A stretch of 24,000 nt of DNA from Clostridia bacterium. Lineage in GTDB: Bacteria > Bacillota > Clostridia > Oscillospirales > CAG-272. The notes beneath the pieces are model-generated. The model had not been told where the DNA came from and searched no databases. It worked only from the letters and a program-made list of their open reading frames with translations. Both the position numbers and the translations under genes were made by a program. Positions 1 to 24,000 of this stretch are shown here, piece after piece. The stretch lies in assembly GCA_017443595.1 (NCBI GenBank), contig JAFSYU010000026.1, positions 1,701-25,700 on the forward strand, written 5' to 3'. Position 1 is the stretch's first letter, and each line of letters begins with the position of its first letter.

Positions 1-1
1 C

Positions 2-1360
2 GGAATTTGTGACCGTGAACGTCGGCTCCGGCATATTGTAAGGCAAATTTATCACGAAATTCTTCGTAACGGAGCCGGAATAATGGTTTCTGCCCGTCAC
101 GGTCACGCTGTAAGTACCGGTTTCCTTCAGCTGATCGACGCTTGCGCCGTTTTTGGCGTAAGTAAGCGTGTATCTGCTGCCATTGAGCGCGGAGCCGTCG
201 TATATGACGCCTAAAGTTACCGGATCTCCGGTATAGATCATACTGTCGGGCGAAAGCACGAGCTTTTCCGGGCTTAATACTTCGTGAAATCTTACGCCGC
301 CGTCTATGACAGTGCCCGCGGGGTCACTTCCGTAATAGCTGTGAAATTTTAACGCGTCGGAGCTGCTTACGCTGTAGCCGGCGCCTCCGAACGCAACAGT
401 CCTGTCTTCGTTGTTTTCCGTGTAAACGCATAAATAAGCGTCCGAATAAAGCCGACCCGTGACCGTTATCGGTTCGTTACTTGACTGTATGTTGATATAA
501 TCTCCCGATATATAGGCGTGAGCGCTTACTCTGATCACGCTGCCCCGACTGTAAACCACGCCGTCAAAAGAGTTGTCGCTATAGTAATTATCATTATCGA
601 ATATTTTTCCGCCGGTCATTTCAAACGTACCGCTTACGCTCACGGATGAGCGGGAGGTATTGTTATCGCGTATTTCGCCGCCGGTCATTTTGAACGTATC
701 AGAACCGTACATATATACTCCGGCGCCTTCCAGATCATAGTAGATATATCTGCCGGTATTCTGTCTTTCGGGCAAAGCGCCGTTGCCGCATATCGTTCCG
801 CCGTTCATAATGAATCCCGCATTCGGCTCCATCAGAACGCCGCCGCCGAATCTCACGTAACCGTAGACAACGCCGGTCGCCGCTTTTCCCGTACCGCCGG
901 CGATAAATCCGCCGTTGACGGTCAGACGTCCGTTTCCTCCCTGGTCCGCGATCCGGATCGCGCGTGACTGAGTTATATCAAACTCTAAATAATTTACGTT
1001 TGACGGTCTGCTGTCGTTAAGAACAAACGTGCAGCCCTGCCGGACCGTTATAACGGAATTATATCCGTCGTCCGTATACAGGATACCGTAGCCGTTTAAA
1101 TCAAGCGAGTAGTTTCCGTCTATTTCAAGACCGTAGTCTATCTCGATATTATCGTTCAGCGTAACGCTCGTACCGCTTACGGTAACGGCGTTTCCCGCCG
1201 CCGTAAGAAATTCGCTGAACGGTGCGGTCGAGCCGCTTGTACCGTTGTCCCAGATCGGTACTCTGCTGTTTGCCGCCGCCGTCAAAGAAATCGACGAGCA
1301 GATCAACGCCGCGCAAAGCACCGCAGCGGATATTTTTGTTAATAAACCATTGTTTTTCAT
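2..1360 (-). CDS. Secreted repeat protein (probable right-handed beta-helix / adhesin-like); N-terminal 453 codons only, the C-terminus lies beyond the left edge
   Basis: The reverse frame is open for all 453 codons from the ATG (complement of 1358-1360) to the window edge; I checked codon by codon. It is absent from the ORF track because no stop lies in the window. GAGGA RBS about 7 nt upstream. N-terminus MKNNGLLTKISAAVLCAALICSSISLTAAAN looks like a signal peptide. Recurrent segments FIMNGGTICGN / FKMTGGEIRDN / FEMTGGKIFDN are typical of beta-helical surface proteins. Confidence 0.75.
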   Translation of the reverse strand, partial: MKNNGLLTKISAAVLCAALICSSISLTAAANSRVPIWDNGTSGSTAPFSEFLTAAGNAVTVSGTSVTLNDNIEIDYGLEIDGNYSLDLNGYGILYTDDGYNSVITVRQGCTFVLNDSRPSNVNYLEFDITQSRAIRIADQGGNGRLTVNGGFIAGGTGKAATGVVYGYVRFGGGVLMEPNAGFIMNGGTICGNGALPERQNTGRYIYYDLEGAGVYMYGSDTFKMTGGEIRDNNTSRSSVSVSGTFEMTGGKIFDNDNYYSDNSFDGVVYSRGSVIRVSAHAYISGDYINIQSSNEPITVTGRLYSDAYLCVYTENNEDRTVAFGGAGYSVSSSDALKFHSYYGSDPAGTVIDGGVRFHEVLSPEKLVLSPDSMIYTGDPVTLGVIYDGSALNGSRYTLTYAKNGASVDQLKETGTYSVTVTGRNHYSGSVTKNFVINLPYNMPEPTFTVTNS

Positions 1361-1423
1361 ACCTTTTCCTCTATAACTCATCAATAATTTTTAAATTATA
1401 TTTCCCTTATATATTTCGGCGCG

Positions 1424-1558
1424 TCAAGCCGTAAAACGCGTCATAAGCATCTGTGGCACGTCTTCTATGGAACGCTCGGAAAACACGCGGAAACCCACCT
1501 CCAGCATTTTTTCCCTGCGCATAGCCATTTCTATCTCATCTTTTTTTATATCTCTCAT
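1424..1558 (-). pseudogene. Remnant of a TetR-family regulator (first 44 codons only)
   Basis: GAGGAG RBS, then ATG (complement of 1556-1558). Translation is MRDIKKDEIEMAMRREKMLEVGFRVFSERSIEDVPQMLMTRFTA*. The stretch ML-EVGFRVFSERSIEDV resembles the helix-1 region that opens TetR N-terminal domains. The frame stops after 44 aa, and only 63 nt remain before the next gene start, so the rest of a ~190-aa TetR is absent. Confidence 0.45.
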
Positions 1559-1584
1559 TCATTTCTCCTCATTATGATATACGT

Positions 1585-1607
1585 TGTATCACGATACACA
1601 GTGTATC
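1585..1607. promoter_or_regulatory. Putative TetR-type operator: TGTATC-ac-GATACA-cag-TGTATC (overlapping inverted repeats)
   Basis: TGTATC at 1585-1590, GATACA at 1593-1598 and TGTATC at 1602-1607 are mutual reverse complements. They overlap the -10 element of the minus-strand promoter that leads into the TetR remnant. Confidence 0.4.
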
Positions 1608-1628
1608 ACATTAAACCGAGATTGTCAA
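1600..1628 (-). promoter_or_regulatory. Sigma-A-type promoter reading leftward (TetR remnant, possibly the beta-helix gene)
   Basis: On the minus strand: TTGACA (complement of 1623-1628), a 17-nt spacer, then TGaTACACT (extended -10, complement of 1600-1608). Confidence 0.4.
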
Positions 1629-1753
1629 TAGAGTTTTTTATAATCGTCTTTTTTTTGATTGGTTGCTTTTTTGTAAGAGGGTAACGCAGCAACTGTAGGT
1701 TGTTGTATTTCCGTAATAAATCGTCTCTGCGGTTATAGTCGAACCCATTAAAC

Positions 1754-1767
1754 AGTACTTATGTACT
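1754..1767. promoter_or_regulatory. Palindrome AGTAC-TTAT-GTACT with Cheo-box geometry (5-N4-5); possible variant SOS/LexA site
   Basis: Perfect inverted repeat with a 4-nt spacer, 43 nt upstream of the -35 of the polymerase promoter. Each arm differs from the Firmicute LexA consensus CGAAC-N4-GTTCG at two of five positions (one within the GAAC/GTTC core, one at the outer flank). Confidence 0.2.
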
Positions 1768-1809
1768 ATGCCGTTTACTGTCTTTTCGTACCGGCTGCCC
1801 TGAAATCAG

Positions 1810-1838
1810 TTGACAGTTGCAGGTAAATGTGGTATAAT
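1810..1838 (+). promoter_or_regulatory. Consensus sigma-A promoter of the polymerase operon
   Basis: TTGACA (1810-1815), 17-nt spacer, TGgTATAAT (extended -10; TATAAT at 1833-1838), about 60 nt upstream of the ATG at 1900. Confidence 0.65.
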
Positions 1839-1899
1839 TTCAACATAAGAGTATTTTAGGGCATATCTTTTAATAATTGCAATAAAAAACGGTGGGCAT

Positions 1900-3408
1900 A
1901 TGACAGACGACGGAAATAAAATATATATTGCAATAGACTTAAAGTCTTTTTACGCTTCCGTCGAGTGCGTCGCACGTGGGCGTAATCCTCTTACGACCAA
2001 TCTCGTAGTTGCGGACGAGAGCCGCACGGCAAAGACGATATGCCTTGCCGTTTCGCCTTCTCTTAAATCATACGGTATATCAGGCAGGGCGAGGCTGTTT
2101 GAAGCGATACAAAGGGTAAACGAAGTAAACAGAGAGCGGAAAAAAGCTCTGTTCGGCAGAGCATTTTCCGGCAAATCGGACGACTTTAACGCTCTGCGTT
2201 CGGACCCGACGCTTGAAATTGATTTTATAAAAGCGCCGCCGAGAATGGCAGAGTATATGAAAGTCAGCGGACAGATATATTCGATATATTTAAACCACGT
2301 CTCACCCGACGATATATTCGCCTATTCCGTGGACGAGGTGTTCATTGACGCGACGCCTTACATAAAAAGAGATAAAATAACGGCGCACGAGTTTACGATG
2401 CGGCTGATAAAAGACGTGCTTAAACAGACCGGTATAACCGCGACGGCGGGTATCGGAACGAATATGTTTTTGGCAAAAGTCGCGATGGACGTCACCGCAA
2501 AGCATATGAAAGCTGACAAAGACGGCGTGCGCATAGCCGAGCTTGACGTTATGAGCTTCCGAAGACAGTTATGGGATCACAGACCGTTAACGGATATATG
2601 GCGCATAGGCGCGGGCATAGCAAAACGGCTTGAAGATATGGGGTTATACACGCTCGGCGATATTGCACTTTGCTCCGTTGATAACGAAGAAAAACTTTAT
2701 AAAGAATTCGGCGTGAACGCGGAGCTTATCATAAATCACGCGTGGGGCTGGGAGCCTACGACGATAGCCGACGTCAAATCATACAAGCCGGAAAACAACA
2801 GCATAAGCTCCGGTCAGGTATTGTCTCAGCCTTACGGTTTTGAAAAAGGACGGCTGATAGCGCAGGAAATGACGGACTTGCTCGTTCTCGATCTTGTTGA
2901 AAAAGGGCTTGTGACGGATCAGATGGTGCTGACGGTCGGGTATGATACCGAAAATCTGACGGAGCACGACTACAGCGGCGCCGTTGAAATTGACAGATAC
3001 GGACGTAAGATACCGAAGCAGGCGCACGGCTCTATAAACCTCGGCAAATACAGTTCGTCAACAAAGCTGATAATGGAAAAGGTGACGGAGTTGTACGACC
3101 GTATAGTCGATAAAAATCTGACCGTCCGCAGAATGTACGTTGTGGCAAATCACGTCATTGACGAAAAAGAAGCGCGGACACAGCAACAGCAGCTGCAGCT
3201 TACGTTATTTGACGACGTGGAAGAGATAGAAAGAAAACAAGCCGAGGAAAAAGCGGCGCGCGAAAAAGAACGCAAAGTTCAGAAGGCTTCGATAGAGCTT
3301 AAAAAGAAATACGGCAAAAACGCGATCCTGAAAGGAATGAACCTGCAGGAAGGCGCGACGACGATAGAAAGAAACAAACAGGTAGGCGGGCATAAAGCGG
3401 GAGAATGA
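1900..3408 (+). CDS. Y-family (translesion) DNA polymerase, UmuC/ImpB/DinB superfamily
   Basis: N-terminal IAIDLKSFYASVECV (catalytic Asp motif DxxxFYxxxE) and SVDEVFID (S-x-DE motif). Beta-clamp-binding-like QLTLF at 3196-3210. C-terminal KKYGKNAILKG...GGHKA tail. Confidence 0.9.
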   Translation: MTDDGNKIYIAIDLKSFYASVECVARGRNPLTTNLVVADESRTAKTICLAVSPSLKSYGISGRARLFEAIQRVNEVNRERKKALFGRAFSGKSDDFNALRSDPTLEIDFIKAPPRMAEYMKVSGQIYSIYLNHVSPDDIFAYSVDEVFIDATPYIKRDKITAHEFTMRLIKDVLKQTGITATAGIGTNMFLAKVAMDVTAKHMKADKDGVRIAELDVMSFRRQLWDHRPLTDIWRIGAGIAKRLEDMGLYTLGDIALCSVDNEEKLYKEFGVNAELIINHAWGWEPTTIADVKSYKPENNSISSGQVLSQPYGFEKGRLIAQEMTDLLVLDLVEKGLVTDQMVLTVGYDTENLTEHDYSGAVEIDRYGRKIPKQAHGSINLGKYSSSTKLIMEKVTELYDRIVDKNLTVRRMYVVANHVIDEKEARTQQQQLQLTLFDDVEEIERKQAEEKAAREKERKVQKASIELKKKYGKNAILKGMNLQEGATTIERNKQVGGHKAGE

Positions 3409-3440
3409 TCCCGGTCAACCCCGGTTTTCAGGAGGACGGA

Positions 3441-3875
3441 ATGACAGATAAATACGGTAATATCATAGATCTTCCGCATCACGTGTCAAAAAAGCATCCG
3501 CAGCTCGGGCGCGACAGTTACGCCGCGCAGTTTTCGCCTTTTGCCGCGCTTACCGGGTATGAAGATATAGTATCCGAAACGGCGAGGGCGACGGACGAAA
3601 AAACGGAGCTTGACGACGACGCAAAGCTCCGGCTTTCAAGCAAACTCAAAATAGTCCTCGATCACCTTGATGAAAACCCCGTTGTATCCGTAACGTATTT
3701 TTTGCCGGACAAAAGAAAATCCGGCGGCCGGTACGTTACGGTTGATACAACGATAAAAAAATATGATGATTATGAAAAAATAATATACACGGCGGAAGGA
3801 ACGGTTATCCGGCTGGATGATCTGTATGAGATCAGCGCACAGATCATAACCGAATATCTGCCGGAGGAATTCTGA
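3441..3875 (+). CDS. YolD-like protein (accessory partner of Y-family polymerases in Firmicutes)
   Basis: Lies immediately downstream of, and co-oriented with, the polymerase. AGGAGG RBS 5 nt before the ATG at 3441; the track start at 3405 lacks an RBS but would overlap the polymerase stop as ATGA. Carries the FSPFAALTGYE motif I associate with YolD-like proteins. Family assignment is from memory, not a search. Confidence 0.65.
   Translation: MTDKYGNIIDLPHHVSKKHPQLGRDSYAAQFSPFAALTGYEDIVSETARATDEKTELDDDAKLRLSSKLKIVLDHLDENPVVSVTYFLPDKRKSGGRYVTVDTTIKKYDDYEKIIYTAEGTVIRLDDLYEISAQIITEYLPEEF
3628..3728 (+). repeat. Direct repeat copy A (inside the YolD-like gene)
   Basis: 101 bp matching 5553-5653 with 5 mismatches by eye (~95% identity). 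Confidence 0.9.
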
Positions 3876-3921
3876 TTGACCGTTATGGCAAAAATTTTCA
3901 ACTCCAGGGGAGGATTTTAAA

Positions 3922-4914
3922 GTGAAGATAAGTTTCAATACAGAGGCGCTGCAGCCTATGTCGGAATGGCTGATTAGCAGAAAACGCTGCGGGAAGGGCG
4001 ACGAAAAAGAGCTGAGGAAGATCCTTAGCCTTCCGGATTATAAAGTGGAATTTGACAGATACGCCGATCCGTCCCTTCCCGTCTGCGGTGTCAGTTTTGA
4101 AGAGGCTGTGGATTTCTTTATGAATTTTGATAAAAAGGAATTTTTAAATCCGCGGCTGCAGTATAAAAAAGATTCGTTTATTGCGTTTTATAACGATATT
4201 GAGCAGCGCATGAAAAAGATAGGCGAATTTACCGCGCTTGATAACGAAGATCATAAGGTCATGGAAACGCTCTTAAAAAACGGTCTGCCGGACAGTCTGC
4301 TTGACGGGATGCCACAGTTACATATAATCCTGATAATTTCGATAGGCAATTCAATGGGGTGGCCGTACGGCGATTATATCGATTACGACGCGGCGAATCT
4401 GAACCTGTTTGACGGCAAGGACGATTTTCTGCACGTTACCGCGCATGAAATACATCATTTGTTTACCGGGCAGATCCTGTTCCCGGACGGTATTACCCCG
4501 CAGGACTTCTTTTTGCAGAATTTCGCGTACGAGGGTCTTGCCGTGCATTTCTGCAACAATCTGGCAACGGTAAACAAAAAAGCGAAATACATTGACCGTA
4601 CTTATGCGATGGATAAGGACGACATGGCTTTTTACGAGTCTCACTTTGATGAAATATTCAATATGATCAAAGAAGATTATAAAGCGTGCGGAGAAAAGAC
4701 TTATGACGAGGTAAAAGACGCCGTATCAAAATACGAGCAGTTTGAGTTCATGGGCAAAGGTATAAAACAGTATCCGACATATTATTTCGGCTGTTATATG
4801 TGGGGATTGATCGACCTGTATTACGGAAAAGAAGAATTATTCAAAGCTTTAAGCACCCCCGGGAGATTTGCGGAATTATATAACGGTATAGCGGATGAAA
4901 AATACAAATTATAA
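3922..4914 (+). CDS. Hypothetical protein with HExxH...E zinc-metalloprotease-like signature
   Basis: 330-aa ORF with a GTG start preceded by GGGGAGG. Contains HVTAHEIHHLF (HExxH), with a downstream Glu in NFAYEGLAVHF as a possible third ligand. No signal peptide seen. Family not recognised. Confidence 0.6.
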   Translation: MKISFNTEALQPMSEWLISRKRCGKGDEKELRKILSLPDYKVEFDRYADPSLPVCGVSFEEAVDFFMNFDKKEFLNPRLQYKKDSFIAFYNDIEQRMKKIGEFTALDNEDHKVMETLLKNGLPDSLLDGMPQLHIILIISIGNSMGWPYGDYIDYDAANLNLFDGKDDFLHVTAHEIHHLFTGQILFPDGITPQDFFLQNFAYEGLAVHFCNNLATVNKKAKYIDRTYAMDKDDMAFYESHFDEIFNMIKEDYKACGEKTYDEVKDAVSKYEQFEFMGKGIKQYPTYYFGCYMWGLIDLYYGKEELFKALSTPGRFAELYNGIADEKYKL

Positions 4915-4950
4915 TGATACGGGCAGATCCGGGCTTGCGGAGGAGAAAAA

Positions 4951-5550
4951 ATGAAGATCTATGATATTTCGCAGGAGGTTTTTGGTTGCAGAGTATATCC
5001 GGGCGACCCGGCGCCCGAAAAAAAGCTGCTTTGTTCAACGGAAAAGGGCGACGTATGCAATCTTACGGCTTTCAGTATGTGCGCTCACAACGGCACGCAC
5101 GTTGACGCGCCGTTTCATTTCATCAAAGGAGGAAAAACCGTAGACGGGGTATGTTTGGATACGTTTGTTGGACCGGCTTACGTTGCAGAACATAACGGGA
5201 CCGTCACAGGTGAAGACGCCGTAAAAATACTTGAAAAAGCGGAAGAAAAGGACCCCGGGGCTGAAAAAAGAATTCTGATTAAAGGAGATGCAACGGTTTC
5301 TTCGGAGGCGGCAAAAGTCTTTGCTTCAAAGAAAATACTGCTGCTTGGCAACGAGTCACAGACCGTCGGGCCTGAAGACGCGCCTATGGAAGTACATCTC
5401 ATACTGCTGGAATCAGGCGTCGTATTGCTTGAAGGTATCCGTTTGGCAGATGTTCCCGAAGGCGTTTATTTTTTAAACGCGGCGCCGCTGAATCTGTCCG
5501 GCGCGGACGGCTCTCCGTGCAGAGCAATACTGATAGATGCCGGTGAATAA
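4951..5550 (+). CDS. Cyclase-family protein / kynurenine formamidase-like (arylformamidase fold)
   Basis: GGAGG RBS. The motif CAHNGTHVDAPFHF matches the HxGTHxDAPxH signature of the putative-cyclase/KynB family. Length of 199 aa is typical. Confidence 0.8.
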   Translation: MKIYDISQEVFGCRVYPGDPAPEKKLLCSTEKGDVCNLTAFSMCAHNGTHVDAPFHFIKGGKTVDGVCLDTFVGPAYVAEHNGTVTGEDAVKILEKAEEKDPGAEKRILIKGDATVSSEAAKVFASKKILLLGNESQTVGPEDAPMEVHLILLESGVVLLEGIRLADVPEGVYFLNAAPLNLSGADGSPCRAILIDAGE

Positions 5551-5552
5551 AT

Positions 5553-5653
5553 TCCGGCTTTCAAACAAACTCAAAATAGTCCTCGATCACCTTGATGAAA
5601 ACCCCGTTATATCCGTAACGTATTTTTTGCTGGACAAAAAGAAATCCGGCGGC
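5553..5653 (+). repeat. Direct repeat copy B (starts 2 nt after the stop of the cyclase-family gene)
   Basis: See copy A. Weaker similarity continues to about 5700 (GGCTGGA...TGATCTnnnnGAG is shared with 3810-3835). Confidence 0.9.
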
Positions 5654-5689
5654 AGCGGAGGAGAATACGAAGGCTGGAATCCGCACTGA
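5553..5689 (+). pseudogene. Decayed fragment of a second YolD-like gene
   Basis: In the frame equivalent to the intact gene it reads RLSNKLKIVLDHLDENPVISVTYFLLDKKKSGGSGGEYEGWNPH*, versus RLSSKLKIVLDHLDENPVVSVTYFLPDKRKSGGRYVTV... in the intact copy. It has no start codon and no RBS, and the N-terminal half is missing. Confidence 0.65.
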
Positions 5690-5787
5690 TCTTACGAGTC
5701 CTCCGTGTCAGTTTCCCTTTGAGGATCACAGATACATGATCATTTCATTCAACTAAAGCGCCCGGCGGGTGATTTCTTTGACTATAG

Positions 5788-5820
5788 ACAAAGTCTGAAA
5801 CAGCAGACTTTGTTTTTTTA
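5788..5820 (+). terminator. Rho-independent terminator of the polymerase-to-cyclase gene string
   Basis: Perfect 10-bp stem ACAAAGTCTG (5788-5797) / CAGACTTTGT (5804-5813), 6-nt loop, then a run of 7 T. Confidence 0.8.
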
Positions 5821-5949
5821 TTATAACGGTGTGCCGGAAATAAAAAATACGCCTGCTGCCGATACCGGCTCCCGGAAGATTTTAAGCATGAAAGCGGATC
5901 TAAGTTTGTAGATTGTTATAATAAAGTATATAATTTATATTAAAACATC

Positions 5950-5978
5950 TTGATTTTTTTTGAATCTTATGGTATTAT
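5950..5978 (+). promoter_or_regulatory. Candidate sigma-A promoter of the STAS-NRPS-esterase operon
   Basis: TTGATT (5950-5955), 17-nt spacer, TGgTATTAT (TATTAT at 5973-5978). Lies in an AT-rich region. A second extended -10 (TGtTATAAT) sits about 60 nt further upstream. Confidence 0.45.
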
Positions 5979-6012
5979 AGAAAAAAAAGATCTATTGGAG
6001 GTATCATTCATT

Positions 6013-6309
6013 ATGCAAATCAACAAAATCCAGGAAGGAACAGCCCTGCTGATCAAACTCAGCGGACGTCTTGACACAACTACCGCGCCGGATCTTGAAG
6101 CGGAAGTGAACAGCTCTGTTGACGGTATCGAACAGATCACGTTTGATTTTACGGATCTTGAGTACATATCCTCCGCCGGACTGCGCGTTCTGCTTTATAC
6201 ACACAAGCGCATGAGCGGCAAGGGCGGACTGAAGATCACTCACGTATGCGAAACCGTTATGGAGATCTTTGAAGTCACAGGTTTTTCCGACATTCTGGAT
6301 ATCGAATAA
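6013..6309 (+). CDS. STAS-domain protein (SpoIIAA/RsbV-like anti-sigma-factor antagonist)
   Basis: 98 aa. GGAGG lies 11 nt before the ATG at 6013 (the track start at 5950 is a TTG with no RBS). The pattern LSGRLDTTTAPDLE...FDFTDLEYISSAGLRVLL...THVCETVMEIFEVTGF is the canonical STAS layout. The Ser pair at 6169-6174 sits where SpoIIAA is phosphorylated. Confidence 0.85.
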   Translation: MQINKIQEGTALLIKLSGRLDTTTAPDLEAEVNSSVDGIEQITFDFTDLEYISSAGLRVLLYTHKRMSGKGGLKITHVCETVMEIFEVTGFSDILDIE

Positions 6310-6328
6310 CAAACGGAGGATTTATCGT

Positions 6329-9319
6329 ATGGAAACGATCATAGAGAAACTGCAAAGATATACAAAAGAAGACCCCAATGCCGTTATACTGTACGATGAA
6401 GCTCATTCAAACGGCATCTCCTACGCCATGCTTGACGATATGTCCGGCCGCGTTTACGCTTATCTGAAAGCGAACGGGATAGGCAAAGAGGATTTTGTCC
6501 TTATCAATCTGCCGCGCGGAGTATTGCCGATAATCGCCATGGTCGGTATCTGGAAAGCCGGAGCCGCGTGGGCTCTTGTTGAAGATACGTACGCGCCGGA
6601 CCGTATCGCTTATATACGCGAGGACTGCGGCTGCAAATTCGAGCTGTCCGCTTCGAACTGGGAAGAAGTCATGCGCACAGAACCGCTTGCCGGCCACGAG
6701 GAAGTTGACGAGCACGACGCGGCGTACGCGATCTACACCTCCGGTACGACCGGAAATCCCAAAGGCGTGCTTCACGAATACGGAAACCTTGAACGCGCCA
6801 TCGAATCTATAAAGGTCGGCGGCGTCAACCCGTTCAGCGGCAAGGACCGCCTGGCAACGCTTGCTCCGATGAATTTTGTTGCGACCGTCATAGTTATTTT
6901 GTCGGGCTTAAACGTTTTCCGCGGCAAAAACTTTATAGTCTCTTACGCGACTATAAAAAATCCCGCGGCGCTGGCAAAATTCTTTATTACAAAGCGCATC
7001 ACCATAACGTTTTTGACGCCTTCATACGTCCGTATGCTCGGCAATCAGACGGGACCGTTTCTGCGTATGCTGTTTGTCGGCTCCGAGCCTGCGAACAACA
7101 TCTACAACAAGAATCTTGATCTTATAAATATTTACGCGTGCAGCGAGTCCGGATTTGCGGTAGGAGTTTTCCGGATAGACCGTTCTTATGAGACGTGTCC
7201 CGTAGGCAAACCCGAGGTCAATACGGTGATCACGCTTATATCCGAAGAAGGAAATGAAGTAGCAGACGGCGAGATGGGCGAGCTTTGCTTTGAAAACCCG
7301 TACGTCAGAGGATACATAAACTTACCGGAGGAGACGAAAAAATCGTTTGTTGACAAAGTGTTCCACACCGGCGACCTTGCCCGCAAAGACGAAAAGGGCA
7401 ACTACGTACTGCTCGGACGCTCAAACGATATGATAAAGATAAACGGCAACCGCATAGAGCCGGCTGAAATAGAAGCCGCCGTAAAACAGGCGCTGGGTAT
7501 AGACTGGGCGGCTGCCAAAGGTATTGACGCGGGCGGCAAGAGCTATCTGTGCGCATATTATACCGCGGATATAAAAGTTGACTCCGAGGCGCTGCGCGCC
7601 GAGCTTTTAAAGCGTCTGCCGTATTATATGATACCCTCTTACTATATCAAAATAGATTCCGTACCGCTGAAGCCGAACGGAAAGCTTGACCGCAAGGCGC
7701 TGCCGGTACCGGACGCAAAGGATTTTGCAAGCGACTACGCGGCTCCCACAAACGAGACAGAAGAAAAGCTCTGTCTTGCAATGGCAAAGGTGCTCAAGCT
7801 CTCGCAGGTCGGCATACATGACGACTTCTATGAAATGGGCGGAGACTCGCTCGGCTCCATCGAACTTATAACCGAATGCGATCTGCCCGGACTCAACGCC
7901 GGAGAGATATTCCGCGGAAGAACGCCGGAAAAGATAGCAAAGCTGTACGAAGAGCTCCATACCGGAGACGACGGCGTAAATCCCGATGAATTGAATGAAG
8001 CCGCGCTTGCATCGGAGCATCCGCTTACAGCCGAACAGCTGTATATGATAGACTATCAGCTCTACACACCGAATTCAACCATGTATAACCTCTTCTCCGT
8101 TATGAAAGTGGACAAGGAGATTTTCAATCTTACGAAGCTGGCGGAAGCTATGCAGACGGCGATCAAGGCGCATCCGGCGCTTCTGACGACATTCGGCTAC
8201 AATGACGACGGTGAGATCGTACAGCGCTGCTCGCTTGATAACCTGCCGGATATACACGTTGAAAAGCTGACCGAATTCGAATTCAAGTACGTTAAGGATA
8301 CGCTCGTATATCCGTTCAAGATAATCGGCGGAAGACTTTGCCGCTGTCGCATTTTTGAAACGGAAAAAGCCGGTTATATATTCTTTGACGTACATCATTC
8401 ACTGTTTGACGGCACGTCGCTGAAAGTTTTCCTCGGCGGCGTGGTGAAGGCTTATATGGGCATGCCTATAGAGCCTGACTACTACTATCTTATGTTAAAG
8501 AACCGCGAAGAAGCGATCCACACCGATTTCTACGAGGAAAGCAAGCGTTACTTCGAAGAACATTATGACAACGTGGAATGGTCAAGTTATCCGAAAATCG
8601 ACCATGAATCAAGAGATAACGAAATGGGAGAGCTGTTTGCTTCTCTTAACATTGAACAGCCGCAGATGACCGCAATGGAGCGCGCTTATAAGATAAGCCG
8701 CAACGAGTTCTTCATCACAGTCGCGGCGCTCGCCATATCGATCTACAACAACAAACCGGATATAAAACTCTCGTGGATATATAACGGCCGTGAAGACGTA
8801 CAGATGATGTCAAGCGTAGGTCTTCTGTTCCGCGATCTGCCGGTCGCTTTCCGCTTTAAAGACAGCGACACGCTGCGCAACGTTTTCGCAGACGTTCACG
8901 AACAGGTACAGAAGGGAATAGAGCACAGCTGTTATCCTTACGTTGACCTGCACAATCAGGTCGCGCAGGGAGAGAGCGCATATCTTTTGTATCAGCAGGA
9001 TATACGCGACATGGGCGGCTTTGAAGGTTTTGATATCACGCCGGTCGAAGTACGTCAGAACCAGGCGGCTTCACAGACGATACTTGATATGGAGATACTT
9101 GACGGTCAGGACGGTCTGCAGCTTATGATAGACTTTGCCGCGAGCCGTTATAACGAAGCAAGCATTGAAAAATTCAAAGATATCTACGTAAAGCTTGCTC
9201 AGGCGCTTGTAACGCACAATTCACAGAAAGACGTTACCATAGGCGAGATCAAGGCGAAGATCGACGACAAAAAGTCGTTCTTCAGCGTCGTTAAGGGTAT
9301 CTTCTCAAGGAAGAAATAA
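6329..9319 (+). CDS. Single-module nonribosomal peptide synthetase, domain order A-T-C (996 aa)
   Basis: GGAGG RBS 8 nt before the ATG at 6329. A domain (~6329-7723): A3 YTSGTTGNPKG (6734-6766), A6 GELCFENPYVRGY, A7 FHTGDLA, A8 GRSNDMIKINGNRIEPAEIE, A10 PNGKLDRKAL. T domain: FYEMGGDSLGS with Ser at 7847-7849. C domain (~8012-9316): HHSLFDG at 8393-8413. Confidence 0.92.
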   Translation: METIIEKLQRYTKEDPNAVILYDEAHSNGISYAMLDDMSGRVYAYLKANGIGKEDFVLINLPRGVLPIIAMVGIWKAGAAWALVEDTYAPDRIAYIREDCGCKFELSASNWEEVMRTEPLAGHEEVDEHDAAYAIYTSGTTGNPKGVLHEYGNLERAIESIKVGGVNPFSGKDRLATLAPMNFVATVIVILSGLNVFRGKNFIVSYATIKNPAALAKFFITKRITITFLTPSYVRMLGNQTGPFLRMLFVGSEPANNIYNKNLDLINIYACSESGFAVGVFRIDRSYETCPVGKPEVNTVITLISEEGNEVADGEMGELCFENPYVRGYINLPEETKKSFVDKVFHTGDLARKDEKGNYVLLGRSNDMIKINGNRIEPAEIEAAVKQALGIDWAAAKGIDAGGKSYLCAYYTADIKVDSEALRAELLKRLPYYMIPSYYIKIDSVPLKPNGKLDRKALPVPDAKDFASDYAAPTNETEEKLCLAMAKVLKLSQVGIHDDFYEMGGDSLGSIELITECDLPGLNAGEIFRGRTPEKIAKLYEELHTGDDGVNPDELNEAALASEHPLTAEQLYMIDYQLYTPNSTMYNLFSVMKVDKEIFNLTKLAEAMQTAIKAHPALLTTFGYNDDGEIVQRCSLDNLPDIHVEKLTEFEFKYVKDTLVYPFKIIGGRLCRCRIFETEKAGYIFFDVHHSLFDGTSLKVFLGGVVKAYMGMPIEPDYYYLMLKNREEAIHTDFYEESKRYFEEHYDNVEWSSYPKIDHESRDNEMGELFASLNIEQPQMTAMERAYKISRNEFFITVAALAISIYNNKPDIKLSWIYNGREDVQMMSSVGLLFRDLPVAFRFKDSDTLRNVFADVHEQVQKGIEHSCYPYVDLHNQVAQGESAYLLYQQDIRDMGGFEGFDITPVEVRQNQAASQTILDMEILDGQDGLQLMIDFAASRYNEASIEKFKDIYVKLAQALVTHNSQKDVTIGEIKAKIDDKKSFFSVVKGIFSRKK

Positions 9320-9321
9320 TT

Positions 9322-10956
9322 ATGGAAGAATATCGCCCTAACCGTAAGATAGAGGGAGAATATGACAAAAGCCGTGCGGCGCAATGCATAAACGGCATAT
9401 TTGTCGGCAAAGAAAGTGAAGGAGTGACCGCTTTTCGCGGCATTCCTTTCGCTTTGCCTCCGGTAAAGGAGCTGCGGTGGAAAAAGCCCGCCCCGGTCGG
9501 ACCGTCGGATAGTGTTTTTGAAGCTCTGTATAACGGACCTTCTGCCATACAGACCGTTTTGGATTCGGAGAGGGCTTCGTTTTACCGTCAAAGCGAGGAC
9601 TGCCTTTATCTTAACGTATGGACAGCGGACGGCTTTGACGGTCAAAAACGCGCCGTTATGGTCTTTATACACGGAGGCAATTACGGCTGGGGAGGCACCG
9701 CGGATCCGCTTTACGACGGACACAACTTTGTAAAAGCGCACCCGGAGGTCGTGCTTGTCACCATCGCATACCGTGTGGGTATAACGGGATTTATCGATCT
9801 TTCGGAAGTACCGGGCGGGGAAGAGTATCCGTACAGCGGAAATCTCGGACTGCTTGATCAGATCTGCGCTTTGCGGTATATAAAGGAAAATATCGCCGCA
9901 TTCGGCGGCGACGCGGAGAATATCACGGTATTCGGAGAATCCGCCGGAGGCGGGAGCGTGTCGCTTTTGCCTCTTATCCCGGAGGCAAAAGGGCTGTTTT
10001 CCCGCGTTATCGCGCAAAGCGGCTCTGTTGCTTTAAGCTATAGCAGAAAAGAATGTCTGCCGCTCACGCGTGATCTGATGAAAAAAGCAAAAGCAAAAAA
10101 TATGGCGGATCTGCTCGCGCTGACGGAAGAACAGCTTATGGAAGTGAACAAAAAGCTGAAAGACAATAACAATTTTCCGGAGCGCGACGGCGTTGTATTG
10201 CCGGAAGATCCGTATGCCGCATACGATAACGCGGACGCTTTTCCCGTTGATATGCTGGAAGGAACAAACGCGGATGAACTCCGCTATTGGATACTTGACG
10301 TCGGAGGGCTTTTTATATACTGTCAAATGAGCTACATGCTGTTCGGCAGCGCGGTAAAGCAATTTGAAAAATCAGACAAAGCGCGTGCAAAAAGCTTTAT
10401 TGAACTGCAGAAGTCCGAAGGGATCCGCGGCAAGCCGTGGCGGATAACGGAATTTTTCAACGAGCTTATATTCAGACTGCCCGCGATACGTCAGGGCGAA
10501 GCCCACGCAAAAAACGGGAACAGAGTGTTTTTATACTACTGGGATCAACCGTCGGCTATCCCTGATCTTAAAGCCTGCCACGCGGTAGAACTCGCATACG
10601 TGTTCAACAATACGGAAGACACGATATATACCGGCGGCGGTGTTAATGAAGAACTTGCGCGGCAGGTGCAGAAAATGTGGGTGAATTTTGCCGTAAACGG
10701 CGATCCGTCGACCGATAACGTAAAGTGGGAGCCTTATTCCGAAACGTCGCGCAGCACCATGATCTTAGGGCAAAACACACGTGTTGAAAAAGACTGGAAA
10801 GAGCAGGAGAGAAAGTGCCTGACACCGCTTTTAAAGTACAATTTAAACGGCAATTCCGCCGCGCCCTCGGTCGATATAAAGAAGATATTGATCATAGCCG
10901 GTGCGGTGATCGCGGCTGTCGGAGCGTCAGTGCTGCTGCGGCTGCTTTTCAGGTAA
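9322..10956 (+). CDS. Type-B carboxylesterase/lipase (PnbA-like) with a C-terminal transmembrane anchor
   Basis: The ATG lies 2 nt after the NRPS stop. Motifs: EDCLYLNVW, oxyanion FIHGGNYGWG, nucleophile elbow FGESAGG (Ser at 9940-9942), His region ACHAVELAYVF. Last 23 aa ILIIAGAVIAAVGASVLLRLLFR (10885-10953) are hydrophobic. No N-terminal signal peptide. Confidence 0.9.
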   Translation: MEEYRPNRKIEGEYDKSRAAQCINGIFVGKESEGVTAFRGIPFALPPVKELRWKKPAPVGPSDSVFEALYNGPSAIQTVLDSERASFYRQSEDCLYLNVWTADGFDGQKRAVMVFIHGGNYGWGGTADPLYDGHNFVKAHPEVVLVTIAYRVGITGFIDLSEVPGGEEYPYSGNLGLLDQICALRYIKENIAAFGGDAENITVFGESAGGGSVSLLPLIPEAKGLFSRVIAQSGSVALSYSRKECLPLTRDLMKKAKAKNMADLLALTEEQLMEVNKKLKDNNNFPERDGVVLPEDPYAAYDNADAFPVDMLEGTNADELRYWILDVGGLFIYCQMSYMLFGSAVKQFEKSDKARAKSFIELQKSEGIRGKPWRITEFFNELIFRLPAIRQGEAHAKNGNRVFLYYWDQPSAIPDLKACHAVELAYVFNNTEDTIYTGGGVNEELARQVQKMWVNFAVNGDPSTDNVKWEPYSETSRSTMILGQNTRVEKDWKEQERKCLTPLLKYNLNGNSAAPSVDIKKILIIAGAVIAAVGASVLLRLLFR

Positions 10957-10982
10957 ACGATCGCAAAAAGACCCTGTGATAT

Positions 10983-11008
10983 GCCGACTGTTCTTAAGGA
11001 CAGTCGGC
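10983..11008. repeat. Near-perfect 26-nt palindrome GCCGACTGTTCTT/AAGGACAGTCGGC
   Basis: 13+13 nt with one mismatch, 27 nt after the esterase stop. No T-run follows, so it is not a canonical terminator. Confidence 0.8.
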
Positions 11009-11009
11009 A

Positions 11010-11190
11010 GCGAAATCCACCCTGTCGGGTGGGTGAAATCGCCTGCGGCGGTGAAATTGCCCTGCGGGCAGTGAAATCCGCCTCGGCGGCGGGTGGGTGG
11101 ATTTCATTTCACCGAACGCGACAGTGTTCGATTTCACCTGAGGGCGACGCCCGAAGATTTCACCTTTTGCCGTAAGGCAAAAGATTTCAC
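11010..11190. repeat. Array of short, sequence-diverse hairpins separated by a conserved heptamer (G[C/T]GAAAT x4, then ATTTCAC x4)
   Basis: GCGAAAT at 11010; GTGAAAT at 11033, 11051 and 11071; ATTTCAC at 11106, 11131, 11157 and 11184. Hairpins between them: CCACCC/GGGTGG (11017-11032), CGCC/GGCG (11040-11050), TGCCC/GGGCA (11058-11070), CCGCC/GGCGG (11078-11089), CGAAC/GTTCG (11113-11130), GGGC/GCCC (11142-11152), CTTTTGCC/GGCAAAAG (11164-11183). A further hairpin GACGTTT/AAACGTC lies at 11197-11217. Confidence 0.85.
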
Positions 11191-11243
11191 TATTCTGACG
11201 TTTGGCACACAAACGTCCTGCTTGCGTCGATCTGCGACAAAAA

Positions 11244-11288
11244 CCGACTGAAATAAGGATTTTTCCTTACCTCAGCCGGTTTTTATTT
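11244..11288 (+). terminator. Probable rho-independent terminator
   Basis: Imperfect 15-nt stem CCGACTGAAATAAGG / CCTTACCTCAGCCGG (12 of 15 pairs), loop ATTTTT, then TTTTTATTT. Confidence 0.5.
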
Positions 11289-11438
11289 ACTGTCCTTCAG
11301 AGCACCTCGCGCATACAAGGTCTTTTTTATCCGCAAAAGATCCGTTAAGATCCGATTCCGGGTCGGAAACGACAGAAATACTATAAAAACATCCGGTTCA
11401 ACTCCGATTATATTAAGGAATAAATTTTTAAAATATTA

Positions 11439-11467
11439 TTGAAAAGTATAAATATAACTACTACAAT
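11439..11467 (+). promoter_or_regulatory. Candidate promoter of the LysR gene
   Basis: TTGAAA (11439-11444), 17-nt spacer, TACAAT (11462-11467), 45 nt upstream of the ATG at 11512. Confidence 0.45.
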
Positions 11468-11511
11468 ATAATCAGTTGATAATTCAAATAATCAAACGCT
11501 GTGAGGACGGT

Positions 11512-12453
11512 ATGAACCTTCTTAACATGAAATACGCGATCGCTATCGCTGAAACAAAGTCGCTCAACAAAGCGGCGGAAAAACTTTATATAGGTCAGCC
11601 TGCGCTCAGCCGTTCCATAAAAGAGCTTGAGGCAAATCTCGGCACGTCGCTTTTTGAGCGCAGCGTAAAGGGAATGACGCTTACGCCGGACGGTGAAAAA
11701 TTCATCCGCTACGCCAAGGTCATTTTGAACAAGGTAGACGAGATAGAGGAGATGTTCAAGACCGAAACGGATAACAAGATCAGGTTTTCCATATGTGTGC
11801 CGAGGGTCAGCTATATCTGCGACGCGTTCGTCAATTTCACAAGACACTTAAAAAACGACGGCAGCATTGAGATATTTTATCAGGAAACGAACGCCATGCG
11901 CGCGGTAAAGAACATTTTAAACGACGACTATAAGCTGGGCGTTGTGCGCTTTGCGGAAAGCTATGCTAAGTATTATGACGATATGTTCCGCGAAAAATCG
12001 CTTGAAAGCAGGATAATAACTCGGTTTAAATACGTTCTTATAATGAGCCGTCATTCGCCGCTTGCCAAGCTTGAGCAGATAACCTTTGACGATCTCGGCG
12101 ATTATATAGAGATCGCGCACGCGGATCCGTACGTTCCTTCTCTTCCCGTTTCCGAGGTCAAAAAAGAGGAGTTGTCTGATAACTGCCAAAGACACATATT
12201 CGTATTTGAGCGCGGTTCACAGTTCCAGCTTTTGTCAGAAAACGTGGATACGTTTATGTGGGTGTCGCCCGTGCAGAAGTCGCTTCTTGAAAAATTTGAC
12301 CTTGTGCAGAGGTACTGCGTTGACAACAACCGCGAGTATAACGACGTGCTTATCTACCGCGACGATTACAGATTATCTCAGCTTGACAATATGTTTATAG
12401 AGGAGCTCGTTTACTCAAAACGCGTCAACCTTGACAACTGCATAATCAAGTAA
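11512..12453 (+). CDS. LysR-family transcriptional regulator
   Basis: N-terminal HTH MNLLNMKYAIAIAETKSLNKAAEKLYIGQPALSRSIKELEANLGTSLFERSVKGMTLTPDGEKF is the classic LysR signature, with a ~200-aa effector domain after it. GAGGA RBS before the ATG at 11512; the track start at 11476 has no RBS. Confidence 0.9.
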   Translation: MNLLNMKYAIAIAETKSLNKAAEKLYIGQPALSRSIKELEANLGTSLFERSVKGMTLTPDGEKFIRYAKVILNKVDEIEEMFKTETDNKIRFSICVPRVSYICDAFVNFTRHLKNDGSIEIFYQETNAMRAVKNILNDDYKLGVVRFAESYAKYYDDMFREKSLESRIITRFKYVLIMSRHSPLAKLEQITFDDLGDYIEIAHADPYVPSLPVSEVKKEELSDNCQRHIFVFERGSQFQLLSENVDTFMWVSPVQKSLLEKFDLVQRYCVDNNREYNDVLIYRDDYRLSQLDNMFIEELVYSKRVNLDNCIIK

Positions 12454-12508
12454 CTTTCCGGTTTTTGATACCGGTTATCAAAAATTCTCATTATCAATAT
12501 CAAAAAAA

Positions 12509-12544
12509 GCAGACGAATCTTACAAAAAACGCCTGCTTTTTTTG
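12509..12544 (+). terminator. Rho-independent terminator after the LysR gene
   Basis: Stem GCAGACG (12509-12515) / CGCCTGC (12530-12536) with one mismatch, then TTTTTTT. Confidence 0.55.
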
Positions 12545-12578
12545 TGTATTTTTACGTTTTTTACAAACGCCGCGCCGT

Positions 12579-12623
12579 ATACCGTAAATCAAAATCATAC
12601 CGTTTACCAAAAGTGATAACGGT
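12579..12623. promoter_or_regulatory. Candidate regulator-binding motifs upstream of the hydrogenase promoter
   Basis: Direct repeat ATACCGT at 12579-12585 and 12597-12603. Inverted repeat ACCGTT (12599-12604) - N13 - AACGGT (12618-12623). The motifs end 17 nt upstream of the -35. Confidence 0.3.
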
Positions 12624-12639
12624 GTTGCTTTATAGGCAT

Positions 12640-12668
12640 TTTACATTAAGGAATTTATGTGTTATTAT
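12640..12668 (+). promoter_or_regulatory. Sigma-A promoter of the hydrogenase/adhE gene string
   Basis: TTTACA (12640-12645), 17-nt spacer, TGtTATTAT (TATTAT at 12663-12668), 34 nt upstream of the hydC start. Confidence 0.55.
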
Positions 12669-12701
12669 GAGCCTGCGAAATAAAACGTCAAAGGAAAGGA
12701 A

Positions 12702-13199
12702 ATGTACATGAACGAAAACTTTGATTATAGCGTAGTGGAATCCATACTGCAGGAACATCAGTGCAGTGAAAAAGCGATAATCGCAATACTGCAGGACGTT
12801 CAGGAACACTATCACTACCTGCCGTCGGAAGCATTTCCGTATATGGCAAAAAAACTTAACGTAAGCGAGGCGCGCATTTACAGCGTGGCGACCTTTTACG
12901 AAAATTTCTCACTTGAACCCAAAGGCAAATACGTTGTCAAGGTATGTGACGGCACGGCGTGCCACGTAAGAAAATCCATACCGATACTTGACAGGCTCCG
13001 CGCGGAGCTCGGACTTTCCGAAAAAAAGAAAACAACGGATGATCTTTTGTTTACGGTGGAGACCGTTTCCTGCCTCGGCGCCTGCGGGCTTGCCCCGGTA
13101 ATGACGGTAAACGACAAGGTACACCCCGCCATGACTCCGGAAAAAGCATCCGCGCTCATAAAAGAACTGATAGAGAAGGAGAAAAACAATGCTGACTGA
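12702..13199 (+). CDS. hydC: [FeFe]-hydrogenase subunit HydC (NuoE-like thioredoxin-fold [2Fe-2S] protein)
   Basis: CDGTACH ... CLGACGLAPV (Cx4C...Cx3C NuoE pattern), 165 aa, overlapping hydB by 11 nt. An alternative ATG at 12708 is equally RBS-compatible. Confidence 0.9.
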   Translation: MYMNENFDYSVVESILQEHQCSEKAIIAILQDVQEHYHYLPSEAFPYMAKKLNVSEARIYSVATFYENFSLEPKGKYVVKVCDGTACHVRKSIPILDRLRAELGLSEKKKTTDDLLFTVETVSCLGACGLAPVMTVNDKVHPAMTPEKASALIKELIEKEKNNAD

Positions 13200-15063
13200 C
13201 AGGCAGGAATTTCTTTCATATAAGGAAAAAGTCGCCAAAGCGTACGAAATGCAGCAAAGAAAGATAATCGTCTGCTGCGGTACGGGCTGTGTTGCCGGCG
13301 GATCGCTTGACGTTTACGCCAAGCTCAAAGAGCTTATGGAAGCAGAGGGCATAAACGTTGAGGTCACACTTGAAGAAGAACCGCACAAAAACAACGTAGG
13401 ACTTAAAAAGAGCGGCTGTCACGGCTTCTGCGAAATGGGACCGCTTGTAAGAATTGAGCCGCACGGCTGGCTTTACACAAAGGTCCACGTGGAAGACTGC
13501 GAAGAGATAGTTGAAAAAACGATCAAAAACGGCGAATTCATAGACAGACTCGCCTACAGAATAAACGGACAGATATACAAAGAGCAGGAAGAGATACCGT
13601 TTTACAAAAGACAAAAACGCATAGTCCTTGATCTTTGCGGAAAAATAGACGCGGACTCCATAGGCGAATACATCGCCGTAGGCGGTTACACCGCAGCCGT
13701 AAAAGCGATGTTTGAAATGAACGGCGAGCAGATAGTTGACGAGGTCAAAAAATCCGGTATCCGCGGAAGGGGCGGCGCGGGATTCCCGACCGGAATCAAG
13801 TGGGATACGGTAAGAAAGACCGAATCCGACAAAAAGTACGTCGTCTGCAACGGCGACGAGGGCGACCCCGGCGCGTTCATGGACAGAAGCATCATGGAAG
13901 GCGCTCCCCACAGAGTGCTTGAAGGCATGATAATAGCCGGTATCGCATGCGGCGCCGATGAAGGATACATCTACGTGCGCGCGGAATATCCGCTGGCCGT
14001 CAAGAGACTCAAAAACGCCATCAAACAGGCGGAAGAGCTCGGAATACTCGGCGAGAATATCCTCGACTCCGGTTTCTCATTCAAAATACACATCAACAGA
14101 GGCGCGGGAGCGTTCGTCTGCGGCGAGGAAACGGCGCTTATTAATTCCATAGAAGGACAGCGCGGCTTTCCGAGAGTAAGACCGCCTCTGACCGTCATAA
14201 AAGGACTTTTCGGCAAGCCCACGGTTCCAAACAACGTTGAAACGTACGCAAACATCCCGAACATAATTAACAACGGCGGCGAGTGGTACAGCAGCATAGG
14301 CACGCAGAACAGCCCCGGAACAAAGGCGTTTGCGCTGACCGGCAACATAAACAACACCGGTCTGATAGAAGTTCCCATGGGAACTACGCTCCGCGAGATA
14401 ATATTCGACATAGGCGGAGGAATGAAGAACGGCGGAGAATTCAAAGCCGTGCAGATAGGCGGTCCGTCCGGCGCCTGCCTTACAAAAGAACATCTTGACC
14501 TGCCGCTTGACTTTGACAATCTGAAAAAAGTCGGCGCTATGGTCGGCTCCGGCGGTCTGGTTGTCGTTGACGAACATACCTGCATGGTTGAATTTGCAAG
14601 ATTCTTCATGCACTTCACGCAGAATGAATCGTGCGGCAAATGCGTGCCCTGCCGCGAAGGCACGAAGCGTATGCTCCAGATACTTGAGCGTATAGTGGCG
14701 GGCGAGGGAAGAGACGGAGACATAGAGCTTTTGCTCGAGCTTGCGGACACGATATGCAACACCGCGTTATGCGGTCTCGGCAAAACGGCGCCTAACCCCG
14801 TTATCAGCACAATAAAGAACTTCAGAAGCGAATATGAGGCGCATATTTACGATAAGAAATGCCCGGCGGGAGCGTGCAGCAAGCTCAAGACGATAAAGAT
14901 AGACCCGCAGATCTGCAAAGGCTGCTCCAAGTGCGCGCGCCAGTGCCCCGTAAACGCTATAAGCGGCAAGATAAAAGAGCCGTTTGAAATAGACCTTTCA
15001 AAGTGCATAAGATGCGGAAGCTGCGTATCGGCATGCCCGTTCAAGGCTATCAAGGAGGGATGA
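13189..15063 (+). CDS. hydB: [FeFe]-hydrogenase subunit HydB (NuoF-like NAD(H)/FMN subunit)
   Basis: N-terminal [2Fe-2S] pattern (CCGTGC...CHGFC). FMN/NADH region GRGGAGFPTG and CNGDEGDPGAF. [4Fe-4S] ESCGKCVPCREG. C-terminal 2x[4Fe-4S] CKGCSKCARQCP / CIRCGSCVSACP. Confidence 0.93.
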   Translation: MLTDRQEFLSYKEKVAKAYEMQQRKIIVCCGTGCVAGGSLDVYAKLKELMEAEGINVEVTLEEEPHKNNVGLKKSGCHGFCEMGPLVRIEPHGWLYTKVHVEDCEEIVEKTIKNGEFIDRLAYRINGQIYKEQEEIPFYKRQKRIVLDLCGKIDADSIGEYIAVGGYTAAVKAMFEMNGEQIVDEVKKSGIRGRGGAGFPTGIKWDTVRKTESDKKYVVCNGDEGDPGAFMDRSIMEGAPHRVLEGMIIAGIACGADEGYIYVRAEYPLAVKRLKNAIKQAEELGILGENILDSGFSFKIHINRGAGAFVCGEETALINSIEGQRGFPRVRPPLTVIKGLFGKPTVPNNVETYANIPNIINNGGEWYSSIGTQNSPGTKAFALTGNINNTGLIEVPMGTTLREIIFDIGGGMKNGGEFKAVQIGGPSGACLTKEHLDLPLDFDNLKKVGAMVGSGGLVVVDEHTCMVEFARFFMHFTQNESCGKCVPCREGTKRMLQILERIVAGEGRDGDIELLLELADTICNTALCGLGKTAPNPVISTIKNFRSEYEAHIYDKKCPAGACSKLKTIKIDPQICKGCSKCARQCPVNAISGKIKEPFEIDLSKCIRCGSCVSACPFKAIKEG

Positions 15064-15065
15064 AA

Positions 15066-16769
15066 ATGACACAAAAACAGTATATGACCGTTGACGGGAT
15101 ACCGGTAGAGATCAACGGTGAAAAAAATCTGCTTGAAATAGTCAGAAAGCTCGGCATAAAAATGCCCACGTTCTGCTATCACTCCGAGCTTTCGGTCTAC
15201 GGCGCGTGCCGTATGTGCATGGTAGAAAATGAAAGGGGCGGTCTTGACGCGGCGTGCTCCACTCCTCCGAGACCCGGCATGGAAATAAAGACAAACACGG
15301 AAAGGCTCCGCCGTTACCGCAAGAACATACTTGAGCTGCTTCTGGCAAATCACTGCCGCGACTGCACGACCTGCGAGAGCAACACGCAGTGCAAGCTCCA
15401 GGATCTTGCGATGACTTTCAATATAGAAGGCGTAAGATTCCCGAACAGCGCAAAATCCACCGTAAACGACGACACGTCATCGGTCTGCATAACCCGCGAC
15501 GCCGGAAAATGCATACTCTGCGGCGACTGCGTCAGAATGTGCAACGAAACACAGCACGTCGGCGCCATAGACTTTGCGTTCAGAGGTTCAAAAATGACGA
15601 TAAGCACGGCTTTCGGCAAGCCGATAGCGGAATCGCCCTGCGTAGGCTGCGGCCAGTGCGCGGCGGTCTGCCCCACGGGCGCGATAGTCGTTAAAAACGA
15701 TATGGATAAAGTTTGGGCGGCGCTTGACGATCCCAACGTCAAGACCACGGTGCAGGTAGCTCCGGCGGTCCGCGTGGCGGTCGGCAGAGAGCTCGGCTGC
15801 GGAAGCGGCGAAAACGTCATGGGCAAGATAGTCGCGGCTCTGCGCAGACTCGGCTTCAACGAAATATACGATACTATCCTCGGCGCCGATCTTACGGTAA
15901 TCGAGGAGAGCGAGGAGTTCTTACAGAGAGTCGAATCAGGCGAAAAGCTTCCGCTCATAACCTCCTGCTGCCCCGGCTGGATAAGATTCTGCGAAAAGAA
16001 ATTCCCGGAATTTCTGCCTAACGTTTCGACCTGCCGTTCGCCTATGCAGATGTTCGCCTCGATCTTATACGATCAGGGAAAGAAATCTTCCAAAAAACAG
16101 TTCAACGTCGCCGTAATGCCCTGCACGGCAAAGAAATTTGAGGCGGCGAGAGACGAATTCAAAACAGACGGAGAAAAACACGTTGACGCGGTGCTTACAA
16201 CACAGGAGCTTATCCGCATGATAAAAGAGTCAAACATCGTGTTCAGAGAGCTTGAGCCGGAAGCGGTCGATATGCCTTTCGGAACCATCTCCGGCGCCGG
16301 ACTCATATTCGGCGTGACGGGCGGCGTTACCGAAGCGGTGCTTCGCCGCGTGGTATCGAACAAATCCTACTCCGGACTTATAAGCATTTCACACGCCGGA
16401 CAGCGCGGACGCGACGGAATAAAAGAATTTACGTTCCCGTACGGCGAGACCGAGCTTAAGATAGCCGTTGTAAGCGGGCTCGGCAATGCGGAAGAGATAC
16501 TTAACAGAGTAAAAGCGGGAGAACACTTTGACTTCATTGAGATCATGGCTTGTCCCGGCGGCTGCGTAAGCGGCGGCGGTCAGCCCTTTGCACCGTCACC
16601 CGAACATCGGAAGCGCGATAAGGGCATGTATGAATCCGAAAGACAGCTTTCCATCAGACGTTCCGAAGAAAACCCGGTGATCACAACGCTTTACCGCGAT
16701 ATCATCAAAGGCAAGGTACACGAGCTGCTCCACGTTGATTACGTAAAGGACGGAGGATCAACAAAATGA
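15066..16769 (+). CDS. hydA: Catalytic [FeFe]-hydrogenase subunit HydA (bifurcating-type architecture)
   Basis: AGGAGGG RBS, then ATG at 15066. N-terminal [2Fe-2S] CYHSELSVYGACRMC. FeS clusters CILCGDCVRMC / CVGCGQCAAVCP. All three canonical H-cluster motifs are present: TSCCPGW, MPCTAKKFE, EIMACPGGCVSGGGQP. Confidence 0.93.
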   Translation: MTQKQYMTVDGIPVEINGEKNLLEIVRKLGIKMPTFCYHSELSVYGACRMCMVENERGGLDAACSTPPRPGMEIKTNTERLRRYRKNILELLLANHCRDCTTCESNTQCKLQDLAMTFNIEGVRFPNSAKSTVNDDTSSVCITRDAGKCILCGDCVRMCNETQHVGAIDFAFRGSKMTISTAFGKPIAESPCVGCGQCAAVCPTGAIVVKNDMDKVWAALDDPNVKTTVQVAPAVRVAVGRELGCGSGENVMGKIVAALRRLGFNEIYDTILGADLTVIEESEEFLQRVESGEKLPLITSCCPGWIRFCEKKFPEFLPNVSTCRSPMQMFASILYDQGKKSSKKQFNVAVMPCTAKKFEAARDEFKTDGEKHVDAVLTTQELIRMIKESNIVFRELEPEAVDMPFGTISGAGLIFGVTGGVTEAVLRRVVSNKSYSGLISISHAGQRGRDGIKEFTFPYGETELKIAVVSGLGNAEEILNRVKAGEHFDFIEIMACPGGCVSGGGQPFAPSPEHRKRDKGMYESERQLSIRRSEENPVITTLYRDIIKGKVHELLHVDYVKDGGSTK

Positions 16770-17017
16770 TAACCGTTAAGATATGCGTCGGCACAAACTG
16801 TCACTTAAACGGCGGATACAACGTGATCTCATCTTTTCAGCATATGATAGAGGAATACGATCTTCATGACAAGGTAGTTCTGGAAGCATCCTTCTGCATG
16901 AGAGAATGCTCAAACAGCGGAGCTGCCGTAACGGTGAACGACGTAAAATACAGGGTAGACCCGGAAAGATCAAGACTCTTTTTCAAAGAAAAGGTACTGC
17001 CCCTTACGATCAGCTAA
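16766..17017 (+). CDS. Small thioredoxin-like [2Fe-2S] ferredoxin-domain protein (paralogue 1 of 3)
   Basis: 83 aa. The ATG overlaps the hydA stop (ATGA). C7-x4-C12 ... C44-x3-C48 (CVGTNC...CMREC) is the same spacing as in HydC/NuoE. Confidence 0.75.
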   Translation: MITVKICVGTNCHLNGGYNVISSFQHMIEEYDLHDKVVLEASFCMRECSNSGAAVTVNDVKYRVDPERSRLFFKEKVLPLTIS

Positions 17018-17104
17018 ACACTATATATATTGACAGGCGCGCAGCGGCGGATCCCACCACCTTTCCGCCGCCGCAAAACCGAATAAAATGAGGAGAAATG
17101 TATT

Positions 17105-19804
17105 ATGGATGTCAACAAAAGAGAAGCCGTTGACGGCGTCAGCAAACTTGAAGAAGCTCTGAGCAGAGTCAGAGCCGCACAGAAAAAGTTTTCCGCCTAC
17201 ACGGAAGAACAGGTAGATAGTATATTCAAAGCCGCGGCAACAGCGGCAAACCGGGCCCGTCTTCCGCTTGCCAAGCTTGCGGTAGAAGAAACGGGTATGG
17301 GCGTTGTTGAAGACAAGGTGATCAAAAACAACTACGCCGCCGAGCATATCTATAACGCATACAGGAACGTAAAGACCTGCGGCGTGATCTGGGAAGACAA
17401 ATCATACGGAACAAAGAAAATTGCGGAGCCCGTCGGTATAATCGGCGCGGTCATCCCAACCACGAACCCGACGTCCACGGCTATATTCAAATGCCTTATC
17501 TCGCTTAAAACGAGAAACGGCATAGTCATAAGCCCCCATCCGAGAGCAAAAAGATCGACTATCGAGGCGGCTAAGATTATACTTGACGCCGCGGTCAAAG
17601 CCGGCGCGCCCGAGGGAATAATCGAATGGATAGACGTCCCGTCTCTTGAAATGACCAATCTTCTTATGAAGGAAGCGGATATCATCCTCGCCACCGGCGG
17701 TCCCAGCATGGTAAAAGCCGCGTATTCCTCAGGCAAACCCGCGGTCGGCGTCGGCCCCGGCAACACCCCGGCAATAATAGACGAATCAGCCGATATCCTG
17801 CTTGCCGTAAGCTCCGTCATCCATTCCAAAACGTTTGACAACGGTATGATCTGCGCGTCAGAGCAATCGGTCATAGTACACGATAAAATATATAACAAAG
17901 TAAGAGAAGAATTCGCTTCCAGAGGCTGTTATTTCTTAAAAGGCGACGAAACGGAAAAAGTAAGAAAAACGATCCTTATAAACGGCGCGCTCAACGCCGG
18001 TATAGTAGGCCAGAAGGCGTCAAGGATCGCGGAACTTGCCGGCGTCAAAGTTCCCGAGGGAACAAAGGTGCTTATAGGAGAGGTGGAAAGCGTTGATCCT
18101 TCCGAGGAATTCGCGCACGAAAAACTGTCTCCGGTACTTGCCATGTATCACGCCAAAGACATTCAGGACGCTTTTGCCAAAGCGGAACGTCTTATAGCTG
18201 ACGGCGGCTACGGCCACACCTCTTCCATATATCTTGACACAACAAAGGCTCAGGACGTTTTGGACGAATTTTCAAGCCGTATGAAGACCTGCCGCATACT
18301 CGTGAACACCCCGTCTTCTCAGGGCGGCATAGGCGACCTTTACAACTTCAAGCTCGCTCCCTCGCTCACGCTCGGCTGCGGCTCATGGGGCGGCAACAGC
18401 GTATCCGAAAACGTCGGAGTAAAACACCTGCTCAACATAAAAACAGTTGCCGAAAGGAGAGAAAACATGCTTTGGTTCCGCGCACCCGAAAAGGTATATA
18501 TAAAAAAAGGCTGTCTGCCCGTTGCGCTTGACGAGCTGAAGACGGTCATGAACAAAAAGAAAGCGTTCATAGTGACCGACAGCTTCTTGTATTCGCACGG
18601 CTGCACGAAGCCGATAACGGATAAGCTTGATGAAATGGGAATCGAACATTCCGTATTCTTCAACGTCGCTCCCGATCCCACTCTCGCCTGCGCAAAAGAA
18701 GGCGCGGCTCAGATGGCGGCGTTCCGGCCGGACTGCATAATCGCGCTCGGCGGCGGCTCCGCAATGGACGCGGGCAAGATCATGTGGGTGATGTACGAAC
18801 ATCCCGACGTGGACTTCATGGATATGGCCATGCGCTTTATCGATATCAGAAAAAGAGTTTACACGTTCCCGAAAATGGGTGAAAAAGCGTATTTCGTAGC
18901 TATCCCGACCTCAGCCGGCACAGGCTCCGAGGTAACGCCTTTCGCGGTCATTACCGACGAGCAGAGCGGCGTAAAATATCCGCTTGCAGACTATCAGCTC
19001 ATGCCGAACATGGCTATAATAGATACGGATTTCCATATGACAGCTCCTAAAGGACTTACGGCGGCGTCCGGTATAGACGCGGTAAGCCACGCGCTTGAAG
19101 CGTACGCTTCCGTTATGGCTACCGATTACACGGACGGACTTGCAAAACAGGCGCTGCAGACGATATTCAAATATCTGCCGAGAGCTTACGAAAACGGACT
19201 TACCGACGTTGAAGCGCGTGAAAAAATGGCAAACGCGGCAACTATGGCGGGTATGGCGTTTGCAAACGCTTTCTTAGGCGTTTGCCACTCCATGGCTCAC
19301 AAGCTCGGCGCTTTCCATCACATCCCGCACGGCGTTGCAAACGCTCTCATGCTTGAAGAGGTGCTGAGATACAACTCCGCTGAAGCTCCCGTAAAAATGG
19401 GCACTTTCTCACAGTACGCATATCCGCATACGCTCAGAAGATACGCGGAAGTCGCGGAAAGCCTCGGTCTTTCCGGCGCGGACGATAAGGAAAAACTTGA
19501 AAGCCTTATAAAAGCGATCAACGATCTTAAAGCCGTCGTCGGCATCAAACCTACGATAAGAGATTACGTACCGGACGAAAAAGACTTCCTTGACAGACTT
19601 GACGCCATGGTAGAGCAGGCGTTTGACGATCAGTGCACCGGCGCAAACCCTAGATATCCGCTTATGAGCGAGATAAAGCAGATGTATCTTAACGCATATT
19701 ACGGCAAACACTTTACGGAGCCGCAGATGCCCAAGACGTCCGCTTCGGAATTGACAAGCGATCCTCACGATTTCAAACGCGTCTACAGCAAAGCTAAAAT
19801 ATAA
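17105..19804 (+). CDS. adhE: Bifunctional acetaldehyde-CoA / alcohol dehydrogenase
   Basis: 899 aa with an AGGAG RBS. ALDH half carries the catalytic Cys motif FDNGMICASEQS. Fe-ADH half has GGGSAMDAGK and the metal ligands CHSMAHKLGAFHHIPHG. Confidence 0.94.
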   Translation: MDVNKREAVDGVSKLEEALSRVRAAQKKFSAYTEEQVDSIFKAAATAANRARLPLAKLAVEETGMGVVEDKVIKNNYAAEHIYNAYRNVKTCGVIWEDKSYGTKKIAEPVGIIGAVIPTTNPTSTAIFKCLISLKTRNGIVISPHPRAKRSTIEAAKIILDAAVKAGAPEGIIEWIDVPSLEMTNLLMKEADIILATGGPSMVKAAYSSGKPAVGVGPGNTPAIIDESADILLAVSSVIHSKTFDNGMICASEQSVIVHDKIYNKVREEFASRGCYFLKGDETEKVRKTILINGALNAGIVGQKASRIAELAGVKVPEGTKVLIGEVESVDPSEEFAHEKLSPVLAMYHAKDIQDAFAKAERLIADGGYGHTSSIYLDTTKAQDVLDEFSSRMKTCRILVNTPSSQGGIGDLYNFKLAPSLTLGCGSWGGNSVSENVGVKHLLNIKTVAERRENMLWFRAPEKVYIKKGCLPVALDELKTVMNKKKAFIVTDSFLYSHGCTKPITDKLDEMGIEHSVFFNVAPDPTLACAKEGAAQMAAFRPDCIIALGGGSAMDAGKIMWVMYEHPDVDFMDMAMRFIDIRKRVYTFPKMGEKAYFVAIPTSAGTGSEVTPFAVITDEQSGVKYPLADYQLMPNMAIIDTDFHMTAPKGLTAASGIDAVSHALEAYASVMATDYTDGLAKQALQTIFKYLPRAYENGLTDVEAREKMANAATMAGMAFANAFLGVCHSMAHKLGAFHHIPHGVANALMLEEVLRYNSAEAPVKMGTFSQYAYPHTLRRYAEVAESLGLSGADDKEKLESLIKAINDLKAVVGIKPTIRDYVPDEKDFLDRLDAMVEQAFDDQCTGANPRYPLMSEIKQMYLNAYYGKHFTEPQMPKTSASELTSDPHDFKRVYSKAKI

Positions 19805-19822
19805 TACAGCGGGGTGATAGAT

Positions 19823-20572
19823 ATGAAGTTTGACAGAATGATAGCGGTAAGAAACAACAAAACCGTTTACAGAAGCGGAGATCTCTGCTACAAAGTATTT
19901 GACGACACATTTTCCAAAGCAAATATTTTAAACGAAGCTCTCAACCAGGCGAGAGTCGAAGAGACCGGACTTAAAATACCGAAGCTCCGCGAGGTCGGTA
20001 TAATAGACGGCAAATGGGCTATCGTTTACGAGTTCGTTGAAGGCAAAACACTTTCTCAGCTCATCACCGAGGACCCCGAAAACAAAAGCAAATATCTGCA
20101 CCGTCTTGTTGACGTACAGACGGAGATCAACTCAAAGACCTGCCCGCTTTTAACAAAGCATACGGACAAAATGAAGCGCAAAATTGCGGAAACCGATTTT
20201 GACGAGACGACGAAATATGAGTTGAACGTCAGACTTGAATCCATGCCTAAGCACAATAAACTGCTGCACGGAGATCTTACGCCGTCCAACGTCATAATCA
20301 CGCCGGCAGACGAGGCTTTCATAATCGACTGGTCGCACGCCACGCAGGGCAACGCGTCCGCGGACGCCGCAAGAACGTATCTCACCTTCTGGCTCAAGGG
20401 CGATATAGAAGGCGCGGAAGAATATCTTGATATATTCTGCGAGAAGAGCAATACGCCGAAAAAATACGTTCAGAAATGGATGTCTATAGTAGCGGCTTCA
20501 CAGAGCGTAAAGGGCAGCGAGAAGGAAGCGGAATTCTTAAAGAACTGGGTAAACGTTGCCGAGTATCAATAA
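19823..20572 (+). CDS. Kinase-fold phosphotransferase (APH / choline-kinase / Bud32-like), putative Ser/Thr kinase of the sensory module
   Basis: Starts 19 nt after the adhE stop (or GTG at 19814). Catalytic loop LLHGDLTPSNVII (Asp at 20273-20275), metal-binding FIIDWSHA, candidate ATP Lys in LCYKVF. No Gly-rich GxGxxG loop. Confidence 0.7.
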   Translation: MKFDRMIAVRNNKTVYRSGDLCYKVFDDTFSKANILNEALNQARVEETGLKIPKLREVGIIDGKWAIVYEFVEGKTLSQLITEDPENKSKYLHRLVDVQTEINSKTCPLLTKHTDKMKRKIAETDFDETTKYELNVRLESMPKHNKLLHGDLTPSNVIITPADEAFIIDWSHATQGNASADAARTYLTFWLKGDIEGAEEYLDIFCEKSNTPKKYVQKWMSIVAASQSVKGSEKEAEFLKNWVNVAEYQ

Positions 20573-20582
20573 GGAGTTTTGT

Positions 20583-20825
20583 ATGAAGGTAGTTGTTTGC
20601 ATAGGTTCCTCATGCTATATAAAAGGCTCCGGAAAGGTAGTCGATTATCTGCAGTATAAGATAAAACAGGACGGCGTGGGGAACAAGGTGGAACTTTCCG
20701 GTACTTTCTGCACCGGACAATGTCAGAAGGGCATTTGCGTATCGGTTGACGGCAAGCTTTATTCCGTATCGGTCGACAACGTGGAAGAATTCTACGAGGA
20801 AGAAATAAAAGCGAAACTCAAATAG
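20583..20825 (+). CDS. Small thioredoxin-like [2Fe-2S] ferredoxin-domain protein (paralogue 2 of 3)
   Basis: AAGGAG RBS 6 nt before the ATG at 20583 (the track start at 20556 lies inside the kinase gene). 80 aa, with CIGSSC...CTGQC. Confidence 0.75.
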   Translation: MKVVVCIGSSCYIKGSGKVVDYLQYKIKQDGVGNKVELSGTFCTGQCQKGICVSVDGKLYSVSVDNVEEFYEEEIKAKLK

Positions 20826-20831
20826 ATCGAT

Positions 20832-20862
20832 AATGCCCGTAAATTTCCCGTTTACGGGCATT
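20832..20862 (+). terminator. Strong hairpin with a weak U-tract (possible attenuator or partial terminator)
   Basis: Perfect 12-bp stem AATGCCCGTAAA / TTTACGGGCATT with a 7-nt loop, followed only by ATTGTG. Confidence 0.4.
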
Positions 20863-20887
20863 ATTGTGAAAATAAAGGAAAAAGATC

Positions 20888-21157
20888 ATGTTATATGTAA
20901 AAATCTGCATAGGCAGTTCCTGTTACGTTAAAGGCTCACAGACTTTGATAGAAAAATTTCAGGAAAAAATGAAAGAATACGGGTGTGAGAAGGAAATAGA
21001 TTTCGTAGGCAGCTTCTGCACCGGAAAATGCAACCGGGTCGGAGTTACCTTTACGGTAGGAAATGAAATTTATACCGGTATAACAACGGATAATTTCAAC
21101 GAGTTCTTTACAAATACCGTCCTGCCGGCGCTGAAAAAATCAAAACAGGAGGCGTAA
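20888..21157 (+). CDS. Small thioredoxin-like [2Fe-2S] ferredoxin-domain protein (paralogue 3 of 3)
   Basis: 89 aa, with CIGSSC...CTGKC. Its stop lies 1 nt before the hydS start. Confidence 0.75.
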   Translation: MLYVKICIGSSCYVKGSQTLIEKFQEKMKEYGCEKEIDFVGSFCTGKCNRVGVTFTVGNEIYTGITTDNFNEFFTNTVLPALKKSKQEA

Positions 21158-21158
21158 A

Positions 21159-22835
21159 ATGTCCGATTGCCTGACGTTCAAGAAGTCAAACTGCAAAAAC
21201 TGTTATAAATGCATTCGCCACTGCCCGGTAAAATCAATAAGATTTTCCGGCAACCAGGCTCATATCATAAACAACGAATGCATACTCTGCGGTCACTGCT
21301 TCGTCGTATGTCCGCAGAACGCCAAACAAATAACGGATGAGACGGAAAAAGTCAAAGTGCTTATGAGCAGCGGCGATCCCGTTTACGCAAGCCTTGCCCC
21401 GTCGTTTATCGCAAATTTTGACGGTATAGGCATAAACGGAATGAGAGCTGCGCTTAAAAAGCTCGGCTTTGCCGGCGTGGAGGAGACCGCGCTCGGCGCA
21501 TCCGCGGTAAAAACGGAATACGAAAGAATGATAGACAGCGGAGAACACGATATAATAATATCATCCTGCTGCCATTCGGTAAATCTGCTTATACAAAAAT
21601 ACTATCCGCACCTTATACCGTATCTTGCCAACACGCTTTCGCCCATGCAGGAAAACTGCCGCGATACAAAAAAGCGCGTACCGAATGCAAAGGTAGTGTT
21701 TATAGGTCCGTGCATAGCCAAAAAGGACGAGGCTCAGCATTACGCCGGCATAGTTGACGCTGTTCTTACGTACGACGAGCTTACAAAATGGCTCAAAGCG
21801 GAAAATATAACGCTTATACCGGATATGGACGATACGGAAAAGAGCCGCGCCAGACTTTTCCCGACTACGGGCGGCATTTTAAAGACTTTTGCAAAAAGAA
21901 ATCCCGACTATCAGTATATGGCGATAGACGGGGTGGAGAACTGCATAGCGGCGTTAAAGGAAATAGAGGCGGGCAATATACATAAATGCTTTATAGAGAT
22001 GTCCGCGTGCGTGGGAAGCTGCGTGGGCGGACCGGTCATGGAAAAATATCATCCGTCTCCCATTAAGGACTTTGCGGCGGTGTCAAAATACGCCGGCAAA
22101 GAGGATTTTGATATAAAGCAGCCCGATGAGACGGAAATACGCAAGATGTTTGAGCCGATAGACCTTGCAAACAGCACTCCGAGCGAATATGAGATAAAAG
22201 AGATATTAGGCAGAATGGGCAAAACAAAGCCCGAGGATGAGCTCAACTGCGGCTCCTGCGGATACAACACCTGCCGCGAAAAAGCGATCGCCATATATCA
22301 CGGCAAAGCGGAGATATCCATGTGCCTGCCGTATCTTAAAGAAAAAGCGGAGAGCTTTTCCGGCTGTATCGTAAAAAACACGCCTAACGGCATACTCGTT
22401 ACAAACGATCTGCTTGAAGTGCAGGAAATAAACGAATCCGCAATGAGGATATTGAAAGTAAGATCGTGCTCCGATATATTAGGCGAACAGCTTATACGCG
22501 TGCTGGATCCTTCGCCTTTTCTTGAGGTTTTGAAGACAAAGCAGAACATAAAAGACAAAAGAGTTTACCTGGCGGAATACGACAAATACGTTGAGCAGAC
22601 TATAATATACGATAAGAACTACAATCTTATAGTATGTATTTTAAGAGACGTTACGGATGAGGAATCCGAGAGGGAAAAGAAAGAGAGCATAAGCCGGCAG
22701 ACTGTGGAGATAGCGGACAACGTTGTTGACAAGCAGATGCGCATAGTTCAGGAGATAGCGTCGCTTTTGGGTGAGACAGTTGCCGAAACGAAAATAGCGC
22801 TGACAAAGCTGAAGGAGAGTATTTCAAATGAATAA
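21159..22835 (+). CDS. hydS: Sensory-type [FeFe] hydrogenase (HydS-like, group C) with a C-terminal PAS domain
   Basis: N-terminal 2x[4Fe-4S] CKNCYKCIRHCP / CILCGHCFVVCP. Divergent H-cluster motifs SSCCHSV (21561-), GPCIAKKDE (21705-), EMSACVGSCVGGP (21996-). Extra Cx2Cx4Cx16C (22248-22325). PAS-like region ~22356-22658. Glu/Lys-rich helical tail. Confidence 0.88.
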   Translation: MSDCLTFKKSNCKNCYKCIRHCPVKSIRFSGNQAHIINNECILCGHCFVVCPQNAKQITDETEKVKVLMSSGDPVYASLAPSFIANFDGIGINGMRAALKKLGFAGVEETALGASAVKTEYERMIDSGEHDIIISSCCHSVNLLIQKYYPHLIPYLANTLSPMQENCRDTKKRVPNAKVVFIGPCIAKKDEAQHYAGIVDAVLTYDELTKWLKAENITLIPDMDDTEKSRARLFPTTGGILKTFAKRNPDYQYMAIDGVENCIAALKEIEAGNIHKCFIEMSACVGSCVGGPVMEKYHPSPIKDFAAVSKYAGKEDFDIKQPDETEIRKMFEPIDLANSTPSEYEIKEILGRMGKTKPEDELNCGSCGYNTCREKAIAIYHGKAEISMCLPYLKEKAESFSGCIVKNTPNGILVTNDLLEVQEINESAMRILKVRSCSDILGEQLIRVLDPSPFLEVLKTKQNIKDKRVYLAEYDKYVEQTIIYDKNYNLIVCILRDVTDEESEREKKESISRQTVEIADNVVDKQMRIVQEIASLLGETVAETKIALTKLKESISNE

Positions 22836-24000
22836 TCTTTACGCGGACGTCGGTTACAAAAGCATAAACCATTACGGCGAGCAGCTTTGCGGAGACCACG
22901 TGGATATAGTTGAGCACGACGAGGATTCTTACGTCGCCGTGCTTGCCGACGGGCTCGGCAGCGGTGTCAAAGCGAGTATTTTATCAACGCTCACAAGCAA
23001 GATAATATCAACTCTGATAGCCGAGGGTCTGACGCTTTCCGACTGCGTGGAGACTATAGCGCAGACGCTGCCGATCTGCTCCGTGCGCGGCGTGGCTTAT
23101 TCTACCTTTACCATAATGCACGTCGTAAAAAACCGTGAAATAGAACTTATACAGTACGATAACCCGCTGACCGTGCTCATACGCGACGGGAAGAATTACG
23201 ATTATCCCAAAACGGAGCTGAACATAGGCGGCAAAAAAATATACCGCTCGTTCATCCGTTTGCAGGAGGACGACGTTTTTATCGCAATGAGCGACGGATG
23301 CCCGCACGCCGGCATAGGCCTGGAATACAATTTCGGCTGGCGGCGCGAGGAGATAATAGGCTTTATGGAGGCGGCGGTCGCAGGCGGTTATACCGCCAAA
23401 ACGCTTTCTTCGATGCTAATAGACGAGGTCTACAGCCTCTACGGCGGAGAACCGGGAGACGACGCGACCGTCTGCATCATAAAAGCCCGCAAAAGAGCGC
23501 CCGTCAACATCCTTTTCGGTCCGCCGAGAAACAGAGACGACTGCGATAAAATGATGTCGCTGTTCTTTTCAAAAGAGGGCAAGCACATAGTATGCGGCGG
23601 AACTACAGCTTCCATCGCTTCGGAATATTTAAAAAAGCCGCTGCAGACAAGTCTTAATTTTGTGTCGGACGACGTGCCGCCCGTTGCAAAGATAGAAGGC
23701 GTGGATCTTGTTACTGAGGGCGTCATAACCGTAAACAAAGTAGTTGAATATGCAAACGACGTTATAGGAGAAAACAAGCTCTATGAAAAATGGAGCTACG
23801 GTCAGGACGGCGCCTCGCTTATCAGCCGCATTTTGTTTGAGGAAGCGACGGATATAAACTTTTACGTAGGCAGAGCCGTGAATCCGGCTCATCAGAACCC
23901 CGACCTGCCGATAAACTTCAGTATTAAAATGAACCTTGTGGAAGAGCTTTCAAAGGCTCTGCGCCAGATGGGCAAAAAAATAAAGGTCAGTTATTTTTGA
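22828..24000 (+). CDS. SpoIIE/PP2C-family Ser/Thr phosphatase with an unassigned ~165-aa C-terminal domain
   Basis: Overlaps the hydS stop by 8 nt. PP2C metal-binding motifs: CGDHVD, VLADGLGSGVKASI, IAMSDGCPHAG, GDDATVCIIK (aa 1-222). Residues 224-390 (23497-23997) have no motif I recognise. Confidence 0.85.
   Translation: MNNLYADVGYKSINHYGEQLCGDHVDIVEHDEDSYVAVLADGLGSGVKASILSTLTSKIISTLIAEGLTLSDCVETIAQTLPICSVRGVAYSTFTIMHVVKNREIELIQYDNPLTVLIRDGKNYDYPKTELNIGGKKIYRSFIRLQEDDVFIAMSDGCPHAGIGLEYNFGWRREEIIGFMEAAVAGGYTAKTLSSMLIDEVYSLYGGEPGDDATVCIIKARKRAPVNILFGPPRNRDDCDKMMSLFFSKEGKHIVCGGTTASIASEYLKKPLQTSLNFVSDDVPPVAKIEGVDLVTEGVITVNKVVEYANDVIGENKLYEKWSYGQDGASLISRILFEEATDINFYVGRAVNPAHQNPDLPINFSIKMNLVEELSKALRQMGKKIKVSYF

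Follow-up and report, generated by a model that had tools for sequence, protein, structure and literature searches.

The window, a stretch of 24,000 nt from a rumen Clostridia bacterium, holds a three-gene cluster on one strand (+). A gene for a STAS-domain-only protein (6013..6309, 98 aa) is followed by a gene for a single-module NRPS-like protein with adenylation, thiolation and condensation domains (A-T-C; 6329..9319, 996 aa), and by a gene for a type-B carboxylesterase (9322..10956, 544 aa). Together they form one tight operon, in which the catalytic motifs are all intact. The gaps of 19 nt and 2 nt given in an earlier note on this DNA came out the same when re-measured. The same note had the STAS gene starting at TTG 5950, which is merely an upstream in-frame start. 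The actual start is ATG 6013, preceded by GGAGG at about 5998, and the resulting protein of 98 aa falls within the 98–105 aa of all its homologues.

A terminator-like hairpin with a T-run (5786..5815, + strand), formed by a 12-bp stem and then TTTTTATTATA, ends the upstream transcription unit. The AT-rich promoter region (5913..5978, + strand) noticed earlier does contain, ahead of the STAS gene, two sigma-70-like candidates, TTGTTA-17-TATATT at 5913-5941 and TTGATT-17-TATTAT with a TG extension at 5950-5978, both of which are consensus matches only. No riboswitch or leader was found 5' of the operon in Rfam at the gathering threshold, and the sole match at this threshold, Gut-1, lies downstream of the operon. 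When the remaining large ORFs were scanned with Pfam, the window proved, as the earlier note had stated, to lack a further NRPS/PKS gene and any MbtH, PPTase, thioesterase or transporter gene. A role in anti-phage defence was considered and dropped, as the PADLOC models gave zero matches for the three window proteins and for one kinase and one PP2C linked to the family elsewhere.

The A-T-C protein carries a complete set of core motifs in one module, as first described from the open reading frame and now seen in the Pfam matches (AMP-binding 1.6e-48, PP-binding 2.6e-05, Condensation 4.1e-38). The adenylation domain (aa ~9-460; 6353..7708, + strand) has the A3 motif YTSGTTGNPKG, an unusual A5 motif (NIYACSE) and Lys452 as A10. 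It is followed by the thiolation domain (aa ~480-545; 7766..7963, + strand), with the phosphopantetheine Ser507 (nt 7847-7849) in GGDSL, and by the terminal condensation domain (aa 563-969; 8015..9235, + strand), with HHSLFDG at aa 689-695. The A3 motif, Lys452, Ser507 and H689, H690, D694 and G695 of the condensation motif are invariant in 81 family sequences. Best matches in the PDB are generic NRPS modules at ~30% identity, and thus a well-characterised A-T-C enzyme is not among them.

In the alignment to the FD motif of LgrA, the position of Asp235 is occupied by a Val, again invariant in the 81 sequences, and the complete ten-residue code, VAIFFGIFAK, is invariant or nearly so. Since Asp235 binds the alpha-amino group of the substrate, its absence makes the enzyme NRPS-like and predicts that it activates an acid rather than an amino acid. 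Adenylation domains that activate keto acids also have a hydrophobic residue instead of Asp235 (PMC10949194, PMC13643306). From the specificity code we infer a hydrophobic acid other than an amino acid as substrate, and the near invariance of the pocket implies one defined substrate. The acceptor and the type of bond are guesses, because the condensation domain is too divergent to be subtyped. It is distant from all solved condensation domains (best PDB match TycC, 1e-11), and subtyping via solved structures was therefore given up. The suggestion of the earlier note that the enzyme makes an acyl-amide or ester fits an adenylation domain lacking Asp235.

Both enzymes of the operon end in potential membrane contacts. 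The A-T-C protein has a short, conserved, amphipathic and polybasic C-terminal tail, KKSFFSVVKGIFSRKK (9263..9316, + strand), with a hydrophobic moment of 0.58 over 11 aa and an FF...F..K pattern that is conserved in the family. This tail is a possible membrane-binding helix. The carboxylesterase (COesterase, PF00135, 5.6e-93) has the nucleophile motif GESAGG, and its triad Ser207/Glu319/His420 and HGG oxyanion hole are invariant in 49 family esterases. It has no N-terminal signal sequence and terminates in a hydrophobic helix, the transmembrane tail anchor ILIIAGAVIAAVGASVLLRLLF (10885..10950, + strand), with a C-terminal hydrophobic helix found in 38 of the 49 family members.

These features outline a likely biosynthetic route. 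The adenylation domain would adenylate a hydrophobic carboxylic acid without an alpha-amino group, such as a 2-oxo, 2-hydroxy, plain aliphatic or aryl acid, and load it onto Ser507. As there is no downstream module, the terminal condensation domain would then hand the acyl group to a free nucleophile, and the architecture predicts a small acyl-amide or ester as product. At the membrane, this product would either be exported through a MATE protein, as in relatives, or be hydrolysed or remodelled by the tail-anchored cytoplasmic esterase.

The A-T-C family is tight and abundant, with proteins of ~996 aa that are 66-89% identical across 80 species genomes. These carriers are mostly rumen MAGs; cultured ones include Ruminococcus sp. 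JE7B6 and JL13D9 and Butyrivibrio sp. LC3010. The best 120 database matches are 74-98% identical and 994-1015 aa long, save for one fragment of 926 aa. At 50% identity clustering, the single-module family forms three clusters only, a count which is all that could be read from the search of cluster representatives, swamped as it was by giant multi-module NRPSs. For the sister clade at 50% identity (P0181), the metagenome scan provided a single truncated locus, with a Peptidase_C11-like gene upstream.

To survey the gene neighbourhoods we used the best 80 of 547 confirmed relatives, obtained from 600 pattern-matched stretches in species genomes. Among these 80 species-level loci, the commonest order is STAS, A-T-C, esterase, and the three genes noted together in the window are thus kept as neighbours in related genomes. 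Two outcomes named in the earlier note as refuting, a loss of this neighbourhood and a match to a well-characterised A-T-C enzyme, did not occur. A STAS gene lies directly upstream of the A-T-C gene on the same strand in 34 of 74 loci. The distances between the two range from -56 to +32 nt (32 of the 34 within -4 to +32), and six of the pairs overlap by 4 nt. Directly downstream there is an esterase gene in 46 of 72 loci and a gene for a MATE exporter (MatE) in 17. Esterase and MatE are alternative partners of the A-T-C enzyme, sometimes present together. In 10 of the 80 loci the genes are arranged as A-T-C, MatE, STAS, in some cases an RsbW-like kinase, and PP2C, while 13 have the A-T-C and esterase pair alone. 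Of the three partner-switching genes (STAS, RsbW-like kinase and PP2C), 53 of the 80 loci carry one or more and 18 carry the full set. Flanks of 3 kb or longer on both sides are available for 43 loci. Of these, 30 have a STAS gene, 22 a PP2C and 16 a kinase, and an esterase or MatE is present in 38; 11 are without any partner-switching gene. No residues were found that separate the A-T-C proteins with partner-switching neighbours from those without, and the two sets are indistinguishable. A PPTase is encoded near the A-T-C gene only in the L021-type variant. Some variants adjoin VanY and PAP2 genes.

Such recurrence leaves hardly any room for the adjacency of STAS and A-T-C being a coincidence. 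The carrier genomes do contain many STAS genes of this lineage, in other contexts too, which would speak for chance. Set against this, STAS is upstream in 34 of 74 loci and a second arrangement, with MatE and PP2C, recurs in 10 loci, across different Firmicutes families.

With two enzymes potentially at the membrane, the operon could alternatively serve an envelope-modification cycle instead of yielding a secreted metabolite. In a Dlt-like manner, the A-T-C enzyme would attach the acyl group to a membrane lipid, a teichoic-acid or a cell-wall precursor at the inner membrane face, the esterase would strip the group again, transport of the modified carrier would fall to the MATE-family protein, and the STAS protein would tune the envelope chemistry. 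We regard this as rather improbable. The resemblance of the adenylation domain to DltA (E 1e-27 to 4e-49) is in its favour, together with the amphipathic basic tail, the membrane-anchored esterases (38 of 49), the VanY and PAP2 neighbours, and the fact that envelope polysaccharide enzymes are frequent targets of the STAS-only switches known so far. However, the adenylation domain lacks the Asp235 that DltA keeps, an MBOAT/DltB or DltD partner is missing, and nothing points to an acceptor. Furthermore, the downstream transporter is called by Pfam as a MatE drug/metabolite exporter, not as a Wzx or MurJ flippase.

The STAS protein (Pfam STAS 1e-14, TIGR00377 7e-19) carries the motifs YISSAGLRVLL and FEVTGF. 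In alignments, its Ser54 (nt 6172-6174) matches Ser58 of SpoIIAA, which is phosphorylated there, and the RsbV serine. Across 52 STAS proteins encoded near A-T-C genes this serine is conserved, and so is the motif YxSSAGLR. The kinases linked to the A-T-C genes are RsbW-like, of the HATPase_c_2 type with intact N, G1 and G2 boxes, and the linked PP2Cs, of the SpoIIE family, have TM and HAMP parts of a membrane sensor. An identity as the sporulation protein SpoIIAA was rejected, as the score of 43.7 bits is far below the TIGR02886 equivalog cut-off of 114.75.

In the window itself, no HATPase_c_2 kinase linked to STAS came up in the Pfam scans of the remaining large ORFs. Two other genes were considered as partners and rejected for their weak similarity. 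One is an APH-like kinase (19814-20572), whose match to a STAS-fused APH kinase reaches only 22% identity (E 7e-05); the other is a PP2C (22828-24000, running to the end of the window), which matches a linked PP2C at E 0.002. Both are found 9-12 kb downstream of the operon, within a hydrogenase cluster. Related STAS proteins, 63-67% identical to the one in the window, are encoded in other contexts next to a protein of ~190 aa, which was rejected as a degenerate RsbW (hhalign probability 0.5%). As these paralogues nest within the tree of the A-T-C-adjacent STAS proteins, the STAS lineage is not dedicated to A-T-C enzymes.

In Firmicutes, the gene of an anti-sigma kinase normally adjoins its sigma gene. 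A probe with SigB and SigW detected a sigma factor in one of the best 80 loci (L076), where a SigB-like gene lies about 570 nt beyond the PP2C, and this match doubles as a positive control. None was found in the other 17 loci carrying all three partner-switching genes, and no recurrent sigma-70 family was found among the 150 nearest unassigned ORFs of the loci. The position of the A-T-C gene beside STAS, kinase and phosphatase genes without a sigma factor suggests that the protein switch may control the enzyme directly. The STAS protein, co-translated with the enzyme, would stand at the output of a partner-switching module. In the fuller clusters, the membrane-sensor PP2C and the RsbW-like kinase would set the phosphorylation of the STAS serine, and STAS, or the kinase titrated by it, would act on the A-T-C enzyme and gate the synthesis post-translationally. 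The phosphorylation-dependent control of an NRPS proposed in the earlier note has therefore gained strong support from gene context, namely Ser54, the linked kinases and PP2Cs, and a sigma factor in only 1 of 80 loci, while direct control stays putative.

The pieces can also be read as a conventional partner switch. A distant sigma factor would be the output, and A-T-C and esterase would be co-transcribed members of its regulon, under transcriptional control as in autoregulated sigB-type operons. The STAS protein does score as an anti-sigma-factor antagonist (TIGR00377), the linked kinases are anti-sigma-type proteins with HATPase_c_2 domains, and close STAS paralogues in unrelated contexts are what would be expected of a general signalling network. 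The SigB-like gene just past the PP2C in L076 points in the same direction. We nevertheless consider this explanation unlikely. The sigma gene is nearby in a single locus and in no other locus with the full gene set, STAS is often translationally coupled to the A-T-C gene through 4-nt overlaps, and in a methanogen, Methanobrevibacter ruminantium, an NRPS lies among the same set of genes. This archaeon is not known to have bacterial-type sigma factors.

Our preferred reading, to which we give an even chance, is that the A-T-C enzyme makes a small acyl-amide or ester and that a STAS phospho-switch would gate this enzyme and not a sigma factor, the regulatory part being drawn from gene context only. 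Counting against it are the loci without partner-switching genes, the window's lack of a linked kinase or phosphatase, the STAS paralogues in other contexts, the SigB-like gene of L076 and the general absence of a PPTase gene nearby. A more specific version, on which we would place somewhat less than even stakes, is that dephosphorylated STAS, or the kinase it releases, docks on the A-T-C protein and so turns the making of the acyl-amide or ester on or off. The compound would be diffusible, and would then be exported by the MATE protein or trimmed by the esterase. By analogy with the STAS:ACP complex of YchM, docking might take place at the interface of the carrier domain; a crystal complex of a STAS domain with an acyl carrier protein exists (Babu 2010, cited in PMC6147952).

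The STAS protein could also be the substrate, or a mimic of the carrier. The condensation domain would acylate the conserved serine of STAS, a step that the esterase would undo, so that acylation would compete with phosphorylation as a second mark. Circumstantially, this would provide an acceptor to a condensation domain without an obvious one, and would agree with the co-translation of STAS and enzyme, the known STAS:ACP complex, and the esterase as commonest downstream gene. Still, we judge it very improbable. It is entirely speculative, a condensation domain acylating a protein serine has no known precedent, a quarter of the loci have MatE instead of the esterase, and STAS is missing from many.

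The implications reach beyond this locus. Rumen NRPS genes are very numerous, with 5,346 clusters in 8,160 genomes (PMC8241843). For almost none of these clusters is the product or the regulation known. The A-T-C family is compact, highly conserved and widespread, and one characterisation would annotate hundreds of genomes. As a small system of 3-6 genes, present in cultured strains and with one implied substrate, it is testable in vitro. A direct STAS link would make it, as far as literature searches show, the first NRPS-type enzyme under post-translational partner-switching control, and would add a new class of non-sigma outputs for partner-switching modules. The presence of the cassette across several rumen Firmicutes families, together with the similar gene set of the methanogen, may point to a small molecule that the rumen community shares and that is made under the control of a signal.

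The closest precedent is found in M. ruminantium M1, where an NRPS (mru0066-mru0071) is flanked by STAS, serine phosphatase and MatE genes (Leahy et al. 2010, PMC2812497). The combination of STAS and NRPS, regarded as undescribed in the earlier note, had thus been noted before. Its authors guessed at sensing, regulation and export from the annotation, without tests (PMC2812497). A further cluster of the same strain includes STAS, anti-sigma kinase, Ser phosphatase, PPTase and acyltransferase genes (PMC2812497). The likeness was drawn from gene descriptions, and both systems come from the rumen and join an NRPS with STAS. In contrast to the one A-T-C module in the window, the M. ruminantium NRPS consists of a pair of modules, C-A-T-C-A-T, and a release domain; its host is an archaeon, and it has no carboxylesterase beside it.

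In its predicted chemistry, the operon resembles the NRPS-like fatty-acid-amide (FAA) pathway known from gut Clostridia (Chang et al. 2021; OaaC, ecf/ebf; PMC13310621, PMC10871352), in which A, T and C domains join a non-amino acid and a free amine into an acyl amide. The FAA cluster also includes a hydrolase and a small accessory protein, as the window does. Its domains, however, are separate proteins, whereas the window enzyme is fused, and its condensation motif is (D/H)HxxxD[S/A] (PMC13310621) as opposed to the invariant HHxxxDG of the A-T-C family. The FAA accessory protein is SCP2-like rather than STAS, a PPTase is located inside the cluster, and partner-switching genes are not reported there. 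The fused architecture and the condensation motif rule out membership in the FAA pathway, and no OaaC-like chain was found among the PDB matches of the condensation domain.

Other enzymes share single features with the operon. The adenylation domains of the cereulide/cryptophycin type, which activate 2-keto acids, have Asp235 replaced by a hydrophobic residue, as the A-T-C family has by Val. Unlike the stand-alone window enzyme, which has no ketoreductase, they are part of ketoreductase modules in large depsipeptide assembly lines. The Dlt D-alanylation system was rejected as an identity: the adenylation domain scores 151.9-167.4 bits against DltA profiles with cut-offs of 476 and 559.85, Asp235 is absent, and no MBOAT or DltD gene is present in the window or the 80 loci. 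The esterase matches Bacillus p-nitrobenzyl esterase and Est50 over its full length (E about 1e-67 to 1e-69), with the same Ser-Glu-His triad and HGG motif, and differs from the Est50 types in its extra conserved C-terminal transmembrane anchor and its genetic coupling to an NRPS-like gene.

On the regulatory side, the operon is similar to RsbV-RsbW-sigmaB and SpoIIAA-SpoIIAB-sigmaF in having a STAS protein with a phosphorylatable serine, to which relatives add a HATPase_c_2 kinase and a SpoIIE-family PP2C. While RsbU/SpoIIE-type systems have a sigma output, the A-T-C clusters hold an enzyme gene in place of the sigma gene (sigma factor in 1 of 80 loci). STAS-only proteins that regulate enzymes are known from SiaC and the diguanylate cyclase SiaD (PMC8457831), from HenR/STAS-glycosyltransferase in Anabaena (PMC13555669), and from Vibrio SypA/SypE, a phospho-switch with an enzyme output (PMC10120452; for a review see PMC8256260). 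Their targets are a cyclase or glycosyltransferases, and an NRPS-type target has not been described so far; the A-T-C enzyme would be a putative first member of this kind.

ORF calling placed three successive genes on the + strand of the window: STAS, the gene of the single-module NRPS-like protein A-T-C (adenylation, thiolation, condensation; 996 aa), and the gene of a type-B carboxylesterase (544 aa). A terminator-like hairpin (5786-5815) closes the unit upstream of the operon, and the AT-rich stretch ahead of STAS has two sigma-70-like sites (5913-5941 and 5950-5978). The earlier note had let the STAS ORF begin with a TTG at 5950. Because a GGAGG at ~5998 precedes an ATG at 6013, and because the homologues are all 98-105 aa long, the gene is instead placed at 6013-6309. 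The A-T-C gene (6329-9319) starts with an ATG at 6329, has its own GGAGG and lies 19 nt past the STAS stop, while the esterase gene starts at 9322, after 2 nt; the tight spacing described before was thus found again. A sequence scan of the junctions between the three genes found no strong terminator. The HMM domain calls proposed in the earlier note support all three assignments, with STAS (Pfam 1e-14; anti-sigma-factor antagonist superfamily 7e-19 in NCBIfam), AMP-binding, PP-binding and Condensation (Pfam and NCBIfam), and COesterase (Pfam, 5.6e-93).

No additional NRPS/PKS, MbtH, PPTase, thioesterase or transporter was present among the other large ORFs of the window, in agreement with the first reading. 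These ORFs include a Y-family polymerase, a DUF5700 protein, a cyclase and a LysR regulator. The stretch 12702-24000 carries a NuoE/NuoF/[FeFe]-hydrogenase (HydABC-like) set, AdhE, small 2Fe-2S thioredoxin-like ORFs, an APH/RIO-like kinase (19814-20572), a PAS-containing sensory-type [FeFe] hydrogenase (21159-22835) and a PP2C-type phosphatase (22828 to the window end), and looks like the hfs/HydS-type hydrogenase regulatory cluster known from Ruminococcus and Thermoanaerobacterium. A kinase or phosphatase linked to STAS is absent from the window. The APH-like kinase and the PP2C were rejected as STAS partners, since both are part of the hydrogenase regulatory cluster and show hardly any similarity to those linked to A-T-C.

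The A-T-C protein aligns over its full length, at ~30% identity, to the A-T-C stretch of the linear gramicidin synthetase LgrA, for which structures are solved, and judged by its sequence it is a true NRPS-type module. The core motifs were complete, as previously read: all of 81 aligned family members keep the A3 lysine, the carrier Ser507 (GGDSL) and the condensation motif HHxxxDG without change. The ten specificity positions, taken from a HMMER alignment to LgrA, give the code V-A-I-F-F-G-I-F-A-K, in which Val replaces Asp at position 235 (FD motif), the residue that binds the alpha-amino group of amino-acid substrates. Positions 235, 236, 278, 301, 331 and 517 are invariant in the 81 sequences and the remaining four nearly so. 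A domains activating keto acids likewise have a hydrophobic residue in place of Asp235 (PMC10949194, PMC13643306). Because of this replacement, the near-invariant code and the likeness to keto-acid A domains, we conclude that the predicted substrate is one defined hydrophobic, non-amino carboxylic acid. The C domain is distant from every solved C domain (best match TycC, 1e-11), too distant for its acceptor to be predicted. The last ~16 residues of the protein, KKSFFSVVKGIFSRKK, have a conserved amphipathic-basic character and may bind the membrane.

A word-indexed protein search with A-T-C returned 2,966 matches at E < 1e-20. The best 120 of these were 74-98% identical and, except for one fragment, 994-1015 aa long; their sources, MAGs of Clostridia, Lachnospiraceae or Ruminococcus, name them merely "AMP-binding protein". 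In an exhaustive search of 50%-identity representatives the list was dominated by multi-module NRPSs and held only three full-length single-module clusters (72%, 50% and 50% identity), so the family is tight. Scanning one genome per species verified 547 of 600 pattern matches as A-T-C relatives. The best 80 of the 547 (66-89% identity, full length) came nearly all from MAGs of the rumen or ruminant gut, with the labels Ruminococcus, Oscillospiraceae, Lachnospiraceae, Butyrivibrio, Erysipelotrichaceae and "Bacilli", with three cultured strains among them (Ruminococcus sp. JE7B6, Ruminococcus sp. JL13D9 and Butyrivibrio sp. LC3010). That members of different families are so alike suggests either horizontal spread or very strong constraint. 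One Erysipelotrichaceae-labelled MAG carries a second A-T-C-like ORF (L092, 11247-13309), 2.3 kb downstream of the first, the sole tandem case among the best 80 loci.

ORFs were called in these 80 loci and classed by phmmer, with the window and locus proteins as queries. STAS lies directly upstream on the same strand in 34 of the 74 loci with enough upstream DNA, at gaps of -56 to +32 nt (-4 to +32 in 32 of the 34, with six 4-nt overlaps). Of 72 loci, 46 have an esterase gene directly downstream and 17 the gene of a MATE exporter; in the other nine the place is taken by a different gene. The co-occurrence of STAS, A-T-C and COesterase, which the earlier note had marked for a survey, is kept in the relatives, the window's own arrangement being the commonest class (14 of 80). 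Many loci have a larger set of genes, for example PP2C-RsbW-(MatE)-STAS-ATC-EST, ATC-MatE-STAS-(RsbW)-PP2C and STAS-ATC-EST-RsbW-PP2C, where RsbW is an anti-sigma-type kinase and EST the esterase. At least one partner-switching gene (STAS, kinase or phosphatase) occurs in 53 of 80 loci, and all three in 18. When the count was restricted to the 43 loci flanked by 3 kb or more on each side, STAS was present in 30, PP2C in 22, the kinase in 16, and an esterase or MatE in 38. Precomputed Pfam calls, looked up separately, gave the same pattern. We have hardly any doubt that the association of STAS with A-T-C is non-random. Eleven well-flanked loci are devoid of partner-switching genes, and their A-T-C enzymes are indistinguishable from the rest.

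Further genes recur around the cassette. A multi-pass membrane protein of ~220-250 aa with no Pfam match lies just upstream of PP2C (L057, 1173-1919; 8 further loci by phmmer, 11 loci by BLAST clustering), and an ABC ATPase with a membrane anchor closely follows the esterase (L030, 10705-12093, and 8 further loci). A variant in L006, L007 and L021 (194-8553 in the last) combines PAP2, a carrier protein, STAS, small ORFs, A-T-C, MatE and VanY. Its stand-alone carrier protein (149 aa) starts with an A10-motif remnant, and one of the several small ORFs between STAS and A-T-C in L021 (1902-2294) is an ACPS-type PPTase.

Two motifs, Y[IV]SSAGLRVLL and FEVTGF, are common to the linked STAS proteins, and in the alignment the second serine falls on Ser58, the phosphorylated residue of SpoIIAA. 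The linked kinases belong to HATPase_c_2, and their N, G1 and G2 boxes are invariant; the linked PP2Cs have membrane and HAMP sensor parts. Three STAS proteins outside the A-T-C context, 63-67% identical to that of the window and each followed by a ~190-aa protein, nest within the tree of A-T-C-adjacent ones. The STAS lineage is therefore a general-purpose part coupled to A-T-C and no dedicated subunit. A STAS close to that of the window (63-67% identity) recurs in a conserved pair with a soluble protein of ~180-210 aa, first in L098 (7001-7857), L100 (7001-8032) and L101 (7001-7898), and in reversed order in L024 (1381-2291). This partner had no Pfam match, and a relation to RsbW was not detectable (hhalign probability 0.5%). 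Next to the A-T-C cassette, STAS is fused to an APH-type, eukaryotic-like kinase domain (Pfam STAS and APH; 377-393 aa) in L023 (5749-6909), L027 (4577-5758, - strand) and L036 (2876-4009); in these fusions the STAS kinase may be of a kind that replaces RsbW.

The esterase matches the Bacillus pNB esterase and Est50 over its length, and Ser207, Glu319, His420 and the HGG oxyanion hole are invariant in the 49 esterases linked to A-T-C family members. A hydrophobic C-terminal helix, preceded by a conserved NPSY..D.NVPFVRK, is present in 38 of the 49. Since no N-terminal signal sequence was found in the esterase, its catalytic domain is most likely cytoplasmic and tail-anchored.

A Gut-1 RNA (Rfam RF01706) begins 51 nt past the esterase stop, with a full-length match at 11008-11082 (+; 75.7 bits against a gathering score of 50). 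It is embedded in a hairpin-repeat stretch (~10985-11200), an array of units of GTGAAAT plus a short GC hairpin (TRF period 18-20). The element recurs at the same position in L011, a second contig from this species; in L020 (117-191), from a different species, it follows a tRNA ahead of STAS. It is missing from the 9 other loci checked and is therefore no fixed operon component. After esterase and Gut-1, L011 has a 23S_rRNA_IVP-family ORF (13190-13540) where the window has the LysR regulator (11476-12453), a strain-level variation exactly at the post-Gut-1 junction.

Does the switch act on a sigma factor or on the enzyme? In Firmicutes, the gene of an anti-sigma kinase normally adjoins its sigma gene; in the A-T-C cassettes, the enzyme gene takes that place. 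Clustering of the unassigned neighbour ORFs of the 80 loci gave no sigma family, and when the nearest 150 of them were scanned with Pfam, sigma-70 was not among the recurrent families. A phmmer probe of the 80 loci with SigB and SigW found exactly one sigma gene, which doubles as positive control: a SigB/F-like gene (L076, 13091-13870; E 2.5e-33), ~570 nt beyond PP2C and past a 145-aa ORF. Archaea are not known to have bacterial sigma factors, so in the rumen archaeon Methanobrevibacter ruminantium, where switch genes lie beside an NRPS, the switch must have another target. In the 2010 genome paper of this archaeon, an NRPS of two modules is described with an anti-sigma-factor antagonist, two serine phosphatases and MatE around it, as is another cluster with STAS, kinase, phosphatase and PPTase (PMC2812497). 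That paper is prior art, as annotation only, for the bare STAS-NRPS association, which the earlier note had not known from described clusters. Our literature search found no paper tying STAS or partner switching mechanistically to an NRPS. Precedents are known for STAS-only proteins controlling enzymes (PMC8457831, PMC13555669, PMC8256260) and for a STAS:acyl-carrier-protein complex (Babu 2010, as cited in PMC6147952).

Gene context gives roughly even chances that the locus works as proposed: a single-module NRPS-like enzyme that activates an acid, tied genetically to a phospho-switch of the STAS type and to the handling of its product at the membrane. The Dlt system and the sporulation protein SpoIIAA were excluded by NCBIfam profile scores, and a defence system by the lack of a PADLOC match. 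Of the known systems, the one nearest in its logic is the fatty-acid-amide pathway found in gut Clostridia. It couples an acid with a free amine and likewise comprises A, T and C domains together with a hydrolase and a small accessory protein. However, its domains are free-standing, its C motif is (D/H)HxxxD[S/A] and its accessory protein is SCP2-like (PMC13310621), whereas the A-T-C domains are fused, HHxxxDG is invariant and the accessory protein is STAS; the locus is therefore no member of that pathway. The locus would work like a partner-switching module, but without the sigma factor. The finding, real and conserved, is best described as an acid-activating NRPS-like module coupled genetically to a putative STAS switch.

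Follow-up and report, generated by a model that had tools for sequence, protein, structure and literature searches.

How an electron-bifurcating type of hydrogenase, an ethanol-forming dehydrogenase and a putative H2 sensor come to lie in one string of genes, and whether they are transcribed as one, is the question raised by this locus of a rumen bacterium. The window, the whole stretch of 24,000 nucleotides that was analysed, carries ten genes on the + strand in the order hydC-hydB-hydA, fd1, adhE, APH-fold kinase, fd2, fd3, hydS and PP2C (Table 1); all of these open reading frames were found, and their Pfam and NCBIfam matches agree with the order and identities given by the original prediction. 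The junctions, in nucleotides, are -11 for hydC/hydB, -4 for hydB/hydA if hydA begins with the ATG at 15060 (+2 if it begins at 15066, as the gene caller has it), -4 for hydA/fd1, +87 for fd1/adhE, +9 or +18 for adhE/kinase, +10 for kinase/fd2, where an ATG with a ribosome-binding site is located at 20583 (the longest open reading frame, with a TTG start, would give -17), +62 for fd2/fd3, +1 for fd3/hydS and -8 for hydS/PP2C. With gaps of at most 87 nt and a scan that found no terminator-like + strand site in any intergenic gap of the string, the predicted tight junctions without canonical terminators between the genes were borne out. The scan likewise recognised no sigma-70-like promoter inside the string, including the fd1-adhE interval and the region upstream of fd3, and a search for Rfam elements in the cluster found none. 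Past the PP2C stop, a terminator of -34.5 kcal/mol follows ~330 nt downstream, outside the window (in L001). Since all genes of the window are on the + strand, co-orientation alone is weak evidence for an operon, and promoter-like matches in the region (22 versus 13.8 ± 3.0 expected) are only modestly above chance; a single ten-gene transcription unit is plausible from these features.

Table 1. Features of the locus, with positions counted from the first letter of the window
Feature	Position	Strand	Description and basis
lysR	11476..12453	+	LysR-family regulator; Pfam HTH_1; immediately 5' of the cluster and co-oriented with it
Intrinsic terminator of lysR	12502..12543	+	Stem then T run; -15.8 kcal/mol, z = -3.5
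Candidate LysR operator	12579..12624	.	Half-sites ATACCGT at 12579 and 12597; inverted AACGGTG at 12618
Sigma-70-type promoter (predicted)	12640..12668	+	TTTACA, 17-nt spacer, TATTAT, extended -10 TG; scan score 10/12
hydC	12702/12708-13199	+	NuoE-like 2Fe-2S subunit; Pfam 2Fe-2S_thioredx 1e-50
hydB	13189..15063	+	N-terminal 2Fe-2S, FMN/NADH domain, C-terminal 2x[4Fe-4S]; Pfam
hydA	15066..16769	+	Catalytic [FeFe] hydrogenase subunit, H-cluster domain; Pfam and NCBIfam
fd1	16766..17017	+	83-aa thioredoxin-like 2Fe-2S protein; Cys 7, 12, 44, 48
fd1/adhE stem-loop	17041..17074	+	GC-rich; ~-20 kcal/mol, z = -1.6; no U tract in the present strain
adhE	17105..19804	+	Bifunctional acetaldehyde-CoA/alcohol dehydrogenase; NCBIfam NF010378, 1377.6 bits vs cut-off 951
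APH/RIO-fold kinase	19814/19823-20572	+	Pfam APH and RIO1; motifs HGDLTPSN, IDW
fd2	20583..20825	+	Small thioredoxin-like 2Fe-2S protein; Pfam; four-Cys pattern
fd2/fd3 stem-loop	20828..20866	+	17-bp stem; -23.4 kcal/mol, z = -5.5; no U tract
fd3	20888..21157	+	Small thioredoxin-like 2Fe-2S protein; Pfam; cysteines read from sequence
hydS	21159..22835	+	Putative H2-sensing [FeFe] hydrogenase; Pfam
PP2C/SpoIIE-type phosphatase	22828..24000	+	Pfam SpoIIE; fold matches to SpoIIE, RsbX

The hydrogenase at the head of the string is predicted to be a HydABC-type enzyme of the bifurcating type, bifurcation itself being part of the prediction. HydB matches the bifurcating HydB of Thermoanaerobacter kivui over its full length (8a6t_B, 836 bits), as well as 7q4v_B and 7p5h_B, and its N-terminal 2Fe-2S and C-terminal 2x[4Fe-4S] domains form a set typical of bifurcating enzymes; in HydA, the motifs TSCCPGW, MPC and EIMAC are all intact, and the top match among solved structures is 8a6t_A (560 bits). 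Compared with the solved HydABC complexes of T. kivui, Acetobacterium woodii and Thermotoga maritima (8a6t, 7q4v and 7p5h), HydB and HydA match from end to end and share the cofactor domains, and HydC is likewise NuoE-like; however, in the window, a separate 2Fe-2S protein is encoded after hydA, and adhE and the sensor module are joined to the operon. hydC probably starts at 12708, given that a relative has ACG in place of the ATG at 12702. Although the Pfam match of fd1 falls slightly under the cut-off, the gene also directly follows hydA in Yeguia hominis and in L086-L088, and it always does so in this type of hydrogenase. The hydCBA-fd1 operon stands alone in Y. hominis, L086 and L088, and in L086 a canonical terminator is located directly 3' of fd1.

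Further downstream, AdhE is 74-84% identical to its counterparts within related sensor clusters, and fd2 is kept upstream of hydS in nearly all related loci. The call of a kinase is a loose one: by its Pfam matches the protein is an APH/choline-kinase/RIO-fold phosphotransferase, and that its substrate is a protein we only infer. HydS comprises 2x[4Fe-4S], the H-cluster domain, an extra Cys-rich FeS domain and a C-terminal PAS-like region, the last called from a sub-threshold Pfam match (22.9 bits vs a cut-off of 27). Its motifs SSCCHS, GPC and EMSAC correspond to the CpI changes M353->G and M497->S that sensory enzymes show, and fit the residue pattern described for sensory [FeFe] hydrogenases (PMC10055695). 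The H-cluster cysteine ligands, the Gly and Ser at the M353 and M497 equivalents and the C-terminal PAS-type region are all shared with T. maritima HydS (PMC10055695), whereas the equivalent of CpI C299 is Cys in the window and Ala in TmHydS; this cysteine is kept in only ~17% of sensory sequences (PMC10055695). In the PP2C protein, the phosphatase (residues 1-225) is fused to a conserved alpha/beta domain of ~165 aa, for which no Pfam match, no significant PDB fold match and no STAS domain was found; homologues 80-82% identical occur across thousands of metagenome proteins.

The portion from adhE onward has a close counterpart on plasmid pRUMAL01 of Ruminococcus albus 7, in an eight-gene cluster that is said to go back to Zheng et al. 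2014. There, lysR is followed by rex-adhE-phosphotransferase-fd-fd-hydS-PP2C-hydA2, and the six genes from adhE to PP2C share order and orientation with the window, as does the upstream lysR, with identities of 74% for adhE, 66% for the kinase, ~50% for the two 2Fe-2S proteins, 65% for HydS and 77% for PP2C. The two loci differ in that R. albus 7 has rex with a Rex box and hydA2 after PP2C, all of which are missing from the window, whereas the window has a four-gene HydABC-type operon between promoter and adhE, along with two extra conserved hairpins. The R. albus 7 cluster is co-transcribed, falls 111-fold in low-H2 co-culture and is proposed to involve H2 sensing (Greening et al. 2019, PMC6776011), while HydABC is encoded elsewhere and expressed similarly in both conditions (PMC6776011).

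The survey covered 80 GTDB species loci, 52 of which had enough upstream DNA for the counts of adhE, kinase and lysR. Among related loci, adhE occupies the same position in 35/52, the kinase is present in 45/52 and hydA2 in 61/65. The original prediction overstated the novelty of the arrangement, since the R. albus system that it cited already has adhE in its sensor cluster (PMC6776011), and adhE is not an insertion in hyd/hydS clusters, as it had been called there; an adhE at this position is the common ancestral condition for clusters of this kind. The core of sensor and ethanol genes is thus already published, for R. albus, and is widespread. By contrast, hydCBA directly upstream of adhE was found in 0/80 of the surveyed species loci, and judging from these comparisons what is new is confined to the attached hydrogenase, its type and its position, with hydCBA-fd1 replacing rex and hydA2 missing. 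Nor is the locus an especially good model, as had been suggested, since its lineage is uncultured and represented by metagenome sequence, whereas R. albus 7 grows in culture and transcriptome data for it already exist.

Upstream of the string, a lysR homologue is found at the same place in 41/52 related loci, R. albus 7 among them. The candidate operator, with its dyad centred ~65 bp 5' of where transcription is predicted to start, is unchanged as a block across four lineage contigs and may be bound by the LysR protein. In related clusters, a 25-bp dyad, ATATCG-N13-CGATAT, lies 90-135 nt 5' of the first gene, and R. albus 7 is one of 12 loci that have it in exact form; the half-sites of the window, ATACCG-N17-CGGTGT, differ from it in both sequence and spacing. 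The promoter that had been proposed was recovered by the scan, and its hexamers and TG are kept in L124 (the 94%-HydC lineage), where the spacer has diverged. A rex gene and Rex boxes precede many related clusters but are absent from the window, and regulation may therefore differ from that in R. albus.

The same block of ten genes is found again in at least four metagenome lineages related to this one, on independent contigs with three different downstream neighbourhoods and on a JGI contig. Another fusion is present in L087, an uncharacterised metagenome cluster that reads rex-kinase-fd-fd-hydS-PP2C-hydC-hydB-hydA-fd1, in which the same HydABC-fd1 subtype (69-75% identity) is joined to the same sensor module in one tight string with a PP2C-hydC gap of 16 nt. 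However, its hydrogenase is at the 3' end, in the slot usually held by hydA2, instead of the 5' end, and it keeps rex and lacks adhE. Near the hydCBA operon of Y. hominis, LysR, a phosphatase and a homologous kinase (38% identity) occur without HydS. The hfsABCD operon of Thermoanaerobacterium saccharolyticum and relatives, compared by its published descriptions (PMC5707799, PMC11837493), resembles the window in that the PAS-containing, HydS-like HfsB adjoins the serine phosphatase HfsC and a hydrogenase, and it is genetically linked to adhE expression and ethanol yield. Unlike the window, it contains no adhE, the hydrogenase linked to it, HfsD, resembles HydA2, and no gene of the window clearly corresponds to HfsA (PMC5707799, PMC11837493).

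The two longest gaps each contain a conserved stem-loop that had escaped the original prediction. The fd1/adhE structure, which looks like a decayed terminator, is not unusually stable for its base composition; four lineages share its loop CACCACCTTTCCG without change, and R. albus-type loci lack it. The sister lineages L114 and L117 keep TTTG after its stem, so that transcription from upstream may reach adhE and the sensor genes only in part. The fd2/fd3 structure, which R. albus-type loci likewise lack, pairs in 95% of cells when four lineages are compared, with A-U, G-C and U-A all occurring at one of its pairs. Both hairpins may split or grade expression within the unit; internal splitting had been named in advance as refuting the single unit, and these intercistronic elements could cause it.

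We consider it probable that two known units have undergone a lineage-specific fusion into one H2-controlled transcript. One is the HydABC-type operon of the organism, hydCBA with a small 2Fe-2S protein, which stands alone elsewhere, and the other the Ruminococcus-type H2-sensing ethanol module, which usually starts with rex and ends with a ferredoxin-only hydA2. Transcription would run from the promoter at 12640-12668 through the ten genes to the strong terminator ~330 nt past the PP2C stop, under the control of the upstream LysR protein through the dyad centred near -65. HydS would bind H2 at an H-cluster tuned for sensing, not turnover, and its PAS region would bias the kinase/PP2C pair and hence the phosphorylation state of some target. 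By analogy with R. albus 7, cluster expression would rise at high H2, so that NADH is proposed to be disposed of as ethanol, while the hairpins would probably lower or stabilise transcript segments and thereby yield abundant enzymes and low-copy sensor proteins in different amounts. As the linked hydrogenase is of the reversible NADH- and ferredoxin-dependent type, it would be co-expressed with AdhE, not alternate with it. However, the R. albus model treats HydABC and AdhE as alternative sinks for NADH, and what sense it would make for high H2 to induce both is not obvious.

The co-location of HydABC and AdhE, which makes simple on/off co-induction hard to rationalise, would be easier to accommodate if the sensor acted mainly post-translationally, with the kinase/PP2C pair setting the phosphorylation of AdhE, a HydABC subunit or LysR, and H2 switching activity or electron routing. 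HydABC might then reverse at high H2 and supply NADH to AdhE, in line with the hydrogen cycling via a HydABCD-type enzyme proposed for ethanol formation in Thermoanaerobacterium (PMC11837493), and the HydS-free regulatory trio of Y. hominis also points in this direction. Yet the C-terminal domain of the PP2C protein has no STAS or other recognisable fold match, the documented R. albus response is transcriptional (PMC6776011) and deletion of hfsB raises adhE transcript levels in Thermoanaerobacterium (PMC5707799); such a mechanism is, in our judgement, unlikely. The fused single transcript must also be weighed against two or three differently expressed sub-units (hydCBA-fd1, adhE-kinase-fd2 and fd3-hydS-PP2C), in which the hairpins would serve as leaky terminators, attenuators or processing/stability sites, the hydrogenase level would be high and roughly constant, and adhE and the sensor would depend on regulated read-through. 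This division, which we regard as possible though doubtful, is favoured by the lineage-conserved stem-loops in both long gaps, by the termination of stand-alone operons right after fd1, by the retained TTTG and by the invariant fd1/adhE loop, which suggests a sequence-specific partner; however, neither hairpin has a U tract in the present strain, the terminator scan was negative for the + strand gaps, the fd1/adhE fold is of ordinary stability, and the lack of a recognisable sigma-70-like promoter between fd1 and adhE or before fd3 implies that the downstream genes would still need upstream transcription. Finally, the source is a metagenome scaffold and the junction is seen in none of the 80 GTDB species loci, as might be expected of an assembly chimera or a one-off rearrangement without functional meaning; this is effectively refuted, in that several samples and studies have yielded contigs, assembled independently, with the identical junction, the lineages with it share 94-98% protein identity with different flanking genes, and the junction sequence itself is conserved.

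The ten plus-strand genes of the original prediction, hydC-hydB-hydA-fd1-adhE-kinase-fd2-fd3-hydS-PP2C, were all recovered with the identities claimed for them (open reading frames, Pfam, and NCBIfam), and their tight packing was borne out, with successive junctions of -11, -4 (or +2), -4, +87, +9 (or +18), +10, +62, +1, and -8 nt; the kinase/fd2 value of +10 would become -17 from a TTG start, which is unlikely. The single proposed promoter was also returned by a scan (TTTACA-17-TATTAT with a TG motif), as the sole strong match 5' of a gene in the correct orientation, and is preceded by the lysR terminator. The plus-strand terminator scan was empty in every gap, in agreement with the claimed absence of canonical terminators between the genes, and a stem-loop is present in each of the two longest intergenic gaps. 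The promoter scan found no internal sigma-70 promoter in the gaps before adhE, the kinase gene, or fd3; a TTGACA hexamer was rejected as an internal promoter, as it lacks a -10 partner and the sister lineages do not conserve it. Promoter-like matches show only a modest excess over chance (22 observed versus 13.8 +/- 3.0 expected), and co-orientation is weak evidence for one unit, since every gene in the window lies on the plus strand. On the source contig, PP2C is followed after ~330 nt by a very strong bidirectional terminator and convergent genes; thus, the gene string ends past PP2C. In a sister lineage (L124), ACG replaces the first ATG of hydC, so that translation probably starts at the second ATG.

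Coordinates of the features described (window scale unless a contig is named)
Feature	Position	Strand
STAS-domain and NRPS-like genes	5950-9319	+
Region missing from contig L121	10983-11312	
Gut-1 RNA	11008-11082	+
lysR	11476-12453	
lysR terminator	12502-12543	
Best match to the Rex box	12549	
ATACCGT half-sites	12579, 12597	
Inverted AACGGTG	12618	
Ten-gene string	12640-24000	+
Promoter	12640-12668	
hydC, first ATG	12702	
hydC, second ATG (probable start)	12708	
TTGACA, rejected as promoter	17030	
Hairpin, fd1/adhE gap	17041-17074	
Hairpin, fd2/fd3 gap	20828-20866	
PP2C C-terminal domain	23491-24000	
~285-nt element, first copy	L001 12870-13155	
~285-nt element, second copy	L121 3404-3683	
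HydABC with lysR and adhE-sensor cluster, gut MAG	L013 1-5700	
LysR-metallophosphatase-kinase trio, Yeguia hominis	L122 1-1738	

The first three genes, which overlap or abut, encode a NuoE-like 2Fe-2S protein (HydC), a NuoF-like FMN/NADH subunit (HydB), and an H-cluster subunit (HydA), as assigned with Pfam and NCBIfam. Unlike their non-bifurcating counterparts, bifurcating HydB proteins have an additional 2Fe-2S domain at the N terminus and two [4Fe-4S] clusters at the C terminus. HydB of the window contains both, as a 2Fe-2S_thioredx domain at residues 23-110 and a C-terminal Fer4 region with two 4Fe-4S clusters at residues 569-622 (Pfam); the same distinction is drawn in PMC7311640. The protein matches the bifurcating HydB of Thermoanaerobacter kivui end to end (8a6t_B, 836 bits), along with the bifurcating HydB entries 7q4v_B and 7p5h_B (Acetobacterium woodii, Thermotoga maritima). 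HydA, which combines N-terminal FeS domains with the H-cluster domain, has 8a6t_A as its best match, and the H-cluster motifs in its translation are intact and of the catalytic type (TSCCPGW, MPCTAKK, and EIMACPGGC, for the criterion TSCCPxW, MPCxxK, and ExMACxxGC). By sequence, the hydCBA product is of the electron-bifurcating HydABC [FeFe] hydrogenase type. Located 3' of hydA, fd1 encodes an 83-aa thioredoxin-like 2Fe-2S protein. AdhE scores 1377.6 bits against NF010378, for an equivalog cut-off of 951 (NCBIfam), and is a fusion of an acetylating aldehyde dehydrogenase with an iron alcohol dehydrogenase (Pfam Aldedh, Fe-ADH, and ADH_Fe_C).

HydS is a 558-aa [FeFe] hydrogenase-like protein with an extra FeS domain and an H-cluster domain (Pfam Fe_hyd_lg_C at 2.8e-48), in which the four Cys ligands of the H-cluster are kept, i.e., C138, C185, C284, and C288 in SSCCHS, GPC, and EMSACVGSC. 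Two Met residues that are conserved in catalytic enzymes (M353 and M497 of CpI) are replaced by Gly and Ser, and small residues at these positions are the pattern of sensory enzymes such as T. maritima HydS (PMC10055695). The Cys equivalent to C299 of CpI is retained, a minority state found in only ~17% of sensory sequences (PMC10055695). Residues 409-500, a C-terminal region conserved with R. albus HydS, score 22.9 bits against Pfam PAS_9, under the cut-off of 27. The hydS stop codon is overlapped by 8 nt by the PP2C gene, which places a Ser/Thr phosphatase gene directly adjacent. In its ligands, second-sphere residues, and adjoining phosphatase, HydS matches the group C sensory [FeFe] hydrogenases; its sensing role is putative, and HydS proteins are still termed putative or predicted in published work (PMC6776011, PMC10055695).

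The kinase (249-252 aa) contains APH and RIO domains (Pfam), an intact HGDxxxxN catalytic loop, and an IDW metal site; a protein substrate can only be presumed, since the solved structures closest to it, those of choline kinase and small Ser/Thr kinases, match with weak E-values. Two further small 2Fe-2S proteins are encoded by fd2 and fd3. The 390-aa PP2C protein is of the SpoIIE/PP2C type (Pfam SpoIIE), its fold is confirmed by Foldseek matches to SpoIIE, RsbX, and RsbU with E down to 6e-12, and the motifs GD, DGLGSG, SDG, and GDDAT, which include the metal-binding aspartates, are invariant. Its highly conserved C-terminal alpha/beta domain (residues ~222-390, ~165 aa) has many invariant residues, including HIVCGGTT, and returned no Pfam family and no significant solved-structure match; a domain-only model with pLDDT 82.5 gave no fold match better than E = 0.02, TM = 0.43. 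No support was found for this domain being a STAS-like phospho-acceptor or a kinase domain fused to PP2C, with no Pfam match and only a single, chance-level PDB sequence match.

The closest described counterpart is found in R. albus 7, whose HydS, encoded on pRUMAL01, shares 65% identity with that of the window (tblastn, plasmid records) and whose annotated neighborhood comprises lysR, followed by rex-adhE-phosphotransferase-fd-fd-hydS-SpoIIE phosphatase-hydA2. When an H2 consumer is co-cultured, expression of this putative eight-gene cluster drops 111-fold, more than any other change in the transcriptome of R. albus, and its control by the co-transcribed sensory hydrogenase has been proposed (Greening et al. 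2019, PMC6776011). The window shares with it the upstream lysR and the six genes adhE-kinase-fd-fd-hydS-PP2C in conserved order. Unlike the R. albus cluster, it has no rex as the first gene (no rex homologue was found in the cluster), and in its lineage convergent or unrelated genes take the place of hydA2 after PP2C; strong repression at low H2 is documented only in R. albus 7. Compared with published descriptions of hfsABCD in Thermoanaerobacterium (PMC5707799, PMC11837493), the window contains counterparts of HfsB and HfsC but no HydA2-like HfsD gene.

The adhE-sensor linkage, which was the main reason for interest in the locus, is thus already published with expression data for cultured R. 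albus 7. The organism of the window is uncultured, whereas the sensor-plus-adhE cluster of R. albus 7 already comes with expression data; the locus, earlier put forward as a natural model, is for this reason not a uniquely suitable one and does not open the H2-sensing question anew. While domains, junctions, and scans confirmed the gene string, its interpretation therefore stood only in part: the sensor-plus-adhE core is known, and the bifurcating-type hydrogenase in a fused position is novel. H2 sensing and the switching between H2 and ethanol as electron sinks in fermenters matter for the release of methane from the rumen and for biofuel strains.

The frequency of adhE in such clusters, for which the original prediction had called for a survey, was addressed by a scan of one genome per species, which yielded at least 550 HydS relatives. 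The best 80 (67-76% identity, from gut and rumen Clostridia) were annotated by tblastn with the window proteins and R. albus Rex and HydA2. Among the 52 loci of these best 80 of at least 550 that extend at least 5.5 kb upstream of hydS, adhE is present in 35, rex in 28, lysR in 41, and the kinase gene in 45; in the same set, hydA2 lies directly 3' of PP2C in 61 of 65 related loci. None of the best 80 of at least 550 loci has hydCBA-fd1 directly before adhE. From the 52-locus counts, adhE is therefore the usual occupant and the hydrogenase operon the unusual addition, and the earlier notion of adhE as an insertion into a hyd/hydS cluster is rejected.

An assembly chimera is ruled out because the ten-gene block recurs unchanged, with an identical junction, in independent metagenome contigs representing four settings: the window's own lineage (L001, L002, and L121), L114-L116 (95% PP2C identity, different downstream genes), L117-L119 (98% PP2C identity, yet another downstream context), and the JGI contig L120. 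The same hydCBA-fd1 subtype stands alone in Yeguia hominis, between nfnAB-like genes and ldh, and in other contigs, including L086, where a canonical terminator follows fd1. The genes of a further metagenome organism (L087) run rex-kinase-fd-fd-hydS-PP2C-hydC-hydB-hydA-fd1; PP2C and hydC are 16 nt apart there, and adhE is absent. Because the hydrogenase genes occupy the opposite end there, a bifurcating-type hydrogenase has become linked on at least two occasions, and at different positions, to the sensor module, a portable and modular cassette that can dispense with rex and hydA2. In a third kind of HydABC association with the sensor cluster, seen in a high-GC gut MAG (L013), lysR and the adhE-sensor cluster are immediately preceded, in the same orientation, by a hydC-hydB-hydA of a more distant type (41-51% identity). 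In two other loci (L089 and L107), a hydA2-type gene comes immediately after a hydA of the window subtype (70-72% identity), which suggests further rearrangements between the two hydrogenase types. Additionally, a LysR gene, a metallophosphatase gene, and a gene for a kinase homologous to that of the cluster (38% identity) occur without HydS in Y. hominis, 8 kb upstream of the stand-alone hydCBA-fd1 operon; the association of LysR, phosphatase, and kinase thus recurs with a different phosphatase family.

The hairpin in the fd1/adhE gap has a GC-rich stem and an invariant 13-nt loop core, CACCACCTTTCCG; it is conserved across the four lineages, R. albus-type loci lack it, and its stem is followed by TTTG in two lineages, though not in the window or L120. 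The simplest reading is that hydCBA-fd1, formerly an operon of its own, ended here in a terminator that has since decayed and would now let read-through pass. The fd2/fd3 gap forms a 17-bp stem (-23.4 kcal/mol, z = -5.5), in which 95% of cells pair across the four lineages and one position alternates between A-U, G-C, and U-A; fd2 and fd3 abut in relatives outside the window lineage group. A repeated REP-like element was rejected for this hairpin, which is single-copy in the window and occurs only at this junction among the loci compared. Neither hairpin is followed by a U tract in the window, and no Rfam element matched the gaps, both hairpins included, at the gathering threshold or at E <= 1. 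We infer that the hairpins may set different expression levels for the abundant enzymes and the low-copy sensor proteins.

In a lineage with 94% HydC identity, the -35 and -10 hexamers and the TG motif are kept despite a diverged spacer, which fits a working promoter. Upstream of it, an invariant block contains two ATACCGT half-sites and an inverted AACGGTG, with the dyad centered ~65 bp before the predicted transcription start. Related clusters carry a 25-bp dyad, ATATCGATAAAnAnAATAcCGATAT, 90-135 nt 5' of the first gene; 12 loci, R. albus 7 among them, have an exact copy, and 32 of 45 have one with no more than 3 mismatches. The R. albus 7 site, ATATCGATAAAGATAATATCGATAT, is a candidate LysR binding sequence, and the dyad, taken with the conservation of lysR, suggests that LysR is the dedicated regulator of the cluster; for the window, this link is more tentative because its half-sites match the family dyad in neither sequence nor spacing. 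No paper was found linking LysR to the regulation of this cluster type. A LysR with a conserved predicted operator accompanies the cassette in most species and is a concrete candidate for its transcriptional output, testable in R. albus. Near-perfect Rex boxes are found in many related loci, whereas the window has neither such a box nor a rex gene; Rex control was rejected here, as a scan for TTGTTAANNNNTTAACAA gave only a 3-mismatch match in a T-rich stretch.

The best-supported account is that the fused unit would be transcribed from the LysR-associated promoter; HydS would sense H2 and bias the kinase/PP2C pair, which would act on some target such that expression of the cluster rises at high H2, the response documented for R. 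albus. In the R. albus model, HydABC and AdhE are alternatives. Their co-location here could possibly mean that the lineage has only this hydrogenase, that the hairpins uncouple expression, or, by analogy with the hydrogen-cycling scheme proposed for Thermoanaerobacterium (PMC11837493), that HydABC is reversed at high H2 and passes reductant to ethanol. It is improbable, in our estimation, that this rumen lineage has rewired its H2 sensor, that the operon serves hydrogen-cycling ethanol formation, and that LysR is the output of the HydS pathway, all at once. If so, the sensor would have been rewired from a ferredoxin-only to a reversible bifurcating hydrogenase, and high H2 would co-induce HydABC and AdhE, with HydABC in the uptake direction supplying NADH and reduced ferredoxin for ethanol; the conserved upstream LysR would then be the long-sought output of the HydS/kinase/PP2C pathway.

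Further upstream in the window, a gene for a 119-aa STAS-domain protein directly precedes and overlaps that of a 1016-aa single-module NRPS-like protein with adenylation, carrier, and condensation domains, followed by a carboxylesterase gene; no link of the STAS/NRPS-like genes to the hydrogenase cluster was seen in the window. Between the carboxylesterase gene and lysR lies a Gut-1 RNA (RF01706, 75.7 bits versus a gathering score of 50; Rfam). The ~330 nt around it are missing from contig L121 of another strain, so that the region is a presence/absence polymorphism between strains. A ~285-nt element that begins ~27 nt past the end of the window is bounded by terminal inverted repeats of 23 nt, has a folding energy of -130 kcal/mol (z = -9.6), and gave no Rfam match; a second copy, 98.6% identical and flanked by TAAGG, occupies a different site in L121. 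It looks like a small mobile MITE-like element and, in the window's strain, would be part of the 3' untranslated region of the operon.
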